Virus record (IMG/VR): IMGVR_UViG_3300030101_002616
Coordinates: 1-64,000 of that record
DNA from: a virus
Length of the DNA: 64,000 nt
Strand: one strand, 5' to 3'
The notes under the pieces were generated by a model. That model was given only the letters and a program-made list of their open reading frames with translations. It did no database searches and was not told where the DNA came from. Shown here one piece after another: positions 1 through 64,000 of this stretch (positions are counted from its first letter, which is position 1; every line of letters starts with the position of its first letter). The position numbers and the translations under genes were made by a program.

Positions 1-377
1 TCAGTAGTTTCTACAATTTGAACTCGTAATGGGAACTCCTGTCCTTCAAAAGAAGCAATAGGATTAAGAACATTTACGACAAGTATTTCGTTGCCCATGT
101 CATCCATTTCCCAAGCTTGATCATCTCCAACTGAGATACCAAGTGCACTCTGTACATCCGCAGGTGTAGCTGGTTGCCACGCTCTACGCGCAGAGTTTCT
201 ACTAAATCTGTTATCAGATTGATTAAATACAAACGCAGCTGACAAGCCGCGAGATCCTTCTTTGACTTCTGCCAATTCCATTTGGACAAAGCCACCTTCA
301 ATCTTTCTAAATCTTGTAAGTAAAGTTTGACCTAGTTTTAGAGTGTTAAGGTCGCCACTGTGCAATAAATTTGCCAT
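1..377 (-). CDS. Hypothetical phage protein (partial, runs off the left edge)
   Basis: Read manually: ATG at 377, MANLLHSGDLNTLKLGQTLLTRFRKIEGGFVQMELAEV..., no stop before base 1; same AT-rich leader as neighbouring genes. Absent from the ORF track because it is truncated. Confidence 0.8.
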   Translation of the reverse strand, partial: MANLLHSGDLNTLKLGQTLLTRFRKIEGGFVQMELAEVKEGSRGLSAAFVFNQSDNRFSRNSARRAWQPATPADVQSALGISVGDDQAWEMDDMGNEILVVNVLNPIASFEGQEFPLRVQIVETT

Positions 378-397
378 GATAATAATGTTAATAATGA

Positions 398-637
398 TTA
401 ATAATAATAGATAATTGTTCCTTCGTGGTCAACAAATGTTTTCAGTGTCTCTGTTTCTTCAGTTTCAACTGGTTCTTCTATTGCGTGAAGGTCTTTGTGA
501 TTGCTTGTGCATTCACCTAGAAAATGTAAGGCATCTATCTCATCCCTAAAAGTTCTAGAAAATTTGTGTGTGTGATAGATTGGGTCACAATCGTGTTCAT
601 CACAACTGTTTGCAGTGTAAGTAACTACGTAGCGCAT
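398..637 (-). CDS. Small hypothetical protein (probable start MRYVVTY at 637)
   Basis: Inside track ORF 398..736; the ATG at 637 follows the CATTATTAAC leader motif and avoids overlap with the upstream gene. Confidence 0.65.
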   Translation of the reverse strand: MRYVVTYTANSCDEHDCDPIYHTHKFSRTFRDEIDALHFLGECTSNHKDLHAIEEPVETEETETLKTFVDHEGTIIYYY

Positions 638-707
638 GTTAATAATGTATAAAAGGTTAATAAATGTGGTTAGCTTAGCCGTCTTTACAGCGCGGCTACT
701 CTGTTTA

Positions 708-1166
708 TTATACGGCAATGCAAGTGCCATCATCAAAATCTGCTTTAGAAGCTTTCAAAAGATACTCTTCTACACCTTCTAGGTCAAGTCGTTCTAGAAC
801 TTCTCCCATCCATTCATCTGTATCACTAAGGTAAGTTAAATATCCAAAAGGATTTATCATCTGTCCCTCTGCATCAAATATTGCCATCTCATACTCATCA
901 TAATCTGCAAAAGTATGGTCTCCATTTATAATAGATACATACCATCCGTTATCAAAATCTATAATTGCTCTGTATTTGAAACTTGCAACTGTATTATGAT
1001 AGTTATAGTCTTTAAGCCATAAAAGATCTTTAAACTTTAATGTGTTATTATTAATTTTTGGTATTTTCTCGCCCTCTTCTTTAGGCCATGAGCCACCAAG
1101 AGGCAATGTCTTGTGATGATTTAATATATCAAATTGTTCATCTCTAAGTTTTAATGCGTTTTCCAT
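708..1166 (-). CDS. Hypothetical acidic phage protein, 152 aa
   Basis: Long ORF co-oriented with neighbours; AT-rich leader. Confidence 0.75.
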   Translation of the reverse strand: MENALKLRDEQFDILNHHKTLPLGGSWPKEEGEKIPKINNNTLKFKDLLWLKDYNYHNTVASFKYRAIIDFDNGWYVSIINGDHTFADYDEYEMAIFDAEGQMINPFGYLTYLSDTDEWMGEVLERLDLEGVEEYLLKASKADFDDGTCIAV

Positions 1167-1317
1167 GTCGTTTAAATGTAAGTAATGTTAATAATGTTAA
1201 TGTAATGGCAGGATGTATGATAACAAACAGCCATATGTTAATCTCTTTGTATGTAAGTCCTGTGATGTCAGACATCAAGTACATAGCACCTACACATAGG
1301 TCAAATAATTCTGCCAT
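1144..1317 (-). CDS. Small membrane protein, 57 aa (MAELFDLCVGAMYLMSDITGLTYKEINIWLFVIIHPAITLTLLTLLTFKRHGKRIKT)
   Basis: Translated manually, below the ORF-track cutoff; hydrophobic segment followed by a basic tail; TATTAAC leader upstream. Confidence 0.6.
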   Translation of the reverse strand: MAELFDLCVGAMYLMSDITGLTYKEINIWLFVIIHPAITLTLLTLLTFKRHGKRIKT

Positions 1318-1659
1318 AATATAAATGTTTTAAATGTTAATATAAAAGAGAGTACAGATCCTAGTCTTATTTCTGTATTTCACCGCTTATAATAATATCG
1401 GGATGGTGGTTATGTGCACTAACCAACTCTCTTTATGGGAAGCTACTAATCACTTCACTCCCTGTTATATCTCGTCCAACCTTTAGCATAAAGCTTAGTC
1501 AGTTGGTTAGGGAAAACCCGACGAGATTATCTTTTTAAATTACAATGTGATTTAACATAGCCCTTACCTGTTAATACTTTAGGTGATGAGCAAGATGTTA
1601 ACCACACCGCAAGGACAAAGAGTACAACTAGTACTCCAAAGTCCTTAAGTGTATAGTTA

Positions 1660-1893
1660 CTATTCATCTTTATCTAGATAATTTTTGTAACTCCAGTTAT
1701 CCTGTTTAGTTTGATACATTTCTGCACGCTTGACAGATCCTGCACATACTAATACACATACAGCTGCGCCACACGCATATAGTATTGAAGTAGAAGTAAC
1801 TGCAACAATACCAAATCCAATAGCACCAGCCATAGAAATTAAGCAAAGTAGTTGATAGCAGAACTTGAGTCTGCCGTAAGAATAATAAGACAT
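1660..1893 (-). CDS. Small two-TM membrane protein, 77 aa
   Basis: Two hydrophobic stretches; same leader motif as other leftward genes. Confidence 0.65.
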   Translation of the reverse strand: MSYYSYGRLKFCYQLLCLISMAGAIGFGIVAVTSTSILYACGAAVCVLVCAGSVKRAEMYQTKQDNWSYKNYLDKDE

Positions 1894-2021
1894 AATGTAA
1901 GTAATTAAAGTTAATAAATGTTATATAATGTAATAGGAACAAACCTATTCAATGTGAAAAAGTGGTAGGAAGTGGCGAATACAGTCTAGTATACACACTC
2001 TCGTATCGTAGTACAACCTAA

Positions 2022-2054
2022 CAAAAAATAAAAAGAAAGAGGCCTAAGCCTCTT
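2022..2054 (-). terminator. Rho-independent terminator
   Basis: Minus strand AAGAGGC-TTAG-GCCTCTT followed by TCTTTTTATTTTTT, just after the stop of 2060..2305. Confidence 0.8.
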
Positions 2055-2059
2055 GCTTG

Positions 2060-2305
2060 TTACAAAGTTACTTTATCAACAGTAGAATAATCGTTGATAG
2101 TAGCAATGATTTGACCGTCTTCACTAGTCACATAGTTAAAGTCTGCAATGTTCTTACACTCTTGCGAATTTTTACCAACAGGATAGTAGGTAGTCAAACC
2201 CTTACCATTAATACACGCAACAAAGTTGCCGTTAGGGCCGTGCACTAGCTCAGCCGATACATAGCCTGCTTCACGCAGGTAATCAATAAATTTGTTCATA
2301 ATCAC
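2060..2305 (-). CDS. Hypothetical protein, about 80 aa; first gene of the leftward block
   Basis: ORF followed directly by a terminator; start at GTG 2305 or ATG 2299. Confidence 0.75.
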   Translation of the reverse strand: MIMNKFIDYLREAGYVSAELVHGPNGNFVACINGKGLTTYYPVGKNSQECKNIADFNYVTSEDGQIIATINDYSTVDKVTL

Positions 2306-2392
2306 AATTGTTTAATAATTTAGCACGGGACTATCCCAATACTCGATACCTAGTGGGGGTCTTTGCAATAGTTGGTCTACGCTCTCAAAGAT

Positions 2393-2423
2393 TTTGGTGG
2401 TTAAAAATTTTTTAGTAGTTTTG
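2393..2423 (+). promoter_or_regulatory. Bacteroidota primary-sigma promoter (-33 TTTG, -7 TAnnTTTG)
   Basis: TTTG(2393-2396)-N19-TAGTTTTG(2416-2423), an exact match to the established Bacteroides/Flavobacterium consensus. Confidence 0.7.
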
Positions 2424-2719
2424 CATTCAGAAGCACACAATATGTGTATCACCCCAGAGGGCCGAGAGGTAGTTATGGGGTCAGACGTTGGATTGTAGAT
2501 CTTAAATAAAGATTAGAGTTTTCTCCAATAGCTTCTAAAAAGGCGGATATAGCCAACGGTTAGGGCACATTACACACAGGTAGGTGTGATGAATTAACAT
2601 CAGTATTAGTGTCCTTAGGTAGTCCAAAAGACAGCACTGCCAGCGGTAAAATTCCAACTGAAATTAGCAAATCTCCTAGGGTCTTCCTATATCCATATGT
2701 GAAGTTATTTACAAAACAC

Positions 2720-2751
2720 TTGCATTTGTAAATTATTTTATTATACCTTTG
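2720..2751 (+). promoter_or_regulatory. Bacteroidota primary-sigma promoter for the groES-led operon
   Basis: TTG(2720-2722)-N21-TACCTTTG(2744-2751), 26 nt before the groES ATG. Confidence 0.7.
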
Positions 2752-2777
2752 CAATATTGAACTAATAATAGATAACA

Positions 2778-3053
2778 ATGGCAAAAGAATTCACATTTAA
2801 ACCATTTGGTGCATGGATAGTAGTACCAAGACCTGATAAAAAGAAGACAGATGCAGGCATCATTCTAGATGACGAGACTGCAAGACAATTACAAACAAAC
2901 ATAGTAGAAGTATTGGCGGTAGGACCACAAGTTTCGCAATGTGAGAAAGGCGATAAGATTATGGTAGACCCAAATACAGAAGCAATGCTGATTCATATTG
3001 ATGAAGTGCAGTACTTGTTTGTTAATGAATTCCAAGTATTAGGTAAGTTCTAA
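2778..3053 (+). CDS. groES: Co-chaperonin GroES (Cpn10)-like protein
   Basis: KPFGAWIVV...KTDAGIIL...VLAVGP...KGDKIMV...YLFVNEFQVLG matches the Cpn10 pattern (mobile loop TxxGIIL, VxAVG). Confidence 0.85.
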   Translation: MAKEFTFKPFGAWIVVPRPDKKKTDAGIILDDETARQLQTNIVEVLAVGPQVSQCEKGDKIMVDPNTEAMLIHIDEVQYLFVNEFQVLGKF

Positions 3054-3319
3054 TGAAAGTGCCAGGAACAGTCACAATAAACCTGGACGACTACTTAGAA
3101 CTAGTAGAACATACCCACAAAACTAACGATCTAAAAGAAAATACGTCCAGAGCAGCCAAAGAAATGTCTGTGTTCTTGTCATTCTTGTGTACAAGAGAAG
3201 ATATATCTAAATATATAGACGAGTTTAATAGACAGTCTAAAACTGCTACTATTGTGTTAGAAAACGATAGAGCAACAATACAGTTTAAGGATGATCAAAA
3301 CAAAATTTCAGACAAATAG
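3053..3319 (+). CDS. Hypothetical protein, 88 aa
   Basis: TAATG-coupled to groES. Confidence 0.7.
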   Translation: MKVPGTVTINLDDYLELVEHTHKTNDLKENTSRAAKEMSVFLSFLCTREDISKYIDEFNRQSKTATIVLENDRATIQFKDDQNKISDK

Positions 3320-3482
3320 TTGGGAAGAGTTGTTTGCACTGTACGATGAATTTGAAAAAAAATTAGAAATGTGGTCAGAGAAGAATATTAATTGTACATG
3401 GGATATACAGGTTCTAATAGGGGACCATGAATATACTTTGATAGTTACAGTACAAGATGAAAGCGGAAAAGAAGAAGAATAA
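3291..3482 (+). CDS. Hypothetical protein, 63 aa
   Basis: Member of a chain of overlapping co-oriented ORFs. Confidence 0.6.
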   Translation: MIKTKFQTNSWEELFALYDEFEKKLEMWSEKNINCTWDIQVLIGDHEYTLIVTVQDESGKEEE

Positions 3483-3639
3483 AAGAAGAATATACATAGA
3501 CAATAAACCTATGAAGGTTGCATATGAAGTGTATGAACTTTTAGAAAACCAAAAGTTACAGATACAGCAGTATGAAGCTATACTTGCTGCATACTTAAAA
3601 GAAAAAGAAGAAGCGAATGGAACAGAAGATAACGATTAA
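3457..3639 (+). CDS. Hypothetical coiled-coil protein, 60 aa
   Basis: Member of the overlapping ORF chain. Confidence 0.6.
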   Translation: MKAEKKKNKRRIYIDNKPMKVAYEVYELLENQKLQIQQYEAILAAYLKEKEEANGTEDND

Positions 3640-3949
3640 CGTAAACTCTACACTAAAATATTTACAGTTTTGGAACGGCGTGTTTAATCTTACTACTACA
3701 GAGATACGAGTTTTAGCAACACTTGTAGATTCTGCTAATATACTTGAAGATCCTAACATATGCTCTGCTAAAGTTAAGAAAGCAGCTGCAAAAACTCTAG
3801 GATTAGTAGACTTTAATACACTGAACAACTATGTAAAGAAAATGAAAGATAAAAGAGCTATACGTAAAGAAGGCAAAAACTATATACTAAACAGACTGTT
3901 AGATTTAAGCACTAAAAAAGTAGAGGTAAATATTAACTGGAATGAGTAA
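3617..3949 (+). CDS. Hypothetical protein, possibly winged-helix DNA-binding, 110 aa
   Basis: LTTTEIRVLATL...TLNNYVKKMKDKRAIRKEG resembles a wHTH pattern; fold inferred. Confidence 0.55.
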   Translation: MEQKITINVNSTLKYLQFWNGVFNLTTTEIRVLATLVDSANILEDPNICSAKVKKAAAKTLGLVDFNTLNNYVKKMKDKRAIRKEGKNYILNRLLDLSTKKVEVNINWNE

Positions 3950-4241
3950 AGACAAGCTGCCTAGTATTTGGCAAATGACTAAGAGTTTTAGTAAAGATCT
4001 TACTAAATATATTTCTGAAGGAGCTCCTAATGTGAGTCCTGAGGATTATACAGCTAGATTATCTGACTGTAATAGTTGTGAGCATATAATAAGGGAGAGA
4101 ATGAGATGTGGTAAGTGTGGATGTTTGATAGAACACAAAGCAAAATGGAAAACAACTACATGTCCTATAAACAAATGGAAGGCACAAGACAATGGCAAAG
4201 TCAAAAAAGGAGATAATACAAACTCTGGCAACAAAGTATAA
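3942..4241 (+). CDS. Cys-rich putative Zn-binding protein (DUF6171-like)
   Basis: RLSDCNSCEH...CGKCGC...K...CPINKW pattern. Confidence 0.65.
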   Translation: MSKDKLPSIWQMTKSFSKDLTKYISEGAPNVSPEDYTARLSDCNSCEHIIRERMRCGKCGCLIEHKAKWKTTTCPINKWKAQDNGKVKKGDNTNSGNKV

Positions 4242-4407
4242 CTTACCTTTGGAAAAGGTAGAGAAGATTGTAAACAGTCAGTTTAAATATGTGACAAAGA
4301 TTATGTCAAACGGTAAGTTTGATAGTGTTAGACTACCATACTTTGGTAGATTCTACTCAAAGAAAGAAAGAAGAGATATATTAAATGGAACTACTGGAGA
4401 TAGTTGA
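4192..4407 (+). CDS. HU/IHF-like DNA-binding protein
   Basis: SKKEIIQTLA...VEKIVNSQFKYVTKIMSNG...VRLPYFGRF matches the HU/IHF N-terminal helices and LxxFGxF strand; IHF-like genes are typical of crAss-like structural blocks. Confidence 0.75.
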   Translation: MAKSKKEIIQTLATKYNLPLEKVEKIVNSQFKYVTKIMSNGKFDSVRLPYFGRFYSKKERRDILNGTTGDS

Positions 4408-4888
4408 TAACGTAGCAGTGCCTTCACCATATGCACTAAGTATTATAGAATTTAAGGACTTAGATTCCAAACAACTTGCATATGTTTACTTTATGTGCGA
4501 TCACAGGTCACCATATGCAGTATATGACTTAGAAGCTAGACATGATGAAGTTACATTAGGAGTATATGGTAAAGATTACAAAGTACCTACAAAAGTACAA
4601 GCAGCTTGTAGTGCATATAGAAAACTTAAAGAAACATCAGCGGTAAAGTTGTTAAATGCAGCTAGATCGTCTGTTATAAAACTACAGAAGTATTTTGAAA
4701 CTGTAGATCTTACGCTTATGGATGATAATGGTAGGCCTATATTCCATGCAAAAGATTTAGTTGCTAATTTATCTAAGATGGGTGATGTAGTTGATGGGCT
4801 ATCAAAACTAGAAGAGCAAGTAGCTAAACAAGAACAAATAAATACAAATACACGCGGGGGAGTTGTAGTTAACAAATATAGTTCGTAG
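4385..4888 (+). CDS. Conserved helical protein upstream of TerL (possible terminase small subunit)
   Basis: 167 aa, helical; the function is a positional guess only. Confidence 0.45.
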   Translation: MELLEIVDNVAVPSPYALSIIEFKDLDSKQLAYVYFMCDHRSPYAVYDLEARHDEVTLGVYGKDYKVPTKVQAACSAYRKLKETSAVKLLNAARSSVIKLQKYFETVDLTLMDDNGRPIFHAKDLVANLSKMGDVVDGLSKLEEQVAKQEQINTNTRGGVVVNKYSS

Positions 4889-4897
4889 ATTTGAGAG

Positions 4898-5176
4898 ATG
4901 GATTTTTTAGATGACATAGAAGATTATAATGCAGCAATGGATAATGCATACAACTTCGTCACAAAAAGAATAACTCTTGATGATATATTTGAAGAAGCTG
5001 ACTTAACTGGTAAGGTCAGCGAGTTCTATTTACCATTTGATCCAATACAAGGTGATGGTAGAGATGAAGCTACATTAGATCTGCTAATAGATCATTTTAT
5101 AAGCATAGAAGAATACGAAAAATGTCAGGAGTTACAGAACATAAAAGTAAAGTTTTCAAAGGAACCAAAGGACTAG
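4898..5176 (+). CDS. Hypothetical acidic protein with C-terminal UVR-like EEYEKC motif
   Basis: 92 aa; ...IEEYEKCQELQ. Confidence 0.6.
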   Translation: MDFLDDIEDYNAAMDNAYNFVTKRITLDDIFEEADLTGKVSEFYLPFDPIQGDGRDEATLDLLIDHFISIEEYEKCQELQNIKVKFSKEPKD

Positions 5177-7113
5177 CTCCAGCAGCTAGCAGGTACCTAA
5201 AAAACGGTTATTATACAGATGCACTACCTGGCACTAAGCCTTACTTTGAATATTGGGACGAAGAAAGACAGCGATGTCTGTATGGATATACACACAATGG
5301 TATAACTATTACAGGCAATCACTATTTTTATCTAAATTATTGTCCTATCGACAGATCTGTTGATGAAGAACTACCAGATGGTACAGTTATAGCGCGAAGA
5401 GAGCGTACATTCCCAGCATTTTACGACGGAGATTGGAAATATTTTACATCAGTAGACAGATGTAGGAAAGAAAACAAGCATATGACAGTGTTAAAAGCGC
5501 GTCGTAAAGGATTTTCTTACAAAGCTGCTGCTATGTTGGTACGTAACTACTTTCATGTGCGTAATAGTAAGAACTATGTCTTTGCAGGGCAGAAAGAATA
5601 CTTGATTGGGGATGGTTTACTGTCCAAGGCTTGGGATATTATGTCATTTGTAGATGACAATACAGCATGGACACAACCAAGACTGCGAGACAGAGAGATG
5701 CATAAGCAATCTGGGTACAAGAAAAATGTAAATGGTGCACTTGTAGAGATGGGTATGAAGTCACAGATCATAGGTGTATCATTAAAAGATGATCCAGACA
5801 AAGTACGTGGTAAAGCAGGTGAACTTATCTTTTTTGAAGAAGCAGGATCATTCCCAGGACTACTAAAAGCTTGGGAAGTAGCTATGCCAACTATGCGTCA
5901 AGGTAGTAAGACACTAGGTACTATGATTGCTTTTGGTACAGGTGGTACACAGGGTGTAGACTTTGCAGGTATGGAAGAACTATTTTACAATCCAGAGTCA
6001 TATGACTGCTTATCTTTTGCAAACGAATGGGATGATGGTGCTATGGGTACAGAGTGTGGATACTTTGTACCAATCTTTGAGAACTTAGAAGGATTTATAG
6101 ATGATGATGGTAACTCTAAGATAGAAGAAGCTACAGATTTTGAACAAGGTAATAGAAACAAAAAGAAAGGCACTAATGATCCAAAAGCATACGATCAGTA
6201 TATAGCTGAACACCCACTATGTCCTAGTGAAGCTACATTACAAGTATCATCAAATTTATTTGATATATCATCACTACAAGAACAATACAATAAAGTAAAA
6301 GCTAACAAGCTACATGCTATAGGTACAGCTGGTAGATTGTATTATAGTAAAGATAATAAGATAAAGTTTGAGCCTGATGGTGATGCTAGGCCAATCCTTC
6401 GATTTCCACATCGTAAAGAAGATAATCTGGTAGGAGCCATTGTTCTCTACGAAGGTCCTTATAGGAACCAGGAGGGACAAACTCCGCATAACCTATATGT
6501 AGTGTGCCATGACCCGTATGGACAAAACCAATCAGCAGACTCCAGCTCTCTTGGTGCTGCGTATGTGATAAAGAGAATAAATAATATATCAAAGCCTGAT
6601 GATTTAATTGTTGCTAGCTATGTAGGTAGGCCACACACGCAGGACGAATATAATAAAAATTTATTTATGCTAGCAGATTATTACAATGCAAAGATTGGCT
6701 TTGAGAATGATCGTGGTGCTGTAATACAATACGCTAGGCAACATAGAAAGTTGCACAGATTACAAGAAGAGTTTGAGATGTTAGATAAAAAAGAATTGAG
6801 ATCTAGAAATGTCAAACGTAACTTTGGTATGCATACTACAGAAGCTAGGAAAAGACAAGGTGAGTTATACATAAGAGACTGGTTGAATGCTGTAAGGTCT
6901 GATGATGGTGACACTATAACTCTTAACTTACACAAGATATATGATTTAGCTTTACTACAAGAGCTTATAAAGTTTAACCACAGAGGTAACTTTGACCGGG
7001 TGATGGCACTAATGATAGGTATGTACCACACCAGGGAACTTTACAATGCTGAAGTAAAAGAGATAATAGAAGACAATTCATCAAACGAATGGTTTGATAA
7101 GAATTACTACTAG
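5122..7113 (+). CDS. terL: Terminase large subunit
   Basis: Walker A-like LKARRKGFSY, Walker B LIFFEEAG, coupling FGTGG, RNase H-like nuclease HDPY...FEND...FDRVMAL; crAss-type N-terminus (YWDEERQRC..GY...ITGNHYFYLNY). Confidence 0.95.
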   Translation: MSGVTEHKSKVFKGTKGLAPAASRYLKNGYYTDALPGTKPYFEYWDEERQRCLYGYTHNGITITGNHYFYLNYCPIDRSVDEELPDGTVIARRERTFPAFYDGDWKYFTSVDRCRKENKHMTVLKARRKGFSYKAAAMLVRNYFHVRNSKNYVFAGQKEYLIGDGLLSKAWDIMSFVDDNTAWTQPRLRDREMHKQSGYKKNVNGALVEMGMKSQIIGVSLKDDPDKVRGKAGELIFFEEAGSFPGLLKAWEVAMPTMRQGSKTLGTMIAFGTGGTQGVDFAGMEELFYNPESYDCLSFANEWDDGAMGTECGYFVPIFENLEGFIDDDGNSKIEEATDFEQGNRNKKKGTNDPKAYDQYIAEHPLCPSEATLQVSSNLFDISSLQEQYNKVKANKLHAIGTAGRLYYSKDNKIKFEPDGDARPILRFPHRKEDNLVGAIVLYEGPYRNQEGQTPHNLYVVCHDPYGQNQSADSSSLGAAYVIKRINNISKPDDLIVASYVGRPHTQDEYNKNLFMLADYYNAKIGFENDRGAVIQYARQHRKLHRLQEEFEMLDKKELRSRNVKRNFGMHTTEARKRQGELYIRDWLNAVRSDDGDTITLNLHKIYDLALLQELIKFNHRGNFDRVMALMIGMYHTRELYNAEVKEIIEDNSSNEWFDKNYY

Positions 7114-7190
7114 TGTTATATTTATAATAGTATATATAAAAGATGTATACAGAGTAGAACAAGGTATTAATTTAATTAATTTTGCAAGAT

Positions 7191-9446
7191 ATGTATCTAG
7201 GGGGAGACAAAATACCGCAGCAAAAGCTGCCTTTATCAAAGAAAAATAAAAAGTGGAGAGAAAGTTGTGTAGAAGCCTACATAGAGCTATCTCAATATGG
7301 GGTCAACGAAAGAAAGGATGATCTCAAACGCTTGTATGACTATTACAACGGTGTAATTTATGAGGATGACTATCGTTACGTTACACAACCCTACGGCAAG
7401 TCCCGTACAAATTTCCCCTCTAAAATGCGTAACTATCCTATTATCAAACCTATTATTGATCTTCTCTTGGGTGAAAAGTCTAAACGACCTCTGAATTACA
7501 CCGTTACCGTACAGAATGGAGATGCAGTAAGCCAGAAAGAAAGTGCAAAACAACAAGCCATATATCAGAACTTACAGCAAAGATTTATAAAAACTTTAGC
7601 ACAAAGCAACCCAGACATACTGCAAAATCTAGAATCTCCAGACGATATTCCTATGCCTAAAGAAATAGCTGATCAGTTTGAAAACAGTTATGTAGATAAC
7701 AGAGCTATCAAAGGACAACATGCTATAACATACATTATGCAATCACAAGAAGTGTATGATAAGTTACAAAAAGCATGGTTTCACTTCTTAGTATCTGGTG
7801 AGGTATATACTCACAGAGGTGTAAGAAACAAAGAACCTTTCTACGAAATTCTTAATCCTATTGATATTGATTATGATAAAGATCCAGACATAGAGTTTGT
7901 AGAAGATGGTGACTGGGCTTTGGTTCGCAAGTACGTACATGCATCATCAGTTATTGATTCATTCTACGAGTCATTAACAGAAGAGCAGGTACTAGAGTTA
8001 GAAGAACCAAGACAATCAGACCCTGAGTCATATTTATTATACAGACGAGCAAGAGCTGGTTCTGATCCAAATACATACAGAAACAGATTGATAGAGGTAG
8101 TTACTGTGTATTGGAAATCAAGAAAAAGAATAGGCTTCTTAGAATACATGGACCCAGAGACTGGGACTATGGAAGAGATGGAGGTTGATGAAACCTTTAG
8201 ACTACCTAAAGAGATGAAAGATATGGGTGCTAAGGTAACCTATCTATGGGTAAACGAAGTATGGGAAGGCACACGTATTGATGGTAGATTCTACATAAAT
8301 ATCAATCCTGTAGCTAACCAAAGAATATCTATTGACAATGCATCAACATGTAAATTACCTATTAATGGTAGAAAATACTCTGATATAAATTCTGACAACA
8401 TATCACTAGTATCACTTGGTATACCTTATCAGTTAAACTACAATATCTTTAAATATAGAATGGAGTTAGCAATAGCTAGAAGTAAAGATATTATCTCACA
8501 GTTTGACATCAATATGATACCTAAGAAGTGGGATATGGATAAGTTTATGTACTATGTAGAAGGTACAGGTATAGCATGGGTAGACTACAACAAAGAAGGT
8601 ATACAGCTTAATCCACAGCATCAATCAGTATTGGACATGTCAATTAAGACTATATCACAATACATCACACTATTAGAATCTATATTAAATGAATGGGAAA
8701 AAATATCTGGTGTGTCTAGGCAAAGACAAGGTACAATTGGTGCATATGAAGGTAAGGCTAGTTCACAACAAGCTATTCTACAATCGTCGCACATTACAGA
8801 AGATATATTCCGTAAGTTTGCTAGGCTAGAACAAAGAGATTTACAAGCACTACTTGACTATTCTAAAGAAGCATGGCTTACTGGTAAACAAGGTATGTTT
8901 GTAATGCCTGACGGTACTACAGACTTTTTAGATCTTGATACATTGCAGCATATGGAATCTAACTACGGTATATTTGTATCTGATGCTGGTAAAGATCAAC
9001 AACGATTAGATCAGATCAAAGGCTTAGCACAAGCTATGATACAGAATGGTACTAAGGCATCTATGGTAGCTGAGATGTTTGAATCAGAAAACTTTAGTCA
9101 GATAAAAGGTAAACTTAAAGCAGCAGAGAAGGCTGCAGAAGAATTAGAGCAAGCACAACAACAAGCACAGCAACAACAGGCTCAACAGCAAATGCAAATA
9201 CAACAACAAGAGATGGAAAGAGCTTCTATTGATAAAGAGAAGGATAGACAGTTAGACATTGAAGTAGCGTTGATAAATGCAGAGGCTAGAAAGAATCCAG
9301 AGCTAGACAGCTTTAACATGCAGAAGTTGATGCAAGACTTTGAAAATAAACAACGAGAGTTAGATATTAGAGAAAGAGAGCTTGGTGCTAAAATAAATAA
9401 CGACAGCGAAAAAAATCAGATAGCAAGAGAGGGTGATGCTGAATAA
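7191..9446 (+). CDS. Portal protein
   Basis: Directly after terL; crAss-type portal features (PQQKLP..KKNKKW, NYPIIKP.IDLLLGE..KRP, SGVSRQRQG, QSSHITE); Gln-rich C-terminal coil. ATG at 7191 preferred to TTG at 7182. Confidence 0.9.
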   Translation: MYLGGDKIPQQKLPLSKKNKKWRESCVEAYIELSQYGVNERKDDLKRLYDYYNGVIYEDDYRYVTQPYGKSRTNFPSKMRNYPIIKPIIDLLLGEKSKRPLNYTVTVQNGDAVSQKESAKQQAIYQNLQQRFIKTLAQSNPDILQNLESPDDIPMPKEIADQFENSYVDNRAIKGQHAITYIMQSQEVYDKLQKAWFHFLVSGEVYTHRGVRNKEPFYEILNPIDIDYDKDPDIEFVEDGDWALVRKYVHASSVIDSFYESLTEEQVLELEEPRQSDPESYLLYRRARAGSDPNTYRNRLIEVVTVYWKSRKRIGFLEYMDPETGTMEEMEVDETFRLPKEMKDMGAKVTYLWVNEVWEGTRIDGRFYININPVANQRISIDNASTCKLPINGRKYSDINSDNISLVSLGIPYQLNYNIFKYRMELAIARSKDIISQFDINMIPKKWDMDKFMYYVEGTGIAWVDYNKEGIQLNPQHQSVLDMSIKTISQYITLLESILNEWEKISGVSRQRQGTIGAYEGKASSQQAILQSSHITEDIFRKFARLEQRDLQALLDYSKEAWLTGKQGMFVMPDGTTDFLDLDTLQHMESNYGIFVSDAGKDQQRLDQIKGLAQAMIQNGTKASMVAEMFESENFSQIKGKLKAAEKAAEELEQAQQQAQQQQAQQQMQIQQQEMERASIDKEKDRQLDIEVALINAEARKNPELDSFNMQKLMQDFENKQRELDIRERELGAKINNDSEKNQIAREGDAE

Positions 9447-10155
9447 TCAAATGCGTAGAGAAATATTGGACACGGCTAGGTCTACTGGATTTGAAGGTAG
9501 CATACTAGACTTGTATCAAATGGCTAACCAAGGCGCTAATGTACCAGCAATGTTACAAGCAGAAGTACAAGCTAAGCAAGAGAATATGCTAGTTGCACAA
9601 ACTCCACAAGAACAACAAGTAGGTTTACGTGAGCAACAAGCTATGGGTAATACAGATGCTAGCATGGTTTTTCCAGACGTGCCAGCTAATACATCATTTA
9701 ATACTGAAGGTATGCAAGTGCCTATCAATATTACAAAGGTAGATGACCAAGGACATTTAGTACAATCGTATCAGAATGTACCACCAGGTATTAAAGACTT
9801 ACCTACAGGACCAAAGCGTGGTACAGTTATAGAGACACCAGCTTACAAGAAAGGTGGGTATAGATCTAAGTATGGCAAAGATCCAGTAACAGGTACAGGT
9901 AAAAAGCCAAAAGGTAGTGGTAGAAGATTATACACAGACGAGAATCCAAAGGATACTGTAGGTATTAAGTTTTCCACTCCAGCTGATGCTAGAGCCACTG
10001 TAGCTAAAGTCAAAAGAGTTAATAAACCTTTTGCTAGAAAGATACAAATACTTACTGTAGGCGAACAAAGAGCCAAAGTAATGGGTAAAAGTCAAGTATC
10101 AAGCATATTTACCAGGGGTAAAGAAGCACTAAGACGAGGTAGAAAAAAGACATAA
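9433..10155 (+). CDS. Bipartite hypothetical protein (Gln-rich N-part, YKKGG linker, basic YTDENP module)
   Basis: 240 aa between portal and putative scaffold; composition switches at AYKKGG. Confidence 0.75.
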   Translation: MMLNNQMRREILDTARSTGFEGSILDLYQMANQGANVPAMLQAEVQAKQENMLVAQTPQEQQVGLREQQAMGNTDASMVFPDVPANTSFNTEGMQVPINITKVDDQGHLVQSYQNVPPGIKDLPTGPKRGTVIETPAYKKGGYRSKYGKDPVTGTGKKPKGSGRRLYTDENPKDTVGIKFSTPADARATVAKVKRVNKPFARKIQILTVGEQRAKVMGKSQVSSIFTRGKEALRRGRKKT

Positions 10156-10247
10156 GTGATATATAATAAAGACATATCCAAAAACATATGCGTATGTAGT
10201 AATACATGCATATTTAACTATTTTTGTAAAAAATTAATATATAGATT

Positions 10248-11381
10248 ATGATAGAACCAGGAGAAGAAGAAGGCATCGGTTTGGATGACATTTCATTTGA
10301 CGATGTGATAGGCGGCGGATCAGAAAGCTCAGAGGTAGCAGAAGATCTTGCAATAGAAAAACCAAATGCAGAAGCTGAAGAGCTTGATGCGGATGCGGAA
10401 GAATTAGAAGAGTCTGAGGACGTAGAAGAAGTTGAAGAAGAAGAAGAGGAGTATGATGATGAGGAAGATGAAGACTACGAGGAAGACGAAGAGTATGAAG
10501 ATGATGATGAAGAAGATGATGACAGAGAACCTGTTGCTTCTACAGTAGTTTCTTCAATACTAGACAAGTTAGGCTTTGAGACTGAAGATGAGTATGATGA
10601 CACTGAAGAAGGTCTCTTAGCAATGACACAAGATGTTGGACAACAGATAGCGGAAGATCAACTAAATAATTTATTTGAGAACTTCCCATTAGTACAAAGA
10701 CATCTAGAATACGTTCTTAATGGTGGTGAGTCTAGAGATTTTATGCAAGCATATGATCCACAGTTAGACTACAACCAGGTAAGTTTTGAAGAAGATGACA
10801 CAAGAAGTCAAAAAGCTATTTTATCTGATTACTTTGCAACAAAGGGACATGATCAGAACTTTATAAATGAGCTACTGACTGACTATGAAGATACTGGTAA
10901 ATTATACCAGAAAGCTGAAGCTGCTAGATCAGCTCTAGGTAAGATGCAAGACCAATCCAGAAGTCAACTGGTTGAACAGCAGAAACAACAAAGAGCCGAG
11001 CAAGAAGAACAGCAAGAAGAGTTTTGGAATGGTGTGTATGAAACCATCGACAGTACTGATGATTTTGCAGGTATTTCTATTCCAAATAGAGAGAAGTCAA
11101 AGTTTTTTGACTATATCTCAAATCCTGTGACTAGAGATGGTCGCACACAACGAGATCTGGATCACTCTGAAGCAGAGATGGAAACCAAGCTCGCTATTGA
11201 TTATTTAATGTTCAAAGGTTTTGATTTATCAAAATTGGTAGAAACAAAAGCTAGAACATCAAATGCTAAGTCATTGCGAGATAGAATATCCAGAAATGAA
11301 GAAAGAGTTAAAAGCGCACGAGGACGTCAAAGACGTAAGAGTAAGCAAGTAGACTTAGATGATTTGGATCTTAATATATAA
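10248..11381 (+). CDS. Highly acidic protein preceding the major capsid gene (putative scaffold)
   Basis: Long D/E tract and coiled-coil; conserved position between portal and MCP in crAss-like phages. Confidence 0.7.
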   Translation: MIEPGEEEGIGLDDISFDDVIGGGSESSEVAEDLAIEKPNAEAEELDADAEELEESEDVEEVEEEEEEYDDEEDEDYEEDEEYEDDDEEDDDREPVASTVVSSILDKLGFETEDEYDDTEEGLLAMTQDVGQQIAEDQLNNLFENFPLVQRHLEYVLNGGESRDFMQAYDPQLDYNQVSFEEDDTRSQKAILSDYFATKGHDQNFINELLTDYEDTGKLYQKAEAARSALGKMQDQSRSQLVEQQKQQRAEQEEQQEEFWNGVYETIDSTDDFAGISIPNREKSKFFDYISNPVTRDGRTQRDLDHSEAEMETKLAIDYLMFKGFDLSKLVETKARTSNAKSLRDRISRNEERVKSARGRQRRKSKQVDLDDLDLNI

Positions 11382-11427
11382 ATGGCAATTTTAAAATGCA
11401 ACTTAACTTTATAAAAATTAGATAATT

Positions 11428-12882
11428 ATGCCAGGACAAATGACCGGGACGAACATTAGCGTACAAAAGACGTTTTATAATGATTCGCAAATGACAGACA
11501 TGAACAGTCTAGCTAACGCGTTATTGTCTAAGCCAACTGAACTATCTCCGATTATTACGCACCTAGCGGGTAAAGATGATAAACGATTCCCACTATCTTT
11601 CTTAACAGAAGGAGCCGGTAACGTTCAATCAATTGACCGTTTAGAGTACGAATATCGTGTAGCTACTCATAAATTGAGAACTCGTCCAGTGGCTGTGACA
11701 AACGCCGGAGCAAACTTAGGAATTGGAGGATCAACCTTTACGTTGATATTTCCAGACAAACGATTCGTATTTCCATACGTGTTAGTAAACAACAAAGGTG
11801 AACTAGCTCGTATCATGAAAGAACCACAACCTTATGTTGGTGGATCTGGATGGGAATACACATTACAATTAGTTAACCCAGCAGCTGCTACTCAACTTAC
11901 TTCAGGTTTTACAGCAGGTGATCTTTGGGCTCAACTATATGCACCAGTAGGAGTTGACTTCTCAAGAGGTAACGCTTCTAACTGGCAAGCACCAGGTAAA
12001 GTTCGTAACAAAATTACTACAGTACGTAAATCTTATCACATGTCAGGACATGCTAAAGATTATGTAGCTGAGTTTTCTTTACCAACTAAAGGTGGTGGTA
12101 GCACTAACCTTTGGATGGATTATGAAGAGTACAACCACATGCTTGACTTTAAAGAAGAGTGTGAAATGTACTACTGGTACGGACAAAAAACTTATGATGC
12201 AAACGGTAACACGTTTATGAAAGATGAGAATGGACAGCCTGTAATTGTAGGCCCAGGTTTATTTGAGCAAATCGTAAACACTGACACTTACTCAAAAATG
12301 ACTGAGACTAAGTTGAAAAACATCATAGGTGATTTATTTTACCAAATGACAGATGCTAATCAGAAGCAAGTAACATTATTTACTGGTACTGGTGGAGCAA
12401 GAGAGTTTGATGAAGCTCTTAAGTCGCACTTTTCTGGAGCTGTTAACAGCTTTAAGACAGGTGGTGAAAACAGATTTATCACGGGTAGCGGACGTAACTT
12501 AGGATTAACTGGTTACTTCACTACTTATGAGCATGTAGACGGACACGTAATCAATGTGGTTAAGATTCCATTATTTGATCATGGTCCAGTTGCACAAGCT
12601 CGTGAGAAGCACCCAGAAACTGGTTACTCATTAGAGTCTTACCGTATGGTATTTGTTGACCAGTCTAACTACGACGGACAAGCTAATCTTTCAATGATCT
12701 CTAAGAAAGGTCGTGAGATGATGCGTTGGTGCGTTGCTGGTTCTGTAGTTCCAAGAGGATTTGCAGCTACAGATACTAGAGCATCAGACGTTGATGGTGC
12801 AAGTGTACACATGTTGAAGACAGCGGGTATCTGCTTACGTAGATTTGATACTTCGTTGGATATTCAATGTGTAGCTTCCTAA
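11428..12882 (+). CDS. Major capsid protein
   Basis: 484 aa, highly-expressed codon bias, position after portal/scaffold, crAss-like MCP segments (RNKITTVRKSY, GPGLFEQI, FTGTGGAREF), followed by a terminator. Confidence 0.9.
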   Translation: MPGQMTGTNISVQKTFYNDSQMTDMNSLANALLSKPTELSPIITHLAGKDDKRFPLSFLTEGAGNVQSIDRLEYEYRVATHKLRTRPVAVTNAGANLGIGGSTFTLIFPDKRFVFPYVLVNNKGELARIMKEPQPYVGGSGWEYTLQLVNPAAATQLTSGFTAGDLWAQLYAPVGVDFSRGNASNWQAPGKVRNKITTVRKSYHMSGHAKDYVAEFSLPTKGGGSTNLWMDYEEYNHMLDFKEECEMYYWYGQKTYDANGNTFMKDENGQPVIVGPGLFEQIVNTDTYSKMTETKLKNIIGDLFYQMTDANQKQVTLFTGTGGAREFDEALKSHFSGAVNSFKTGGENRFITGSGRNLGLTGYFTTYEHVDGHVINVVKIPLFDHGPVAQAREKHPETGYSLESYRMVFVDQSNYDGQANLSMISKKGREMMRWCVAGSVVPRGFAATDTRASDVDGASVHMLKTAGICLRRFDTSLDIQCVAS

Positions 12883-12936
12883 TTTAGGGAGTTAAAAGAG
12901 GCGTGCATTCGCAAGTCTATATATTGGTTTTTGGTT

Positions 12937-12975
12937 GAAGTCGTGGGGGCTTAGTGCCCCCGCTTCTTCTATTTT
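12937..12975 (+). terminator. Intrinsic terminator after the major capsid gene
   Basis: GAAG..GGGGGC-TTAGT-GCCCCC..CTTC followed by TTCTATTTT. Confidence 0.7.
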
Positions 12976-13033
12976 AAGATATTGGGGAGTTATTCTTTGC
13001 ATCCACTAATTAAAACTTTAAAAGAACTGTATT

Positions 13034-13843
13034 ATGAGCAAAAAAGTGTATTTAAGGGCTAAGCAGATTAATAATCACTTACCCAAGGAAATTAACGCTA
13101 GCGCTATTAGAAAACTAAGTAGCGTATTTGTAAACCGACAACCACTAAAACCTTTTGATCCACAAGATGAAAAGAAGTATTTAGAAGGCATGTTAGATGT
13201 AGATCCCGCTCACATGGAGTGGCCTAAGCACACTAAGAAATTTTGGGCTGAGTTTACTGTCCCAGTAGGTTTTGAAGGTGTAGAACTAGAAGTAGGTAAA
13301 ACTGAAGACGGTAAACCTATTGATATTAATGATTTCATCAAATATCATTTTGCATTGAAACATCCACACGTAGCACTAACTGAAGAAGAAATGAACGCAA
13401 GTTCACAAAAAAGATTCTTTATTCAAGATTTAGCTAAGAAGGATATTTTACGTAACAATGATATTCAAGTCAAGAAAGATGCTGACAAAGCATTTATCAA
13501 GGTAACTACTGATGAAAAACAAATGAGAAGAGTGTATAGATTATTGGGTAATACTAATCCAGATGTATTAACTAGAGAACAAGTAGAAAACTTACTCTAT
13601 GATATTAAGGAAAAATCGCCTAAGAAGTTTATCAAAGTATCTCAAGATAAACACTTAGAAATGAAGGCAGAGATTGAGACAATGGTTTCAGCTGGAGTAC
13701 TAAGAAAGATAGGTAACCAAGTTATCTTTATTGATGAGGTATTAGGAGAAACATTAGATGACACTGTTATACATTTGAGAGATAAAAAGAACTCAGGTAA
13801 ATTAACTACTTTAAGAGCAAAACTTAAAACACTAGCATCTTAA
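13034..13843 (+). CDS. Conserved crAss-like protein downstream of MCP
   Basis: 269 aa; position and motifs (KFW, PIDINDFIKYHFALKHPHVA). Confidence 0.7.
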   Translation: MSKKVYLRAKQINNHLPKEINASAIRKLSSVFVNRQPLKPFDPQDEKKYLEGMLDVDPAHMEWPKHTKKFWAEFTVPVGFEGVELEVGKTEDGKPIDINDFIKYHFALKHPHVALTEEEMNASSQKRFFIQDLAKKDILRNNDIQVKKDADKAFIKVTTDEKQMRRVYRLLGNTNPDVLTREQVENLLYDIKEKSPKKFIKVSQDKHLEMKAEIETMVSAGVLRKIGNQVIFIDEVLGETLDDTVIHLRDKKNSGKLTTLRAKLKTLAS

Positions 13844-15006
13844 TGAATGTAACTGAAATGCATATAGCTGTACAGCAAGGAGTGGATAAGATTAATTCAC
13901 TCCAAGCTGACAGTTTGCTATCTGAAGAGATAGACATTGAATTAAACAAAAACATGTTTAGGTTTATCAACACCAAGTACGGTAGAAATAACCTATACAG
14001 AAAAGGATTTGAAGAATCACAAAAAAGAATAGATGACTTACGTACACTTGTGCGTGAGTATGAAGCTCCTGTATCATTTAAGGAGCAGTTAAAAACAAAT
14101 ATATTTGTAGACACATTTAAACTACCAAATGATTATATGTATTTGGTAAATCAAATGTCAAAGATTTGGATTAACAATTGTAGACCTATAGGCTATAACT
14201 TAGTTAATCCTCCAGCAATATCGTTCTTTACATTAGACTTAAATAATTTTGTATTGAATAATCAACTTGGAAATTCTACGGCATTTATTCAAGGTATAGA
14301 AATGGTTGCAGATATTACAGGTACAGATCCTACATCTGCTGTAATATGGAATCCATCAGCTGCACTAATAGCTTCAGGGTGGACACCAGAAAGTTATCCT
14401 GCAAATATAGAAGCAACAAAACAAGATATACTAAATAATCCAGGACCTGGGTTTGATGTATATTGGGAAGAGTATGAAACACTGAACTTTCCAGGACAGT
14501 TTATAGTTATAGTAGATACAGATCAGCATGACTGGTTTAACTTTGATTTATCTATAGGAAATGTTAGTCATGCAGTAGGTGAGCCTATAGATGGAGCTAC
14601 ACAACCAGCACAACAGGCAGGCCAGGTTATGGATACGACATACTCTGAAAGAAGAGAACCAATATCGTTCTCTGCAAGAATACAAGAGGGAAATAGATTC
14701 TCTCAACAAGATGACATATTTACGCTTTTGAGTGACCCGTTTAATACAACTAAACACACCTCTCCACTAACCACATTTAGAGGTAGGTCAATAGATATAT
14801 ACACTAGTGATATATTTATAATAGATACGTTAAAAATAACGTATATCAGAAAGCCACAAGAAATATCCTTACCTTTGGGGGTAAACTGCGAACTTCCTGA
14901 GCACACTCATCAAGAAATTGTGAGCATGACAGTCAGCAGTATATTAGAAGCTATCTCTGATCCGCGATACAAAACAGCGCTTGGGGAAGTTACAAAGAAT
15001 GAATAA
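13843..15006 (+). CDS. Head-tail adaptor / tail ring protein
   Basis: GFEESQKRIDDLRTLV at the N-terminus and TYIRKP...CELPEHTHQEIV at the C-terminus, as in crAss-like ring proteins. Confidence 0.75.
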   Translation: MNVTEMHIAVQQGVDKINSLQADSLLSEEIDIELNKNMFRFINTKYGRNNLYRKGFEESQKRIDDLRTLVREYEAPVSFKEQLKTNIFVDTFKLPNDYMYLVNQMSKIWINNCRPIGYNLVNPPAISFFTLDLNNFVLNNQLGNSTAFIQGIEMVADITGTDPTSAVIWNPSAALIASGWTPESYPANIEATKQDILNNPGPGFDVYWEEYETLNFPGQFIVIVDTDQHDWFNFDLSIGNVSHAVGEPIDGATQPAQQAGQVMDTTYSERREPISFSARIQEGNRFSQQDDIFTLLSDPFNTTKHTSPLTTFRGRSIDIYTSDIFIIDTLKITYIRKPQEISLPLGVNCELPEHTHQEIVSMTVSSILEAISDPRYKTALGEVTKNE

Positions 15007-15043
15007 TTATTAATAGCGGCATAGCCGCATAAATTTTAGAAAA

Positions 15044-15982
15044 ATGGCAAGACATTTGTATATTGGAAATGCTCAAGCAGTAGCCTATGATGGTAACGGA
15101 TTGTTAGCTGACGGTGCAATTGACATCCAAAAACTAAGCAATGATGGACCTACTTCATTAGCACCAGGTGATGTTTTAGCAGACTCTGATCAAATTAGAG
15201 TAGTTCAAGGCGGACCTGCTGGGATTGATGTAAACATTGTATCTCCTTGGATTTACGGTAGAGACGTAGTAGCATGGGGTGGTAGATCTCACGCAGCACA
15301 AGCTGCTCAAGTATCTACTGTTACTATAGCTACAAACGCAACTGCTGCTGCAAATCACACTATTAAAATTGTAAACTTAACTGATGGTGCTGAGCCTTTT
15401 GAGTTAAAAAGTTATGAAATAGCTGTAGCTGCTGGTGCAACTCCAGTAACTCAAGCTGCTGCTTTTGTAGCTGCTTTGAATGCTGATTTACCTCATTGGA
15501 TTAATACAGCAGTTGATAGTGGTGGTGGTGTAATAACTTTAACAGGTTTTACAAAAGGCGCAACTAAAGCTGATGGATCTGTTCAAGGTGAAGTAGTTTT
15601 ATTTGATGTTGTAGACGATTTAGACGGAGACAACGGAACAACTGCTGCTTTTGCAACTACAACAGCTGCATCAAGAGGTAATGGTGATAGTCACTATGTT
15701 AAAGAAATGGAAGAAGAATTAAGAGGTGCACAGTATGGTTTTTATAACCGTATTCACCAACCTAATACTCCAGCTCAAAGCACTGTAATTGGTGATTCAT
15801 ATGATATGTATCATATTGTAGCTACTAAGGACGGTTCTTCAGCTTCTCAAATTCACGGTGTAGATAACTTAATTGAAATCTATATTGCATTTGATAATGG
15901 AACAGCTGCTTTAACTATGGCTTTAGAAGGACAGCTTAATCCTTATCTATTTGATGCTGGATTTGCAAACGTTAACTTATAA
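15044..15982 (+). CDS. Virion structural protein (putative auxiliary capsid protein)
   Basis: Ala/Thr/Gly-rich beta protein, 312 aa, high-expression codon bias; identity inferred from synteny. Confidence 0.55.
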   Translation: MARHLYIGNAQAVAYDGNGLLADGAIDIQKLSNDGPTSLAPGDVLADSDQIRVVQGGPAGIDVNIVSPWIYGRDVVAWGGRSHAAQAAQVSTVTIATNATAAANHTIKIVNLTDGAEPFELKSYEIAVAAGATPVTQAAAFVAALNADLPHWINTAVDSGGGVITLTGFTKGATKADGSVQGEVVLFDVVDDLDGDNGTTAAFATTTAASRGNGDSHYVKEMEEELRGAQYGFYNRIHQPNTPAQSTVIGDSYDMYHIVATKDGSSASQIHGVDNLIEIYIAFDNGTAALTMALEGQLNPYLFDAGFANVNL

Positions 15983-16007
15983 TATTAATCTTTTAAAACT
16001 TTAAAAA

Positions 16008-16511
16008 ATGGCAAATAACATTTATAAACCTACAATGGTTAAAGCAGTTTGGGATATAGGAGTTAGCGGTACTTTAGCAACTAACAAATCTTATGCTCCA
16101 AGCACAAGTACTAACAGCGATAGCGGTTATGTAGCAGATAAAAGTATTATCATTCCTGAAGGATCTTTAATTCTTCGTGCTTATACATACTGTGAAACAG
16201 CATTAAGTGATGATGATGATAACTCAACAACTCTAGCTTTAGGTTATACTGGAGCTACAGGAGCTTTCATTGCAGCAACTGCATGTAACACAGCTCAGTA
16301 TGGAGCAGGTATTGGTATGACTTTAGTAGACAACTATGCTTTAGACGGAAACGCTCTAACAAACACCGCTATGGGTGCAGCAAGAGACGCTACTTTATTG
16401 TATACTGCCGCAGATGTTGAATTATTGTTAACTCTTAACAATGACCACAACATTGATGCTGGTAAAATTACTTTATTCGTAGAGTATGTACAAACTGGAG
16501 ATATAGCATAA
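16008..16511 (+). CDS. Putative capsid decoration / spike-base protein
   Basis: IPEGSLILRAY...AGKITLFVEYV jelly-roll-like pattern; followed by a terminator. Confidence 0.5.
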   Translation: MANNIYKPTMVKAVWDIGVSGTLATNKSYAPSTSTNSDSGYVADKSIIIPEGSLILRAYTYCETALSDDDDNSTTLALGYTGATGAFIAATACNTAQYGAGIGMTLVDNYALDGNALTNTAMGAARDATLLYTAADVELLLTLNNDHNIDAGKITLFVEYVQTGDIA

Positions 16512-16525
16512 TCTCTTAACATATA

Positions 16526-16565
16526 AGACTCGCAGGGGACTAGTTTCCCCTGTAGGTCTTTTTTT
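16526..16565 (+). terminator. Rho-independent terminator
   Basis: AGAC..GCAGGGGA-CTAGTT-TCCCCTGT..GTCT followed by a T run. Confidence 0.85.
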
Positions 16566-16582
16566 ACAAAAAACAAAACAAT

Positions 16583-17116
16583 ATGAGTTTAATAGTATCG
16601 TCTACAGCAGACTGCCAATATATAGTAATTAGAATACCAGCTAACTCTTATGGAGGAGGTAGTGGTTATCAAGGTGGAACTCCTCTAACAGTAAAAGTAT
16701 CTTTATTAGATAGTTTTTATGAATTTACTGTTGCTACAACTGCATCAGACGTTGTAACACTAGTTTCACCTAATCAGGTAGGTGGTGGAGAGCATGGACT
16801 ATTTTTAGTAGAAGCTATTCTGGACGGAAACGTTGTAGGAAAAGCAGGAGCATTATTAGCATGTGATGTATTATGCTGTATTGCAAGTAAAATGGAAGAA
16901 CTATTAGACTGCGACTGCGATTGTAACAAATGTTCAGAACACTTTGTTGAAGCACAAAAAATATTTTTACTGCTAAAAACAGCAGAATCACAATTAGATA
17001 CATCTTATCTTAATTCACCTACATTAAGTCAAATACACGCTATAATAGATAGCGCTAGAGAAAAATATGAAACTGCCCAAGACATGTGCGCTGGCCATTG
17101 CGGGTGTAACTGTTAA
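16583..17116 (+). CDS. Cys-rich tail-region protein, 177 aa
   Basis: CDVLCC, CDCDCNKC and terminal CAGHCGCNC clusters. Confidence 0.7.
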   Translation: MSLIVSSTADCQYIVIRIPANSYGGGSGYQGGTPLTVKVSLLDSFYEFTVATTASDVVTLVSPNQVGGGEHGLFLVEAILDGNVVGKAGALLACDVLCCIASKMEELLDCDCDCNKCSEHFVEAQKIFLLLKTAESQLDTSYLNSPTLSQIHAIIDSAREKYETAQDMCAGHCGCNC

Positions 17117-17118
17117 TT

Positions 17119-20100
17119 ATGGCAAAGGGATTACAAACTTTTCTTAGTTATAAATACCTAAAAGATGCTTCAGGTATTCAATATCTTGTACTTATATCTC
17201 ATGTAAGTAATCCTGTTATTGGTGCTGCAGGTCTTGGAAAGGGTTTTACTTTAACTCCTAAAACTGTAAGTACTTTAAAAGATGGTAACAGAGAACAAGT
17301 ATATACTTATACAGGTTCTGGTAATGTAACCGCAAATTTTAAAGAAGGTCAAACTATAACTATCAGTGTATCTGATATTCCAAAAGGCAGTGAACTTGCA
17401 GTTCCTTTTGACTCCTTAGAAAGATCTTTTAATTTTGATGTATCATCTGAATCTTTACTTGGGTATGATATATCTGATGCTTTATTCTATTCAGAAGGTA
17501 CGGCTAGCTATAGAGAAAGTTATATACTACCACAATCTAGTAATCCTCATTTAGATACTAGTAGCAGAACAGATTTTTATTATACAGCAGATGGCTCTGC
17601 TGCATACATGGGATCTACCAGCCTACAAAACAAATTTTTAAATAATATAGGTTATAGTAATAGAGGATCTGATAGTACTGATTTAGGTAAATTCAGAGGA
17701 GGATCTGATGATAATACTTCAGTTGAATTTACTACTACCCACCAAACTCCAGTTGCCGGACAAACAACTGGTCCTGCAACGCAAGGGGGTATAGTAGCAT
17801 TTAGTTTTATACCTAGAACTAGTGCTGTTGATGACACCCCATTACCTATTATTGATGTATGTCAAGATCCTCAAGCTACTAATTTCTATTTAACAGGCTG
17901 TATAAACGAAGAGTTACCCTGTGTAGATTCAGGAACTACTCATGCTAATGATTGTGAAGGAGTTGCTTTAACAGCAGATATAATAAATAACAGCGTCTTA
18001 ACTAATGGGTCATGTTGTGAATATACAACTGGATGTGAAGATTTTAATGTAGTTATAGGTGATATAACAGCAGCTAATATAGACGTAGCAAATGGTACTA
18101 TTAATATAACAGTATCTGGAGGAACGCAAAATTATACTGCAGTAGTTGGTGCTATAGAACTAGATAATCCAGAAAATTCATTTAGCACTCAAACTACAAA
18201 TAGTATTTCTACTGATGAATTTACTCTTAGCAGTTTATTTCCTGGTAAATATAATCTTAGTGTAACAGATTCTACATCAGGTACAGCTTGTAATCAAAGA
18301 ATAGAGTTTATTGTACCACCAAAAGGATCTGATCCTGGTGGTGAAGGAGATTTTGGATGTAAAGATACTAGCTCAGCAATCAATCACGATAACTCTGTTA
18401 CTACACACCAAGATAGACTATGTGTTTTTTGTGATGCTGACTCTGGTTTATTATTTGCAGATTCTACTAATCCAACATTTTTAGGAAATGCTTTTGTTCC
18501 TACTTCTGACAGTCCTATTTTTAATTTTAATAATGCTACAAGCACTCCAGAAGGTGTAAGTATTGAAAATGGTTCACTTACTTTTCTTGGTGTTCAACTA
18601 TTTAATGAAGATATTAACTTATCTGAGCCTCCTGCAGTTCATAATTTTAATCCTCTTGAAGAGTTTACTACTGATCAAGCTAGTATGTTTGATTATCAGT
18701 TGTACAGAATTGATTCAGAAGTAGACGGGTTACTGAATGAAATTAATCTTGCTGAATCAGGAAATGTAAAAGCTTGGCTAACTGCTAATGCAACAGCTGT
18801 AGGAAGTGTGGTTCAAACTACGGGTGCAGCACACTCATTTACAAGTTTAGGTCCAGGAACCTATACAGTATTAGTTACATATGATGCAGATGGAACTCCA
18901 AATGGTGATCCAGAAGAAGAACAATGTTATTATGTACCTATACCTCAAACTGTCTATCAAAGAGGATGTACTGATCCAACTGCTGATAACTACAACACTG
19001 CTTTTGAGTCTGATCCAAATTCATTTTTACCAAGTGAGGGTTGTTTTTATCCGCCCCAAACTTGCAATGATCCAGGAATAGTATTTGATGCTGTAGTTTC
19101 ATGCAATGCAGACGACGGAACTATACAAATTGACTCAATAGATTTTGTATCACTTAATCCTGATATATTAGATGCAGGAGTAAATGGGTTTATTGTAACT
19201 CAGGATCATGTAAACCCACCATTTGGAGCAGGAGTAATTGTTGCTGCAGGAGGATCTGGATTTGCTGCTCTTCAATATATTGCGTGGGAACTTTTTTGTT
19301 ACGATCTTTTTAATAGTAGTATTGATCCTAATATGCATTGGATGAGTTTACCAGTTGGATTTCCTCAAGGCTATGTAAACTCTGAAGGTGTTGTACCTGC
19401 TAGTGGGGCTGGTAACCTTGCAAACATGTATAGAATACTTTCAACAATAACTTTTGCTGATGGAACTGATTTATTTCTTGGAGAAATAGGTTTAGGTGAC
19501 CTTTTACCAAATACAGTTCCTTTTGATACTCCAAATCTTGTAAATTATGGTGAAGTAACTTGTGAGCATATAAGTACACACGGTACTCCTACTTCTGTAA
19601 CATTTAATTATAACTATGGGGAATATAATGTATATGGAGAAAGCGCATCTTATACACATATTTTTACAATAAGTCAACTAGAACAATTTACTGGTTGTTG
19701 TGAATTTTCAGAACCTGAACCTGAAGGCTGTACTGATCCTACTGCAACAAACTTTGATCCAGCTGCTATAATAGACGACGGTTCTTGTATTTACCCTGAA
19801 CCCCCAGTGGTTCCAGGTTGCACAGACCCTACAGCTACAAACTTTGACCCACTTGCTACAGTCGACGATGGATCATGTGAATACATTCAACAAGGTTCTT
19901 GGTTACAAGCTGATTGTTTTACTTGTTCTTACAATGAAAACTTTCCTAATGGATTTGAAACCCAAGAAGAGTGTGAAGATTCTATTGAGTCTAACACAGA
20001 CTGTTGTGTTCTTGAGACTTATGTTAATAATGCTGGTGATATTATGGGTACCCTTCCAGTATTAGATACAACTAACTCAAGTTCAATTTTTAATGATGTG

Positions 20101-21585
20101 ACAGGATTATGTGACGATCAATCTACTGGTTCGTTCGTTTTTACTTTTCCTTCTGGTTTAAACAACAGTGTATTTAATATGACTAGCAATGTATCTTTCT
20201 TTTGGAGAGTAGGTACTCTTTGTTGTCCTAGTGTACAATATAGTAATATCTGGTCCGGAGCTCTAACTAATGATTTTGGAGAGGTTACTGATGCAATTAC
20301 TAATATGGATACGTCAGATTTAATAGATTTAACTGGTGCAACCCAGTCCATTACTGTGAATGGTATAGAAAGTGGACAATACATAATGTGGTTTTATTTC
20401 TTTGATATACCTTTTGATGCTACTGGGGCAGACCCAATAAATGGCCTACCATACCAAGATGGTGGACAATCTTGTACTACTTACACAGTAAATATTGATA
20501 TTGGCATAGATGATTGTGATGATAGTATTGTACATGGTTGTACTGATCCTGAAGCAGATAATTATAATGAAAGTGCAACTGTAGATGATGGAACATGTAC
20601 ATACACAGATATTAATGACGACAATCCTGATGGTGGTGATGGTGGTGATCCAGGAGGTCCTGGTGGTCCTGATGAAGAAGTTGGTTGTGATTGCGGAGAT
20701 GGTACATATTCTCCAGCATGTTGTCCACCTACTGCAATTTGTGGATGTCAAGATCCAAATGCAAGTAATTTTAATCCAAATGCCACTTATTATGATCCAA
20801 CCGCAGATGGTTGTGGGTGTGAATATGATGGAGATCCTCCATTTGTAGGTGATCCACCAATTACATCAACTGTTTTAGCTTGTGTTCCTAGAACTATTCA
20901 TAAATTAATAAGATACAATAATGAGTGTATAGCAAGGGCAGGTCATAGAGTTTATACTAAACATATAACGGGATTAGGCAATAGTTGTTCTAATATGGAA
21001 ACTATGAAAATGGTTATTATTAATGATCTTATTAGTAGACTAGGGCTACCTTGTATATTTAATTGTTCAGATAATGATACGCCTGCTCCAGATACAGCTT
21101 CTAATGTTTGTAAAGATAATTGGACTAATAATGGTTCTTTATACTGGAATCCAGCAGATGCAGCAGCTAATATATATAATTTAGGAATACATGTTAGAAG
21201 ACCATTTGTACCTAACCCAGGTGGTTTACCAGCACCTATATATGTTGCTATATCTAACTCTGGATTAGACATAGATCCATTCTCTAACAATTCAGCTAGT
21301 GGATGGAAGTTATGTAAAACAGAATCTATAGTAAATGAAAAGAATAATTATTTACCAAACTTTCTTAAATTTGCACACGAGTATTGTAAAAATTGTGGAA
21401 TACCTCCATATAGAATAGATGATACTCTTTCTTCAAGTGTTACAGATACATTTACTACTGGTGGAAATGATATAACAGCAGGGGGGACTACATTTGATAA
21501 TACTTCAGATCAAACAGATCTAACAACTCTTGACGATATAGAGGGAAATGAAACAGATAACGAAACAGGAGGTTTATACTCTTAA
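17119..21585 (+). CDS. Large acidic Cys-rich adhesin-like virion protein with GCTDP repeats, 1488 aa
   Basis: About seven GCxDPxAxN(Y/F)...DDGxC repeats, a SprB-like Ig segment (GTINITVSGGTQNYT), no signal peptide, located in the tail module. Confidence 0.75.
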   Translation: MAKGLQTFLSYKYLKDASGIQYLVLISHVSNPVIGAAGLGKGFTLTPKTVSTLKDGNREQVYTYTGSGNVTANFKEGQTITISVSDIPKGSELAVPFDSLERSFNFDVSSESLLGYDISDALFYSEGTASYRESYILPQSSNPHLDTSSRTDFYYTADGSAAYMGSTSLQNKFLNNIGYSNRGSDSTDLGKFRGGSDDNTSVEFTTTHQTPVAGQTTGPATQGGIVAFSFIPRTSAVDDTPLPIIDVCQDPQATNFYLTGCINEELPCVDSGTTHANDCEGVALTADIINNSVLTNGSCCEYTTGCEDFNVVIGDITAANIDVANGTINITVSGGTQNYTAVVGAIELDNPENSFSTQTTNSISTDEFTLSSLFPGKYNLSVTDSTSGTACNQRIEFIVPPKGSDPGGEGDFGCKDTSSAINHDNSVTTHQDRLCVFCDADSGLLFADSTNPTFLGNAFVPTSDSPIFNFNNATSTPEGVSIENGSLTFLGVQLFNEDINLSEPPAVHNFNPLEEFTTDQASMFDYQLYRIDSEVDGLLNEINLAESGNVKAWLTANATAVGSVVQTTGAAHSFTSLGPGTYTVLVTYDADGTPNGDPEEEQCYYVPIPQTVYQRGCTDPTADNYNTAFESDPNSFLPSEGCFYPPQTCNDPGIVFDAVVSCNADDGTIQIDSIDFVSLNPDILDAGVNGFIVTQDHVNPPFGAGVIVAAGGSGFAALQYIAWELFCYDLFNSSIDPNMHWMSLPVGFPQGYVNSEGVVPASGAGNLANMYRILSTITFADGTDLFLGEIGLGDLLPNTVPFDTPNLVNYGEVTCEHISTHGTPTSVTFNYNYGEYNVYGESASYTHIFTISQLEQFTGCCEFSEPEPEGCTDPTATNFDPAAIIDDGSCIYPEPPVVPGCTDPTATNFDPLATVDDGSCEYIQQGSWLQADCFTCSYNENFPNGFETQEECEDSIESNTDCCVLETYVNNAGDIMGTLPVLDTTNSSSIFNDVTGLCDDQSTGSFVFTFPSGLNNSVFNMTSNVSFFWRVGTLCCPSVQYSNIWSGALTNDFGEVTDAITNMDTSDLIDLTGATQSITVNGIESGQYIMWFYFFDIPFDATGADPINGLPYQDGGQSCTTYTVNIDIGIDDCDDSIVHGCTDPEADNYNESATVDDGTCTYTDINDDNPDGGDGGDPGGPGGPDEEVGCDCGDGTYSPACCPPTAICGCQDPNASNFNPNATYYDPTADGCGCEYDGDPPFVGDPPITSTVLACVPRTIHKLIRYNNECIARAGHRVYTKHITGLGNSCSNMETMKMVIINDLISRLGLPCIFNCSDNDTPAPDTASNVCKDNWTNNGSLYWNPADAAANIYNLGIHVRRPFVPNPGGLPAPIYVAISNSGLDIDPFSNNSASGWKLCKTESIVNEKNNYLPNFLKFAHEYCKNCGIPPYRIDDTLSSSVTDTFTTGGNDITAGGTTFDNTSDQTDLTTLDDIEGNETDNETGGLYS
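19726..19880 (+). repeat. Tandem coding repeat GCTDPTATNFDPxAxxDDGSC (two adjacent copies)
   Basis: Near-identical peptides with synonymous DNA differences. Confidence 0.85.
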
Positions 21586-21599
21586 AATAATATAATAAA

Positions 21600-23120
21600 A
21601 TGGCAGAAATAACAACACTAAGTACCCTTTCAAAAACTAGCGTAGCGTCTACAGATTTTTTACTCGTAGCTAACTCTAGCACAAAATCGGCTAAAAAATT
21701 ACAACTACAAACGTTGTTTCCAGCAGTGTCTACAGCAGGCACAAGCTCGCAAGAGCTCTATACGAGCGCTACACTAACAAATAAAAATCAGATTGTATTC
21801 AAAGGACTGAAGTCTGCTGATACTAAAGTAACTGTAACTACAGCAAGTAATAACTTAGTAATTACACTAGTAGAAGCACAGATAGATCTTAATGCCTGTG
21901 ATAATAGTAGTGCAGGATTCTTAAAGACAATTAATAACTCAAACTGGAGTGGTACTGACTTAGCAGTAGTAAATGGAGGTACAGGACTATCAGCGATAAC
22001 AAAAGGTTCAGTTCTATATGCTAATGATACAGACACAATAGCAGCTACAGCAGCAATGTCTACAAACGGACAACTGCTTATAGGTAATGCAACTAATGGC
22101 TTTCCATCAGTAGCAACACTTACAGCTGGAGCTAATATGACTGTTACTAATGGTGCAGGTACAATTACACTTGCAGCTAGTTTAGCAAGTTTAGCATCTA
22201 ATTTAGATACAGGTAGTTTTAATATTGACTTGAATACTAACTACATTAGTGATGATGGATCTGATAGAGGTATATATGTGCATACTAATGGTAAAACAAT
22301 ACTTAATGACTCAGGATCAACTTTAACTACAGGTGAAGCCACAGGTCAGTTAAATATACAAGGTAGTACAGCCACAGCAATTACAATAGGTAATACTGCT
22401 GCATATCAATCTACGTACACTGTTCAAACCACAACATCAGCATCTGGAACTGCGGGGGCTAATTTAGCTGTAAATGCAGCTACTGCGGGTGGTGGAAATA
22501 TGGATGGTGGTGATTTAAGACTTTCAGCAGGTACTGCTACAGGATCTGGTAATGGAGGTGATGCATCACTATCCGGAGGAGATGCAGCATCAGGAGATGC
22601 AGGTAATGTATTATTAAGAACATATACAAGTGGAGGATCAATAACTACAGCATTAACTGTAGATACTAATCAAGATGTATCAGTAGAAACAGGTAATCTA
22701 TTTGTAAAAGCAAAACCTATTTATGCAAGAGCATCTAGTACGGCAGCATTTATACAATACCAAGGAGCTGAAGCTACTACAGATGATGGCACTACAGCAG
22801 TATCAGCTGCTAACATATTAACAGGTATTGTAAAATGTACACCTACAGCTGATAGAAGTAAAGCTACAGATACAGCATCTAACTTAATATCAGGATTATC
22901 TCTAACAGCAGATAACGATAGCTTTGACTTTAGTTTTATTAATTTAACAACTGACGGACAAGATAACGTAACGCTTACAGGAGGAACAGGTGTAACACTT
23001 GTAGGTAATATGGTAATACACGCACAGGATGCATCAGATGATGCAGTATCTATAGGTGTAGGAAGATTTAGAATAAGAAGAACCGGTGCTAGTGCAGTAA
23101 CCATGTACAGAATCGGATAA
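21600..23120 (+). CDS. Tail fibre / spike protein
   Basis: Thr/Gly/Ala-rich; LAVVNGGTG fibre motif; GGDLRLSAG/GGDASLSGG/AGNVLL beta-repeats. Confidence 0.75.
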   Translation: MAEITTLSTLSKTSVASTDFLLVANSSTKSAKKLQLQTLFPAVSTAGTSSQELYTSATLTNKNQIVFKGLKSADTKVTVTTASNNLVITLVEAQIDLNACDNSSAGFLKTINNSNWSGTDLAVVNGGTGLSAITKGSVLYANDTDTIAATAAMSTNGQLLIGNATNGFPSVATLTAGANMTVTNGAGTITLAASLASLASNLDTGSFNIDLNTNYISDDGSDRGIYVHTNGKTILNDSGSTLTTGEATGQLNIQGSTATAITIGNTAAYQSTYTVQTTTSASGTAGANLAVNAATAGGGNMDGGDLRLSAGTATGSGNGGDASLSGGDAASGDAGNVLLRTYTSGGSITTALTVDTNQDVSVETGNLFVKAKPIYARASSTAAFIQYQGAEATTDDGTTAVSAANILTGIVKCTPTADRSKATDTASNLISGLSLTADNDSFDFSFINLTTDGQDNVTLTGGTGVTLVGNMVIHAQDASDDAVSIGVGRFRIRRTGASAVTMYRIG

Positions 23121-23145
23121 TATTAACCAATTAATTATATAGACA

Positions 23146-23547
23146 ATGAAAGTAAAAATGAAAAATGGTGAGTTTGTTGAATTGTTCAACGGACTAACAG
23201 CAGTACAACAACTAAAAGGAGTTAAGTTTGGATTGTTAGTATCTAAGAATATTAGAGTAATACAAGAAGAACTTAAGGACATCGAAGAAGCTAGTAAGCC
23301 TAGTGAAGAGTTTTTAGAGTTGTCACAGAAGATGCAAGTTCTTATGAACAAAAAAGATGACGAAGCAATAGCTAAGTTAGAAAAAGAAAATAAAGAACTT
23401 GTTGATGCTCGTAAAGAGCAGTTAGCTGAGATAGATAAACTACTATTAGAAGAAACTGAAGTTGAACTGCACGGCATACCAGAAAACTGTTTACCAACAG
23501 ATATTACTGGTGAACAAATTATTAACATAGATAAAATTATAGAATAA
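23146..23547 (+). CDS. Helical protein after the fibre gene (possible fibre chaperone)
   Basis: 133 aa, coiled-coil; function is positional inference. Confidence 0.55.
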   Translation: MKVKMKNGEFVELFNGLTAVQQLKGVKFGLLVSKNIRVIQEELKDIEEASKPSEEFLELSQKMQVLMNKKDDEAIAKLEKENKELVDARKEQLAEIDKLLLEETEVELHGIPENCLPTDITGEQIINIDKIIE

Positions 23548-23858
23548 TGGCTCAAACAATTTCAGAAAGCTTATTAAAAAATACTCTTGATGTTTTAAGT
23601 GAAAGTATGTCTCCACAAGTAGTGCATATGATTGATGATACTGTAGAACATACAGGACCATATTTTGCAATAGCTGCATTAGAAGAATCTGTTATAGATA
23701 CTTCAGAATGTACTACAAATATCACAGATGCAGCAGCAACAATTACAATACCAAAAGGTATGACTATATATGGTGATTTTGACTCTATTGAGTTAGATAG
23801 TGGTAAAGTTTTAGCATACGCAAGAAAAGGAATAGTACCTGTAAATGCAGGCGGATAA
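23547..23858 (+). CDS. Small beta-rich putative virion protein
   Basis: TIPKGMTIYGDFDSIELDSGKVLAY; TAATG-coupled. Confidence 0.6.
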   Translation: MAQTISESLLKNTLDVLSESMSPQVVHMIDDTVEHTGPYFAIAALEESVIDTSECTTNITDAAATITIPKGMTIYGDFDSIELDSGKVLAYARKGIVPVNAGG

Positions 23859-23883
23859 TATTAAATATTAATAAAAAAAGAAT

Positions 23884-24270
23884 ATGGGAACATTAAGTGT
23901 TAAATTAGAATTAATAAGTAGAGGTTTTGGAACCCCTACAAAAATAAGAGTTACAGATCTTATAACTACGACTAATCCTTCACAAACTTTGTCTCGTGTA
24001 AGTGCAACCACTACAGGAGGTGACACTATCATTCTTCCTAATGCTAATGTAGAACGTTTTGTCTATATAAAACATTTAGGATTAAACTCAGCAGGAGCAA
24101 GAAACGTAACAGATAAATTAAAAGTAGAATATTCTGATGGCAATCATATAGCAGAGCTTAGAGCAGGAGAGTTTTTGTTTTTACCTTATGACACAGGTGG
24201 ATCAGCTCTTTTACAACTAGAAGCTTCTGCAAATACGATACAAGCAGAATATGCATTTTTTACTAGATAG
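23884..24270 (+). CDS. Small beta-rich putative virion protein, 128 aa
   Basis: FVYIKH...LRAGEFLFLP...AEYAFF pattern. Confidence 0.6.
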   Translation: MGTLSVKLELISRGFGTPTKIRVTDLITTTNPSQTLSRVSATTTGGDTIILPNANVERFVYIKHLGLNSAGARNVTDKLKVEYSDGNHIAELRAGEFLFLPYDTGGSALLQLEASANTIQAEYAFFTR

Positions 24271-24271
24271 A

Positions 24272-25318
24272 ATGATTAGAGTATTTGTAATATTATTAGT
24301 TTTCTTAATGTCTTGTGCAGCACCGAAAGAGTGTTGCTCACAGATTAAAAAAGCTATAAAGTTTTCTACATTCTATGTAGCAGCGAATGGAGGTACGTCT
24401 TTATCTGATAGAGAAGTATATTCTATAAATGGAAGTACACTTTTATATGATACTATTATTACTCCTTATGACTACTCATTATCTATGGGTATTCGTAAGA
24501 TACAGAGGTTTCAATATGAAGGTACTTCACCATTTAAAGATGGTACAGAGTCATCATTTAGTGATGCTGCTAGTATAGGTAGAAACCCTTTTGAGTATTT
24601 ATTTGAGATAGAATATAGAAGACAGGAGGGTGTAGAGTATTTTGATCAGCATCATTTTATAAGATATGCTAGATCTAAGTGGTTTACAAAAGCAGAATAT
24701 ATTAAAGATGGTTTTGCAGACATAGAGTATTTTGAGGGTACACACAGACTACGACTGAATGGTGGTAAAAAACTATCATTCAACATAGGCGCTGTACAAA
24801 GATTAGCAGAGCCGTATGGATATGATCCATTAGAAGAGTGGACTATGTCTACAGGTGATATACACTATACACAACTAGCTATTGAAGAGGGATATAGTAT
24901 AGATGTATATGAATCTGAGTATAGAGCACCAGATGGTGCAATTGTAGCAAATAGTGCTGAGGTATGGAATCAGATAGTTATGCCAGAAGTATTAGAAAAT
25001 TATGTAGAAAAGAAACGAAATGAACTAGCTAATCAATGGCAGCATTCATTAGTAATAGGTTTTGATTTCTATCACTATAAGAAAAACTTTTGGTTACACT
25101 CTTGGGGTAACTTTATGCCTTACCATTATAATGATGGTGGACAATATTCTTATCATAATTTTAATGATGGAGAGCAGTGGTATGATTACTCAGGAGGATT
25201 AATATTTGGACTGAAAGCAACAAAACACTTAGGATGTTTTATTGAAGGTAAATACAATAAGTATTGGAATAAAGAATGGTACGATTTTAAATTAGGAATT
25301 AACTACGTTATATTTTAA
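24272..25318 (+). CDS. Putative outer-membrane beta-barrel protein with signal peptide
   Basis: Start MIRVFVILLVFLMSC (ATG 24272, 1 nt after the upstream stop); 12 or more amphipathic aromatic-rich strands; C-terminal WYDFKLGINYVIF resembles a BAM beta-signal ending in Phe. Confidence 0.7.
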   Translation: MIRVFVILLVFLMSCAAPKECCSQIKKAIKFSTFYVAANGGTSLSDREVYSINGSTLLYDTIITPYDYSLSMGIRKIQRFQYEGTSPFKDGTESSFSDAASIGRNPFEYLFEIEYRRQEGVEYFDQHHFIRYARSKWFTKAEYIKDGFADIEYFEGTHRLRLNGGKKLSFNIGAVQRLAEPYGYDPLEEWTMSTGDIHYTQLAIEEGYSIDVYESEYRAPDGAIVANSAEVWNQIVMPEVLENYVEKKRNELANQWQHSLVIGFDFYHYKKNFWLHSWGNFMPYHYNDGGQYSYHNFNDGEQWYDYSGGLIFGLKATKHLGCFIEGKYNKYWNKEWYDFKLGINYVIF

Positions 25319-25320
25319 AA

Positions 25321-25599
25321 ATGGCAACTGAAATAGGAAAAGACACTAAAATTAAATTAAGTTTAGAAACAATAATATCTTTAGGATTTGTATTAGTAAC
25401 TATGACTGGTATGTGGTTTACACTAAAAGGGGAGATAGCTGAAGCAAAAGAATTACCAGTAGCTCCAGATCCAGAAGTAACACGTATGGAGTTTGATATG
25501 AAAGATCAAATGATACGTAACACTATTATGAATACTCAAGAAGATGTAACTGAAATAAAAGCTACATTAGAAAAGATAGAAGATAAACTTTATAAATAA
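25321..25599 (+). CDS. Single-TM protein with C-terminal coiled coil, 92 aa
   Basis: TM IISLGFVLVTMTGMWFTL; heptads VTEIKATLEKIEDKL. Confidence 0.7.
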   Translation: MATEIGKDTKIKLSLETIISLGFVLVTMTGMWFTLKGEIAEAKELPVAPDPEVTRMEFDMKDQMIRNTIMNTQEDVTEIKATLEKIEDKLYK

Positions 25600-25937
25600 T
25601 GTGGAAAGTTATATACAAGCATTTATTATTTTTATTTTTTTGTACGGTCTCGTATACTGCTTTTTCACAGATCACAGTGATTCACTTTAACGCTGGCTGG
25701 AACGAAGCTAATGATGTAGAGTGGTTTGATAAATTATCAGACGCTGGTAAAAAAAGTTTAAGTATTGACGATAAAGACATACAAAAGGAATATGCTATTG
25801 CTATTGTACCTACTATCATTGTGTTTGATGAGGGCGAAGAAGTAAAACGTTTTCAAGCAGATCTTAGTTTTGAGATGGTGGCTACAAGAAAAGAGATACA
25901 GAATTACATCGACGAATTAATAATGAGTAAATTTTAA
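25599..25937 (+). CDS. Secreted thioredoxin-fold protein lacking CxxC
   Basis: Signal peptide ...SYTAFS-Q; VIHFNAGWNEAN at the WCxxC position; KEYAIAIVPTIIVFDEGEEVKRF is the cis-Pro/Trx C-terminal pattern. Confidence 0.75.
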   Translation: MWKVIYKHLLFLFFCTVSYTAFSQITVIHFNAGWNEANDVEWFDKLSDAGKKSLSIDDKDIQKEYAIAIVPTIIVFDEGEEVKRFQADLSFEMVATRKEIQNYIDELIMSKF

Positions 25938-25938
25938 T

Positions 25939-26820
25939 ATGGCAAATATTTTAGGATTAGGATTAAGCACAATAAAAGGATCAACAGTTGATCAACCATA
26001 TGCTACAAGGTTTGCTAGCTTTAATGGATCAAGTAGTAAGGCTTTAGCAGCACCAGGTAGACTGCCTTTAATATTAGCAGGTAGTGGTACTCTTGGAGAG
26101 AATATAACATTTTCTATGTGGATAAAGGCTACATGGACTATACCTGCAAGTCCAGCTGATGCAGTAGTTAACAATATACCATTTTTTATGTTAGGTAGTG
26201 ATACAGATGTGCATGAAGCGTTTAGAATGTATTATATGATAGAAGACGGTTCTGCTAACAATAAAAATGATGTTGTTATGGAACTAAGAAGTTCAACTCC
26301 TAGTAATTCTAGACAAAATGAAATAATGAGATTAAGCGCTACAGGCGGCAGTCCAAGCAATTCGACTATAACAGGTAGTAGTGCCGCTGATCACGATAAA
26401 ATGTGGGACAGTGATAACTCTGCTATAACAACAAATAATGATGGATTTGTACATATAGTTTGTAGTAGAGGTACCTTAGATTGGAAAATATTTTGGAATG
26501 GTATTAACTGTGAAGTGATAGACAATGATTCAGGCTCATTAAACACAGATGTAACTGAGTTTGATTCTTTTAGTATAGGATATTGGGAGTATGCTGATGC
26601 TTATGGTCAACTAGGTGTAAGAGATTTTGCAATATATAATAGTCAACTATCTGGTTCAGATGTAACTGCATTATACAATGGTGGAGTACTAGCTGATCAT
26701 AGAGATTTAATTACACCACAGCCTATAGTATATTATCCTTTTGAAGAAGATGGTAATGACGTAATAATATCTACAGGACCACACTTAACTTTAACCGATG
26801 TAACTTTTGAAAATATATAA
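25939..26820 (+). CDS. LamG / concanavalin A-like lectin-domain protein
   Basis: TFSMWIK, FVHIVCS, WKIFWNG, RDFAIYNSQLSGSDVTALYNGG, YYPFEE motifs; no signal peptide. Confidence 0.8.
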   Translation: MANILGLGLSTIKGSTVDQPYATRFASFNGSSSKALAAPGRLPLILAGSGTLGENITFSMWIKATWTIPASPADAVVNNIPFFMLGSDTDVHEAFRMYYMIEDGSANNKNDVVMELRSSTPSNSRQNEIMRLSATGGSPSNSTITGSSAADHDKMWDSDNSAITTNNDGFVHIVCSRGTLDWKIFWNGINCEVIDNDSGSLNTDVTEFDSFSIGYWEYADAYGQLGVRDFAIYNSQLSGSDVTALYNGGVLADHRDLITPQPIVYYPFEEDGNDVIISTGPHLTLTDVTFENI

Positions 26821-28829
26821 TGAATAACTTTACTAAATTTTTATACGCATTTTTAATAGTCGCAGTATTTACTGCAGCTTCAGCGTTTGGACAATGTCCT
26901 CCAGGATCTTGGAGTTTAGATATAACTGTAAATCCTGATCAATATCCAGAAGAAACAACTTGGCATTTAGTTACGTTTAGTGGTGACACTTTGTTAGAAG
27001 GTGGGCCATATACTAATATAGTAGATTATGAACCACAGTACGCAGGTATATGTGTACCTGTTGATAGTTTTCTGTTTATATTAAACGATCAATATGGTGA
27101 CGGTGTTGCAGGTAGCTTGTGGGGTGGTAATGATGGTTCTATTTATATAGAGCAATGTGGTGATACTATATGGACTTTACCTGTAGCTGATTTTGGCTAT
27201 CAAATATATGATACAATATATACTTCTGGATGTCCTCCGCCCCCACCAATATACGGGTGTATGGATAGCAGTTATGTAGAGTTTGACTTAACAGCTACAT
27301 TAGACACAGGTATGTGTTTTACACCAAAGATATATGGATGTACAGACTCATTAGCATATAATTATATAGACTCAGCTAATACAGATATAAATATAGATAG
27401 CTGTATGCATGAGTTAGAATTAACCGACTTAGCTGGAAATGGCTGGGCTGGTTCTTCATTAAAACTATCACAGGCAACTAGTATGATGCCGCCATTTAAC
27501 TATCAAGTTATTGGTACGTATACATTGCTAGATGGTTTTGATACAACGTTCTTTATAAATTTAGCAGCAGGGTATCCTGTTAGAGCAGTGTTTGAAATTA
27601 CACAGCAATCAGACTTTACTGCAGTACAATGTGGCTATAGCTTATATTCTGAAGATTATGTAGCTATAGATATAGAAGGTGGATTTGTAAATCCTATACC
27701 TCCATTCTTTCCTATTATGGGAGATCCATACTGCGGTAATAATTGTATAGAAAGAACATATGGTTGTATAGACAGCCTAGCAGTAAATTATAACAATACA
27801 GTAAATACAGATGATGGAACTTGTTACTATAATCCAGGGTGTACTAATCCACTTTATTTGGAGTATGACGCGGCTTATGACTATGACGATGGTAGTTGTA
27901 TTACGATGGTTGTATACGGATGTATGGACTCAACTGCACTTAATTACGATCCATTGGCTAACGTTGAGTTACCTAACTCTTGTATTGCTATCGTAGAAGG
28001 GTGCACTGACAGTACAATGTTTAATTATAATATCAATGCAAATGTTGATGATGGTAGTTGTATATCTTTTTACTACGGATGTACAGACCCAACAGCATTT
28101 AACTATGATAGCTTAGCGAACACAGACGACGGCTCATGCATATCCGTTGTTTGGGGCTGCACTGACCCTGCGGCCTTTAACTACAATTCATTAGCTAATA
28201 GCGATGATGGATCATGTATACCAGTAATATTTGGTTGTACAGATCCTAGTATGTTTAACTATTGTGACACTTGTAACACAGATAATGGTAGTTGTATACC
28301 TTACATATATGGATGTATGGATAGTACAGCTATGAATTATGATGCTACAGCTAACACAGATAATAACACTTGTATATATCCATTCCCTGGTTGTATGGAT
28401 ATTACAGCTGTAAACTATGAACCGTTAGCTAATGTTACTGATAGTAGTTGTTACTATGAGTCAGGGTGTGATGCAAGTGTTCCATATTATATACCTAACT
28501 CGTGTTTTGAATGGGTTATACAAGTAGATCCATATTGCTGTGATAATAGTTGGGATGAGCCTTGCTATGATTTATATAACTATTGTGTAGATGGTTGGAC
28601 AGGTCCTACAGACATAGCAATGTTTGAGAGAGTAGGCGTACTACCATATCCTAATCCATCAACAGGTGTAGTAAACTTTACAGCTGAGGTAGGAATAAAA
28701 GTATACGACATGTTAGGTAAGTTGATATTAGAAGATAAATCAAATACAATAAAACTTAACAAAGGTATATATCTAATTAAGATTTCTAAGGAAAACTTAA
28801 ACATAACAACAAAACTAATTATAGAATGA
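26820..28829 (+). CDS. T9SS type A sorting-domain protein with Cys-rich GCxD repeats
   Basis: Sec signal ...ASAFG-Q; PDQYPEETTW/DQYGDG N-domain; 11 GCxD repeats; C-terminal YPNPSTG...VYDMLGK...KGIYLIKI...TTKLIIE is the canonical Por/T9SS type A CTD. Confidence 0.9.
   Translation: MNNFTKFLYAFLIVAVFTAASAFGQCPPGSWSLDITVNPDQYPEETTWHLVTFSGDTLLEGGPYTNIVDYEPQYAGICVPVDSFLFILNDQYGDGVAGSLWGGNDGSIYIEQCGDTIWTLPVADFGYQIYDTIYTSGCPPPPPIYGCMDSSYVEFDLTATLDTGMCFTPKIYGCTDSLAYNYIDSANTDINIDSCMHELELTDLAGNGWAGSSLKLSQATSMMPPFNYQVIGTYTLLDGFDTTFFINLAAGYPVRAVFEITQQSDFTAVQCGYSLYSEDYVAIDIEGGFVNPIPPFFPIMGDPYCGNNCIERTYGCIDSLAVNYNNTVNTDDGTCYYNPGCTNPLYLEYDAAYDYDDGSCITMVVYGCMDSTALNYDPLANVELPNSCIAIVEGCTDSTMFNYNINANVDDGSCISFYYGCTDPTAFNYDSLANTDDGSCISVVWGCTDPAAFNYNSLANSDDGSCIPVIFGCTDPSMFNYCDTCNTDNGSCIPYIYGCMDSTAMNYDATANTDNNTCIYPFPGCMDITAVNYEPLANVTDSSCYYESGCDASVPYYIPNSCFEWVIQVDPYCCDNSWDEPCYDLYNYCVDGWTGPTDIAMFERVGVLPYPNPSTGVVNFTAEVGIKVYDMLGKLILEDKSNTIKLNKGIYLIKISKENLNITTKLIIE
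27761..28455 (+). repeat. Nine tandem ~26-aa coding repeats GCxDxxAxNYxxxANxDDGSC
   Basis: Visible in the translation; roughly 78-nt period with synonymous divergence. Confidence 0.9.
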
Positions 28830-29293
28830 AATTAGAAGTATTAAGATTTAGCTCACAGTCAGACTGTACACATGGATTGTTGTTTGAAGTAAATGATTTA
28901 GGCAGACACTTCTTGTGCTATACATTAGAAGACGAACATCGTGTTCTAAAAGTAAAAGGCGAGACAAGAATACCATCAGGTACATATAAAATAGAACTAA
29001 GAAAAGAAGGAGGATTTCATGCTAGATACGATAAAAAATATCCTGGTATACACCGTGGTATGTTGCATGTCATTGATGTTCCTGGTTTTGAGTATATTCT
29101 TATTCATACTGGAAACACTGACGAGCATACTGCTGGTTGTCTTATCGTTGGAGACAGTCAAGAAAACAATCTTATTCTCCGCGATGGGTTCGTTGGTAAG
29201 AGCGTTAACGCGTATAAGAGGATTTATCCAGCTATTGCAAAGGCAATAGAACAAGGAGAAGAAGTAACGATAGAATATATTGATTTTGATTAA
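28826..29293 (+). CDS. DUF5675-family protein (candidate peptidoglycan-acting lysis enzyme)
   Basis: CYTLED...ETRIPSGTY...DVPGFEYILIHTGN...HTAGCLIVG; the His...GC pair resembles an L,D-transpeptidase-like active site. Confidence 0.75.
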   Translation: MKLEVLRFSSQSDCTHGLLFEVNDLGRHFLCYTLEDEHRVLKVKGETRIPSGTYKIELRKEGGFHARYDKKYPGIHRGMLHVIDVPGFEYILIHTGNTDEHTAGCLIVGDSQENNLILRDGFVGKSVNAYKRIYPAIAKAIEQGEEVTIEYIDFD

Positions 29294-30447
29294 TGAAGTT
29301 TATAGGTCAGTACATACAAGATTTTATTGCTAGATTTAGAAGCGATGTTTACTTAGAAGATGTAAGCAGCGGTACTATTGCTAGTGGTGGTAACTTAGGT
29401 CTAGATTCAAACAACAAAATAGTCAAAGCAACTATAAGCAGCACAACAGATTTAGCTAGTGATGTTACAGGTACTTTACCTGTAGCTAATGGCGGAACTG
29501 GCGCAACAACCTTAACATCAAACTCTATATTAACAGGTAACGGTACATCTGCAGTTCAAGCAGAATCTGGATTAACATACGATTCAGAAGCATTAGATGT
29601 TGGAGACGATGATGATGGCGCTGCTCAGATAAGAAGATTAAGACATACTGACGAGGCAGGAGGAGATTTATATATAAGAGGCGGTGATGCTACTGGTACA
29701 AATAAAGCAGGTGGAGATTTACAATTATTTGGCGGTAGAGCAACTGGTAATGCCAATGGAGGATCAATAATTTTACAAACAGGAGCTCTTGGTGAAAGTA
29801 GTGGAACGACTTTACGAGGCACAAGCACTATAGCTTCATTTAGAGGTTCTGATAAAAAAACATTATTAACTGGTAATTTAATATTTGAAGGACCTGTAGT
29901 AGATGGTAATGACACAGAATTTTCTATAACAGAGCAAACTGCAAATAGAACAATAACGATTCCTGATGCTTCTGGTACTATAGCTTTTTTAGATAGTGAT
30001 ATTACAGGTACTGCGACTAACGCTACAAAACAAATATTTGTTACAACGCATAACTTTCAGCTAAACAACAATACTAGCATTAAAAATTATGTACCGTTTA
30101 ATAACTTAAACGAAAGTACTAGCGGAGGTCCTATGAATAATTATTGGACTAGAACTTTAGCTCCTTATCCTGGTACTATAAAAAAGATAGCAGTAAGGTC
30201 TCAAACAAGCTTAGGTTCTAGCTGTGAGCTAAGAATATCAAAAATAACAGACACTACAGATAAATTAGAAGACGGTACGCATGTTGATAATACAGGCATA
30301 GATTTAAGTACTGCTCAAACAACTGTAATAACAACAATGAATACTAATAGTTTTGCCGCAGGAGATGCTGTAGGTGTAGCTCTTCAAAGAAGTGCTGGTA
30401 CAGCCGCGCAAGTAATAGTAACAATAGTTTGGGAATATACAACATAA
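29293..30447 (+). CDS. Second tail fibre / spike-like protein
   Basis: VTGTLPVANGGTG, GGDLYIRGG/GGDLQLFGG repeats, TANRTITIPDASGT motif, C-terminal beta-sandwich. Confidence 0.7.
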   Translation: MKFIGQYIQDFIARFRSDVYLEDVSSGTIASGGNLGLDSNNKIVKATISSTTDLASDVTGTLPVANGGTGATTLTSNSILTGNGTSAVQAESGLTYDSEALDVGDDDDGAAQIRRLRHTDEAGGDLYIRGGDATGTNKAGGDLQLFGGRATGNANGGSIILQTGALGESSGTTLRGTSTIASFRGSDKKTLLTGNLIFEGPVVDGNDTEFSITEQTANRTITIPDASGTIAFLDSDITGTATNATKQIFVTTHNFQLNNNTSIKNYVPFNNLNESTSGGPMNNYWTRTLAPYPGTIKKIAVRSQTSLGSSCELRISKITDTTDKLEDGTHVDNTGIDLSTAQTTVITTMNTNSFAAGDAVGVALQRSAGTAAQVIVTIVWEYTT

Positions 30448-30450
30448 ATT

Positions 30451-30984
30451 ATGGCTTTAGCAAATAAAAAAATAACAGATATATTTAATAAAAAAACTGG
30501 AGGAGCAAAAGACTCTAAGTCTATAACAGATTCAGTAGAGCTTGATATTAAAACTAAGTTTGACAACGGTGAGCATATTGAAGATAATGGTATGTTTACT
30601 AATTTAGCTCCAGCTCTGTATGCCGTGCAGCAAGTTGCAGATGATATAGAAGAAATAAGAAGATTTATTACTAGCGAAATAACTAGTATATCTACATCAC
30701 AAGCTAATGCTATAACAGCTAATACGGCTAAGACTACTTTTCCTGGTTTTGGAACAAGTTCAGGCACAGCATTAGAAGGTGATACCACTACAATAACTAC
30801 TACACAAGCAAATGAAATTACAGCTAACACAGCTAAAGTAAGTCAGGGTTTAAAAACTGCAAACATGTCGATGCAGTTTGATGTAGTAAATACAAAAGGA
30901 ACATATACGTTAACAATAACTATTATTGATAGTACTAATCCTAAAGCGCCAGTAACTAAAACAGTAACTTTAAATTTAAAGTGA
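30451..30984 (+). CDS. Putative fibre-associated protein with duplicated QANxITANTAK
   Basis: Internal repeat ISTSQANAITANTAK / ITTTQANEITANTAK. Confidence 0.6.
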   Translation: MALANKKITDIFNKKTGGAKDSKSITDSVELDIKTKFDNGEHIEDNGMFTNLAPALYAVQQVADDIEEIRRFITSEITSISTSQANAITANTAKTTFPGFGTSSGTALEGDTTTITTTQANEITANTAKVSQGLKTANMSMQFDVVNTKGTYTLTITIIDSTNPKAPVTKTVTLNLK

Positions 30985-31424
30985 GGTATATATACAGAAA
31001 TATAACAACAGCACACACTCCTGTGATATGTATTCCTAGAGAAAGGGAAGACTCAGTTATTGTAATACATAAATGTGATATAGCAAATGTAAGCGGTAGC
31101 GATGCTACTGTTAGTGTATATTTAGAAACTTATGATATTAATAAAACAGAACATCTATTTGGAAATCAAGACATAGGTAATTATACTGAAACTATTGATG
31201 ACTATACAGATAAAGCAGATCAAGAGATTTATTATAAGATAAAAAATGTTAGTGTACCGGTAGGAACTACACTATCACTATTTACAGATCATCCTTGTGG
31301 TCATGATAACAAATTTAATTTTGTAATAGAGACTTCACAAAATGTAGATGTAATTTTAGATTATAAAATTAATGAAATAGAAAAATCTAGAAGCATAACA
31401 ACAAGAACTATAAATCAATACTAA
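30981..31424 (+). CDS. Hypothetical beta-rich protein, 147 aa
   Basis: GTGA-coupled ORF. Confidence 0.6.
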   Translation: MRYIYRNITTAHTPVICIPREREDSVIVIHKCDIANVSGSDATVSVYLETYDINKTEHLFGNQDIGNYTETIDDYTDKADQEIYYKIKNVSVPVGTTLSLFTDHPCGHDNKFNFVIETSQNVDVILDYKINEIEKSRSITTRTINQY

Positions 31425-31425
31425 T

Positions 31426-31845
31426 ATGATACAAAAAGTAATGGGCGGATTATTTGGCAAAGTGCTAGACAACGCTGAAGGAATACTAGACAAAGTAATT
31501 ACAACTGATAAAGAAAGAGATCAGGCTAAGATAGAATTACAAAAGATAATGCTAGAAGCAGAACGTGAAGCTTTTGCTAAAGAAGTAGAAGATAGAAAGT
31601 CTGCAAGAGATATGTATAAAGATGATGCTATCATCCAAAAAGTGTTAGCAACTTTGTTCACAGTTGCATACTTTGGTATTAGTTTTGTGATGTTTAATCA
31701 CTTTGTTCTAGGAGATATAAACTTGGGAGAGTTTGAAATTAGCTTTATTTCTACTATCTTTGGAGCAATGTCGGCAAAAGTCAACACAATTGTTGATTTC
31801 TTTTTTGGCGGCAGTTCAAAGAAAAATAGTAACGAAGACAAATAA
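31426..31845 (+). CDS. Putative holin
   Basis: LDKVITTDKER...DRKSARDM, two TM helices, FFFGGS plus charged tail; resembles the GTA-type 3TM holin pattern. Confidence 0.7.
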   Translation: MIQKVMGGLFGKVLDNAEGILDKVITTDKERDQAKIELQKIMLEAEREAFAKEVEDRKSARDMYKDDAIIQKVLATLFTVAYFGISFVMFNHFVLGDINLGEFEISFISTIFGAMSAKVNTIVDFFFGGSSKKNSNEDK

Positions 31846-31860
31846 CCAACAACCAATATT

Positions 31861-32991
31861 ATGACCAAAGACGAAGTAAAAGCTTTTCTAAAAGAGAAGC
31901 CTGGCTACCTTAAGGAAGGTGCTGCTAGACTATCAGAGAAGCTAAATTGTAGTGTAGAAACATGTAGACATGCATTAACAGAAGCGCGAATAGATGCAAA
32001 AGGATCTGACTTTGATCTGGATAACGTAAGTACTTCAGAGATAAGTGAGTTCAAACAGTTCTTAAAAGATAATGAAATAGAAGAAACAGATGTCAAGTCT
32101 GTAAAGTTTTGGCAAAACATGCAAGGGGATCATAGATTCTCTGTCGTAGTCAAAGGAGAAGACGATCTAATGAAGCAAGCAAAGGAAGAAATGATTGCAC
32201 TTCTAGAGTCTTACAGCCCAAAGGTTGAACAGGATTACAACACCGTCCAAGACCCAGTTACATATGAGATCTCCTTACCAGATATTCACTATGGTAAGTA
32301 TACTGGACAGACACTTGACCAAGCTGAGGAGGAGTATATGAATACTGTAAAAGATTTGTTGTCTAAGGCGGAAGGCCTAAACATAGAAAGAATCTTGTTG
32401 CCTATAGGTAATGATGGTATGAACTCTGAGGGATATTCCCGTGCTACCACTAAAGGTACACCTCAGCAAGATTCAGCAGAATGGCAAGAAACATTTGTAG
32501 GATATTGTAACCTAATGGTAAGAGCAATAAACTACTTAGCTAAATCTGCACCTGTAGATGTGATTATTGTGCAAGGTAATCATGACTATGAAAGAATGTT
32601 TTATGCAGGTGAATACCTGAGAGCGTTCTTTAAAAATGATGATAGAGTTGATGTTGATAATAACTTTGACTCTAGAAAATACTATAAATACGGAGTTAAC
32701 TTAATTATGTTTACACACGGAGATAAAGAGAAACCAGCTGAGATGCCGTTAATAATGGCTACTGAACAACCTATGTTATTTGCACAGACTAAGTTTAGAG
32801 AGGTTCACTGCGGACATAAACATAAAGAACAAGTTAATGAATATCGAGGAGTAAAGGTAAGATTTATACCATCAATATGTGGTAATGACTCATGGCATAA
32901 GATGATGGGTTACGAAGCAAAGAGAACAGGCCAAGCACATATATGGAGTAAAGAGCGCGGATATGAAGGATATTTACAAACGAACATATAA
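31861..32991 (+). CDS. Calcineurin-like metallophosphoesterase
   Basis: PDIHYG, IGND, QGNHD, THGD and GHKH motifs in canonical order. Confidence 0.85.
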   Translation: MTKDEVKAFLKEKPGYLKEGAARLSEKLNCSVETCRHALTEARIDAKGSDFDLDNVSTSEISEFKQFLKDNEIEETDVKSVKFWQNMQGDHRFSVVVKGEDDLMKQAKEEMIALLESYSPKVEQDYNTVQDPVTYEISLPDIHYGKYTGQTLDQAEEEYMNTVKDLLSKAEGLNIERILLPIGNDGMNSEGYSRATTKGTPQQDSAEWQETFVGYCNLMVRAINYLAKSAPVDVIIVQGNHDYERMFYAGEYLRAFFKNDDRVDVDNNFDSRKYYKYGVNLIMFTHGDKEKPAEMPLIMATEQPMLFAQTKFREVHCGHKHKEQVNEYRGVKVRFIPSICGNDSWHKMMGYEAKRTGQAHIWSKERGYEGYLQTNI

Positions 32992-32994
32992 CAC

Positions 32995-33678
32995 ATGACA
33001 CTAAATGAGATTGCATATAATATTTTAAACTTGGTTAGAGGTGGTAGATCTAGCAATAATGAACACATATCTCTTGATCAAGTTAAATTTAATGTGAAGT
33101 ACTACAGAGCTATGCTTATACGTAGAGACTTTGCTAGAAACGGTACTATAACTAGACACTTAGAACAAGATCTTAAATGCTTAGAGCTAGTTAAAGTAGA
33201 CGCGTCAAAGTGTTGCAATCTTCCTACAGAGTGTGCGGTGTATAAAACTATTAGAAAGATACCAAGAACAGTTAGATTTAATTTTAAGGATGCAGTTACT
33301 TATGTAGGCGCTATTGATGGTAAAACTAATATACCAATAGTAGAATCACACACGGTACAATGGTTACCATATGATAAGTACACTAAAAATAAAATGAAAG
33401 CTTATATGATTGAAGATCATTTGTATGTATACAATGCAGATGGTCTGAAGTTTATAAATGTCAGAGGGATATTTGAAGACCCTGAAGAACTCTCTGAGTA
33501 TGATTGTGACGGAAATGATTGCTATGATAGCGAATCACCATTTCCTATCCCTATGGATATGTTACAAACAATTACACAAGGTATTATGAGCGGAGAGCTT
33601 ATGATGCTATCAACGTCAGTAAATGACACAACTAATGATACGATGCAGGATCAGGGCAGACCTGCACCAAGACAATAA
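32995..33678 (+). CDS. Tail ring / tubular protein (crAss-like)
   Basis: TLNEIAYNI, CLELVKVD, VRGIFEDP, FPIP motifs. Confidence 0.7.
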   Translation: MTLNEIAYNILNLVRGGRSSNNEHISLDQVKFNVKYYRAMLIRRDFARNGTITRHLEQDLKCLELVKVDASKCCNLPTECAVYKTIRKIPRTVRFNFKDAVTYVGAIDGKTNIPIVESHTVQWLPYDKYTKNKMKAYMIEDHLYVYNADGLKFINVRGIFEDPEELSEYDCDGNDCYDSESPFPIPMDMLQTITQGIMSGELMMLSTSVNDTTNDTMQDQGRPAPRQ

Positions 33679-33702
33679 TTATAATTATAAATATTTTTAA
33701 AA

Positions 33703-34443
33703 ATGAATAAGAAAAAAATGATGTACGGAGGGTCTAAGAAAAAGATGATGATGTACGGTGGTAAAAAAATGATGCAAAAAGGCGGTAAGCTAAGGATGGT
33801 AAAAGGTCCTGATGGCAAGATGGTTCCTTTCTATGCAGCTGACGGTAAAGGTAAGATGCAGATGGGCGGGAGTAATAGTTTGCCAGCTAAGGTACCAGCA
33901 GCAAAATTTGAGCGAGGTGATGGACCAGATAAAGGAATGTCTAAAAGAGATATGCGAAAGCGAGATAGAAAGAAAAGGAAAATAGAAAAAAGAATTGGCA
34001 GGATAATAGGTAAGGAAGGAGCAGCCACAGCTAAAATGCAGATGGGCGGTAACTTAGCTGATGTTAACATGAAAGATGCTAGAGAAGCAAAAAGAACTAG
34101 ACGTCGTGGTGAGAGAGGTATGGCAAAAGATGATGCTAAAAGAGCTAGAGCTGCTAACCGAATTAAGCGTGCTGGTGAAAGAGCTATGGCTAAGGACGAT
34201 AGACAGAACAAAAGAGCTAGCAGAAAAGCAAACAGAAAAATGGATGCTGCTGAAAGAAAGCTGTTAGCTGGGAGACAAGCTACTGCTCAAGGCAAGCTAA
34301 AGAAGGCTACTAGAAAAACTAGAAAAGTTGGTAAGAAACTTGGACAAGCTAGTAAAGCAATGATGGGCATGGGCGGTAAAAAGATGATGTACCAAATGGG
34401 TGGATTCATCGAGCCAGGTGTATTTGACTTAGATAGAGACTAG
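33703..34443 (+). CDS. Very basic low-complexity protein with MYGG/QMGG repeats
   Basis: K/R/M/G-rich, 246 aa, seven xxGG motifs. Confidence 0.75.
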   Translation: MNKKKMMYGGSKKKMMMYGGKKMMQKGGKLRMVKGPDGKMVPFYAADGKGKMQMGGSNSLPAKVPAAKFERGDGPDKGMSKRDMRKRDRKKRKIEKRIGRIIGKEGAATAKMQMGGNLADVNMKDAREAKRTRRRGERGMAKDDAKRARAANRIKRAGERAMAKDDRQNKRASRKANRKMDAAERKLLAGRQATAQGKLKKATRKTRKVGKKLGQASKAMMGMGGKKMMYQMGGFIEPGVFDLDRD

Positions 34444-34907
34444 TGCAACACACCATCTCTCACATATACAATGATTATGTAGAGGCTGACAGCAGTATAT
34501 CAAAGCAAACTTTTGTAGATATATGCAGTGAGTTTAATATGATGATTATAGATTACATTCTAGACGGTAAAGAGTTTAACATGGGGTATAACCTATCAAC
34601 TCTTTCCGTCGTAAGAATGGAGAGAGATCCTAGAAATCCAGGTATAGACTGGGGTGAGTCAAACAAATATAAAGCTGAGCTATTAGAAAATGGTAGTAAG
34701 CTTTACAACAAAGACACTGGAGACGGTGTCAAATGGCACATATACTATACAGACAATGAGTATCTTAAATACTACTGGCGTAAAGGTAAGTGCAAAGTAA
34801 AGAACAAAACAGTTTACAGATTTGATGCTACACGAGGAGTGAAGGGCAACAAGGGTAGACTGAAGGAATTAGATGAACTAGATTATTTAAAATTTAAAAA
34901 GAATTAG
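34443..34907 (+). CDS. Divergent IHF/HU-like protein (crAss-type)
   Basis: FVDICSEFNMMIIDYILDGKEFNMGYNLSTLSV resembles the IHF helix-strand core; position near ring genes as in crAss-like phages. Confidence 0.55.
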   Translation: MQHTISHIYNDYVEADSSISKQTFVDICSEFNMMIIDYILDGKEFNMGYNLSTLSVVRMERDPRNPGIDWGESNKYKAELLENGSKLYNKDTGDGVKWHIYYTDNEYLKYYWRKGKCKVKNKTVYRFDATRGVKGNKGRLKELDELDYLKFKKN

Positions 34908-34909
34908 AG

Positions 34910-35491
34910 ATGCCAAAAGACGCGTGTTATCATAAGGTTGTAGCCCGTTACGGTCCTAAGACATCTGCATACAGAAGTGGTGCGATGGCTAAGTGTCGTA
35001 AGGTTGGAGCTGCTAACTGGGGAAATAAAAGTAAAAAAGAAAAAGGTGGATTAGCTGCTAGTCTAATGTCAGACGTATATGGTAGTGGCCGCAAGTTAAA
35101 GAAAAGACAGAATGGCGGTCAGTCTAATATTGGACCAAAGTCGGCAAAGAGATTTAGAGAAAATCCATTTCCTGGTCCTGCGTTTACTAAGGAACAGGAA
35201 GCGCAAGCAGCAAGAGCAAGGAAGAAGGTTAAAAGGGCACTTAAAGACCCGTACGGAACACTCAGAAAGATAGGAAAGAAAATAAGAAAGAAACTGAAAA
35301 TGAAAAATGGAGGAGTTTCTAAAGTTAAAGGTGTTAGTACAGAAGGATTAACATCTAGACAAGCTACTACGTTAAAGAAACATTCTGTACATCATACTAG
35401 AAAACATATACAATCAATGGTTAATGCTATGAAGAAAGGTGCATCATTTAGTGCATCACATAAGATGGCGCAGAAAAAAGTTGGATCATAA
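34910..35491 (+). CDS. Basic modular protein (KDACYHKV module ... KKHSVHH module)
   Basis: 193 aa; segments separated by EKGG, QNGG and KNGG. Confidence 0.75.
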   Translation: MPKDACYHKVVARYGPKTSAYRSGAMAKCRKVGAANWGNKSKKEKGGLAASLMSDVYGSGRKLKKRQNGGQSNIGPKSAKRFRENPFPGPAFTKEQEAQAARARKKVKRALKDPYGTLRKIGKKIRKKLKMKNGGVSKVKGVSTEGLTSRQATTLKKHSVHHTRKHIQSMVNAMKKGASFSASHKMAQKKVGS

Positions 35492-35781
35492 TGGCTGTAA
35501 GAAAAACTGCTGCAGGCGCTAGACTAAAGCGTTGGTTTAAAGAAAAGTGGAGAACACCTCGTGGTAATAAAGACTACAGTGGAGGTGAGAACACATTTAG
35601 ACCTACTAGACGTATATCTAAAGATACACCATCTACGTGGTCTGAACTGTCTGCATCAGAGAAGGCTAGAGCTCAGCAAGAGAAGAATACTAAAGGAAGA
35701 GTTAGTAGATATAAAAAGAAAAAGAAAGTTAAACGTGCGAAGGGTGGTGGATTTATACTACCTGGACCAACAATGATATAA
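35491..35781 (+). CDS. Small basic protein (DUF5872-like, LKRWFKEKW...FRPTRRISKDTP)
   Basis: Motif recalled from aquatic-phage small proteins; family label unverified. Confidence 0.6.
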   Translation: MAVRKTAAGARLKRWFKEKWRTPRGNKDYSGGENTFRPTRRISKDTPSTWSELSASEKARAQQEKNTKGRVSRYKKKKKVKRAKGGGFILPGPTMI

Positions 35782-35783
35782 CT

Positions 35784-36053
35784 ATGGCAACACCAGCATG
35801 GCAAAGAAAAGCAGGAAAGAATCCTAGCGGTGGGTTAAACGCTGCAGGAAGACGATCTTATAATCAATCTACAGGTGGTAATTTAAAAGCTCCTAGTAAA
35901 AAGAAAGGAAACAAAAGACGCTCTAGTTTCTGTAGTAGAATGTGCGGCATGAAAGCTAAACGTACAGGAGCTAAAGGTCAAAGAGATCCTAAATCAAGAA
36001 TTAACAAATCGCTACGTGCATGGAATTGTGGTAGCTGTAGTAACTGGAGATAA
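35784..36053 (+). CDS. Small basic protein (DUF6321-like, PAWQRKAGKNPSGGLN...RRSSFCSRM...SLRAWNC)
   Basis: Motif recalled from aquatic-phage small proteins; family label unverified. Confidence 0.65.
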   Translation: MATPAWQRKAGKNPSGGLNAAGRRSYNQSTGGNLKAPSKKKGNKRRSSFCSRMCGMKAKRTGAKGQRDPKSRINKSLRAWNCGSCSNWR

Positions 36054-36054
36054 T

Positions 36055-37011
36055 ATGGCAGTATATAAGAACATATCAAGTAAAATGATTATACGTAAAG
36101 TTATGCGTGACTTGCGTCCTAATCATGCAGAATGGATAGATGATGCGGTAGAGTGGATAGGTGAGGCCTTAGAGCATATAGGAGCTGCATCACAACTTTG
36201 TCAAAAGCAATGCGTGCTTACAATAGAAGATCACAAAGCATGTTTGCCTGGAGACTTATACTTTATAAATCAAGTAGCAGTTAATGGTACTGTCGGCACT
36301 TCTGCAAGTGATGAGCTTGATGTTCTTACAGAGCAAGTTAGAAAACTCAGAGCTGACATAGCAGAATACAACTCAACATTAGAAGAAGATGTAGCTAACA
36401 ATGGAGCTAACATTACTAACGCAGATTTAACTACATATGATACACAATATAAATCAAATGTAACAGAACTTAGAGAGCTAATTAGTAGGATAACCGTTTT
36501 AGAGGGGATATATTTTAATACTAAGGGTGGGGGTGCTGGCCTAGAACCATTACGTTATGGGGCTAGCACTTTCCATAGCTCTATGCACTGCGACGATTGT
36601 ATTAATGAGCATGCACTAAACAATGAAAGTTATATAATAGATTGTGATTTTATAAAAACATCTTTTGCTAGTGGTAAGGTATGTATAAGCTATACAGCTT
36701 TTCCTATTGATGAAGATTGTTTTCCAATGATACCAGATGACATAAGTTATAAAGAAGCTATGTTCTGGTATATATACAAGCAAATGTTGTTAGGTGGATA
36801 TGATAAACCTAACAATAGAATAGATTATAACTTTGCTGATCAGAAATGGAAGTACTATTGTACTCAAGCTAGAAACGCTGCAAACTACCCAGATATTGAA
36901 AGATATGAATCTTATATGAATCAGTGGGTTAGACTTATACCAGATATTAATGCACACGATTGCTTCTTTGAATACCTAAATCATAGAGAAGATTTGAATA
37001 GAAATTACTAA
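36055..37011 (+). CDS. Tail ring / adaptor protein (start MAVYKNISSK)
   Basis: WIGEALEHIG, SYTAFPIDED.FPMIPD, YYCTQA motifs; directly upstream of the stabilisation protein as in crAss-like phages. Confidence 0.7.
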   Translation: MAVYKNISSKMIIRKVMRDLRPNHAEWIDDAVEWIGEALEHIGAASQLCQKQCVLTIEDHKACLPGDLYFINQVAVNGTVGTSASDELDVLTEQVRKLRADIAEYNSTLEEDVANNGANITNADLTTYDTQYKSNVTELRELISRITVLEGIYFNTKGGGAGLEPLRYGASTFHSSMHCDDCINEHALNNESYIIDCDFIKTSFASGKVCISYTAFPIDEDCFPMIPDDISYKEAMFWYIYKQMLLGGYDKPNNRIDYNFADQKWKYYCTQARNAANYPDIERYESYMNQWVRLIPDINAHDCFFEYLNHREDLNRNY

Positions 37012-40000
37012 TGGCTAAATATATAAAAGGATTAAATAAAGATGCGGCTCCAATAGATCAGCCCGAAGGATCATACAGATATGCTAAAAATGTATTACTG
37101 AATGAAACTGCTGGTGCTATATCTAATGAGCCAGGGACACAGGTTCAGCCTTCAACTCTTCTAGGAACAGTTATAGGGACTATAGAAACTACTGATGATA
37201 AGATTATTATCTATACTGTAGATGATAATGGTCGTTCTAGAATATATTTATTTGATAGTGCAGGTTCAGGCGCTACGTTTTTAATACTTACAACTACTGC
37301 TGGTAATGTAATAAATGGTAATGATGTTGATTTAAAATTTGACAAAAAACATCCTATAGAAGGTACATATAAAATTGATCCTAACGGAGATTTAATTGTA
37401 TACTGGACTGATAATTTTAATCCTCCACGAAGTCTTAATATTACAAGACAGCAAACAAGTAATAATACTATTATATATGGAGTTGATCCTATTGGATCAC
37501 CTAATAAAAATTACATAGATAGATTAAACTTATTTCCACATTCAGGTCCTGTTCCTAGAATAGCCTTTGATAGAATAGCAAATGGTGGTGCATTAAAGTC
37601 TGGGACATATACTTTATTCTTAGCATATGTTGACGAAAACTTTACACAAACAAACTTTGTATCATATTCATTAGCAGTTCCTATTGTAGAAGATGATGAA
37701 AGTGTAACACCAATAGAAAGATATGATGGATGTGAGCCTGATACACAAACAGGTAAATCTATTGTATGGGAAGTTGATAACTTAAATACAGATTATGAGT
37801 TTTTAAGACCTGTAGTAGTACATAGAAGTTTAGACAAAGATGGTTCTCCCGCAGAATTTGCTTTTAAATTAAATGATTTAGATATAAGTGCGGCTACAGC
37901 ATCTGTTACATTTTCAGGACTAGAGGGCTATCAGTCATCTTCTGTAGATGAAGCTATTATAGATACAGTATCTTATGATACTGCTAAAACTGTTACACAA
38001 TTAGATAGTGTTTTATATCTAGGTAATTTAACTGGAAATAAAGATATAGGTTATCAAAAGTACGCAAACTTTATATCGCTAGAGGCGGTAGCTGGACCTT
38101 CATTTAATCCTTTTGATCCGTATGAGTTAACTGCTGACAACTTAAATTATGGGTACATAGATACAGACCCTTATAGTCAGGTGCTATCTGGTATAACAAG
38201 ACAAGGAGGTTTTAGAGATGTGGATAGATTATCATCTACTAGGAATGCTCCTGCAAGTAATCCTGAACAAGTTTTTAATAGAAGAAGTTATTTTAGAGAT
38301 GAGGTATATGCATTTTATATAGCGTTTATACTTAATGATGGTAGCATGTCTTATGCTTATCATATACCTGGAAGATCAGCTAAGACAGACGTCGATGGCG
38401 GTTCTATTAGAAAAGTAGGAACTAATAATCCTATAGCAGGATCTGCTTCTGAACTTGATTCTACTGCAGACCCTGATCTTACACAGCTAACACAAGGACA
38501 AGGGCAGTTGTTTCACTTTCATGACTTCTCTATTTTTGGAACAAGTAATACTAACTTTTGGCACAATAAAAATGAGTTCTATCCTAATACGGATGACTAC
38601 TTAATGATTGATGCTAATGATCCTGATACTACAGTAGAAGACTTAAGAGGTAGCAATGTTAGACACCACCATATGCCTTGTAACACTAATAGTGATATGA
38701 GGACTATTGTTTCAAATAACAGCAGTATCAATGAGGCTGTAGATGAAACAACTACTGTTTATTATTTCTATTGGGGGGATCTAGCAGATAGTCAATCTGG
38801 TTTGAATGAAACCCAGGATTTGCATGTAACAGACTTTTCTGCTAATACAAGCGCTATAGATGATACAGGTGGAATAGGTTGGGGGGATTGGGAGGATGGT
38901 TCTGAAGATCTTCAAGATGCTTTTGGTGATATTAGCACTTGGACATATCAAGTGCCTACTGCAGGTGATATTGCAAATGGTAACTTACAAGGATATTTCT
39001 TATGGCGTTCTCCTGGTAATATTAATAGTGGGTTTACTACTGCTGAAGTGCAGGAGGTATTAAATAATGGAGATATAAATTTAAACCAAACTAATAGTGG
39101 TGGAGGTGTTTTTGATTGTCCTTGTGATCAGTTAAATACAGATCCTAATAATGTATATGGATATTTTGTTTGGCAGTCAACAACTCCTGCAGTTGATGCA
39201 GCCGGTTCAATATCACAAGAAGTTAGGCCTTTAGGTGTACGTCTTGATGATATAAAAATACCAAAAAGTATTGCAGATAAAGTACAAGGATTTAAAATAT
39301 ACTATGCAGAGCGTAAACACTCTAACAGAAGAATAATAGGACAGGATGTTTTAAAGAAGGCAGAAGATCTTGGTGAAAGAAATATAAGTGGATGTGAAGG
39401 AGAAAGTGGTAATGGATCTATTGAAGAGTTTATACTAAGTCCTGGGGCTTTAAGAAATGGGCCAATGACTACAGCAACCTTTCATGACTTTTATTTATTA
39501 CACAGAAAAAACAGTTTAGTTCCTGCTACACACACAAGTGAAGAGTATACAGTATCAATGTTTTCTATTAAAGGGCCTGGTCACACTTATGATGATGTTG
39601 ATGAAAATTTAACACCACTTGAAGCATGTCAGTATGGTAACTCTTATGTAACAGCTCACCTTGGAGGTACATATGGATTTTATACAGGTAATACTCTACC
39701 ATTCTTCCACTTCCCAATAAGAGAAAAATGTAAAACCTATTTAAATGGTGACTCTATATATGATGGTAGAGGTATAGGATTTGGTAAAAGAATATTTAAT
39801 ATAGGGGGAGAAACCTCTATTTTACTAGGCTTCAAACCTACAAGACAACCAGTCCAAGCTCTTTGGCCACAGGCTGATGGAGGAGTGTTTTGGCATGATC
39901 CTATTCCCGGTTCTTCAGATCCTTTTTCTTATGAGGCACCCTCTTCACCACCAGTATTAAAACTGCATAATTTACATGCTTTCAAAACAGATATGTATTT

Positions 40001-41933
40001 ATCGTTTGATACACAAGAGTTAGTGTGGACAGGATTTGAAGTAGTAGGAGATGAGTTAGATAACTATACAGTTGAAGATGACAACACCTCTACTCCAGGA
40101 GCTACTCACCAAACTGGTAATATATTTGGAGGGGATACTTTTATATGTAGACATGGTTATCGTATAACTCACAGGCCTGCATACCAAGGCACAGCGCCGT
40201 ATGATCATAAATCTTTAATATATGTAATATCTGAGTCTACAGATAATATAAACTTTAGACACGAGACAGACGTAGATAGCACATACTTTCCAGGATCTCC
40301 TGCTAAAAAATTATTAGACATAAAAGCAAATATAGATCTTACCAAGAAAGACAATATGAAGTATGATGAGTCTTTTTCTCTTGGGGTTGCAGATATAAAA
40401 CCAGCAATACCATATCCACTAAGAGAAGCTGACCCTAGTATATTTCAAACAAGAGTACAGAGATCTGCAAAAGCAGATAACACTAGTTTAATAGATAACT
40501 ATCGCGTATTTTTAGCACTACAGTTTAAAGATCTACCACGTAATAGAGGCAGTTTACATAGACTGATTACCTTAAACAACTTGTTATATCTACATACTCA
40601 AGATAGTTTATTTAGAACTAAGGGTAAACAATCATTACAAATGTCAGATGGCACAGAGTCGTTTGTAGGTAGTGGTGATATATTTGCTCAAGAGCCTGAT
40701 GAGTTAATACAAACTAAGTTTGGTTATGGAGGTACACAATCTCAATGGGTTTCTATAGTTACTAAACACGGATACTTTTGTATGGATTATAGAAATCGTA
40801 GAGTCTTTTTAATGAAAGATCAGCTATATGATATAGGTAAGACTGGATTAGAAAGTTGGTTTCAAGATAACATTCCATATGCCCTAGAACAACACGGCTT
40901 ACCTATAGACTTTGATAATCCTATAGTAGGTATAGGTTTTAATGCAATGTATGATGAAAGATATGATAGAATACTATTAACAAAAAGAGACTTAAAACCA
41001 ACTGCCGTTTTAGAAGAACTACTTGAAAATGCTAATGATAATTTTGCAGATGAAACTCAAACAATTGCAACATACGATGAAACACTGCAACAGTTTGTTA
41101 CAAAGTTTGAAAATCAAAATGGTAATATTGTAATCACTCCTATAGACTTTACGGATGATTACTATTTTACACTTTCAGGTTGGACAGTATCTTATAATGT
41201 AGAATCAAATGTTTGGGCATCTTTTCATGATTACATTCCATATAAGTATACTAGAATTAAAGATACATTAGTATCATTTAATGAAGGTAATAATGAAATT
41301 TGGATGCATAAAAGCGAAGAAAATCGTGGTAGTTTTTATGCTGTAGATTATGCTACAGAATTTGAGTTTATATATAATGCAGCTAAGGACAGTGACAAAA
41401 TATTTTATAGTTTTGAATATACTATTGATGTAACTGATGAACATGCACCTACAATAGATGGTGGTAAATTACGTCACGATCATGGATTTAATAGTTTTTA
41501 TGTATATACCACACACCAACTATCTGGAGAAAGTCCTATAGAGTATATGATAAATACTCGTAGAGTTGGTAATGAGTGGAAAATAAATAAGTTCAGAGAC
41601 TTAGCAGATTTACAAAACAATCAACAATTAACGTATGTAGGGCCTGCAGGAGTAGGCACTTTTACTGGTAGCAACTTTGGTGTAACAAGCGCTAATGTTG
41701 CCGGCACAATAACAACAGGCGTTACAACCCATTTAGCTAATACTTCAATGTTTAATGTAGATGGTATGACTGAAACTATAAACGCAGCCTTTATAAATGC
41801 TGCTAAATCATGGGAAACAAGAAGAAAGTTTAGAGATAAGTGGGTAGGAATTCGTTTAAAGTACGACAATGTTTCAAAAAAATTAATAAATTTGTATTCC
41901 ACCAACGTGGCTGCAAAAAAATTCTATAGATAA
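37011..41933 (+). CDS. Tail stabilisation / muzzle protein, 1640 aa
   Basis: KGLNKD...YRYAKN, VYWTDNFNPPR, RDEVYAFYI, FGGDTFI, YGGTQ, W.SFHDY.P, KFRDKW motifs of crAss-like stabilisation proteins. Confidence 0.85.
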   Translation: MAKYIKGLNKDAAPIDQPEGSYRYAKNVLLNETAGAISNEPGTQVQPSTLLGTVIGTIETTDDKIIIYTVDDNGRSRIYLFDSAGSGATFLILTTTAGNVINGNDVDLKFDKKHPIEGTYKIDPNGDLIVYWTDNFNPPRSLNITRQQTSNNTIIYGVDPIGSPNKNYIDRLNLFPHSGPVPRIAFDRIANGGALKSGTYTLFLAYVDENFTQTNFVSYSLAVPIVEDDESVTPIERYDGCEPDTQTGKSIVWEVDNLNTDYEFLRPVVVHRSLDKDGSPAEFAFKLNDLDISAATASVTFSGLEGYQSSSVDEAIIDTVSYDTAKTVTQLDSVLYLGNLTGNKDIGYQKYANFISLEAVAGPSFNPFDPYELTADNLNYGYIDTDPYSQVLSGITRQGGFRDVDRLSSTRNAPASNPEQVFNRRSYFRDEVYAFYIAFILNDGSMSYAYHIPGRSAKTDVDGGSIRKVGTNNPIAGSASELDSTADPDLTQLTQGQGQLFHFHDFSIFGTSNTNFWHNKNEFYPNTDDYLMIDANDPDTTVEDLRGSNVRHHHMPCNTNSDMRTIVSNNSSINEAVDETTTVYYFYWGDLADSQSGLNETQDLHVTDFSANTSAIDDTGGIGWGDWEDGSEDLQDAFGDISTWTYQVPTAGDIANGNLQGYFLWRSPGNINSGFTTAEVQEVLNNGDINLNQTNSGGGVFDCPCDQLNTDPNNVYGYFVWQSTTPAVDAAGSISQEVRPLGVRLDDIKIPKSIADKVQGFKIYYAERKHSNRRIIGQDVLKKAEDLGERNISGCEGESGNGSIEEFILSPGALRNGPMTTATFHDFYLLHRKNSLVPATHTSEEYTVSMFSIKGPGHTYDDVDENLTPLEACQYGNSYVTAHLGGTYGFYTGNTLPFFHFPIREKCKTYLNGDSIYDGRGIGFGKRIFNIGGETSILLGFKPTRQPVQALWPQADGGVFWHDPIPGSSDPFSYEAPSSPPVLKLHNLHAFKTDMYLSFDTQELVWTGFEVVGDELDNYTVEDDNTSTPGATHQTGNIFGGDTFICRHGYRITHRPAYQGTAPYDHKSLIYVISESTDNINFRHETDVDSTYFPGSPAKKLLDIKANIDLTKKDNMKYDESFSLGVADIKPAIPYPLREADPSIFQTRVQRSAKADNTSLIDNYRVFLALQFKDLPRNRGSLHRLITLNNLLYLHTQDSLFRTKGKQSLQMSDGTESFVGSGDIFAQEPDELIQTKFGYGGTQSQWVSIVTKHGYFCMDYRNRRVFLMKDQLYDIGKTGLESWFQDNIPYALEQHGLPIDFDNPIVGIGFNAMYDERYDRILLTKRDLKPTAVLEELLENANDNFADETQTIATYDETLQQFVTKFENQNGNIVITPIDFTDDYYFTLSGWTVSYNVESNVWASFHDYIPYKYTRIKDTLVSFNEGNNEIWMHKSEENRGSFYAVDYATEFEFIYNAAKDSDKIFYSFEYTIDVTDEHAPTIDGGKLRHDHGFNSFYVYTTHQLSGESPIEYMINTRRVGNEWKINKFRDLADLQNNQQLTYVGPAGVGTFTGSNFGVTSANVAGTITTGVTTHLANTSMFNVDGMTETINAAFINAAKSWETRRKFRDKWVGIRLKYDNVSKKLINLYSTNVAAKKFYR

Positions 41934-41935
41934 TT

Positions 41936-44900
41936 ATGGCAAAATCAAGAGCTCAACAAGCAGCAATAGCAATATCAATGAAGAAAGCAGGTAAGAAGCC
42001 TAGACTAAGAAAGAAACAAAAGGGTGGAGAGTATACTGTTAAGAGTGGAGATGCTATGTATAAAATAGCTAAGAAATATAACATGTCCACAAGCGACTTA
42101 ATGGCACTAAATCCTGAAATTAACGAAAGAGGTGATATTCGTCCAGGACAAAAGATAATTACAAAAGCGCCTTCAGAGTCTTTCTTTGACAACTTTAATC
42201 TGCCTTCAGGTAAAAAGGCGGTTAAAGAAGTTTTGCAAACATCTACTGGTATAAATCAGGCAGATTTCTTAGGGCTTATACCTGCAAATGTTAAAGCTTT
42301 TGTTTCTGATATTACAGGTATAGGTAAGTCAGAAGGTATTACTGAAAAAGATCTTAATAACAGGGAAAAGAAAGCTCTAAGAGAAGCTATAAAAAGAGCT
42401 GAGGAAAAAGGTAAAAATTATATTGAATATCCAGATTTTGCATCGGCTGCTGAACCAACATCAGACATCGGTGGAGGAACTTTTTTACAAGGCTTTGCTC
42501 CTATAACAAAATATTTTGATCCTAAGTATTCTATGAAAACTCTGTTAGGACAGGCTAAATTTAAAAAGAATAAAGATGGCACTTATACAGTGACTGATCA
42601 GTTTAATTTTAATGATGCTAGTAAAGCTGGATTTAAAGGAGTTATTGCAGACATTAAAGATCAAGGCATTGCAGGACTTTCTCCTTATAAGTTTGCAAGA
42701 AATATTGCAAGAAACTTTGGTTCTGCTGAAGGTGAGGGTATGGATGTAAACATTACATTTCAAAAAGGTGGTGTAAGCGATACAATAAAAGTAAGCTCAA
42801 CAGATCAAGCAGTTGCTAAAAAGAAACTTCAGAATAAGTTTAATGGTAGAATACCAAATAACGCAGTTCTTACTTATGACAAAGATACTGGGAAGTATAC
42901 ATACACAGTTCCTCCAACCCCTCCTAAAGTAGATCAAAAAAAGGAAGGCGGTTATCCTAAGAGCAGTAACAAAGAGTTCATGAGACGTATGGGTTACTAC
43001 CAAGGAGGTGGATTAAATCAAACTCCTATGTACGGCTCTAACACTATACCGGGTACACCAGAAACAGCTGCTATCACATATCAAGAAGCAGATCAATCTA
43101 GACTAAAAGCATTAGAAGAACAATTAAAAGAAGCTCAAGAGTCAACTAAGTTTCAAGATGAAGCAGAGGCAGAAGTTGCTAAACAAGCATCTACTATTAG
43201 TGGTATAGAACAAGGACTATCACAAGGTGTAAAAGGCCTAGATAAACTTGGAGCGTTTGATAAGTTAAAAGAGAAAGGTGCTGAAAAAACTGAAGCTTTA
43301 TCAAAGCTAGGAGAGAATGCTGCTACAAATCTTGCTAGAGTAGGAGCTACTAAGGCAGACGAGGTAAGCAAAATTTTAGCTGATCAGTTAATACCCAAAG
43401 GAGGAAAAGTTATTGACGTTGCTAAAGATAAACTAAACATGGGTTTAGGTACTGATTACATGGGTGGTTTTGGATCAGATCAAGCAGCGAAGTTTGGAGA
43501 GATGCTTCAGCAATCAAATCCACAACAAGTTATATTGAGAGAGGGTGCAGAAGAAGCACTTAAACAAACCACTACGAATGTAGCAAGTGGTTTAACTCCT
43601 GCTCAATACGGAAACATAGGGGCAGTTGCATCACTTGCAGGTGAAGGTATTAAGATGGCATCAGACGATAAAGATGCTACTACAATGAATGTAGGAGAAA
43701 GTGTGGGTTCAGGACTGTCAGGTGTTGGTACAGGTATTGGTGCAGCAACAACTACAGCTATGCTAATGGGAGCTCCTTTAGGTCCTGTAGGTATGGCTGC
43801 AGGTGTAATTGGTGGAGCTGCATATGGTTTAGGTAAAGGACTTATACAAAGAGGTAAGGCTAGGAGAGAAGAAGAGAAAGCTGAAAGAAAAAAAGAGAAA
43901 CAGTTATCAAAAATAGGAACACAGAGTAGATTAGAAGCACTTAAGTCTAAACAGTATTCAGGATTTGATTTTGGTGCTGATGTTAGACAGGGTGGAGGAT
44001 TTAGTGGAACGTTAGATAACATACAAGACGGATTAACACTAGCTGGATTAGCAGGGCCTGTAGGACCTTTTGCAGATATAGCTAATACTGTTATTTCTGC
44101 AGGTAGAGGAATTTATTCTGGTGTAACAGGAGATACAACAGCAGCTAAAAAACATGCAGTGAACACAGGCCTTAATTTAGTTTCAGCTATACCAGTTATA
44201 GGTGATACAATATCAGCTCCTAAAGCAATAAAAGCAGGAGCAAATTTAGCTCAGAAGGCCGTAGTAAAAGGAAAGAAAGTTAAGTCAGGAGCAAATATAT
44301 TACAAGCTGCAAACATTATAAATCCTGCTGGTAACTTCCAACCTTCTGTAGATATGAATCAAACATTTGCTTCAGAAACAACTGGGGTTAGACCTCCAAT
44401 AATTCCAGAGATGATGAATTTACCTAAGTTTCCACAGCAACCTCCTATACCAAAGATAGGACCTAGTACAAGAAAAAATGGTGGTGTAAAACTGCCAGGT
44501 GGTGTAGCTAAGCCTATACCAGGATCTGATGCTATAGAGTTCAAAGGTAGAAGTCATGCACAAGGTGGTATCATGGTAGACCCTATGACAGAAGTAGAGG
44601 GCAATGAAACAATGGATAAAGTAACTATGAATAAAGGTGGTAAAAGAGATTACTTCTTCTCACAACATTTAAAGATGGGGGGCAAGTCATTCGCACAGAG
44701 ACATAAAGATATATTAAAGAAAGGCGGTAGTCAAAAAGATATTGACTCGTTAGCTAAACTACAAGAAAAGAAAGCAGGTAGAAATCCTAACACTGTTAAG
44801 TTAGGTGCAGGTGGTTACTATCAAGGTGGCGGAATGTTTAAGAAAAACCCTAACGATTTTGGTCAGACTTATGATGATGGAACCCCAGTATACAATGACC

Positions 44901-46009
44901 AAGGTTTAGTACAACCTCCAGCTTCTTTAGTTCAAGATTTTCAAAATAGAATGTTCCCACAGGTAATACAAGATCCTGTAGTAGGTGATTTCGATCCTAT
45001 AACAGACATACCTTCAGCAACAACAACTAATAATACTAAAAACGAACCTACTAATACCACTAATAATGAAGAGGAACGTATTGTAGATGGAAATGTTGAA
45101 CTTTTAGATCCTATACAAGTTACTCAAATACCTGTAGACGATACCATGCCACCAACATTACAGCCTATTGCTGTTGATGAAAATGGTATGCCTATAGAAT
45201 CTGACTACAACTCGCTTTCAGATGAAGATAAGAGTGTAGTAGATAAAGCAAACTCAGGAGCTGATCTAACAGACTTAGAGAAAAAAGCTTTAAAGAGATT
45301 ACGTAGAGATGTTCCTGGTCTAGCTATAGGTGCGGGGGTTGCACAACTTATTGCACCTGCATATGCATTCTTTAAGAAAGATAGAGTAGCAGAGCAGATG
45401 GGTGCGCCTGGTAGAATCAAAGCTCCTACACTAGATAGAGTAAGCTATAACACTGAGCGTGCTGCTAATGCTGCAGATAATAGAGCTATGAATAGGTTCA
45501 TTGAGACTAGTGGTATTGGACCGGCTGGTATCATTGCTAAGATGTCTGCGTATAGACGTAAGCAAGAAGGTGATCTAAAGATTGCTGCACAAGAGTCTAG
45601 AGTAAATACTCAGATTGCAAATCAAGAAGCGCAGATGGCTCAGCAAGCTAATGCAAGAAACGTTGCTAATGCAATGCAGGCAGATCAAATTAATACTCAG
45701 TTAAGAGAAGCACAGTTAGCCGCTAATCAAGATAGAAGACTAGAAGCTATAGACTCATTTACAGAAAGAACTGCAGGACTAGCTGGTGATCTAATGGCAT
45801 ACAAAGGTACTGAAAGGTTAGCAAGAGCTACTGGCGATATGGGTATCTATGAAAGAGATAGACTAAGAACATTCTTAAAGAATCAAGTTAATCCTAGAAC
45901 AGGTCAGCCATATACAAATGCTGAAATAGCTGAACTATTTAACAAACGTTTTGGTGAAGCTCAAGCAACTAAAGAAGATAAAGAAGATAAACAAGATGAG
46001 CAGATATAA
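41936..46009 (+). CDS. Modular virion cargo / ejection protein with LysM domain and glycine zipper, 1357 aa
   Basis: LysM YTVKSGDAMYKIAKKYNMSTSDLMALNPEI...IRPGQKI (42029-42160); Gly-zipper (about 43700-43840); GRSHAQGG...EVEGNE module; position between muzzle and giant proteins. Confidence 0.8.
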   Translation: MAKSRAQQAAIAISMKKAGKKPRLRKKQKGGEYTVKSGDAMYKIAKKYNMSTSDLMALNPEINERGDIRPGQKIITKAPSESFFDNFNLPSGKKAVKEVLQTSTGINQADFLGLIPANVKAFVSDITGIGKSEGITEKDLNNREKKALREAIKRAEEKGKNYIEYPDFASAAEPTSDIGGGTFLQGFAPITKYFDPKYSMKTLLGQAKFKKNKDGTYTVTDQFNFNDASKAGFKGVIADIKDQGIAGLSPYKFARNIARNFGSAEGEGMDVNITFQKGGVSDTIKVSSTDQAVAKKKLQNKFNGRIPNNAVLTYDKDTGKYTYTVPPTPPKVDQKKEGGYPKSSNKEFMRRMGYYQGGGLNQTPMYGSNTIPGTPETAAITYQEADQSRLKALEEQLKEAQESTKFQDEAEAEVAKQASTISGIEQGLSQGVKGLDKLGAFDKLKEKGAEKTEALSKLGENAATNLARVGATKADEVSKILADQLIPKGGKVIDVAKDKLNMGLGTDYMGGFGSDQAAKFGEMLQQSNPQQVILREGAEEALKQTTTNVASGLTPAQYGNIGAVASLAGEGIKMASDDKDATTMNVGESVGSGLSGVGTGIGAATTTAMLMGAPLGPVGMAAGVIGGAAYGLGKGLIQRGKARREEEKAERKKEKQLSKIGTQSRLEALKSKQYSGFDFGADVRQGGGFSGTLDNIQDGLTLAGLAGPVGPFADIANTVISAGRGIYSGVTGDTTAAKKHAVNTGLNLVSAIPVIGDTISAPKAIKAGANLAQKAVVKGKKVKSGANILQAANIINPAGNFQPSVDMNQTFASETTGVRPPIIPEMMNLPKFPQQPPIPKIGPSTRKNGGVKLPGGVAKPIPGSDAIEFKGRSHAQGGIMVDPMTEVEGNETMDKVTMNKGGKRDYFFSQHLKMGGKSFAQRHKDILKKGGSQKDIDSLAKLQEKKAGRNPNTVKLGAGGYYQGGGMFKKNPNDFGQTYDDGTPVYNDQGLVQPPASLVQDFQNRMFPQVIQDPVVGDFDPITDIPSATTTNNTKNEPTNTTNNEEERIVDGNVELLDPIQVTQIPVDDTMPPTLQPIAVDENGMPIESDYNSLSDEDKSVVDKANSGADLTDLEKKALKRLRRDVPGLAIGAGVAQLIAPAYAFFKKDRVAEQMGAPGRIKAPTLDRVSYNTERAANAADNRAMNRFIETSGIGPAGIIAKMSAYRRKQEGDLKIAAQESRVNTQIANQEAQMAQQANARNVANAMQADQINTQLREAQLAANQDRRLEAIDSFTERTAGLAGDLMAYKGTERLARATGDMGIYERDRLRTFLKNQVNPRTGQPYTNAEIAELFNKRFGEAQATKEDKEDKQDEQI

Positions 46010-48392
46010 GTTAAGACCATATGTTAGTGTTTATAGAGATCCAGGATCTGTACAAATAAACACACTACAAAGACAAAAGTTTCAACAAGCGTTTAATGCT
46101 GATGATGCTTTAGCAGGTGCAGTAGATCAAATGAAGGCTGCAGAATTTGAGGGAGATAAAGCTCTTAAAATGGAACTTGAACAAAACACTAGAGGTCAAT
46201 TACAAGACAGAGCGGGTCGTGGTGATTATGAAACTATGACGATGGACGTAGCTAAAAGTGCAAGAAATTTTGAGCAGCAGTATGCCCCTATAAATGCTAA
46301 CTATGAAATATATCAAAACTATAAAAAAACTTTAGATGAGGATTACAAGAAAGGTGACATAGATGCATTTACTTATAGAAGATCTTTAGATGCATCCAAG
46401 TATAACTATGAAGGGTTACAAAAGAATGAAGATGGAAGTATAGATGATGGTAGCTACTTTAAAGGGTATAACTATGTAAAGGATGTAGACATACAAGGAA
46501 AAATGTCTGAACTAATGAAAGATCATGCTGTTAAAAAATATGGCAAAGATGTGCAAGTAATTAGTGAGGATGGTAACTACTATATTACTGATGGGTTTTC
46601 AAGAGAAACTATACCTGACACTGAGGTAGCTATGGTATTTAACAATCTTATTGCTCAACCTGATGTAGCTGCTTATCTTAATCAAAAGGCAGAGTTAAGT
46701 ACTTTTGATATGACAGATGAGGATATTAGAAGTTCTCTAACTCGTAAACTGTATGGAGATGATGATCCAGAATCAGAAGACAAAGGTCTAATAGGACTGA
46801 GAGATAAAGCTATAGCTGCTGGAGATGATAAGTTAGCAGCTGACTACGATGTAATGATAAAAGAAGCTCAAGGCCTTTTACAAAATGCAGGCGTAGAAAC
46901 TGAAGATGAAATGATTGCTAAGCGTAGAGACTATATCAAAGGTTCAGTTTTACAATCTGAAGCAAAAAGAGAACTAGATGTATCTATAACTAGATTTGCA
47001 TTTGATAATAGAGAGGTTAACAAAGCAATAAAGTATAGTGAAAAGTGGACAGCAGATTATGGCAAGTTCTTAGATATTTATCAGCCAGACATCTTAAAGA
47101 GAACTGGTGTTAGTGAGATAAGCAATCCTGGTGGAAACAATCCTTCAGCAATAAATGATTATATAAACGGACAGCTTCAAATAGAAGTAAATGAAGTAAA
47201 TGCGTTTAATACTTTATACGCTGATGTATTAAAAGGTAGAAAGGTAACTGCTGAAGACATACTAAGTGGTAATGTGCCTGATGAACTTAAACAAGGAGAT
47301 GTATATCAGAAACATAGAGATAAAATAATTCTATCCAGAACTCAAAGGTATCTGCAAAACAATCTATTAGACAAGGCAGACAAAGAAGCAGGAAGCGAAT
47401 TTAAAGAAGAATTCTTAACTAGTAATTTAGATAGAAATGACCTTACTGGTCAAGACTTACTAGAGAAAGCTAGAGAAGTAACTGGAAATAGTAACCTAAC
47501 TTTAATTGAGCTTGGATCTATAATGTCAGATGCTGCAGAACTTACTGCTTACAGCACTCGAAGAAGTGAAGCTATTAGTTTTGCTGCGGGAGACACTAAA
47601 ACTGAAGAAGAGTTGAATAAACTTAGAAAGTCTAGAGATATTAAGAATCAAATATATGATGCACTTAATATAAGTAATTTCCAACAAGCTGGTATAACAA
47701 GCTCATTTAGAGACTTAACTGATAAATATACAGATGGCGTAGAGGATTGGTTAGAAAATAATGCTAAGATTAATGTGGGAGATTGGACAGCAAACAACTT
47801 CCCAGCTTTAGATAATCCTGCAAAAATTGCAGAAGTTACAGCTTATGTAAAACAATACTTTACTGGTAATGATAAAGGAGGAGGAGCAGGTAAGCCACTA
47901 GATCCAACATTTAAGATTTTCTATGATGGTAAAAAACAAGAAGGCACAGGAACTGTTGGAAGCTTCTTAGAAGATATGGAGTGGAAGAGTAAAGATGTAA
48001 AGGTTGTAGATGTAATGTTTGATCAAACTCCTTACATGGGAGAACCTACACTTCAATTAACAGTTAAAGGTGAAGAAGGGGAGTCTGGAGTTATTATACT
48101 ACCATATAGTAATATACAAAATGATCAGATGGATCAGTACTTCCAACTTCCTGGATTTAGATTACAGCAAGAGCTTATGATGCATAAACAAGCTAGGGCA
48201 GATAATGCTACTATAGGTTTATATGATAAAAAGACTGGAGCATTGGCAAGTCAAATGACTGTAACTTTTGATACAGACAGAGGAGATGTAGCATTAATAG
48301 ATGGTAATTATTATCGTTTAGGTAGTAAGGAATTCTTGAAAATGATGGACAGTAACGCAGCTAATTTTGAGTTCAGAACAATAACATATTAG
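45996..48392 (+). CDS. Putative virion cargo protein, about 800 aa (start MSRYKLRPY)
   Basis: ATG at 45996 preferred to TTG at 45951; helical; syntenic with crAss cargo genes. Confidence 0.7.
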   Translation: MSRYKLRPYVSVYRDPGSVQINTLQRQKFQQAFNADDALAGAVDQMKAAEFEGDKALKMELEQNTRGQLQDRAGRGDYETMTMDVAKSARNFEQQYAPINANYEIYQNYKKTLDEDYKKGDIDAFTYRRSLDASKYNYEGLQKNEDGSIDDGSYFKGYNYVKDVDIQGKMSELMKDHAVKKYGKDVQVISEDGNYYITDGFSRETIPDTEVAMVFNNLIAQPDVAAYLNQKAELSTFDMTDEDIRSSLTRKLYGDDDPESEDKGLIGLRDKAIAAGDDKLAADYDVMIKEAQGLLQNAGVETEDEMIAKRRDYIKGSVLQSEAKRELDVSITRFAFDNREVNKAIKYSEKWTADYGKFLDIYQPDILKRTGVSEISNPGGNNPSAINDYINGQLQIEVNEVNAFNTLYADVLKGRKVTAEDILSGNVPDELKQGDVYQKHRDKIILSRTQRYLQNNLLDKADKEAGSEFKEEFLTSNLDRNDLTGQDLLEKAREVTGNSNLTLIELGSIMSDAAELTAYSTRRSEAISFAAGDTKTEEELNKLRKSRDIKNQIYDALNISNFQQAGITSSFRDLTDKYTDGVEDWLENNAKINVGDWTANNFPALDNPAKIAEVTAYVKQYFTGNDKGGGAGKPLDPTFKIFYDGKKQEGTGTVGSFLEDMEWKSKDVKVVDVMFDQTPYMGEPTLQLTVKGEEGESGVIILPYSNIQNDQMDQYFQLPGFRLQQELMMHKQARADNATIGLYDKKTGALASQMTVTFDTDRGDVALIDGNYYRLGSKEFLKMMDSNAANFEFRTITY

Positions 48393-48393
48393 A

Positions 48394-51300
48394 ATGTCAG
48401 AAGAAATTAATCCATTAACCCAACTGCCATATGATGGCGACGCTACAATAGATGCCACTTCTGGTACTGCTGTAGAAATAAATCCTCTAACAAAGCAGGC
48501 CTATGCTCCAACTACCTCTTATGAGAGTAAAATGAATCAACGTGGACTATCTACTATCTATCAAGATGATCGTGACATAGATCGTTTTAGAAAGTATAAT
48601 GTTCCTAGAGGACAGCTGTTAGACTGGGAAGAGATTCGAGCTATGAATCAAACTACTGCAGATAAGTGGGGTAATGGTTTAGCAAAGATGGGGGTTACCG
48701 CTTTAGGAGCTGCAGCAGAAAATACTTTAGGTATACTATTTGGTCTAGGTGAAATGGCATTTGGTAGTGGTGTTTACTATGATAATACGGTAGGTAAAGC
48801 TGTAGATAATACAAATGCTTGGATGCAGGAAAACATGCCTAACTACTACACAAGAGAAGAACAGAACATGAGCACTTTCAGTAAGCTAGGAACTGCAAAC
48901 TTTTGGGCAGATACTTTTGCAAATGGGATAGGATACTCTTTAGGTTCTATTGCATCTATGTATCTTACAGGAGGTAGAGGAATAATAGGTCTAGGTGCTA
49001 AAGGTGTACAGGCTTTAAGTAAAGCTAAACAAGCAAAAGCACTATACGATTCTACAAAAGCTGTTATAAATGGAACTAAACTGTCAAGACAGTTAAGTAA
49101 AGGGGCCAGCGCATTATCAAAATTTAAAAGACATGGGCAGGTATTAGATGCAGGTCTTATGATGTCTTTAGGAGAAGCTTCTGTAGAGGCAAGACAAAAT
49201 CTTAATGATACAAGAGAAGCGCTGTTAGCTATTCATATGGAAAGAGAGGGTATTACAGACCCTGCAGATGTATCCGCAGAAGATAGAAGAGAGATAGAAA
49301 GAATAGCCATTGCTTCAGGCAACACACACTTTGCAGCTCAACTACCAGTTCTTATGGGCACTAATCTAATGATGTTTGGTAAACAGGTATCAGGATTTAG
49401 AGCTGCTCAAAGAGCTAGTAAAGATGTATCATTCATTGAGGCAACTCGTAAAGCTGTAAGTAAATATGCTAATGATGGTTTTTGGAAGGGCACGGCAAGA
49501 AGACTTACACCTGCAGCTAAAAATGCTGCGGAAGAGGCTTTCCAAGAAGGTTTTCAATTTGCATCAGGAGTATTTGCTAGTAACTATCACACTGCAAAAT
49601 ATAAAAACAATGGTGTAGGAGATATGATGGCTGCATTAAATGAATCATTATCTGAGACATTTGGATCACAAGAAGGTTTAGAATCTATATTAGTTGGAGC
49701 TTTGACTGGTAAAGTAATGGGAGCAGGTCAATCTATACTTAGTAAAGAGGTATCTACTAGAAAGGCAAACGCTCAAAGACTAGCTGACTTTATCAATGCT
49801 GGACTTCTTGACAATGTTCAAAATTCAATAATAAACTCTTCAGCACAGTCTGATGCAATGAAAAGAATGCAAGCCGCATTAGAGCGTAATGATCACAAAG
49901 CTTTTAAAGATGCACAGTTTGACCTTATATCTTACAACGCACTATATGCTTTAGAAACTGGAGGATTTGAACTGTTCAAAGAAAAGCTAGAAGATTCTAA
50001 GAATCTATCTGATGAAGAGTTTGCAAAACAGTTTAACATTACAGACAAGAATGGAGATCCATTAGATATTGTAAAGGCTACTGGAAAAACCAAAGCAAAA
50101 ACCATTGAAGATTTACAAAAGAAACTTGACAACTTTGAAAAAATATATAATAATGTAAGTGATAGATTTGCATTGCCAGATAAAACTAGTGGACTGCCTA
50201 GAGCTCTGATGTCTGAAGAACAAAGAAAAGCTGAGGACCAAACATATGAGAATAGAGCTAGATTACGTAATCAGTTAATATTATCAGGGGCTGCACTACA
50301 AGATAGAAATCGTAGAATGGAAAGCATCCAGGATAACATGTCAGAGATTATTGCAAACTCTTTGGCAGGTATTGGTGCTACAGGTAGAGACAAGTTAAAC
50401 ATAGATAAGATTCTTAATGAGTTTTCTATATTCCAAACAGAGCCCGGTGAAGCTGATGCTAAGGACTATGATCCAGACGCAAGATTTCAAAAGCTAAGAG
50501 AAAACTTATTAACTGCTATTGCAGAAGTAAGTAGGATAGATCCTATTGCTGCAGAGGCTTTAACAGAGCAGGCAAAAGATTATGTAGCTCTGGCCCAAGA
50601 AACAATAGAAGGACTAGATACTTACAATAAACTTGCATCAGATCCATATGCACAAGCAGAGTTTCAAAGACGAACAGAGGAACAAGAAAAAGCAACACAG
50701 GCTAGAGAGCGTGCTAAGATGTTAAAGGAGAAGACAGATAAAGCAGAGACATCTGATGACATGAACGAAGCATTAAAAGATGCAACAGATGATGAGTCTA
50801 GAGTACATCTTAAGAAAAAGAATGAGCTTATAGCGAAAGAGAACAGTCTTAAAAAAGACTTTATTGCTAAGGCTAAAGGTGCAACTCGTAAAGAAAAGAT
50901 AGAAGACTTAGAAAAGAAAGATAAAACTAAGCTAACTCCTATACAAAAGAAAGCACTTAACTTAGCTATTGGAGAGTTGAAGAGACAAGATCAAGCTCAA
51001 CAGGTAGATAAAGTAGAAGTAAAACCAGTAGACAATTCAGAAGACAATCTAGCACAAGAGGATCAAGGTACCCAGAATGTAGAAGAAGCATTTAATCCTG
51101 ATAATATAGGAAAGATAGAAGCTGTATCTGAAGACGGTAGAACATTCCAAATAGATGGTGAAAACTTTTACAATAGATTTGACAATCCTTTAGATGCTGT
51201 AAAAAGAGATGGTGCAACAGATGAAATCTATGCAGTAGTTCTTGAGGATGAGGATGGTAATACACATACAATACAAGGTCCTGAGTCTAGAGTAGACGCT

Positions 51301-53742
51301 CTTGCATATGGTATAATCATGTCAGAGTTATACAAAATAGAAGGTCAGACTACCTTAGACAGAGAAGCAGCTGAAATAAATGAAAACGCAATAGCTGAAA
51401 AAACTGATAAACTTGCTAAAACAGGTGTGCATGGTAAGAAAAATGATGCAACTCTTAGGTACGAAATATATAAACTTAGAAGACTACAAGAGGCTTTATT
51501 AGAAAACAGAGACATAATAAGAACCTTGATGATTCAAGACGGCGCATCTAAAACAAAATTAAAAAACGATCGTGCTTTAAAAAGAATGTCTAAGAAGAAT
51601 AGATCTTTAGCTAAACAAATCAGTGATAGAAAAAAAGTTCTTAGAGCTAGAGGGAAGTCAATTGGATTAAATCCTAATGAGTTTATAATGGTAGAGGGTC
51701 AAGCTATTGATGCTATTAAAGATACTGAGAAGTTAATACGAGATACTAAGAATGATATTACACGATTAGAGAAAGATGTAGAGCAACTAACTCAAGACAG
51801 AGAAAGATATATAGAGGGTAGGGATACAGAGTCTGCAGAGGCTGCAGCTAGAGATTTACAAGTAGCACAACAAGAGTTAGAAGATAGAAAAAAAGATTTA
51901 GCTGAAGGTAAAGCTATCTTAGAACTAGAAAAAAATAATTTAAAAAGATTACAAAATGAAGAAGAAGGTAGGATTCCAAGAGATGCAGAACAAGTTGCCG
52001 AAGGAAGTACAGGAGAAGCTAAAAGGAAAGTCGATGAAGGAGAAGATTCAAATAGGGCTGAAGCTGTTGAAGAAGAGGGGACTCCTGTAGAAGAAACTGC
52101 AGAGCCCAGAGATGTAGATGAGAAGGCTATAGAAAAATCATTGAATGATAAACAGTCTGTAGATAAAGCTAAAACACCTGCCAGTACTGCTGCGCCTGGT
52201 GTGCCTCTAAAAGATGATGAGGTAGTTGTAGATAGAGTACAGCTAATGCCTCCTGCAGAAGGACCAACACTTGGTGAAGCTTTACAACAAGAAGCAAAGC
52301 CCCCCGTACAGGGTGACAACCTTCCAATGAAAAGTGCAATGGATGATCCTACTATTGGAAGAGGAGATACAAAAATACGTGTAAATGAAGAAGGTATACC
52401 CTTTGATAATACAGATGAGCTTGAACAAAGAATGGGTCTTAAAAGCTTACGTGTTGGGGATGAGGTAGAGTTTGTAATAATAGAAAACGACTTCTTTGTA
52501 GAAAACCATAAAGGTAAAGATACTGAGTTAGAATACTTACCAATATACTATCAAAAGAATGGTGTAATATTAGGTAAGCTACAGAGATCTACTAGTCAAG
52601 AAAAAGCTGAAATAGTAAGAAGACTTCGTGCGGGAGAGAGAGTAACAACTAGAGTATCCGAAGTATTTGCTCCTAACTACAACAATGCAAGAATGTCTAC
52701 ACCAGACGGCACTGTAAAATACTTCTATGATCCTAGAGAAAGTTTAGGACAACAACCAATACTTGTATTCTCTGTTGTAGATGAAGATATACAGCAGCTA
52801 GTTGCACCACAAGATCCAGATGTAAACCTATCTTCAATAGATACTAGTAACATAGGAACAGGTCAAGTAGCATTTTTAATACCAAGTTCTGAGGTCCCCG
52901 GTGGACAAACAACTATATCTGTAGGTAGTACAGCTACACTTTCCTCAGCAGCGGTAGATACCACTATTGACCTTCTATCAAAAGGAGACTTAGAAGGAGC
53001 TGCAGAAATAGTTGCAACTAGTTCAGAAGTAGATAGAACATTATCATCAACAAAACGATCACATCTAGAGCTTTTAGAATTTAAGACAGAGGAGCAGGTA
53101 GTAGACAAAGTAGATTTAACTACTGGACAAAGTGTTGCATCTTCTGCCCCTGATAACAAAAGTATAGTATACTATAGTCCTACTGCAAACAGACTAGTAA
53201 AAATTTCAAATAACAACTTTAAAAAAGCAATAGCAAATCAACCTTTTAAATTAAGTTTTGTTGAGGTTGTTGATGGTCAGTATAAAACTAAAGGTGCTCC
53301 GGATGCAGAGTACAATAAAGTAAAAGATAATTTTCAAAAAGATTTTAGAGATCTTCTAAGTTCAAAAAAATATCAAGTTAGTAGAGATAGAATGCAAGCA
53401 GGTAACGCTCCATATACTAGCCGTGTAACTGGTAATAGATATGATAGTTATACTGACTATCTTTTTTCTCTTGAAGAAGGAGCAGTTAGAGAACAGGGAG
53501 CGCTAGGTCATAACTCTATACTTGCAACAGACTTAGTTAGAACAGCTGGTGGATTATTCCATAACCCTGTAGTATCATTTGCAAAAGAAGACATCTTTGG
53601 TAAGAGTACAGAACAAATTTCAGAAAATGTTACCTTTGCATCTTCACCTGAATCTACTGGTAAAACATTTAAAAATAAAATGGCGTCTCCATTTAGAGGT
53701 GATACAGCCAGAGAAGATTTTGATAACGACTGTAAACTATAA
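48394..53742 (+). CDS. Giant virion protein upstream of the RNA polymerase, 1782 aa
   Basis: Gly/Ala hydrophobic N-terminal helices, EEAFQE motif, long coiled coils; first of the three-giant-gene block. Confidence 0.75.
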   Translation: MSEEINPLTQLPYDGDATIDATSGTAVEINPLTKQAYAPTTSYESKMNQRGLSTIYQDDRDIDRFRKYNVPRGQLLDWEEIRAMNQTTADKWGNGLAKMGVTALGAAAENTLGILFGLGEMAFGSGVYYDNTVGKAVDNTNAWMQENMPNYYTREEQNMSTFSKLGTANFWADTFANGIGYSLGSIASMYLTGGRGIIGLGAKGVQALSKAKQAKALYDSTKAVINGTKLSRQLSKGASALSKFKRHGQVLDAGLMMSLGEASVEARQNLNDTREALLAIHMEREGITDPADVSAEDRREIERIAIASGNTHFAAQLPVLMGTNLMMFGKQVSGFRAAQRASKDVSFIEATRKAVSKYANDGFWKGTARRLTPAAKNAAEEAFQEGFQFASGVFASNYHTAKYKNNGVGDMMAALNESLSETFGSQEGLESILVGALTGKVMGAGQSILSKEVSTRKANAQRLADFINAGLLDNVQNSIINSSAQSDAMKRMQAALERNDHKAFKDAQFDLISYNALYALETGGFELFKEKLEDSKNLSDEEFAKQFNITDKNGDPLDIVKATGKTKAKTIEDLQKKLDNFEKIYNNVSDRFALPDKTSGLPRALMSEEQRKAEDQTYENRARLRNQLILSGAALQDRNRRMESIQDNMSEIIANSLAGIGATGRDKLNIDKILNEFSIFQTEPGEADAKDYDPDARFQKLRENLLTAIAEVSRIDPIAAEALTEQAKDYVALAQETIEGLDTYNKLASDPYAQAEFQRRTEEQEKATQARERAKMLKEKTDKAETSDDMNEALKDATDDESRVHLKKKNELIAKENSLKKDFIAKAKGATRKEKIEDLEKKDKTKLTPIQKKALNLAIGELKRQDQAQQVDKVEVKPVDNSEDNLAQEDQGTQNVEEAFNPDNIGKIEAVSEDGRTFQIDGENFYNRFDNPLDAVKRDGATDEIYAVVLEDEDGNTHTIQGPESRVDALAYGIIMSELYKIEGQTTLDREAAEINENAIAEKTDKLAKTGVHGKKNDATLRYEIYKLRRLQEALLENRDIIRTLMIQDGASKTKLKNDRALKRMSKKNRSLAKQISDRKKVLRARGKSIGLNPNEFIMVEGQAIDAIKDTEKLIRDTKNDITRLEKDVEQLTQDRERYIEGRDTESAEAAARDLQVAQQELEDRKKDLAEGKAILELEKNNLKRLQNEEEGRIPRDAEQVAEGSTGEAKRKVDEGEDSNRAEAVEEEGTPVEETAEPRDVDEKAIEKSLNDKQSVDKAKTPASTAAPGVPLKDDEVVVDRVQLMPPAEGPTLGEALQQEAKPPVQGDNLPMKSAMDDPTIGRGDTKIRVNEEGIPFDNTDELEQRMGLKSLRVGDEVEFVIIENDFFVENHKGKDTELEYLPIYYQKNGVILGKLQRSTSQEKAEIVRRLRAGERVTTRVSEVFAPNYNNARMSTPDGTVKYFYDPRESLGQQPILVFSVVDEDIQQLVAPQDPDVNLSSIDTSNIGTGQVAFLIPSSEVPGGQTTISVGSTATLSSAAVDTTIDLLSKGDLEGAAEIVATSSEVDRTLSSTKRSHLELLEFKTEEQVVDKVDLTTGQSVASSAPDNKSIVYYSPTANRLVKISNNNFKKAIANQPFKLSFVEVVDGQYKTKGAPDAEYNKVKDNFQKDFRDLLSSKKYQVSRDRMQAGNAPYTSRVTGNRYDSYTDYLFSLEEGAVREQGALGHNSILATDLVRTAGGLFHNPVVSFAKEDIFGKSTEQISENVTFASSPESTGKTFKNKMASPFRGDTAREDFDNDCKL

Positions 53743-53745
53743 TAT

Positions 53746-56700
53746 ATGGCTTGTAGATATATAAGAAATAAAAACAATAACATTACTAGTGCTATAGCTC
53801 CTAATGGACAAAGATCAAAGTTGTTTGATTCTTTAGCTACTGCTACAGGTAACATAGATTCTGCTAGAAGTGTATATGAAAATCTTTATACAAAACGTGG
53901 TAAAGAATTATATGGTGCTGATTTTGAAAACTTTGAAAAGTCACAAGACTTTTTAACTACTGATGACAACGGTGAGCCTATACTAGCAGCTGGTAATGGT
54001 TTTTACTATATATTAAAAAAGAATGGTAAAGATAGAATAGTATTAAATTTAAAAAGACCAGTTAGACAGGTATCAAGTAACCTAAGCTTTGAGGAAGAGC
54101 GTGAGATAATTGATACCGCTATTAGTTTTGTAAATGATTTACGTGCACAGAACCCAGAATACTTCAAAGATCCTAAAAAAGTTACACAGTTTTTTAATGA
54201 AAGCAAAGGTAGCAAAGGTATACTAGCAGAGATAATAGCTACAGAAGCTTTTGATGGTATACCAAATACTAAAGAGGGTAGAGAGTTAGCTGTAAGTTTA
54301 GTAAAGATTGGAAAAGAGCGGGGAGAACAAGCAATGTTAGATGCGCTCCCTGAAGGAGTTACATTGATAACTAAAAACGATAGGGGATATGTAATGCTTA
54401 GTGTGTATGACAACTGGAGTGATGAAATTGCAGATGATGGTACAGGTAACTTATCTAAAAAAGGATGGCGTTCCACTATACAAGAAGGTCTAGAAGAGTA
54501 TGGACTAGTTCTACGAGATGATATTGGACAACTATTTGACATAGATGATACCCCAATACGTATACATGATGTATCTAGACTAGAAGAAAATCCAAAAGAT
54601 AAACTATCTACTACAGTAAAAGCAATTCTTACAGATATTAGAAAGACAGAACCAAACTCGTTAGGATACTTTACAGCAATACCCTTAGATGAAATTTATG
54701 CAGATATGGCTGAAGCTACTGTTAATCAGCCTGATTTTAATAAGCAACTTACAAGACTAGAGTTTATGTCTAAGTATAAACCTAATCTTGTTCCTGTGGT
54801 AGAAACACTAAAAAGATTGGATAGAGAAGGACAAGCTGCAGTCTTTGCAAACTTTGCTAATTCTTATAAAAACTTTATACAGTTTAAAACTAGAGTAGAA
54901 GTAAAAGAATCTGGAACACGAAGTATAATAGAAATGTTTCCTTCTAATCGATCTAACACAGCGCGTATAGCTGCGACAAGATGGAATAGACAAGCTGCAA
55001 AGGACAGAGCTCCTAATGATAGAGCTCTATATCAATTAGATGAGGATGGAAAGAGAAACGTAATAGATAGTAAAAAGTCTGCTGCAACTACAGCCTATGA
55101 AAAACTATCAAAGTATGAAAATGTAAGAAGTATTCCTAATAATGGGATACAGCTAAATCAAGATGGAAACCCTGTTTTAACTGAAGAACTTGATGCTATA
55201 GTAGAAAATCTAAATGATATGCTGTATAATATGAGCATACAATATGGGCCTACAAAAGAAGCATCTGCAGAAAATCTTAAGAAATATTTTACAATAGGAG
55301 AACCTAGAAAAAATGGATTTGATTTATATAAAGATTTTGTTGCACCTCCTGGAGGAGCATTACAGCTGCAGAAGTTAATAAAAAGAATTAATAAGAATGA
55401 AGATATATTCACAAAAGATAGAGATATAATAAAACATCTAGCATCTATTACTCCATATTTTAAAACACAAGCAGCAGATTCTTTTCTAAGTGGTGCAGGT
55501 AAAACATATTATCCTATTAATCAGTTAACTACTTTGGATGAAATAGTTAATCATGTTAGGTCAGAAGAGTTTACTAAGACAGTAGAAGATTTTCAGAATA
55601 CTAGACTTTTTAATCCTAGCAGTGTAGAAACTAACTATAGATCTCAGTTCTTGTTTGCATTAGCAACCAACGATACATTTAAAGCTAAGTTTATGTCTGA
55701 GGTTCTTGACTCTACAAAAACAGCTAATGATTTTGGTATAGGACAAGACTACGAAAGTCAAAACAATAGAACATCTCTTATAGCTAGACTAAATGCATTT
55801 GCTAACAATGAAGATAAAACAGCATTTAAACTAGCGGTATCTACACAGGCAGATAGAAAGCGTATGGATTTTGTTACTATGATAAGAATAGACAAATTAC
55901 CTATTAGTCAGAGAGAAGCTATTAAAGCATTAATAGTTCAAGACCTTGCGGTAATGGATAAAGCAAATCAAGATATTGCTGAGATGCCTGCAAACGAATT
56001 AATAAAGGGATACCACTATCTTACAGAACCGCAAGCAGCAGACGGCCCTGTATTTACTATGCCTCAGATAGGATTTTTAAAAGGAGACTATACTTCTGAG
56101 TTACGAGACAACATGACTCCGTATCTAGATGGAACACTTGATGAAACAACTAAGGCTAGAATAGATCAAGAAATAGAGTCGCTAGTTGATAAAGTATATA
56201 AACAGTTAGATGTTTATTACGATGGCTTAGTATCTGAGATGAGACGTTTAGATATAGATAATAAAGAGCTAAGAAGCAGTATTAGAAATGAGGCAGATCT
56301 AAAAAATTTCATAATAAATGATTTCTATGGTAGAATAGAGTTTAATAAACTTTCCCGTGGCGGTATGTCATTTGCTCAAAAAGGACCTAAAGATTATTAC
56401 AAACGTATGAAGGGTATTAATACTCCTGGTACAAAACTAGCAATAAAAGGAAGCTTGGATGCAGATCCTAACTATGGCATGATGCCTACCTATAATGCTA
56501 TTACTATAGCTAAATTAGATTTTCAGGACCGTGCAAAAGCATTAAAAATTGCAGATGACATAAATAATAATCTTCAGGATGCAGGTCTAACAGAGACAGA
56601 AGCAAATGAGATAGCTTTACAATATGGAAGTGTAGATAAAGGTGATGCGCAGAGTTTTATATCTCTGGATATGTACCGAGGTATCATGGAAGGAATGGGA

Positions 56701-59700
56701 GAGTATGGTCCTAAAGATATAGAAGCATATAACAATCATGAAAGTACAGATCCAACCAACCCTAACGCAGGTAGGTATGTAGATAATCAGGGCAATGCTA
56801 GACCATTACGCCCAGTAAAACCATACGCTGAAGAGTTAACAGTTAGAAATGGTATACCGGTTCTAACCATGGATAAAAACTCTTATGTAACTATAACTAA
56901 AGAACTAGCTGCAGAGTATCCACAACTAGAAAAGATGCGTTCTATTATGGCTAGTCAAGACATACAGGTGGTGCATGAAGAGAATGCAACTAAAGGCGGA
57001 CGTAAAGATGTAAGAGATTTGTATACTAATGACTTACAAAACTTAACACCTATGACAATGGATTCTAGTAAACTTAGATTACCATCCATAGAAAGAGATA
57101 AGAAGACTGGAGAGATAACATTCTCTAGACAGATCCGTAAAAACGTAATAGCTAACTGGCAATTACCGTTAGATGAATTTGTAGAGTATCAATCCCTAGT
57201 ATCAGAAAATATTCAAGAAGACACTAAAAAGTTAGAAGATGAGCTAGGCATAACCAAGTTAAGAAATGCTATAAAAAATAATAATGTAGAAGCTATAGCT
57301 GATGCTAAACTAGCCTACTTACAAAAACTTAGAGACAAGTTAAGATCCGCTGTAAAAGAAAGAGGATTACCTGACTCTTACATAGGCGCACTAAACATTG
57401 TACCAAACGGATCGTTTGACTACAGATTTGACATACCGCTAGCATTCCCTAACTACCAAGCTAAGTTTGAACAGATATTTTTTAGTCTGTTTAATAATGG
57501 TATATTCAAACAAAAACTAAAAGGTAAAGAACTAGTTCAGATAGCAGAAGCTGGTGGACATGCGGTTGACAGTGAACTAGAGATGTACAATGGTACCAAG
57601 CCTGCACAAGTAATGATGCGTCGTAGTGATTTAGGTATCTCAGAAAATGAAAACATAGAAGAGCTTATAGCAAACAATGACCCAAGAATAAAAGTAATAG
57701 GATACCGTATACCTAACCAAGGTAAGAACTCTATGCTTCCAATGCAAGTAATACGCTTTTTACCTGAGTCACACGAGAAAGGAATAATTGTGCCGGGCGG
57801 TGTAACAAGGCAAATGGGTAGTGACTTTGATGTAGATAAGATGATTACTATACAAAGAGAAGAAGGGACTACTCCTAGAAACGAGCGTGATAAAAGAATA
57901 TTTGATATAATGTATAATTCAATCACAGCTAAAGAACATCTATCAGAAGTTCTAGATCCGCTAGATGGTGAACGTCTTAGAAACAAAGCAGCTGAAGTTG
58001 GTAGAGGAGAAAATGTTATAGACTATAACAACCCTCTATCAGAGCTTGATATGGAGATGCGTAATAAAGCAGGTATTAGACTAAGAGGTTCTTGGGCTAA
58101 CATGCTGGCAGGACACAATGTAGCACAAGCAGGTAACCTAAGAATAGATCCAGGCTATGCACCTATTATAGGAGGTACAACTTATGATAAACTAGGACAG
58201 GTATTTGAATTTGGTACAAAAAAATATAATACTGCTGCAATATCTGCTTATCTATCAGCGGCTGTAGATGCTGCAAACGATCCAATACAAGTAGATATAA
58301 ATGATAATGAGTTTACTGTGCCTGTAGCGGGTATGATGCTAAGCGCAGGAGTGCCGCTAGAAAACGTAATAGATTTCTTAACTCAACCTGCTATACTAGA
58401 AGTAATACAGCACGCAAGAGATAATAGTTACCACATGGGACAATTGTATAAATCTATGTCTGCAATTAGAAGACAAAGAAAGTTGCCAGCATCGGCTGAA
58501 ACTTCCTACAATATTTCATTACAAGAACTATCTGACAAATCAGAAGATACTCAAGCTAAGATGTTAGATAACTTCGAGTTATTCTATAAAGCAGGAATGT
58601 CTACAGCAAGAGCCTTTAAAGTAATAACACCTGATAACTTAGATAATCTAAATGAAATATCTTCTTTACGAGCTTGGTTAGATATAGAACAACAGTTTAC
58701 TACAAATCAAGATACTAATATTATTTATGGAGCTGAAGAGTTTGTAACTGAACTGCAGACAGGTAGAGAATCTGTATATCCAATACAAGTAGCATACCGA
58801 GGAATATTTAATACAATGCTAGGTGCGGCTGAAGAAGCTGGATTCATTAACAATAGACCTGCATTCTTTAGATTTAAAAACATACTAAAAAATAGTTTAT
58901 TACAAACTAGATTTAATTCTGAGCAACATAAGTTTATTGATAGAGCATTGTTTTTAAAGATAATGGGACACCCGGACAGTCCACTAGCAGACTATATGTC
59001 TAAGGATCGCTTTGAAAAATTATATACTGATCCTAATAACAACATAGCTATAAGACTAGACAATCTACAGAAGAGTGATAAACTATCAAACAATAGATTC
59101 TTTCAGTTATTAGAAGCTTCTGATACTAATAATGAAAAAGGTAATCCAGTGTTTACTATACAGTTAAACTCTAATTATGACATGACATCTCTAGAAAAAA
59201 ATACTTTGACAGTTGGATTCAAAGAGATGTTAGAAAGTAAAGACCCAGTTATAGCAGAGTTTGCAAAAGATTTAATAGCTAATCAACTAATGTCTACCGG
59301 ATTCCATCCTAGTAAAAACTCTTACATGGATCTAATACCACCGGAAGCATTTACAACTAGTATATTAAACTCAGCTATGGAAAGCCCTACCATGTTCTTT
59401 AATAAAATTCAAACTGAAACAATAGGACATGACTTCTATAATGACTTTGTTCACGATTTTATTCGTAACTTTGGAAGCGCAACGCCTGGCGGTGCTCCAC
59501 TGTTGCCCGTAGTTAGAAACAGAAATCTTAGTCCTAACAACGAAGGTTTAGTAAGAGTAGATAAAGTAAGAAACCCAAGTATATTTAATAAAACAAATGG
59601 GTATGCAGCCTACTTTATTACATATCCAAAAGGTGCGGCACCTAAAGTATATGTAAGAGTAAATGGAAACATATATCAAGAATTGCAAATGAAGGGAATA

Positions 59701-59871
59701 AAAGGAAAACTAAATGAAGTAGGTAGCACTGCAGAAAGAAGTTCTATAAATAAAACAGGCACAACAAGCATGCCAAACATGGATACTTACATTGCTAATG
59801 CTGTACAAGCTCCTACCCCAACAGATGTAGAACAACCAGTAGAACTAACTAAAGTTTGTAGAATAGGATAA
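53746..59871 (+). CDS. Virion-packaged double-psi beta-barrel RNA polymerase, 2041 aa
   Basis: GYRIPNQGKNS and catalytic-loop GSDFDVDK (DFDVD at 57823-57837), SAAVDAANDP; matches crAss-like vRNAP (phi14:2 gp66 has DFDID). Confidence 0.92.
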   Translation: MACRYIRNKNNNITSAIAPNGQRSKLFDSLATATGNIDSARSVYENLYTKRGKELYGADFENFEKSQDFLTTDDNGEPILAAGNGFYYILKKNGKDRIVLNLKRPVRQVSSNLSFEEEREIIDTAISFVNDLRAQNPEYFKDPKKVTQFFNESKGSKGILAEIIATEAFDGIPNTKEGRELAVSLVKIGKERGEQAMLDALPEGVTLITKNDRGYVMLSVYDNWSDEIADDGTGNLSKKGWRSTIQEGLEEYGLVLRDDIGQLFDIDDTPIRIHDVSRLEENPKDKLSTTVKAILTDIRKTEPNSLGYFTAIPLDEIYADMAEATVNQPDFNKQLTRLEFMSKYKPNLVPVVETLKRLDREGQAAVFANFANSYKNFIQFKTRVEVKESGTRSIIEMFPSNRSNTARIAATRWNRQAAKDRAPNDRALYQLDEDGKRNVIDSKKSAATTAYEKLSKYENVRSIPNNGIQLNQDGNPVLTEELDAIVENLNDMLYNMSIQYGPTKEASAENLKKYFTIGEPRKNGFDLYKDFVAPPGGALQLQKLIKRINKNEDIFTKDRDIIKHLASITPYFKTQAADSFLSGAGKTYYPINQLTTLDEIVNHVRSEEFTKTVEDFQNTRLFNPSSVETNYRSQFLFALATNDTFKAKFMSEVLDSTKTANDFGIGQDYESQNNRTSLIARLNAFANNEDKTAFKLAVSTQADRKRMDFVTMIRIDKLPISQREAIKALIVQDLAVMDKANQDIAEMPANELIKGYHYLTEPQAADGPVFTMPQIGFLKGDYTSELRDNMTPYLDGTLDETTKARIDQEIESLVDKVYKQLDVYYDGLVSEMRRLDIDNKELRSSIRNEADLKNFIINDFYGRIEFNKLSRGGMSFAQKGPKDYYKRMKGINTPGTKLAIKGSLDADPNYGMMPTYNAITIAKLDFQDRAKALKIADDINNNLQDAGLTETEANEIALQYGSVDKGDAQSFISLDMYRGIMEGMGEYGPKDIEAYNNHESTDPTNPNAGRYVDNQGNARPLRPVKPYAEELTVRNGIPVLTMDKNSYVTITKELAAEYPQLEKMRSIMASQDIQVVHEENATKGGRKDVRDLYTNDLQNLTPMTMDSSKLRLPSIERDKKTGEITFSRQIRKNVIANWQLPLDEFVEYQSLVSENIQEDTKKLEDELGITKLRNAIKNNNVEAIADAKLAYLQKLRDKLRSAVKERGLPDSYIGALNIVPNGSFDYRFDIPLAFPNYQAKFEQIFFSLFNNGIFKQKLKGKELVQIAEAGGHAVDSELEMYNGTKPAQVMMRRSDLGISENENIEELIANNDPRIKVIGYRIPNQGKNSMLPMQVIRFLPESHEKGIIVPGGVTRQMGSDFDVDKMITIQREEGTTPRNERDKRIFDIMYNSITAKEHLSEVLDPLDGERLRNKAAEVGRGENVIDYNNPLSELDMEMRNKAGIRLRGSWANMLAGHNVAQAGNLRIDPGYAPIIGGTTYDKLGQVFEFGTKKYNTAAISAYLSAAVDAANDPIQVDINDNEFTVPVAGMMLSAGVPLENVIDFLTQPAILEVIQHARDNSYHMGQLYKSMSAIRRQRKLPASAETSYNISLQELSDKSEDTQAKMLDNFELFYKAGMSTARAFKVITPDNLDNLNEISSLRAWLDIEQQFTTNQDTNIIYGAEEFVTELQTGRESVYPIQVAYRGIFNTMLGAAEEAGFINNRPAFFRFKNILKNSLLQTRFNSEQHKFIDRALFLKIMGHPDSPLADYMSKDRFEKLYTDPNNNIAIRLDNLQKSDKLSNNRFFQLLEASDTNNEKGNPVFTIQLNSNYDMTSLEKNTLTVGFKEMLESKDPVIAEFAKDLIANQLMSTGFHPSKNSYMDLIPPEAFTTSILNSAMESPTMFFNKIQTETIGHDFYNDFVHDFIRNFGSATPGGAPLLPVVRNRNLSPNNEGLVRVDKVRNPSIFNKTNGYAAYFITYPKGAAPKVYVRVNGNIYQELQMKGIKGKLNEVGSTAERSSINKTGTTSMPNMDTYIANAVQAPTPTDVEQPVELTKVCRIG

Positions 59872-62800
59872 TGGCAAAAAAATGTAGCATACAAGTCAAT
59901 GGACAAGAGCATATAATGCTAACACAGTTAGCTGATTATATAGATAACTCTGAACCAAACTCTAGAAGTATAGAAAAAGTAGTAGACATACTAAAAGAAG
60001 GTAAAGGTATAACTAGTGTTCAAGGCGTGCCTGGACTGTTTGTTACTGAAGATCAAAGAAAAGATATTAAGTTAATTAATAGTCAGGGCATGGTGCCAGG
60101 GTTAATTGATGTAAAGTACTTTGAATCAATTGCACAGGGACCAGATGGTAGTCCTACAAATATATATAAGATAGAAGTTAATGATAATATTCTACAACAA
60201 AGACCTAAAGTAGGAGACTCAAACTCTAACTTTAACTATAATAATCAGTATGAGCTAGATCAGTTTAATAGACTAAGCGCTGATAAAAAATCTACACAGA
60301 CTACAGAAAAAGAAATACCAGATAAACCAGAATCTCCTAAAGTATACAGTACAAATGCGCAAGCACAAAACGAACTGCAACAGCTAGCACTAGATGCAAA
60401 AATTATTATTGAAGCACAGCTGCAAGAAGTAAAAGGCTTACCAGATGAAATGCGCGAGAAAAAAGAAATAAGACTTAAAAGATTACAAGCAGCTGTAGAT
60501 AAAATTAAAAGAGCTGATGATTTCTTCATGTTTGTGGTAGCTAATAGGGACAATATAAACAATGCTGTAGAGGAGTTTAATTCTATAATGGCATTACCTA
60601 TAGAAGAAAGAGCTAAGCCTAAAAACATGAATCGAATGTATGAAATTAAAAATACACTTGATAGTGTGGATACGCTTGTAAAACTTAAACAAGTTGTAAT
60701 AGATCAAATAGGATTAGGTCAACAAGGAAGGCTGCAAGAAATATTAGATAATATAAAAAACACAATAGATAAAGCAGAAGAATTAGATAATAGTTTTGAA
60801 AGAGAGATTATACCTATCATGGCAGAGGTATTAGTAGGGTACCATAACCAAGCCATAGATCCAAAGATTGATTCAATAATAAAAAACATAGAAAAGTTTG
60901 GGGACTGGAGAAGATTCAAATCAGAAGTTGATACAACTAATGAATACAAAGAGTTAGAGGAAAGATTAAAAGACGGAAAGATAACAACGCAAGGATTTGA
61001 AGAAGCTGCAAAAAGAATGACCTTAGATAGTTTTAAAAACAGAAAGATCCTAGGCAGAGATAAGTTAATAAAAGAAATGACAGCGGCGCACAAAGATAAA
61101 AGTGCGTTTTCGTATTACTTTGATCCGTTAATATATTCATCTGAGGCTGCAATACAATTGTTTACTAAGTCTGTAAAAGAAGCAACGTTCAAGAAAAATG
61201 AAATGACTCTTGATTTTAAGTACATACTTAAAGAGGAGTATGATGCATTTACCGAGGGTATGAATGAAACGCAGATAGCTAAACTAAATGATGATCTACT
61301 AGAAGTTGTCACATATTATAGAAGAGACGCAAATGGAGATATAAGTTCAACGGAGCTACTATCTTTAGTGCACCCGCTATTAATAAATAAGTTCAACGAG
61401 GACAGAATAAAAATGCGAGAGCGTCTAAATAAAAAATACAATAGACCTCAAAGAGAAGATTATACAAGTAAAGCAGAATATGGTGAAGCAAATGCAGCTT
61501 GGGATAGATCTAAAAACAGAACTCTATATTACAAAGCAGAGCAGAAATGGATTCAAGAAAATACTGAACCAATTGAAGGATGGGAAAAAGAAATAGCCAA
61601 ACTTAATAGAGAAATAGGAGAGGCAGAAAAAACATTACAGAAAGCAAAGGCCGCAGGACGTAGTGATGCAGAGTATAATGCTATGCAACAAATAAAAGAA
61701 ACAAGAAAAGCTATACGCTCTATGATAAATCCTGTAACAGGTAAACCCAAAGGGCCTTTAGTAAAACCAAAAACTTCTGTATATACTAATCCAAAGTATA
61801 CTGCCATACAGAACGATCCTAGAAAGAAAAGATATTATGACTTTACTTTAAAATCTCTCAGAGAAACTCAACAAATGATTGGTAAAAAGAGAATGAGAAG
61901 TCAAGTATACGATGAGTATTCATATCTAATGCCTTCAATACGTAAAAATGATTTTGATCGTGCTATGGAACAAGGTCTAGTAGCATCAGCAAAAGAATTA
62001 TTATCAGATACATTTACAGTTCAAGAGACAGAAAAAGATGTATTTGGTAACTACAATGAGCAGACAGGAGAGCTACAACAAGCAGTTCCAGTATTCTATA
62101 CCAACGAGGTAGATCATAAAGATATATCAAAAGATATAGCTAGTAGTCTATATCAATTTAGAGATATGGCAAACAACTATGTAACTAAAAATGAAATAGT
62201 AGGACAAGTTATGTTGTTTAGAGATATACTAAAAAACAGAGATACTATGGAAGTGGATGCTGGAGGTGTTGCATATCTAAGTGGTATAGCAAACAAGTTA
62301 GGCGTAAAACTTCCTGCTAAAAAAGCTGGTGAGTCATATACGTTTAAGCACGTTGATGCTTTCATAGATACAATAATGTTTGGGCAAAGAGAGTTAAAAG
62401 AAAACTTTAAAATATTTGGAAAAGAAATATCTGCAAACAAATTTGCTAATGCATTGAATGCTTTTGTAGCAATGAATACGTTATCATTTAACTTCTTGCA
62501 AGGTGCTAACCAAAGTATAATAGATAACATGGCTCTTATTAGTGAAGCAAACGCAGGTGAATTCTTTAGTCGTTCAGATCTAGCCTGGGCTAAGTCTCAG
62601 TATTGGTCTGAAGGTGCAGGATTATCTGACACTGGAAGATTCATACCTGACACAAAACTAGGTAAAGCATTAGAAATGTTCGACGCCTTAACAGAGTTTA
62701 CAGATCAAGAAGGTAGAAGATTAGTAGGGGGAAGATTACGTAAAGCGCTAGAAACAGGTAACTTATTAGTAGTACAGCAAGCAGCTGAACACGAAGTTGC

Positions 62801-63737
62801 AACTACCAGAATGTTAGCGCTGATGAAAAACTTAGAGGGAAAATTAAAGGATAAGGATGGTAATGTTATAAACAATGAAGATGGAAAGCCAGCTAATTTA
62901 TATGACTTACTATCAATAGATAAGAAGACAGGAAAAATGTCAGTAGATTCTAGAGTTGCAAACTTTAATAAGAGTGACTTTATAAATCTAGTGCAAGGAT
63001 TAGCTAGAAGAACTAACCAAACTAAGGGTGGATTTGACAGACCAACTGCACAAAGAATGTGGTATGGTAAACTAGCAATGCTATTCCGCAGCTGGCTAGT
63101 ACCCGGACTAAGACGTCGTTATGGACACGGAGGATTTACAGGCCCAACAGTGCATGCTGATGAAGAGTTAGGAACTGTAACTCAAGGTATGTACATATCA
63201 TTCTGGAACTTTTTACGTAAAAGTGTAGCAGATAGAGCATGGCCACATACTGTATTTGATCAACTAACTGAGATGGAGCAGCAAAATATAAAACGTACAG
63301 GAACAGAGTTTGGATCTTTAGCAGCAGCATTTGTTCTAATACAAGCCTTACAAAATCTAGATGATGATGAAGAAAACTTTGCAACAAACTTTTTACTGTA
63401 CCAAACATTAAGATACCAAGCAGAGATAGTACAATGGACTCCAGGTGTTGGAACTATGGAAGCTATTCGTATTTTAAAATCACCAACAGCAACAGCAAGA
63501 CACGTAGAAAAAGCTATTAAACTTTTTGGTCAAATTAAAGACGAAGGATTATATAATCTAGGATTCCCAATAGATGAAAAAGATATATTCTATCAAAGAG
63601 ATTCAGGACGTTATCAAAAAGGTGATAGAAAAATTAAAAAAAGTCTTGAAGATTTACTGCCAATACTCAGAGGTCTAAACAAAAGTAAGACCCCTGAAGA
63701 GGCAGCTCAATATTTCCTAGGAGGAACGTATAACTAA
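59871..63737 (+). CDS. Giant virion protein downstream of the RNA polymerase, 1288 aa
   Basis: Helical; VPVFYT, MLFRSWL and QGMY motifs; third gene of the giant block. Confidence 0.75.
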   Translation: MAKKCSIQVNGQEHIMLTQLADYIDNSEPNSRSIEKVVDILKEGKGITSVQGVPGLFVTEDQRKDIKLINSQGMVPGLIDVKYFESIAQGPDGSPTNIYKIEVNDNILQQRPKVGDSNSNFNYNNQYELDQFNRLSADKKSTQTTEKEIPDKPESPKVYSTNAQAQNELQQLALDAKIIIEAQLQEVKGLPDEMREKKEIRLKRLQAAVDKIKRADDFFMFVVANRDNINNAVEEFNSIMALPIEERAKPKNMNRMYEIKNTLDSVDTLVKLKQVVIDQIGLGQQGRLQEILDNIKNTIDKAEELDNSFEREIIPIMAEVLVGYHNQAIDPKIDSIIKNIEKFGDWRRFKSEVDTTNEYKELEERLKDGKITTQGFEEAAKRMTLDSFKNRKILGRDKLIKEMTAAHKDKSAFSYYFDPLIYSSEAAIQLFTKSVKEATFKKNEMTLDFKYILKEEYDAFTEGMNETQIAKLNDDLLEVVTYYRRDANGDISSTELLSLVHPLLINKFNEDRIKMRERLNKKYNRPQREDYTSKAEYGEANAAWDRSKNRTLYYKAEQKWIQENTEPIEGWEKEIAKLNREIGEAEKTLQKAKAAGRSDAEYNAMQQIKETRKAIRSMINPVTGKPKGPLVKPKTSVYTNPKYTAIQNDPRKKRYYDFTLKSLRETQQMIGKKRMRSQVYDEYSYLMPSIRKNDFDRAMEQGLVASAKELLSDTFTVQETEKDVFGNYNEQTGELQQAVPVFYTNEVDHKDISKDIASSLYQFRDMANNYVTKNEIVGQVMLFRDILKNRDTMEVDAGGVAYLSGIANKLGVKLPAKKAGESYTFKHVDAFIDTIMFGQRELKENFKIFGKEISANKFANALNAFVAMNTLSFNFLQGANQSIIDNMALISEANAGEFFSRSDLAWAKSQYWSEGAGLSDTGRFIPDTKLGKALEMFDALTEFTDQEGRRLVGGRLRKALETGNLLVVQQAAEHEVATTRMLALMKNLEGKLKDKDGNVINNEDGKPANLYDLLSIDKKTGKMSVDSRVANFNKSDFINLVQGLARRTNQTKGGFDRPTAQRMWYGKLAMLFRSWLVPGLRRRYGHGGFTGPTVHADEELGTVTQGMYISFWNFLRKSVADRAWPHTVFDQLTEMEQQNIKRTGTEFGSLAAAFVLIQALQNLDDDEENFATNFLLYQTLRYQAEIVQWTPGVGTMEAIRILKSPTATARHVEKAIKLFGQIKDEGLYNLGFPIDEKDIFYQRDSGRYQKGDRKIKKSLEDLLPILRGLNKSKTPEEAAQYFLGGTYN

Positions 63738-64000
63738 CGACCTTCTCTTTCTATAGCCATAAGCAATAGTAATAGATAACCAACTAGATCTCTAGCTGTG
63801 TCTTCTGTATCATCATTCAATCCTTTGTTAGCTATGCGGGCTAGCTTATCATCTATCCTAGCTTTGATAGCTTCACTTGCTCCAAGTTTACTAAATACAC
63901 CAAGAGGGTTAAGCGCCGTGTTTCCATACGCAGCGTTCTTTTCCTTCAGTAAATCTGTAATGGATTCAGTAACTTTGTCCAAGTGCCATGCAAAATCTGC
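63734..64000 (-). CDS. DUF1599 / nucleotide-modification-associated all-alpha protein (partial, starts beyond the right edge)
   Basis: KNAAYG...RIDDKLARI...EDTARDLVGYLLL; frame open to base 64000; converges on the structural block. Confidence 0.7.
   Translation of the reverse strand, partial: ADFAWHLDKVTESITDLLKEKNAAYGNTALNPLGVFSKLGASEAIKARIDDKLARIANKGLNDDTEDTARDLVGYLLLLLMAIEREGR

What the first reader, a model, noticed from the sequence alone, without database searches (positions are those of the whole stretch)
24272..28829. Phage-encoded cell-envelope cassette: beta-barrel + membrane coiled-coil + secreted redox-dead thioredoxin + LamG + T9SS cargo
Seen: five tightly coupled genes (gaps of 2 nt or less, or TAATG overlaps) between tail-fibre genes and the DUF5675 lysis candidate. 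Three have N-terminal export signals and one has a TM anchor, so four products look destined for the host envelope rather than the cytoplasmically assembled virion. Established: T9SS cargo needs Sec export plus a CTD, and Bacteroidota often co-encode dedicated OM barrels (PorV, SprF/PorP-like) that shuttle or anchor cargo. Inference: the phage builds a surface-display module on the infected cell using host Sec/BAM/T9SS, for superinfection exclusion, receptor masking, adhesion of carrier-state cells, or an unconventional spanin-like role. I know of no described system like this in a crAss-like phage.
Basis: partly seen in the sequence, partly recalled or inferred. Interest (0 to 1): 0.9.

Follow-up and report, generated by a model that had tools for sequence, protein, structure and literature searches.

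The report
Phage envelope trio plus T9SS cargo
An uncultured marine phage of Bacteroidota sends four of its own proteins into the host's inner membrane, periplasm, outer membrane and cell surface; three of them form a conserved, undescribed trio that often sits beside the cell-bursting genes, so it may be a new way of opening the outer membrane, though nothing has been tested.

Summary
All five genes are real and lie at the stated coordinates. A is a signal-peptide protein that folds as a 12-strand-type outer-membrane barrel. B is a single-pass membrane protein with a helical tail. C is an exported thioredoxin fold with no CxxC. D is LamG-like and has no export signal. E is a Sec-exported protein with a type A T9SS sorting domain.

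They are not one cassette. A, B and C form a conserved trio, found together in 144 of 173 related viral loci across at least four phage groups. The trio is absent from 50,697 GenBank phage records, Pfam, PHROGs and NCBIfam. It is much better conserved than capsid or terminase genes, so it moves between phages.

In five independent arrangements the trio directly abuts an endolysin of a different family, and twice a holin as well. My best reading (about 0.4) is a spanin-like device for breaking the outer membrane.

E travels with the trio in only one group and is an accessory surface protein. D fills a variable slot. A barrel that serves as a dedicated T9SS adaptor is unlikely.

This scan has reached the same trio reading before on other phage genomes. 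Phage-encoded T9SS cargo is already published (Bellas 2020). No function has been tested.

The parts
24272..25318 (+). A: exported outer-membrane beta-barrel protein (348 aa). It founds an unnamed phage-only family.
   Evidence: Signal peptide and C-terminal GINYVIF. AF2 model plus fold matches to 12-strand OM barrels, Z 16.5. 3444 homologues at 90% clustering and 432 clusters at 50%. No Pfam, PHROG or NCBIfam hit.
25321..25599 (+). B: inner-membrane anchored protein (92 aa). It has a short N-terminal cytoplasmic part, one TM segment, a Pro-rich linker and a helical periplasmic tail.
   Evidence: Alignment A2 of 29 homologues shows a conserved TM segment and the KELP...EFDMKD motif. A 232-aa long form in another clade is homologous (hhalign 96.9%).
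25599..25937 (+). C: exported thioredoxin-fold protein (112 aa) with no CxxC. Its C-terminal residue is always aromatic.
   Evidence: A profile matches PDB thioredoxins at E 1.4e-6. The active-site position reads FNAGWNEAN and the cis-Pro loop VPT is kept. The last residue is F or Y in 112/112 homologues.
25939..26820 (+). D: LamG/concanavalin-like protein (293 aa) with no export signal. It occupies a variable slot.
   Evidence: Atlas feature hits to Laminin_G_3 viral clusters score 0.98. Only L004 holds a close homologue. Slot proteins of L012 and L071 hit PF13385.
26820..28829 (+). E: Sec-exported, Cys-rich repeat protein (669 aa) with a type A T9SS C-terminal sorting domain (residues ~610-669, nt 28647-28826).
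   Evidence: PF18962 and TIGR04183 hits. The CTD fold matches RgpB and NucA CTDs. 37 Cys and 7 strict repeat copies. CTD-bearing homologues occur in 55 group-1 loci and none near the trio in other clades.
28826..29293 (+). F: DUF5675 protein (155 aa), a candidate peptidase-type endolysin. Its start overlaps E's stop.
   Evidence: PF18925 E 3.6e-27, with a weak Tlde1 hit. Described as a C82-like lysin candidate in bioRxiv 10.64898/2026.04.11.717860.
29019..29249 (+). Embedded +1-frame ORF inside F (76 aa, two hydrophobic segments): a candidate overlapping holin-like gene.
   Evidence: Stop-free in 23 of 25 distinct homologues. Synonymous-codon shuffles give P <= 0.001.
31426..31845 (+). Holin-like membrane protein (139 aa).
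   Evidence: Weak GTA_holin_3TM hit; relatives in L071 and L062 reach 24.9 and 21.8 bits. Homologous to the 149-aa protein that closes the L076 lysis cassette.
17119..21585 (+). Context: a 1488-aa signal-less tail-region protein that shares E's Cys/Asp repeat.
   Evidence: Three strict copies of the C-x-D...N-Y/F...DDGSC motif.

Best explanation
The stretch holds three separable things.

(1) A, B and C are a conserved, horizontally exchanged phage module. It places one protein in the inner membrane (B), one in the periplasm (C) and one in the outer membrane (A, inserted through the host's Sec and BAM machinery). I read it as the outer-membrane-disruption step of lysis, a functional equivalent of spanins. 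B plays the i-spanin-like part. The beta-barrel A replaces the lipoprotein o-spanin. C bridges B's tail to a conserved periplasmic turn of A. Once F and a holin have removed the wall, the complex breaches the outer membrane.

(2) E is an accessory protein of one phage group. It is exported by Sec and then by the host T9SS to the cell surface. It probably binds the same ligand as the tail-region protein whose repeats it shares.

(3) D is a variable LamG-like protein and is not exported.

Shown here: the folds, the export signals, the co-occurrence and the gene neighbourhoods. Inferred: the physical A-B-C chain, the timing, and any membrane-breaking activity.
For: The trio is linked:
- All three genes are present in 144 of 173 loci. 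B is followed by C even where A is displaced.

The trio abuts lysis genes in five independent arrangements with different lysin families:
- DUF5675 in group 1, for example B-C-E-A-F in L019.
- Amidase_2, followed by a holin homologue, in L076.
- Peptidase_M15_3 in L077 and L080.
- PG_binding_1+Amidase_2, then Phage_holin_4_1, in L104.
- A phrog_33083 endolysin-like protein, then a holin, in L133.

Adjacency counts: 30 of 105 loci with 3-kb flanks have a recognised lysin within 500 bp, and 75 have a lysin or holin within 6 kb.

A two-part variant exists: in the P0174 clade a long B (232 aa, extended coiled coil, ending GGRF) sits next to A with no C.

Terminal aromatic: C always ends in F or Y, and so does long B.

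The module evolves apart from the virion core:
- In G003 and G004 the terminase is 27% identical and the capsid protein undetectable or 25%. A is 66/61%, B 54/61% and C 66/62% identical there.
- In G001 the pattern reverses (MCP 95%, A 79%, B 47%).

No canonical spanin candidate was found on the coding strand.

Not a prophage gene: 3 hits, all MAG contigs, in 185,579 species genomes.

Literature: 91 of 677 phages of Gram-negative hosts have no identifiable spanin (PMC6139136).
Against: - No experiment exists, and no cultured phage carries the family.
- Many P0131-clade loci (L127, L128, L151, L157, L167, L170) show the trio after a ~1500-aa protein with no recognised lysin nearby. 30 of 105 loci show neither a lysin nor a holin within 6 kb.
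- The loci are phylogenetically related, so the counts overstate independence.
- In the window itself, D and E separate the trio from F. F's role as an endolysin is itself inferred.
- B's periplasmic part is only ~58 aa. That is much shorter than Rz and has no Cys, so a membrane-fusion mechanism like that of spanins is not evident.
- The barrel model is of middling confidence (pLDDT 68).
- Late operons pack lysis genes next to tail genes anyway.
Confidence: 0.4

Rival explanations
1. Surface and envelope remodelling for superinfection exclusion or receptor masking. A, B, C and E change the infected cell's envelope so that other phages, or the phage's own progeny, do not adsorb to it or inject into it. 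E masks the receptor by binding it with the same repeats as the tail-region protein.
For: - E shares its Cys/Asp repeat with the 1488-aa tail-region protein and sits among tail genes.
- Some relatives encode further exported proteins nearby: lipoproteins between A and B, and small 8-strand-like OMPs.
- The module is exchanged between unrelated phages, as host-interaction genes are.
- T5 Llp, encoded next to the receptor-binding gene, is a precedent (from memory).
Against: - A, B and C are highly conserved and core-like across groups whose fibres differ. Known exclusion proteins are sporadic and receptor-specific.
- The trio occurs without E in three clades.
- It abuts lysins and holins repeatedly.
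- It lies in the late structural operon, whereas exclusion needs early expression (inference).
Confidence: 0.22
2. The barrel is a dedicated T9SS partner (PorV-, PorP- or SprF-like) that shuttles or anchors E. B and C act as helpers, so the stretch is a self-contained surface-display module.
For: In group 1, E is embedded in the module (B-C-E-A in L019 and L054) and stays with it even where capsid genes are unrelated.
Against: - A-B-C occurs without any CTD protein within 5 kb in the P0131, P0174 and L076-80 clades.
- E's CTD is type A (TIGR04183). By established knowledge type A relies on host PorV/PorU rather than a PorP/SprF-type partner.
- A's best fold matches are 12-strand barrels (autotransporter, KdgM/NanC, FapF), and it has no PorP_SprF Pfam hit.
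Confidence: 0.06
3. The barrel is an outer-membrane enzyme or channel that acts alone. It could be a lipid A deacylase or phospholipase that weakens the outer membrane, or a small solute porin that feeds the infected cell.
For: Fold matches include LpxR (Z 13.3), OMPLA (Z 10.4-11.2), PagL (Z 7.9) and the KdgM/NanC porins (Z 16). From memory, OMPLA activation by colicin lysis proteins is a precedent for barrel-mediated envelope leakage.
Against: - No conserved His-x-Ser or similar catalytic set. The near-invariant His is missing in P0153.
- A porin or enzyme would not need an obligatory membrane coiled-coil and a dead thioredoxin.
- Fold similarity among 12-strand barrels says little about function.
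Confidence: 0.1
4. The proteins are virion parts (tail accessories), or the stretch is an assembly chimera with host DNA.
For: The stretch lies between tail-fibre-like genes. E shares repeats with a tail-region protein.
Against: - Signal peptides that obey the Q-rule are conserved in all A, C and E homologues. Virions assemble in the cytoplasm.
- The module's divergence is uncoupled from capsid and terminase.
- The same layout occurs in 79+ viral contigs from many samples. GC is uniform. The stretch is covered at base depth in independent marine metagenomes.
- Almost no cellular copies exist.
Confidence: 0.03

Closest known systems
Two-component spanins (lambda Rz/Rz1 type; Kongari et al. 2018, PMC6139136)
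   Same: An inner-membrane protein with an N-in TM segment and a helical periplasmic tail, paired with an outer-membrane component. The genes sit beside the endolysin and holin. The components are phage-specific, diverse and mobile. A two-part form exists (long B plus A).
   Different: - The outer-membrane part is an integral ~12-14-strand beta-barrel, not a small Pro-rich lipoprotein.
- A third, thioredoxin-fold periplasmic protein is usually present.
- B's periplasmic part is short (~58 aa) and has no Cys.
- There is no sequence or profile similarity to any spanin family.
- Function is untested.
Disruptin (phiKT gp28; bioRxiv 10.1101/515445)
   Same: A non-spanin answer to the outer-membrane step of lysis in a phage with no spanin.
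   Different: Disruptin is a single small cationic peptide. This is a three-protein, envelope-spanning set.
Phage-encoded T9SS cargo ('Cryophage', Bellas et al. 2020, PMC7468147; T9SS sorting-domain ORFs in crAss-like contigs, de Jonge et al. 2019, PMC6949934)
   Same: A phage gene with a signal peptide and a type A T9SS sorting domain, presumed to use the host's secretion system.
   Different: - Cryophage's cargos are variable island genes with enzyme domains (endoglucanase, GH39, PA14).
- E is a conserved Cys-repeat protein (mean column identity 57% over 29 homologues).
- E is embedded in the A-B-C module next to the lysin gene.
Phage-encoded outer-membrane proteins of temperate phages (lambda Lom, PA-2 Lc porin) and T5 Llp (from memory)
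   Same: Phage proteins inserted into the host outer membrane through host pathways.
   Different: Those are single lysogenic-conversion or exclusion genes. This trio is essentially absent from cellular genomes and lies in late or lysis regions of apparently lytic phages.

Membership tests
Two-component spanin | i-spanin: N-in single TM segment with a periplasmic coiled-coil domain | tested here: met
   B has one TM segment at ~16-34 and then a helical, heptad-like tail. Long B hits coiled-coil families. The topology is inferred, not measured.
Two-component spanin | o-spanin: small outer-membrane lipoprotein with a lipobox Cys | tested here: not met
   The outer-membrane partner is a 348-aa beta-barrel. 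Most homologues have SPI-type A-x-A/Q sites, and only 23 of 138 have a lipobox-like motif. No small lipoprotein ORF lies on the coding strand.
Two-component spanin | Genes located in the lysis cassette next to the endolysin and holin | tested here: inconclusive
   True in five independent arrangements. 30 of 105 loci have neither a lysin nor a holin within 6 kb. In the window, D and E intervene.
Two-component spanin | Required for outer-membrane disruption; complements an Rz/Rz1 defect | not testable with these tools
   Needs genetics in a cultured host-phage pair.
T9SS type A cargo | N-terminal Sec signal peptide | tested here: met
   E residues 1-24 form a hydrophobic h-region ending AFG|Q. 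The Q-rule holds in 46/46 homologues.
T9SS type A cargo | C-terminal Por_Secre_tail (TIGR04183) domain at the very C-terminus | tested here: met
   41 bits against a cutoff of 23, at residues 610-669 of 669. Fold match to the RgpB CTD and to the NucA CTD in the T9SS complex (TMt 0.64).
T9SS type A cargo | Secretion depends on host T9SS (SprA/PorV/PorU) | not testable with these tools
   Needs expression in wild-type and T9SS-mutant Flavobacterium.
PorV / PorP-SprF type T9SS outer-membrane partner (for the barrel) | Sequence or fold membership in the PorV (FadL-like) or PorP_SprF families | tested here: inconclusive
   None of 21 family members hits any Pfam family, even at E <= 1. The top 50 fold matches are other barrel classes. 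A family that is not listed is not excluded.
PorV / PorP-SprF type T9SS outer-membrane partner (for the barrel) | Obligatory co-occurrence with a CTD cargo | tested here: not met
   No CTD protein within ~5 kb of the trio in the P0131, P0174 and L076-80 clades.
Thioredoxin (redox-active) | Thioredoxin fold | tested here: met
   A profile matches PDB thioredoxins at E 1.4e-6.
Thioredoxin (redox-active) | CxxC active site | tested here: not met
   None of 31 aligned homologues has CxxC. The site reads WNxxN, FNxxN or FAEEV. The mature window protein has no Cys.
LamG / Laminin_G_3 | A Pfam or profile match above threshold | tested here: inconclusive
   Window D has no Pfam hit at E <= 0.1. Atlas features score 0.98 to Laminin_G_3 clusters. 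Slot proteins in L071 (54 bits) and L012 (27.7 bits) pass.

The most novel reading that the evidence does not exclude
A-B-C is a third, unrecognised class of phage outer-membrane-disruption machinery, after spanins and disruptin. A phage-encoded beta-barrel is inserted by the host's own BAM machinery. It is coupled through a dead thioredoxin adaptor to an inner-membrane coiled coil. In one lineage, a T9SS-exported surface protein is recruited to the same module. This would be the standard lysis endgame of abundant marine Bacteroidota phages.
Probability: 0.3. Interest if true: 0.9.

Novelty: new variant of a known kind. Interest (0 to 1): 0.72.

Why it matters
- How phages of Bacteroidota get through the outer membrane at lysis is essentially unstudied. 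About one in seven phages of Gram-negative hosts has no recognisable spanin.
- The trio is abundant in ocean metagenomes: thousands of sequences, and read depth 5-50 times that of the surrounding phage genome in four samples.
- It is confined to uncultured phages and matches no described family. It is therefore a concrete, testable candidate for that missing step.
- It also shows that lytic marine phages routinely use host Sec, BAM and T9SS to place their own proteins in every envelope layer.
- If the lysis reading is wrong, the trio is still a large phage-specific envelope system of unknown role.

Tried and rejected
- Complex prediction on A(25-348) + B(36-92) + C(25-112) with C as partner: no verdict (score 0.00). 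This is evidence neither for nor against binding.
Contexts of the most divergent family members (P0153, P0188, P0160) could not be fetched. Viral-contig scans with P0153 and P0160 found nothing. Alignment A4 was too divergent for a pattern scan.
- Fusion searches: no longer protein contains the C fold. The one longer hit to A (P0271, 706 aa, with tRNA-synthetase Pfam domains on a 4.3-kb contig) was not followed up and may be a miscalled gene.
- No RNA holder was listed for the stretch, so expression and timing could not be examined.
- The promoter and terminator scan did not differ from shuffled sequence.
- PorV/PorP-type chains were not among the listed fold matches. This does not exclude them.
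- Catalytic-triad idea for the barrel: no invariant His/Ser pair across the divergent alignment.
- E's N-terminal beta-sandwich domains gave no clear fold match.
- DNA and protein searches of GenBank phages with four family members found nothing.

Full report
CONTEXT

The window is the first 64 kb of an 80,483-bp IMG/VR virus record estimated to be 93% complete. Terminase, portal and major head protein match PHROGs. The capsid protein is about 30% identical to Crassvirales capsids from Bacteroides, Flavobacterium and Cellulophaga phages. The phage is therefore a distant, marine, crAss-like phage. GC content is even across the stretch, at 0.32-0.36. Marine metagenomes from several studies hold the sequence.

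OBSERVATION

The junctions are as described: a 2-nt gap, TAATG, a 1-nt gap, TAATG and ATGA. The genes on either side are joined just as tightly, so coupling does not define a five-gene unit.

- A (24272-25318) has a signal peptide and ends in GINYVIF. With a 21-sequence alignment, AlphaFold2 gives a hairpin-strand barrel at pLDDT 68. Its best structural matches are all outer-membrane barrels. VIA Z is 16.5 (rmsd 3.8, 205 aligned) to the EstA autotransporter barrel. Z is 16.0-16.2 to KdgM/NanC, 15.6-15.9 to NalP and 14.3 to FapF. LpxR and OMPLA score lower.
- B (25321-25599) has one TM segment, a Pro-rich linker and a helical tail.
- C (25599-25937) is a thioredoxin fold. A profile matches PDB thioredoxins at E 1.4e-6. 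None of 31 homologues has CxxC.
- D (25939-26820) has no Pfam hit of its own. It resembles Laminin_G_3 viral clusters by language-model features, with a score of 0.98. Proteins in the same slot of L012 and L071 pass the Pfam threshold.
- E (26820-28829) carries a type A T9SS sorting domain. TIGR04183 scores 41 bits against a cutoff of 23. The modelled C-terminal domain matches the RgpB CTD and the NucA CTD bound in the F. johnsoniae T9SS.

The signal peptides of A, C and E are followed by Gln in 132/138, 112/112 and 46/46 homologues. The figure for the B anchor is 7/92. This is the Bacteroidetes Q-rule for signal peptidase I substrates (PMC5837995). It supports real export and also points to a Bacteroidota host for every clade.

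THE FIVE GENES ARE NOT ONE CASSETTE

A scan of viral contigs with A found 79 loci at 33-90% identity. A, B and C co-occur in nearly all of them, sometimes in the order B-C-...-A. D has a close homologue only in L004.

A profile search found 432 clusters at 50% identity. Two further clades were fetched. One has 221 loci on contigs of up to 167 kb. The other has 10 loci.

Overall, 144 of 173 loci hold all three genes. In the small clade, C is missing and B is a 232-aa long form. This form is homologous to B (hhalign 96.9%). It has an extended coiled coil ending in GGRF. C itself always ends in F or Y.

A CTD-bearing E homologue accompanies the trio in 55 group-1 loci. None lies near the trio in the other three clades.

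WHAT THE TRIO SITS NEXT TO

- L076: B-C-A is followed directly by an Amidase_2 lysin, a 47-aa ORF and a homologue of the window's holin-like gene.
- L077 and L080: a Peptidase_M15_3 lysin follows the trio.
- L104: a PG_binding_1+Amidase_2 lysin follows, then a Phage_holin_4_1 holin.
- L133: a protein matching an endolysin PHROG follows, then a holin.
- Group 1, including the window: a DUF5675 protein follows. A 2026 preprint places this family with C82-like peptidase lysins.

Among 105 loci with at least 3 kb on both sides, 30 have a recognised lysin within 500 bp. 75 have a lysin or holin within 6 kb. By rough inference, a random 2-kb module in a 50-100-kb genome would have the lysin within 500 bp a few percent of the time. 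The loci are related, so the five different lysin families are the stronger argument.

Against this, a sizeable subgroup shows the trio after a ~1500-aa protein with no recognised lysin nearby. Examples are L127, L128, L151, L157, L167 and L170.

EVOLUTIONARY BEHAVIOUR

Two complete relatives (G003 and G004) have a terminase only 27% identical to the window's. Their capsid protein is undetectable or 25% identical. Yet A is 66% and 61% identical, B 54% and 61%, and C 66% and 62%.

In G001 the pattern reverses: capsid 95%, terminase 96%, A 79%, B 47%, C 63%. The module therefore moves between phages independently of the virion core. That argues against a structural role. It fits genes that work on the host envelope.

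The family is essentially absent from cellular genomes. There are 3 hits in 185,579 species, all on MAG contigs. It is also absent from 50,697 GenBank phage records and from Pfam, PHROGs and NCBIfam.

In four marine metagenomes, depth over A-B-C and F is 5-50 times the baseline of this phage. Many co-occurring relatives must share these genes.

MECHANISM

On the coding strand of this genome, the only real genes with export or TM signals are A, B, C, E and a holin-like gene. There is no lipoprotein-type spanin candidate.

The best-supported reading is that the trio links the inner and outer membranes and acts at the last step of lysis, in the place spanins occupy. By the model's topology, the most conserved stretch of A (R75...G103) falls in a long periplasmic turn of low confidence. 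I take this as a likely docking site for C or B. That is inference only.

How the outer membrane would be breached is open. B's periplasmic part is too short and too Cys-poor to look like Rz. Confidence in the lysis reading is about 0.4.

E is best read as a T9SS-exported surface protein. It shares a binding repeat with the 1488-aa tail-region protein and is highly conserved, with 57% mean column identity. Receptor masking is a reasonable but untested role. D is a variable LamG-like protein without an export signal.

COMPARISON WITH THE LITERATURE AND WITH THIS SCAN

- Spanins are defined as an inner-membrane coiled-coil protein plus an outer-membrane lipoprotein, or a single lipoprotein with a C-terminal TM segment. 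91 of 677 phages had none (PMC6139136).
- Disruptin is the only other described solution (bioRxiv 10.1101/515445).
- A 2025 survey reports only unimolecular spanins in Bacteroidetes phages (PMC12596118).
- Phage-encoded T9SS cargo was reported for 'Cryophage' (PMC7468147). It was also noted in crAss-like contigs (PMC6949934).
- Q-rule signal peptides in phage genes were noted for Porphyromonas phages (PMC10367356).
- I found no paper describing a barrel-based lysis or envelope module, within the limits of the library searched.
- After I had formed this reading, a look-up showed that this scan has flagged the same trio on many other phage genomes. Earlier follow-up agents reached the same 'lysis-linked barrel trio' reading. 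This agrees with my reading but is not independent proof.

SIDE FINDING

A 76-codon ORF in the +1 frame inside F (29019-29249) encodes two hydrophobic segments. It is stop-free in 23 of 25 distinct homologues down to 73% nucleotide identity. Synonymous-codon shuffles keep it open with P <= 0.001. It may be an overlapping holin-like gene. If so, holin, lysin and trio would sit together.

VERDICT

The trio is an undescribed, abundant, phage-only module. Its function remains inferred.

Noticed in passing
window 29019-29249 (+), inside F (28826-29293): A +1-frame ORF of 76 codons with two hydrophobic segments. It is stop-free in 23 of 25 distinct DUF5675 homologues, and its ATG is kept in 19. Synonymous-codon shuffles give P <= 0.001. 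Only 1.5% of comparable windows in other genes have such a run. It is a candidate overlapping holin-like gene within the lysin gene.
   Followed up: partly
window 17119-21585 and 26820-28829: The Cys/Asp repeat C-x-D-x-x-A-x-N-Y/F...DDGSC occurs in both the signal-less 1488-aa tail-region protein (3 strict copies) and the exported E (7 strict copies). ORFs with two or more copies occur only in group-1 loci and the MAG contigs.
   Followed up: partly
window 31426-31845: A 139-aa membrane protein with a weak GTA_holin_3TM match. It is homologous (BLASTP E 9e-6) to the 149-aa protein that ends the L076 lysis cassette. It is probably the holin, or a second holin.
   Followed up: partly
L096:6206-6778, L127:6227-6955, L128:6218-6931, L153:6200-6610, L172:6178-6738: In some large-phage relatives, a lipoprotein-like gene (signal peptide ending in Cys) is inserted between the barrel and B. 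It matches no family. It may be a fourth, variable outer-membrane component.
   Followed up: no
L104:9534-9959, L116:7128-7556: Small (~141 aa) exported proteins ending ...GFGLKF/RF, with a weak OMP_b-brl match. They are encoded a few kb from the trio, so these phages carry more than one outer-membrane protein gene.
   Followed up: no
L084:4300-4998 and relatives (L086-L093): The long form of B has a ~75-aa N-terminal cytoplasmic extension (MKIGDLLLLKGYINKKQLTSAL...). By eye it resembles T2SS-E/MshEN-type N-terminal domains. Pfam did not confirm this.
   Followed up: no
window 24408-25912 and 28923-29223: Summed contig depth in four marine metagenomes is 5-50 times the flanking baseline over A, B, C and F. 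These are the genes that a much larger co-occurring phage population shares.
   Followed up: partly
window 25939-26820; L002:9656-10441; L062:7238-8032: Proteins in the variable slot share an N-terminal M-x-N-I-L-G-L-G-L-G-like motif ahead of divergent LamG-like or unassigned bodies. This resembles exchangeable heads on a conserved adaptor.
   Followed up: no

Follow-up and report, generated by a model that had tools for sequence, protein, structure and literature searches.

A repeat protein gene within a marine crAss-like phage genome

Between a gene of 293 codons and a DUF5675 gene of a marine phage lies an open reading frame for a protein of 669 amino acids, referred to below as the cargo, which begins with a signal peptide, continues with two β-sandwich domains and two blocks of Cys-paired repeats and ends in a C-terminal domain (CTD) of the kind that routes proteins through a type IX secretion system (T9SS) (Table 1). 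The window, that is, the whole stretch of 64,000 nucleotides that was analysed, belongs to the IMG/VR virus record IMGVR_UViG_3300030101_002616 (80.5 kb, CheckV completeness 93%) and is assigned to a divergent, marine crAss-like phage. Profile searches of the window identify the Crassvirales hallmark, a major capsid protein matching PF23898/Crass_capsid (273.6 bits), together with the portal (phrog_6547, 423 bits), the large terminase TerL (phrog_6681, 432 bits) and the tail ring proteins 1-4 (CrAss_Ring_1, 175 bits; Ring_2, 147 bits; Ring_3_4, 30 bits). The major capsid protein is about 30% identical to those of gut crAss phages, and when a 20-kb part of the window was compared by megablast with phage records, the only match was one of 256 bp to a Pelagibacter phage. 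The sequencing runs in which the sequence was found are marine metagenome DNA only, with no RNA runs listed, and a scan for sigma-70 promoters and terminators, which models neither Bacteroidota promoters nor those of phage RNA polymerases, gave no more than expected from shuffled sequence. Bacteroidota are the hosts of crAss-like phages, and this, together with the occurrence of the repeat and CTD modules in MAGs of marine Flavobacteriales, makes a T9SS-positive Bacteroidota host a reasonable inference.

Table 1. Features of the cargo gene and of its neighbourhood (positions in the window)
Feature	Position	Strand	Basis or remark
1488-aa signal-less tail-region protein, about 5 GCxD repeats	17119..21585	+	repeat alignment
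355-aa secreted outer-membrane β-barrel	24251..25318	+	model pLDDT 76
92-aa single-pass membrane protein, coiled-coil tail	25321..25599	+	sequence
112-aa secreted thioredoxin-fold protein without CxxC	25599..25937	+	sub-threshold thioredoxin matches
293-aa gene, variable insert between cassette and cargo	25939..26820	+	in 4/51 related loci
Cargo gene, 669 aa	26820..28829	+	
Signal peptide, aa 1-24	26820..26891	+	presumed SPase I site ...AFG/Q
D1 β-sandwich, aa 25-140	26892..27239	+	invariant D..ET and YGDG motifs; pLDDT 83-91
GCxD repeats 1-2, aa 141-195	27240..27404	+	repeat motif
D2, second β-sandwich, aa 196-305	27405..27734	+	AlphaFold model
GCxD repeats 3-11, aa 306-548	27735..28463	+	nine tandem ~26-aa two-Cys D/N-rich units
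Cys-rich helical module and linker, aa 549-607	28464..28640	+	motif C..WVI.VD.YCC..WD..C...Y.YC
T9SS type A CTD, aa 608-669, and stop codon	28641..28829	+	TIGR04183, PF18962, fold
DUF5675 protein, candidate cell-wall hydrolase	28826..29293	+	PF18925 94.9 bits, phrog_1501, weak Tlde1 match
Weak holin-like gene	31426-31845		PF11351 19.2 bits, below cut-off

The cargo gene belongs to a genuine phage genome, where it lies between crAss tail genes and not in a host flank, and is coupled to its neighbours at both ends: the stop codon of the upstream gene shares one base with the cargo ATG (TAATG, 26818-26822), and the downstream ATG shares bases with the cargo stop codon (ATGA, 28826-28829). The reading frame, both junctions and the eleven repeats are all present as a first-pass annotation of the sequence had described them. 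No catalytic domain was found in the cargo, PHROGs and PADLOC gave no match for it or for the genes of its cassette (the only match being phrog_1501 for the DUF5675 protein), and in a tblastn search of phage records the cargo resembled a single entry, a marine single-cell virus, and this in the repeats only. The 293-residue insert gene matches no family.

The Sec signal proposed in the same annotation can likewise be read from the N-terminus, which comprises an n-region with Lys and a hydrophobic helix (amino acids 4-22 in the AlphaFold model), followed after the presumed cleavage site by a Gln as residue +1. This residue, Q25, is invariant in all 34 aligned homologues, as would fit the Q-rule for signal peptides of Bacteroidetes (PMC5837995), and a small-x-small-Q pattern near amino acids 11-45 is found in 58 of 64 homologues. 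By sequence, the cargo thus appears to carry the N-terminal Sec signal peptide that T9SS cargo requires.

The mature part is strongly acidic (79 Asp and Glu as compared to 5 Lys and Arg), and its passenger contains 37 Cys. Each of the eleven repeat units spans about 26 amino acids with a pair of Cys (GCxD..A.NY...AN.DDGSC); two start at amino acids 146 and 173, the others at 315, 340, 367, 394, 420, 446, 472, 498 and 524, and their Cys and Gly residues are invariant across the homologue alignment. In a search with the whole model D1 and D2 match generic β-sandwiches only (Z 5.7-6.8), D2 showing weak likeness to PLAT (Z 6.8) and to the Ca-dependent carbohydrate-binding module 2xhh (Z 6.7); another such generic match is the PLAT domain of alpha-toxin (Z 5.7). 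A profile of D1 finds 6,606 cluster representatives, many with tandem copies, in contexts that include Bacteroidota T9SS cargo (some annotated so), metalloproteases and PKD and BACON proteins; the protein atlas, queried with D1, returned unnamed viral clusters and nothing else. Within the sampled loci D2 is specific to the phage family, and so is the Cys-rich module, with invariant columns from C550 to C589 and helices at 561-590 in the model.

A conserved gene with an exchangeable sorting domain

The CTD occupies the extreme C-terminus and scores well above the cut-offs of both curated family models, with 41 bits against TIGR04183 (amino acids 610-669, cut-off 23) and 40.6 bits against PF18962, Por_Secre_tail (cut-off 27); in a six-frame search it reaches 45.8 bits. 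Its model is a compact Ig-like β-sandwich (pLDDT 79-88) that superposes on solved CTDs, among them some whose structures were determined bound to the translocon of F. johnsoniae. Foldseek matches it to 8glk_D (E 1.5e-4, TMt 0.72, rmsd 1.9), and VIA aligns it with 8glj_D and 8glk_D at Z 8.5 (rmsd 1.7-1.8 Å over 64-65 residues), with the CTD of RgpB at Z 7.9 and with that of RemA at Z 6.8, the identity with the CTDs of FspA and NucA in the structural alignment being 25-28%. The domain is basic (predicted isoelectric point of 9.0) and free of Cys, in contrast to the acidic passenger. By family profile and predicted fold alike, then, the cargo ends in a genuine T9SS type A CTD, and the claim of an intact domain of this type, for which a TIGR04183 search had been suggested as a check, is borne out. 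The cargo is the sole CTD protein of this phage genome; exactly one such protein is present in three of five related records, and in the other two, where the family model finds none, the cargo gene is still present.

Homologues of the cargo were found in 51 viral loci at 31-97% identity. The frame is open in all of them except L003, whose reading frame is ambiguous and which was left out of the open-frame count, and the homologues that are uncut by a contig end are full-length. A match to TIGR04183 is found in 29 of the 34 full-length homologues. Intact and distinct homologues occur on more than 60 related viral contigs, and the gene is under purifying selection, with dN/dS values of 0.04-0.17 for the whole gene and of 0.02-0.22 for D1, D2 and the repeats. 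The dN/dS comparison had been proposed beforehand, and pseudogenised homologues in related phages had been named as one of the observations that would refute the proposal; the frames are open instead, and with a constant cassette around them these data support the conclusion that the cargo gene is a maintained phage gene and not a recent passenger. In cellular genomes exact peptide patterns had no match, and a profile scan found repeat-level relatives only, apart from four full-length loci (L053-L056). As all four carry the phage cassette, they are probably phage contigs that were binned into MAGs.

The CTD is the part of the gene that is least conserved and most freely exchanged. Between L007 and L008, for instance, identity amounts to 91% in the N-terminal body, 79% in the Cys-rich module and 84% in the downstream DUF5675 protein as opposed to 34% in the CTD, so that the CTD alone has been replaced between otherwise near-identical genes with both flanks conserved. 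An ordinary recombination breakpoint was considered as the cause and does account for the difference between the window and L012, where the CTD moves with the downstream genes; pairs that are conserved on both sides of the CTD show, however, that true replacement of the CTD only occurs too. This is as expected of a working, exchangeable sorting tag. No near-identical donor was found among the CTDs of cellular repeat proteins, the best identity being about 40%. Among the five full-length homologues that miss TIGR04183 at least three (L040, L043 and L044) have a shorter tail, with the pattern ...LLFFIY.DGTVEKK.IK, that is at most a putative sorting tag.

The envelope cassette and the proposed role of the cargo

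In related loci the genes for the barrel, the 92-residue and the 112-residue proteins form a unit that always adjoins the cargo gene, on either side of it, and the two smaller genes are conserved within this cassette. A search anchored on the barrel gave 78 further loci, of which 48 contain a cargo with CTD, 10 a cargo with the shorter tail and 4 a cargo cut by the contig end, the remainder having too little flank for a cargo to be read; altogether the barrel is carried by at least 593 viral stretches. The barrel has no Pfam or NCBIfam match and no match among deposited phage genomes. Its fold is generic, with 12-14 strands, and resembles CymA (Z 11.0), OmpG (Z 10.7) and NanC (E 1.5e-5); the comparison with the PorV and PorP-SprF shuttles of the T9SS yields a FadL homologue at Z 8.3, and 8gl6_F comes no higher than rank 33 in Foldseek. 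We also considered the 112-residue protein as a redox-active, DsbA-like thioredoxin and rejected this, since it lacks CxxC and has FNAGWNEAN at the position of WCxxC; its thioredoxin matches are sub-threshold (19.4 bits as compared to a cut-off of 96.8), and its single Cys lies inside the signal peptide. All three cassette partners are envelope-targeted, and they probably work with the cargo.

Taken together, we consider it likely, on the strength of sequence and models, that the marine crAss-like phage makes a genuine cargo of the host T9SS. Late in infection Sec would export the protein, with cleavage in front of Gln25, whereupon the passenger with its many Cys would fold and become oxidised in the periplasm. 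The host PorV/SprA would then recognise the CTD and the cargo would be translocated, after which the CTD would be removed and the passenger either stay on the surface of the infected cell or be released.

What, then, might the exported passenger do? The models are best read as an acidic head-and-stalk binding protein, in which D1 and D2 would form the head and the disulfide-stapled repeats the stalk. The job of such a protein is most likely a non-enzymatic binding or coating that alters the surface of the infected cell. As to the form this may take, we tentatively propose that it masks structures on the surface or excludes superinfecting phages; adhesion or aggregation is given somewhat less weight, and roles of another kind slightly more.

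The constant contact of the cassette with the cargo gene, the replacement of the CTD only and a predicted complex would also agree with a more elaborate arrangement, in which the four genes constitute a self-contained surface-display module of the phage. Here the barrel, as a phage-borne counterpart of the PorV or SprF shuttles, would receive or anchor the passenger after T9SS export, and the exchangeable CTD would adapt the cargo to the T9SS of the respective host and be the part linked to host range. As a whole we regard this arrangement as unlikely. Complex prediction for the barrel and amino acids 545-669 of the cargo gave a score of 0.56 (best of three controls 0.00) and hence the verdict 'weak support', a level at which 58 of 80 solved complexes pass, as do 2 of 110 mismatched pairs; scores of up to 0.60 comprise only 7 of the 80 solved complexes and both of the mismatched pairs that pass, and the score is possibly inflated by likeness to solved PorV-CTD complexes. 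The runs scored 0.00, 0.56 and 0.62, with contact agreement of at least 0% and partner pLDDT of at least 74. In such an arrangement the passenger would be contacted via the invariant Cys-rich base module, the CTD or both.

The first-pass annotation had proposed that the phage either hijacks the host T9SS or jams it. Hijacking is the part that stands as our best reading. To act as a decoy or plug, the CTD would have to engage PorV/SprA mainly with the effect that the host T9SS is blocked or slowed, gliding or T9SS-dependent surface receptors are depleted and other phages are excluded, and a genuine CTD on a bulky passenger that may contain some 18 disulfides and translocate slowly would be suited to this. 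However, the tag alone would suffice for such a purpose and yet is the least conserved part of the gene, whereas the passenger is conserved as strongly as any other part; moreover, the passenger consists of the same modules as host cargo, which the T9SS evidently handles even with up to 84 repeats. We therefore think jamming improbable. Even less probability attaches to a lysis accessory, in which the cargo would break the outer membrane late in infection together with the barrel and the 92-residue protein, as a spanin-like device for the Bacteroidota envelope. The 92-residue protein is indeed laid out like an i-spanin, the cargo gene is translationally coupled to that of a likely cell-wall enzyme, and the weak holin-like gene lies further downstream. 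Then again, related phages do not always have the DUF5675 and holin-like genes next to the cargo gene, of which the cassette is the constant neighbour, and the acidic, disulfide-rich and soluble-looking passenger has no amphipathic or membrane-active segment.

A virion protein, that is, a tail fibre or decoration whose Ig-like C-terminus merely resembles a CTD and whose N-terminus is no working signal, would agree with the position of the gene in the tail and fibre region and with the Ig-like domains that phage fibres often bear. The repeat is also common to the signal-less 1488-residue protein of the tail region, with up to 63% identity to the cargo over two repeat units and no alignment elsewhere. 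Nevertheless, a virion protein is highly improbable, since the signal-peptide-like N-terminus is kept throughout the family and the +1 Gln in all 34 aligned homologues, the Cys of the paired repeats would require oxidising surroundings whereas virion assembly is cytoplasmic, the CTD passes curated models and fits solved CTDs better than other Ig domains, and the three cassette partners are envelope-targeted as well. Finally, a recently acquired or mis-assembled host gene without phage function, as the host-type modules D1, repeats and CTD might suggest, is close to refuted by the intact homologues under purifying selection, by the coupling on both sides and by the full architecture being found only together with the phage cassette, the four loci in MAGs being probably mis-binned phage.

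Significance and relation to known systems

If the cargo is exported as predicted, marine crAss-like phages of a very large and abundant clade would re-dress the surface of infected Flavobacteriales by way of the host T9SS, with possible effects on superinfection and on how bacteria that are key to degrading organic matter from algae attach to particles and aggregate. The barrel, the coiled-coil protein, the thioredoxin-like protein and the cargo would then provide a defined and conserved set for studying the use of the T9SS by phages, and the freely exchanged CTDs would be a natural experiment on the tags that a given T9SS accepts.

Phage-encoded T9SS cargo as such is already published (PMC7468147, PMC6949934). 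Cryophage, whose host belongs to the FCB group, encodes T9SS type A cargo that was read as hijacking, and its cargo genes vary among phage variants (Bellas et al. 2020, Nat Commun, PMC7468147). The cargo of this glacier phage, however, consists of an endoglucanase, a GH39 protein and a PA14 protein encoded in flexible islands, whereas the phage described here has one non-enzymatic repeat protein per genome, set in a fixed four-gene envelope cassette in which the CTD is swapped. Another case is cluster 2 of the gut crAss-like phages, in which proteins with a T9SS sorting domain are encoded near BACON-repeat ORFs and their function was left open (de Jonge et al. 2019, Viruses, PMC6949934). Those genes differ from ours in that they come from gut phages, are associated with BACON repeats and lie upstream of the head module, as opposed to a marine phage, a protein of GCxD repeats with D1 and D2 and a place in the tail and lysis region.

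With cellular T9SS type A cargo, such as NucA and FspA of F. johnsoniae (PDB 8glk, 8glj) and RgpB of P. gingivalis, the phage protein shares the order of Sec signal, passenger and Ig-like CTD; unlike these, it is encoded by a phage, lacks a catalytic passenger and has a short CTD of about 60 amino acids. The giant surface proteins of marine Flavobacteriales, for instance that of Algibacter luteus (WP_289195568.1, 4,444 aa, annotated as T9SS type A), share with it D1, the GCxD repeat and often a type A CTD. In these proteins the GCxD repeat reaches up to 84 copies, and 18 of 48 end in a similar CTD. They differ from the cargo in size, exceeding 4,900 amino acids at most, and in the absence of D2 and of the Cys-rich base module in the sampled loci.

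As to function, the closest parallels may be Llp of phage T5 and Cor of lambdoid phages, small phage-encoded lipoproteins that are exported by the host to the envelope and block a defined receptor. The phage protein differs from them in that it is no small lipoprotein, would take the T9SS route and has a role that we infer. Common to all three would be that a phage-encoded protein, brought to the envelope by the export machinery of the host, alters the surface that other phages meet.

Gene and protein architecture

The protein considered here, which we call the cargo, is encoded by a single open reading frame locked into its surroundings, the stop codon of the upstream gene overlapping its start (TAATG, 26818-26822) and its own stop overlapping the start of the next gene (ATGA, 28826-28829). 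A motif scan finds eleven GCxD repeats of about 26 residues (pattern GCxD..A.NY...AN.DDGSC), two starting at residues 146 and 173 and nine in tandem across residues 315-548, and the protein holds 37 cysteines. Its C-terminal 60 residues, the type A sorting domain (CTD) of the system for type IX secretion (T9SS), are matched by PF18962 with 40.6 bits (cut-off 27) and by TIGR04183, the model that the first-pass annotation had proposed as a check, with 41 bits (cut-off 23). The open reading frame, overlaps, repeat count and CTD scores as computed thus bear out every element that annotation had listed, namely the signal, eleven Cys-paired repeats, type A CTD and coupling on both sides, at the positions it gave. 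In a six-frame search, this CTD is the only one in the entire 80.5-kb virus record.

The AlphaFold2 model of the cargo (alignment of 34 homologues, mean pLDDT 75) has a clear structural match in its C-terminal domain only, to CTDs of T9SS substrates whose structures were solved on the translocon of F. johnsoniae (NucA-CTD, 8glk_D, Foldseek E 1.5e-4, TMt 0.72; 8glj_D and 8glk_D, VIA Z 8.5, rmsd 1.7-1.8 A over 64-65 residues), followed by the CTDs of RgpB, RemA, mirolase, PorZ and PorU. The two beta-sandwiches D1 and D2 match PLAT and Ca-dependent CBM folds at Z 5.7-6.8, a generic sandwich likeness which we do not take as an identification, and no catalytic domain was found in the cargo with Pfam, NCBIfam or PHROGs. 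The mature passenger, that is the cargo minus its CTD, is extremely acidic (79 D+E versus 5 K+R) and rich in Asn; the CTD is basic and lacks Cys. Presumed signal peptidase cleavage would leave Gln25 as the new N-terminus, a residue invariant in 34 of 34 aligned homologues, in agreement with the Q-rule of Bacteroidetes signal peptidase I substrates (PMC5837995), a rule previously recorded for P. gingivalis phage proteins (PMC10367356).

Features of the cargo and of the genes around it (nucleotide positions in the window unless marked aa)
Feature	Position	Strand	Description	Basis
1488-aa protein	17119-21585		tail region, signal-less, about 5 GCxD repeats	
Barrel, 355 aa	24251-25318	+	cassette member, secreted, C-terminus ...GINYVIF	
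92-aa protein	25321-25599	+	cassette member, single-pass membrane, coiled-coil tail	
112-aa protein	25599-25937	+	cassette member, secreted, thioredoxin fold, FNAGWNEAN at CxxC position	
293-aa gene	25939-26820		between three-gene unit and cargo	
Cargo, 669 aa	26820-28829	+		ORF call on window sequence
N-terminal helix	aa 4-22			cargo AlphaFold2 model
D1	aa 25-140		beta-sandwich	cargo AlphaFold2 model
Two repeats			between D1 and D2	cargo AlphaFold2 model
D2	aa 196-305		second beta-sandwich	cargo AlphaFold2 model
Nine repeats			after D2	cargo AlphaFold2 model
Cys-rich module	aa 549-607		small, helical	cargo AlphaFold2 model
C-terminal sandwich			four to six strands	cargo AlphaFold2 model
DUF5675	28826-29293		directly downstream, coupled to cargo	PF18925, 94.9 bits; weak Tlde1 match
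Holin-like protein, 139 aa	31426-31845			weak GTA_holin_3TM match, 19.2 bits, below cut-off

Conservation, tag exchange and origin of the modules

Relatives of the cargo number thousands in the protein database, and among the best 120 listed, which have 45-97% identity, most carry PF18962. In IMG/VR, 51 loci encode homologues (31-97% identity), and an open reading frame could be traced in all but L003; wherever the contig extends past the gene, the homologue is full-length, begins like a signal peptide and ends like a CTD. Pairwise Nei-Gojobori dN/dS lies between 0.04 and 0.17 over the whole gene and between 0.02 and 0.22 within D1, D2 and the repeats, and the gene is thus under purifying selection; the pseudogenised relatives named in the first-pass annotation as evidence against its reading are not what we find. 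Homologue length (601-1130 aa) tracks repeat number (6-22 by strict motif, r = 0.72), as expected for a spacer or stalk.

TIGR04183 matches 29 of 34 full-length homologues. At least three of the five others (L040, L043, L044) carry a shorter C-terminal tail, ...D.LGR..K..KN.LLFFIY.DGTVEKK.IK; it may serve as a sorting signal, either a compact or a distinct one. The same tail is seen on L180-L183, L187, L189, L191, L192, L195 and L204, and also terminates some cellular Flavobacteriales repeat proteins, for instance cellular L066.

Across the family, identity over the last 62 residues often departs from that over the rest. The loci L008 and L009 are 92% identical in the body and 32% in the CTD, and between L007 and L008 a CTD of 34% identity lies between an N-terminal body of 91% and a Cys-rich module of 79% on one side and DUF5675 (84%) and the holin-like gene (91%) on the other. 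Fourteen pairs of the latter kind, true CTD-only replacements, occur among 22 genomes, and replacement between conserved flanks argues that the CTD is a working, interchangeable tag. The window and L012 (body 69%, CTD 89%) are not such a pair; their downstream genes are also 95-97% identical, which indicates an ordinary breakpoint.

No close cargo relative was found by an exact-pattern scan of 185,579 species genomes, and a profile-based scan of cellular genomes returned 537 stretches. Four near-full-length matches (L053-L056) come from MAGs filed as Sphingobacteriales, Parvibaculum, Rickettsiales and Flavobacteriales, the first three labels being those of L053-L055; since all four have the barrel, 92-aa and 112-aa genes beside the match, the contigs very probably belong to phages and were mis-binned. 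L055 sits on a 120-kb contig. The other roughly 70 cellular loci (about 60 Flavobacteriales by title) have only the repeat region in common with the cargo, in giant proteins that can exceed 4,900 aa and contain up to 84 repeats, and a CTD model built from phage tails matches 18 of the 48 whose 3' end is complete, with an identity of 40% at most. Many of these giant proteins end in an alternative, dockerin- or EF-hand-like tail, D(F/L)(S/N)G.V...DLL.(L/F)L..F...C (L082, L086, L091, L092, L095, L098, L102, L115, L120, L125, L126), which marine Flavobacteriales could use as a further C-terminal signal for sorting or anchoring. The D1 profile finds 6,606 proteins among 1.84 billion representatives, in which D1 frequently occurs as 2-10 copies in tandem; among the carriers sampled are a 4,444-aa protein of Algibacter luteus whose annotation names a T9SS type A sorting domain, a PKD protein of Saprospiraceae, M43, M11 and M12B metalloproteases and BACON-repeat proteins, and Por_Secre_tail is present in five of ten scanned. 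D2 and the Cys-rich module occur in the phage family only, among the loci compared. The cargo thus joins two family-specific modules to accessory modules known from host-type secreted proteins.

The phage and its conserved cassette

The phage encodes a crAss-type major capsid protein (PF23898, 273.6 bits), portal, large terminase, crAss tail ring proteins 1, 2 and 3/4 and, at 37-64 kb, giant ORFs in a row. Capsid and portal share only some 30-33% identity with their counterparts in gut crAss-like phages, and a nucleotide search against phage records found no close relative among deposited phages. The sole nucleotide-level match to any deposited phage, 256 bp at about 35774-36029 with 76% identity to Pelagibacter phage Greip (MT375525.1), falls under the annotations 'RecA-like recombination protein' and 'hypothetical protein', and could be a mobile or conserved element common to unrelated marine phages. 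IMG/VR gives the record as 93% complete; the public sequencing runs that contain the stretch are marine metagenomes, with no RNA runs listed among them.

In nearly all loci the cargo adjoins a fixed three-gene unit of barrel, 92-aa and 112-aa genes, which lies upstream of the cargo in most phages; in some it is downstream (L035, L047, L048, L052). The 293-aa gene that intervenes in this window has no family match; as a variable insert it occurs in 4 of 51 loci. A barrel-anchored search found at least 593 viral stretches. Deposited phage genomes gave no match to the barrel. The cargo of 78 new barrel loci has a type A CTD in 48 and a short tail in 10, and is cut at the contig end in 4, the others having too little flank; as it is recovered wherever flank suffices, linkage of barrel and cargo is essentially complete. 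Among five larger related records, three have exactly one CTD by the family model, and two contain the cargo with tails that the model's first look missed.

The barrel is modelled as an outer-membrane barrel of 12-14 strands (pLDDT 76) and best matches CymA (Z 11.0), OmpG (10.7), NanC/KdgM and autotransporter translocators, without a clear specific likeness to PorV or FadL. Its leader varies by phage between a plain SPase I type (...ASAQ) and lipobox-like forms (...LMSC, ...ACSAPKKCCSQ), so some phages may make the barrel as a lipoprotein and others not. Complex prediction for the barrel and cargo residues 545-669, both as alignments, returned 'weak support' (score 0.56, best of three controls 0.00), where 58 of 80 solved complexes reach the support mark, as do 2 of 110 mismatched pairs; only 7 of the 80, plus both passing mismatches, do so at 0.60 or under. 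Three runs gave 0.00, 0.56 and 0.62, with contact agreement of at least 0% and partner pLDDT of at least 74, scores that may be biased by solved PorV-CTD complexes. We take the prediction as no more than a hint that the barrel might contact the cargo and might receive or anchor the passenger after export.

The repeats of the 1488-aa protein are up to 63% identical to those of the cargo over two units, and nothing else aligns. This protein has a sub-threshold SprB-repeat match (19.2 bits) and 53 Cys, odd for a signal-less protein made in the cytoplasm. The DUF5675 protein, with an H...GC motif like that of L,D-transpeptidase-fold enzymes, is a candidate endolysin, and together with the 139-aa protein it may represent the lysis genes of the phage.

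Proposed function and relation to published systems

The architecture, conservation and purifying selection of the cargo are established, as are its envelope-targeted neighbours and host-type modules, and we consider it probable that it is a genuine exported T9SS cargo with a non-enzymatic role in binding or coating. It would leave the cytoplasm by Sec export, fold oxidatively in the periplasm and be translocated upon recognition of the CTD by PorV/SprA, whereupon the CTD would be removed and the acidic passenger displayed or released, with D1 and D2 as distal head, the repeats as stalk and the Cys-rich module as base. Translational coupling to tail and lysis-type genes (DUF5675 and the weak holin-like gene) suggests that expression would be late. 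Within this cargo reading, masking or superinfection exclusion is mildly favoured, as a virion-region protein bears the GCxD repeat too.

Jamming of the T9SS, which the first-pass annotation had offered as the alternative to hijacking, is less likely, given a conserved passenger that resembles normal cargo and a tag that is the least constrained part of the protein. A role in lysis is conceivable, against which stands a passenger without membrane-active features, and a virion role conflicts with the signal peptide, paired cysteines and envelope-targeted partners.

Our literature search found no paper on the marine cargo family or its cassette. Phage-encoded proteins with T9SS sorting domains are an already published idea: such proteins were reported for cluster 2 of the gut crAss-like phages (de Jonge et al. 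2019, PMC6949934), and 'Cryophage', with three variable genes carrying type A sorting domains, was proposed to hijack the host system (Bellas et al. 2020, PMC7468147). To these the present phage adds a well supported cargo.

What the first reader, a model, noticed from the sequence alone, without database searches (positions are those of the whole stretch)
33703..46009. Recurring xxGG motif delimits modules in several basic/cargo proteins: candidate processing or packaging signal
Seen: a motif of roughly [K/R/Y/M]-x-[Q/K/E/M]-x-G-G recurs about 20 times in five proteins. These are 9433 (YKKGG), 33703 (MMYGG x2, MQKGG, MQMGG x2, MGMGG, YQMGG), 34910 (KEKGG, RQNGG, MKNGG), 35491 (RAKGG) and 41936 (KQKGG, FQKGG, KKEGG, YQGGG x2, RQGGG, RKNGG, MNKGG, LKMGG, LKKGG). 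It often falls where composition or domain identity changes, e.g. directly before the LysM domain, the YTDENP module and the KKHSVHH module. Established: adenain and the ASFV pS273R protease mature core polyproteins after Gly-Gly. Inference: these are polyproteins cut at GG, or the motif is a capsid-loading tag; it could also be a recombination seam for module shuffling. No protease is recognisable in this window.
Basis: partly seen in the sequence, partly recalled or inferred. Interest (0 to 1): 0.8.

Follow-up and report, generated by a model that had tools for sequence, protein, structure and literature searches.

The report
Glycine-pair joints in crassvirus cargo proteins
In a marine crAss-like phage, the small basic proteins and the first ejected "cargo" protein are built from tiny interchangeable modules, and a short signature (Tyr/Met-x-x-Gly-Gly) marks the module borders; the signature is real and apparently undescribed, but nothing yet shows that the proteins are cut there.

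Summary
Observation confirmed. All 22 listed motifs exist.

In 49 related viral contigs the enrichment holds only in the two equivalent gene positions: 155 observed vs 20 expected, and 99 vs 20. The refined motif is K-[K/M]-[Y/M]-x-x-G-G-[K/L/F/V].

The window is the first 64 kb of an 80.5-kb marine crassvirus. Gene 41936 is cargo protein C1. Its conserved domain matches the portal-bound domain of crAss001 gp45 (Z 8.6).

The motif does delimit modules. This is shown by homology break points, gene splits and fusions, module insertions and deletions, and AlphaFold domain borders. It also ends N-terminal leaders and precedes conserved C-terminal tails. Three listed sites (aa 901, 915, 930 of C1) lie inside a folded domain.

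Codons at the glycines vary, so this is a protein-level signal. No protease was found by Pfam or PHROGs among the ORFs scanned, which cover all but the small ones at window 1-5.2 kb.

Best reading: an uncut hinge between beads-on-a-string cargo modules (about 0.45). Protease site: about 0.3.

The scan had noted the same basic-protein cluster on another genome, without follow-up.

The parts
32995..33678 (+). Tail ring protein 2 (context; upstream border of the basic-protein island)
   Evidence: Pfam CrAss_Ring_2, E 6.5e-43. Its LVRGG near the N-terminus is a conserved feature of the fold, not part of the linker motif.
33703..34443 (+). 246-aa K/R/M/G-rich basic protein. It has 7 motifs (GG at aa 9, 19, 27, 55, 115, 224, 233) and ends with the tail GG-FIEPGVFDLDRD.
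   Evidence: 6-7 motif matches vs 0.3-1.5 expected. No Pfam or PHROG family. The sequence turns over fast in relatives while the motif array and tail persist.
34399..34440 (+). Y-Q-M-G-G plus a 12-aa C-terminal tail; candidate docking or incorporation peptide
   Evidence: 30 of 98 non-identical ORFs in this gene position end with a Y-x-x-GG-F-[LI]-E-P-P-like tail on otherwise unrelated proteins.
34443..34907 (+). HU/IHF-like protein (context; no motif)
   Evidence: Weak Pfam HU-DNA_bdg hit (E 4.6e-4, below cut-off). Conserved between the two ring genes in 46 loci and in crAss001 and phi14:2. 0 motifs in 38 orthologues.
34910..35491 (+). 193-aa, four-segment basic protein: DACYHK..NWG module, GG46, short helix, GG69, helical module, GG134, KKHSVHH module
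   Evidence: AlphaFold helices at 5-14, 20-32, 48-57, 94-111, 114-133 and 152-189; the three GG pairs lie in the low-confidence gaps. Homologues lack or gain whole segments exactly between GG pairs. 971 homologues share only single modules.
35491..35781 (+). DUF5872 protein ending RAK-GGG-FILPGPTMI
   Evidence: Pfam DUF5872, E 1.9e-12. Same type of tail after GG as in 33703.
35784..36053 (+). DUF6321 micro-module. It belongs to the module pool, but its own two GG pairs lack the linker context.
   Evidence: Pfam DUF6321, E 3e-21. 70-80% identical copies in 525 phage records, including T4-like cyanophages and pelagiphages. Fused behind other modules in relatives.
36016..37011 (+). Tail ring protein 1 (context)
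   Evidence: Pfam CrAss_Ring_1, E 2.3e-51.
37011..41933 (+). Muzzle protein (context)
   Evidence: Pfam crAss_MUZ, E 8e-49.
41936..46009 (+). Cargo protein C1 (1357 aa), beads-on-a-string. Border GG pairs at aa 30, 278, 338, 357-359, 686-688, 849 and 959-966.
   Evidence: First gene after the muzzle gene, as gp45 is in crAss001. Modular homology with break points at the motif. 11 motif matches vs 1.5-1.8 expected.
41936..42028 (+). 31-aa basic N-terminal leader of C1 ending K-Q-K-G-G
   Evidence: The same leader is found in L001 and L003, where a different module follows it. 57% of C1-type ORFs in relatives have the motif within the first 40 aa, against 9% of control ORFs.
42029..42946 (+). 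LysM plus lysin-like plus small beta module (aa 32-337), an insertion relative to L001-L003 that lies exactly between two GG pairs
   Evidence: Pfam LysM at aa 33-75; phrog_7348 'endolysin' at aa 114-275. L002 starts matching at q336, and L004-6 and L008 at q278.
44477..44809 (+). Portal-binding domain of C1 (aa 848-958), flanked by RKNGG and GAGG-YYQ-GGG. GG pairs at 901, 915 and 930 are internal loops.
   Evidence: AlphaFold pLDDT about 90 for aa 848-958, with disordered flanks. VIA-align top hit 7qog_M (crAss001 gp45 aa 425-552): Z 8.6, rmsd 2.9 A, 89 aa, 25% identity; the next hit has Z 3.8. gp45 is the only PDB sequence hit, E 0.19.
9433..10155 (+). 240-aa protein between the portal and scaffold-like genes: DUF192, then YKKGG (aa 137-142), a basic spacer, then the YTDENP micro-module
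   Evidence: Pfam DUF192 at aa 53-137. Residues 162-238 are 83% identical to ORFs in unrelated marine contigs.

Best explanation
The motif is the conserved end of a basic spacer. It acts as a joint between small, independently folding modules, N-terminal leaders and C-terminal docking tails in proteins that this marine crassvirus packs into its tail barrel and capsid and ejects into the host.

Shown: the motif is a protein-level signal, it sits at module borders, and modules are gained, lost, fused and split exactly there.

Inferred: the K/M-rich stretch with Tyr/Met three residues before the glycine pair, and a hydrophobic residue after it, forms a short helix stop or hinge. This keeps neighbouring modules structurally independent. 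The chain can then thread through the portal and tail as beads on a string, as proposed for crAss001 gp45. New modules from the marine phage pool can be spliced in without disturbing folding.

In this reading the chain is not necessarily cut. Incorporation into the virion would be mediated by the leaders and tails attached through the joint, not by the glycine pair itself.
For: 1. The enrichment is restricted to the island between the ring genes and to C1, here and in 49 related loci. Tyr at -3 is enriched 9.5-fold, Met 3-4-fold, and F/L/V/I/M at +1.
2. Codons vary.
3. Borders: 52% of HSP end points lie within 5 aa of a motif, vs 9% at random. C1 is split into two ORFs at the aa 686 motif in 11 loci. 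The window carries a 300-aa insertion between the GG pairs at 30 and 338. Indels in the 193-aa protein are bounded by GG pairs.
4. AlphaFold: the folded domain aa 848-958 is bracketed by motifs. GG134 of the 193-aa protein ends a helix. All three of its GG pairs lie in low-confidence gaps.
5. Features that argue against obligatory cleavage. Arrays are spaced 8-10 aa apart. Motifs lie 2-4 aa before stop codons, followed by conserved residues (GGKKC). Pro at +1 is not depleted, at 1.2x and 0.9x. No protease was found by Pfam or PHROGs.
6. In crAss001 gp45, aromatic-GG pairs flank both segments resolved by cryo-EM: AYGG at 209 before segment 214-245, AFGG at 427 and AYGG at 562 around segment 425-552. 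The authors model one continuous chain bridging tail and capsid (PMC10172136).
Against: A plain flexible linker does not need a conserved Tyr/Met at -3 and Lys around it. That degree of conservation suggests recognition by a partner: a protease, a ring or portal pocket, or DNA.

The N-terminal leaders (Met plus 12-25 basic residues plus Y-x-x-GG) and the conserved tails after GG look like pro-peptides. Fused and split forms being equivalent is what a polyprotein model predicts.

The helix-stop idea rests on two AlphaFold models whose confidence is low exactly at the joints. Continuity of the gp45 chain in crAss001 was assumed, not measured.
Confidence: 0.45

Rival explanations
1. Maturation cleavage site. 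The proteins are polyproteins or pro-proteins cut after Gly-Gly by a phage-encoded or host protease that Pfam and PHROGs do not recognise. Cutting would release small basic core peptides and separate the functional parts of C1, and would remove leaders and tails after they have served for incorporation. This would parallel adenovirus pVII and pX with adenain, or T4 internal proteins with gp21.
For: A GG pair preceded by conserved positions is typical of clan CE, C39 and deubiquitinase-type sites. 57% of C1-type ORFs in relatives carry Met plus 12-25 basic residues plus Y-x-x-GG within the first 40 aa, against 9% of controls. Conserved tails follow GG. Where C1 is split, the C-terminal GG of ORF-a and the leader GG of ORF-b collapse into a single GG in the fused window protein. 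Internal docking-like peptides are bracketed by GG on both sides. The substrates are very basic, probably DNA-associated proteins, as in adenovirus (established knowledge). The equivalent cargo gene of phi14:2, g070, carries two HExxH motifs, so proteases among crassvirus cargo are conceivable.
Against: No protease family was detected among the ORFs scanned, and there is no HExxH. DUF192 is present in only 2 of 8 related phage genomes tested. Pro at P1' is not depleted. Tandem sites 8-10 aa apart, and sites 3 aa from the C-terminus followed by a conserved KKC, would yield pointless fragments. The hydrophobic residue sits at P5, not at P4 as adenain requires. No processing has been reported for crAss001 cargo.
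Confidence: 0.3
2. Multivalent short linear binding motif. The repeated K/M/Y-x-x-GG units are themselves the functional element. They would bind packaged DNA, the very acidic scaffold-like protein (10248-11381), or repeated pockets of the 12-fold ring or portal assemblies. Proteins carrying many copies would then be recruited and condensed in the virion. The coincidence with module borders would be secondary.
For: Tandem arrays with little or nothing between copies (33703 and its counterparts). Specific conservation of Tyr, Met and Lys. The carriers are encoded between the ring protein genes. In crAss001, short cargo segments bind the rings, muzzle and portal in 6-12 copies (PMC10172136). An extremely acidic protein is encoded next to the capsid gene.
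Against: No partner is shown. In C1 the motif occurs singly at borders, not in arrays. The same modules in other phage lineages are joined without this motif. Single-chain prediction cannot test binding.
Confidence: 0.15
3. Nucleic-acid-level feature. The motif would reflect a DNA or RNA signal, such as a recombination hot spot, a Shine-Dalgarno-like AAAGGAGG, or A-rich internal translation starts at the Lys-Lys-Met-Met stretches, rather than a protein signal.
For: K-G-G can be encoded as AAAGGAGG. Lys-Lys-Met-Met gives A-rich runs before in-frame ATG codons, and true ORF N-termini resemble the internal motif.
Against: Glycine codons are mixed, and only a few sites contain GGAGG. Met is also enriched directly before GG and after it, which a start-codon role does not explain. 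The motif is conserved as amino acids across loci with 42-94% protein identity.
Confidence: 0.05

Closest known systems
Cargo protein 1 (gp45) of Bacteroides phage crAss001 (PDB 7QOG and related; PMC10172136)
   Same: It is the gene directly after the muzzle gene. The portal-binding domain has the same fold (Z 8.6, 25% identity). It is a long chain with short ordered segments separated by unresolved stretches. Aromatic-GG pairs flank the ordered segments.
   Different: Pairwise BLASTP is not significant. The window protein is 1357 aa against 842 aa, and carries LysM and a lysin-like domain. The strict K/M/Y-x-x-GG context is absent from gp45 (0 matches). crAss001 has no island of small basic proteins between the ring genes.
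Adenovirus protease (adenain) sites (M/I/L)-X-G-G|X in core proteins pVII and pX; ASFV pS273R G-G|X sites (established knowledge)
   Same: A glycine pair preceded by Met or another hydrophobic residue, recurring in very basic proteins that travel with the genome.
   Different: The hydrophobic residue is one position further upstream (P5). No clan CE protease or any other protease was detected in the genome. Sites occur in tight tandem arrays and next to C-termini. Cleavage is not shown.
Capsid targeting sequences of phage T4 internal proteins, removed by prohead protease gp21; propeptides of phiKZ/SPN3US ejection proteins (established knowledge; PMC5694885 and PMC10052503 listed, abstracts only)
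   Same: Short N-terminal leaders on proteins that are packed in the head and ejected; each leader ends in a fixed short motif.
   Different: Those motifs end in Glu, and a prohead protease gene is present. Here the motif is GG, it is also internal and C-terminal, and no protease gene was found.
Polyvalent proteins of phages and conjugative elements (Iyer et al. 2017, J Bacteriol; recalled from memory, not read here)
   Same: Combinatorial fusion of many unrelated small domains in proteins delivered with the DNA.
   Different: Those are mostly enzymatic, anti-defence domains with embedded peptidases. Here the modules are 30-80-aa basic domains of unknown function, joined by a specific motif, and no peptidase is present.
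Double-glycine leader peptides cleaved by C39 peptidase domains (established knowledge)
   Same: An N-terminal leader of 15-30 aa ending in GG.
   Different: That leader is acidic and hydrophobic (LSxxELxxIxGG), and its cargo is exported by an ABC transporter. Here the leaders are strongly basic, the proteins are virion cargo, and no C39 domain is found in the phage.

Membership tests
Crassvirus cargo protein 1 (gp45-like) | Encoded directly downstream of the muzzle protein gene | tested here: met
   41936 starts 3 nt after the crAss_MUZ gene. Same order as gp44-gp45 in crAss001.
Crassvirus cargo protein 1 (gp45-like) | Compact domain with the fold of the portal-bound domain (gp45 aa 425-552) | tested here: met
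   AlphaFold model of aa 848-958 (pLDDT about 90). VIA-align hit 7qog_M with Z 8.6, rmsd 2.9 A, 89 aa; the next hit has Z 3.8. gp45 is the only PDB profile hit, E 0.19. Foldseek did not find it.
Crassvirus cargo protein 1 (gp45-like) | Presence in the virion, with parts in both tail barrel and capsid | not testable with these tools
   Needs virion proteomics or cryo-EM of a cultured relative.
Adenain / clan CE type maturation sites | Virus-encoded cysteine protease of clan CE (Peptidase_C5, C48, C57, C63) | tested here: not met
   Pfam scan of the window ORFs from 4385 on and of the longer ORFs (80 aa or more) in 63.7-80.5 kb, plus PHROGs on a subset of them: no protease family. The other small ORFs at window 1-5.2 kb were not scanned. 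A very divergent or host enzyme cannot be excluded.
Adenain / clan CE type maturation sites | Consensus (M/I/L)-X-G-G|X or (M/I/L)-X-G-X|G, with the hydrophobic residue at P4 | tested here: not met
   The strongest enrichment (Y 9.5x, M 3.5x) is at -3 from the first Gly, which is P5. P4 is mostly K/Q/M. A minority of sites (MMYGG, KMMGG) fit.
Adenain / clan CE type maturation sites | Cleavage products in mature virions | not testable with these tools
   No proteomic data for this uncultured phage. The crAss001 mass spectrometry gives no size information.
Double-glycine leader / C39 substrates | N-terminal leader of 15-30 aa ending in GG | tested here: met
   The window C1 leader ends at aa 31. 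57% of C1-type ORFs in relatives have the motif in the first 40 aa.
Double-glycine leader / C39 substrates | Leader consensus with conserved hydrophobic and acidic positions (LSxxELxxIxGG), and a C39 peptidase partner | tested here: not met
   The leaders are Lys/Arg-rich. No Peptidase_C39 in the phage genome. The host is unknown.
T4-type capsid targeting sequence plus prohead protease | Prohead protease gene in the head module | tested here: not met
   Between the portal and capsid genes lie only a DUF192/YTDENP protein and an acidic scaffold-like protein. DUF192 is present in only 2 of 8 related phage genomes tested.

The most novel reading that the evidence does not exclude
A tailed phage matures a set of protamine-like core peptides and its ejectosome from polyproteins by cutting after Gly-Gly, using a protease that belongs to no recognised family or is borrowed from the Bacteroidota host. 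This would be an adenovirus-like core maturation system in Crassvirales, with leaders and tails acting as removable virion-targeting signals.
Probability: 0.3. Interest if true: 0.85.

Novelty: new variant of a known kind. Interest (0 to 1): 0.6.

Why it matters
Crassviruses carry megadaltons of cargo protein, and how that cargo is selected, packed and threaded through the tail is an open question.

A conserved punctuation motif gives three things:
- A simple rule for parsing otherwise unannotatable cargo proteins into modules.
- Candidate incorporation signals, namely the leaders and the GG-FLEPP-type tails, that can be tested by fusing them to reporters.
- A concrete hypothesis of proteolytic maturation that one mass-spectrometry experiment can settle.

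The finding also exposes a pool of 30-80-aa basic modules that are 70-100% identical between crass-like phages, pelagiphages and T4-like cyanophages. Their function is unknown although they are very widespread in marine viromes.

Tried and rejected
1. DNA-level motif or Shine-Dalgarno-like word: rejected, because glycine codons vary.
2. DUF192 (9433) as the missing protease: rejected as a general candidate. It is found in only 2 of 8 related phage genomes tested, and not in crAss001 or phi14:2.
3. Zincin motif: no HExxH in the genome's ORF set (60 aa or more, non-overlapping) and only one in the 49 loci, in an unrelated upstream ORF.
4. Pairwise BLASTP of C1 against crAss001 gp45: not significant. 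Foldseek against the PDB: nothing. The relation appeared only with a profile (E 0.19) and with VIA-align.
5. Near-identity DNA search in cultured phages: only a 256-bp DUF6321 match to a pelagiphage. The capsid protein is about 30% identical to all known crassviruses, so there is no cultured close relative.
6. The strict motif in cultured crassviruses (crAss001 gp40-47, phi14:2 g067-74): absent.
7. Pattern scans of IMG/VR. KKMMYxxGG gave 24 stretches, about 9 of them on contigs of this clade. The rest include small K/M/Y/G-rich proteins beside the same micro-modules on other marine contigs, plus some chance matches. YxxGGFLEPP gave only 8 stretches, so the system is largely clade-restricted.
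8. Literature: no paper mentions DUF6321, and one mentions DUF5872 in passing. Nothing on proteolysis of crassvirus cargo.
9. ESM Atlas for the 246-aa protein: only unnamed viral clusters, with scores below 0.82.
The context of the zincin-plus-module protein P0026 could not be examined.


Full report
WHAT THE WINDOW IS

The window is the first 64 kb of a single 80,483-bp contig with a roughly 100-bp terminal overlap and about 35% G+C. Pfam identifies these crassvirus proteins:
- major capsid protein, 11428-12882
- ring protein 3/4, 13843-15006
- ring protein 2, 32995-33678
- ring protein 1, 36016-37011
- muzzle protein, 37011-41933

PHROGs identifies the large terminase. The capsid protein is only about 30% identical to every crassvirus in the cultured and reference collection. 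This is therefore a distant, uncultured marine lineage. A gene carrying a type IX secretion tail points to a Bacteroidota host.

The finding covers two things. The first is an island of small, very basic proteins between the two ring genes: 33703, 34910, 35491 and 35784, around an HU-like gene. The second is the first gene after the muzzle gene, 41936.

THE OBSERVATION

Whole-protein shuffles give 1.5 and local 30-residue shuffles give 2.1. It does not occur in the other 18,170 residues of the window, where 2.8 are expected. GG alone is barely enriched; the signal lies in what precedes it. The patterns were defined after the fact, so I looked for independent data.

A search with ring protein 1 returned 49 related viral contigs with 42-94% identity. 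I sorted their ORFs by position and counted identical sequences once:
- ORFs between the ring genes: 155 observed vs 20 expected
- ORFs after the muzzle gene: 99 vs 20
- upstream genes, R1, R2, HU, muzzle and C2: at expectation for this pattern (a looser pattern is about 2-fold over in the muzzle protein)

The 246-aa protein diverges so fast that BLAST recognises it in only six loci, yet the motif arrays persist. What is conserved is the motif, not the sequence.

The position-specific picture is K-[K/M]-[Y/M]-x-x-G-G-[K/L/F/V]. Tyr three residues before the first Gly is enriched 9.5-fold between the ring genes and 5.2-fold in the post-muzzle ORFs. Glycine codons vary freely, so the signal acts at the protein level.

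WHAT 41936 IS

A 22-sequence alignment of residues 840-990 (A1) shows a well-conserved domain. Its profile hits one PDB sequence only, cargo protein 1 (gp45) of crAss001, weakly (E 0.19).

The AlphaFold model is confident for residues 848-958 and disordered on both sides. An exhaustive structural comparison puts the portal-bound domain of gp45 (7QOG chain M, residues 425-552) first, with Z 8.6, rmsd 2.9 A, 89 residues aligned and 25% identity. The next hit has Z 3.8. Foldseek missed this match and pairwise BLASTP was not significant.

Together with the gene order, this makes 41936 the C1 cargo protein of this phage. Compared with gp45 it also carries a LysM domain and a lysin-like segment at its N-terminus.

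DOES THE MOTIF DELIMIT MODULES?

Yes, by four kinds of evidence.

(a) Homology break points. On C1, 52% of 117 internal HSP end points lie within five residues of a motif GG, against 9% for random motif positions (p about 5e-5). The large clusters are at 278, 333-342, 682-691, 824-853 and 949-987.

(b) Gene fission and fusion. In eleven loci C1 is two ORFs. The first ends 7-19 residues after the GG that aligns with residue 686-688. The second starts with a leader that ends in its own GG. In the window these collapse into one GG. Relative to L001-L003, the window carries a roughly 300-residue insertion (LysM, lysin-like, small beta module) exactly between the leader GG (30) and the GG at 338.

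(c) Module indels in the 193-aa protein. One homologue lacks residues 70-133. Three carry an extra module between KKGG and QRGG. Several stop at residue 66. All of these edges are GG pairs.

(d) Structure prediction. RKNGG and GAGG-YYQ-GGG bracket the folded portal-binding domain. In the 193-aa protein the three GG pairs lie in the low-confidence gaps between helices, and GG134 directly terminates helix 114-133.

One correction to the finding is needed. The sites at 901, 915 and 930 of C1 are conserved loops inside the folded domain. They are not borders.

WHAT ELSE THE MOTIF MARKS

Most C1-type ORFs in relatives begin with Met, then 12-25 basic residues, then Y-x-x-GG. This holds for 57% within the first 40 residues, against 9% of control ORFs.

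Many proteins end with GG followed by a conserved tail:
- 30 of 98 island ORFs end with Y-x-x-GG-F-[LI]-E-P-P-[IV]-x-N-[IL]-[DF]-[DE]. Both 33703 and 35491 of the window are among them.
- Other groups end GG-[ML]-R-[ML]-G-[MI]-P-R-Y, GG-x-R-Q-Y-[TV]-S-R-L-G, or GG-K-K-C.
- Where such tail-like peptides are internal, they are bracketed by GG on both sides.

In crAss001 gp45, aromatic-GG pairs flank both segments that cryo-EM resolved. AYGG at 209 precedes the barrel-bound segment 214-245. AFGG at 427 and AYGG at 562 surround the portal-bound domain (PMC10172136). A looser form of the joint therefore seems old in C1.

THE MODULES

The modules belong to a pool shared by unrelated marine phages.
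- DUF6321 has 70-80% identical copies in 525 phage records. These include T4-like cyanophages, where it is the C-terminus of a gene annotated as a structural protein (T4-GC119), and pelagiphages, where it is a stand-alone small gene.
- The DACYHK..NWG module is 100% identical over 39 residues in otherwise divergent contigs. It occurs in 971 proteins in many combinations.

Other lineages join the same modules with acidic or poly-Lys linkers, often with G or GG just before the module. The K/M/Y-x-x-GG form is largely restricted to this clade and a few other marine contigs.

IS IT CUT?

I could not show that it is.

Against cleavage:
- Pfam on the window ORFs from 4385 on and the longer ORFs beyond 63.7 kb, and PHROGs on a subset of them, find no protease. 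The other small ORFs at window 1-5.2 kb were not scanned.
- There is no HExxH.
- The gene in the usual protease position, 9433 (DUF192), is present in only two of eight related phage genomes tested.
- Pro directly after GG is not depleted.
- Sites occur 8-10 residues apart and 2-4 residues before stop codons, followed by conserved residues.
- The hydrophobic residue is at P5, not at P4 as adenain requires.

For cleavage:
- The positions before GG are conserved more specifically than a plain linker needs.
- The leaders and tails look like pro-peptides.
- Fused and split forms are equivalent.
- The substrates resemble the adenovirus core proteins.
- The equivalent cargo gene of phi14:2 has two HExxH motifs.

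The crAss001 study assumed, but did not measure, a continuous gp45 chain.

VERDICT

The claim that the motif delimits modules is supported. The DNA-seam idea is rejected. Cleavage remains a live minority hypothesis.

My best reading, at about 0.45, is an uncut hinge or helix-stop joint. It keeps micro-modules, leaders and docking tails independent in beads-on-a-string cargo, and makes module exchange easy. I put a protease site at about 0.3, a multivalent binding motif at about 0.15, and a nucleic-acid-level signal at about 0.05.

I found no description of this motif in the literature searched.

Earlier notes of this scan had flagged the same island on this genome and on another genome, and the shared GGFIxPG tail, without follow-up. 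One of these notes called the C1 domain 'pre-toxin-TG-like'. The structural match shows that it is the portal-binding domain instead.

Noticed in passing
window 10248-11381 (+): A 377-aa protein between the DUF192 gene and the capsid gene. It has an extremely acidic N-terminal third (long Glu/Asp/Tyr runs) and a basic C-terminus. No Pfam or PHROG family. By position and composition it looks like a scaffolding protein, and it could be the counter-charge partner of the very basic cargo.
   Followed up: partly
window 34910-35030 (+); L058, L069, L070, L074: The first 39 residues of the 193-aa protein (the DACYHK..NWG module, with two conserved Cys) are 100% identical in otherwise divergent marine viral contigs. 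The module occurs in 971 database proteins in many different fusions. Its function is unknown and it has no Pfam family.
   Followed up: partly
window 35784-36053 (+); L052 2051-2752; L053 1151-2740: DUF6321 is the C-terminal domain of the cyanomyovirus core gene annotated 'T4-GC119 structural protein', which lies between the small and large terminase genes. That 529-aa protein in S-P4 also contains the DACYHK module and a CWxGY module seen in relatives of this island.
   Followed up: partly
L056 10360-12141 (-), Cellulophaga phage phi14:2 g070: The gene after the muzzle gene in phi14:2 is annotated 'tail protein' and was detected in virions. It contains two HExxH motifs (HEFTH, HEFIH). It may be a zincin-like peptidase among crassvirus cargo.
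   Followed up: no
L026-L044, ORFs just upstream of the HU-like gene: A subgroup of the clade has 200-410-aa island proteins that all end ...K-K-K-M-(M)-G-G-K-K-C, with a conserved Cys as the last residue. They also contain a conserved P-GGGG-RF..KYGKS module and dockerin-like FPDLNGDG segments. A 75-aa membrane protein gene always precedes them.
   Followed up: no
window 9433-10155 (+): A DUF192 (UPF0127) domain is fused through YKKGG and a basic spacer to a 'YTDENP' micro-module. That module is 83% identical to ORFs in unrelated marine contigs. DUF192 is present in only some relatives.
   Followed up: partly
window 45951-46009: The listed TTG start of the 813-aa C2-position ORF overlaps the end of C1 by 59 nt. 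An in-frame Met 15 codons downstream (sequence MSRYKL) looks like a more plausible start.
   Followed up: no
window 28826-29293 (+); L058, L069, L070, L074: The DUF5675 protein is 71% identical in other marine contigs, some of them not obviously crass-like, that also carry the micro-module cassette and a K/M/Y/G-rich small protein. These genes appear to travel together.
   Followed up: no
P0026 (160 aa): A database protein fuses a small domain carrying an HExxH motif (HEKVH) to the DACYHK module. This is a possible link between the module pool and a minimal zincin.
   Followed up: no
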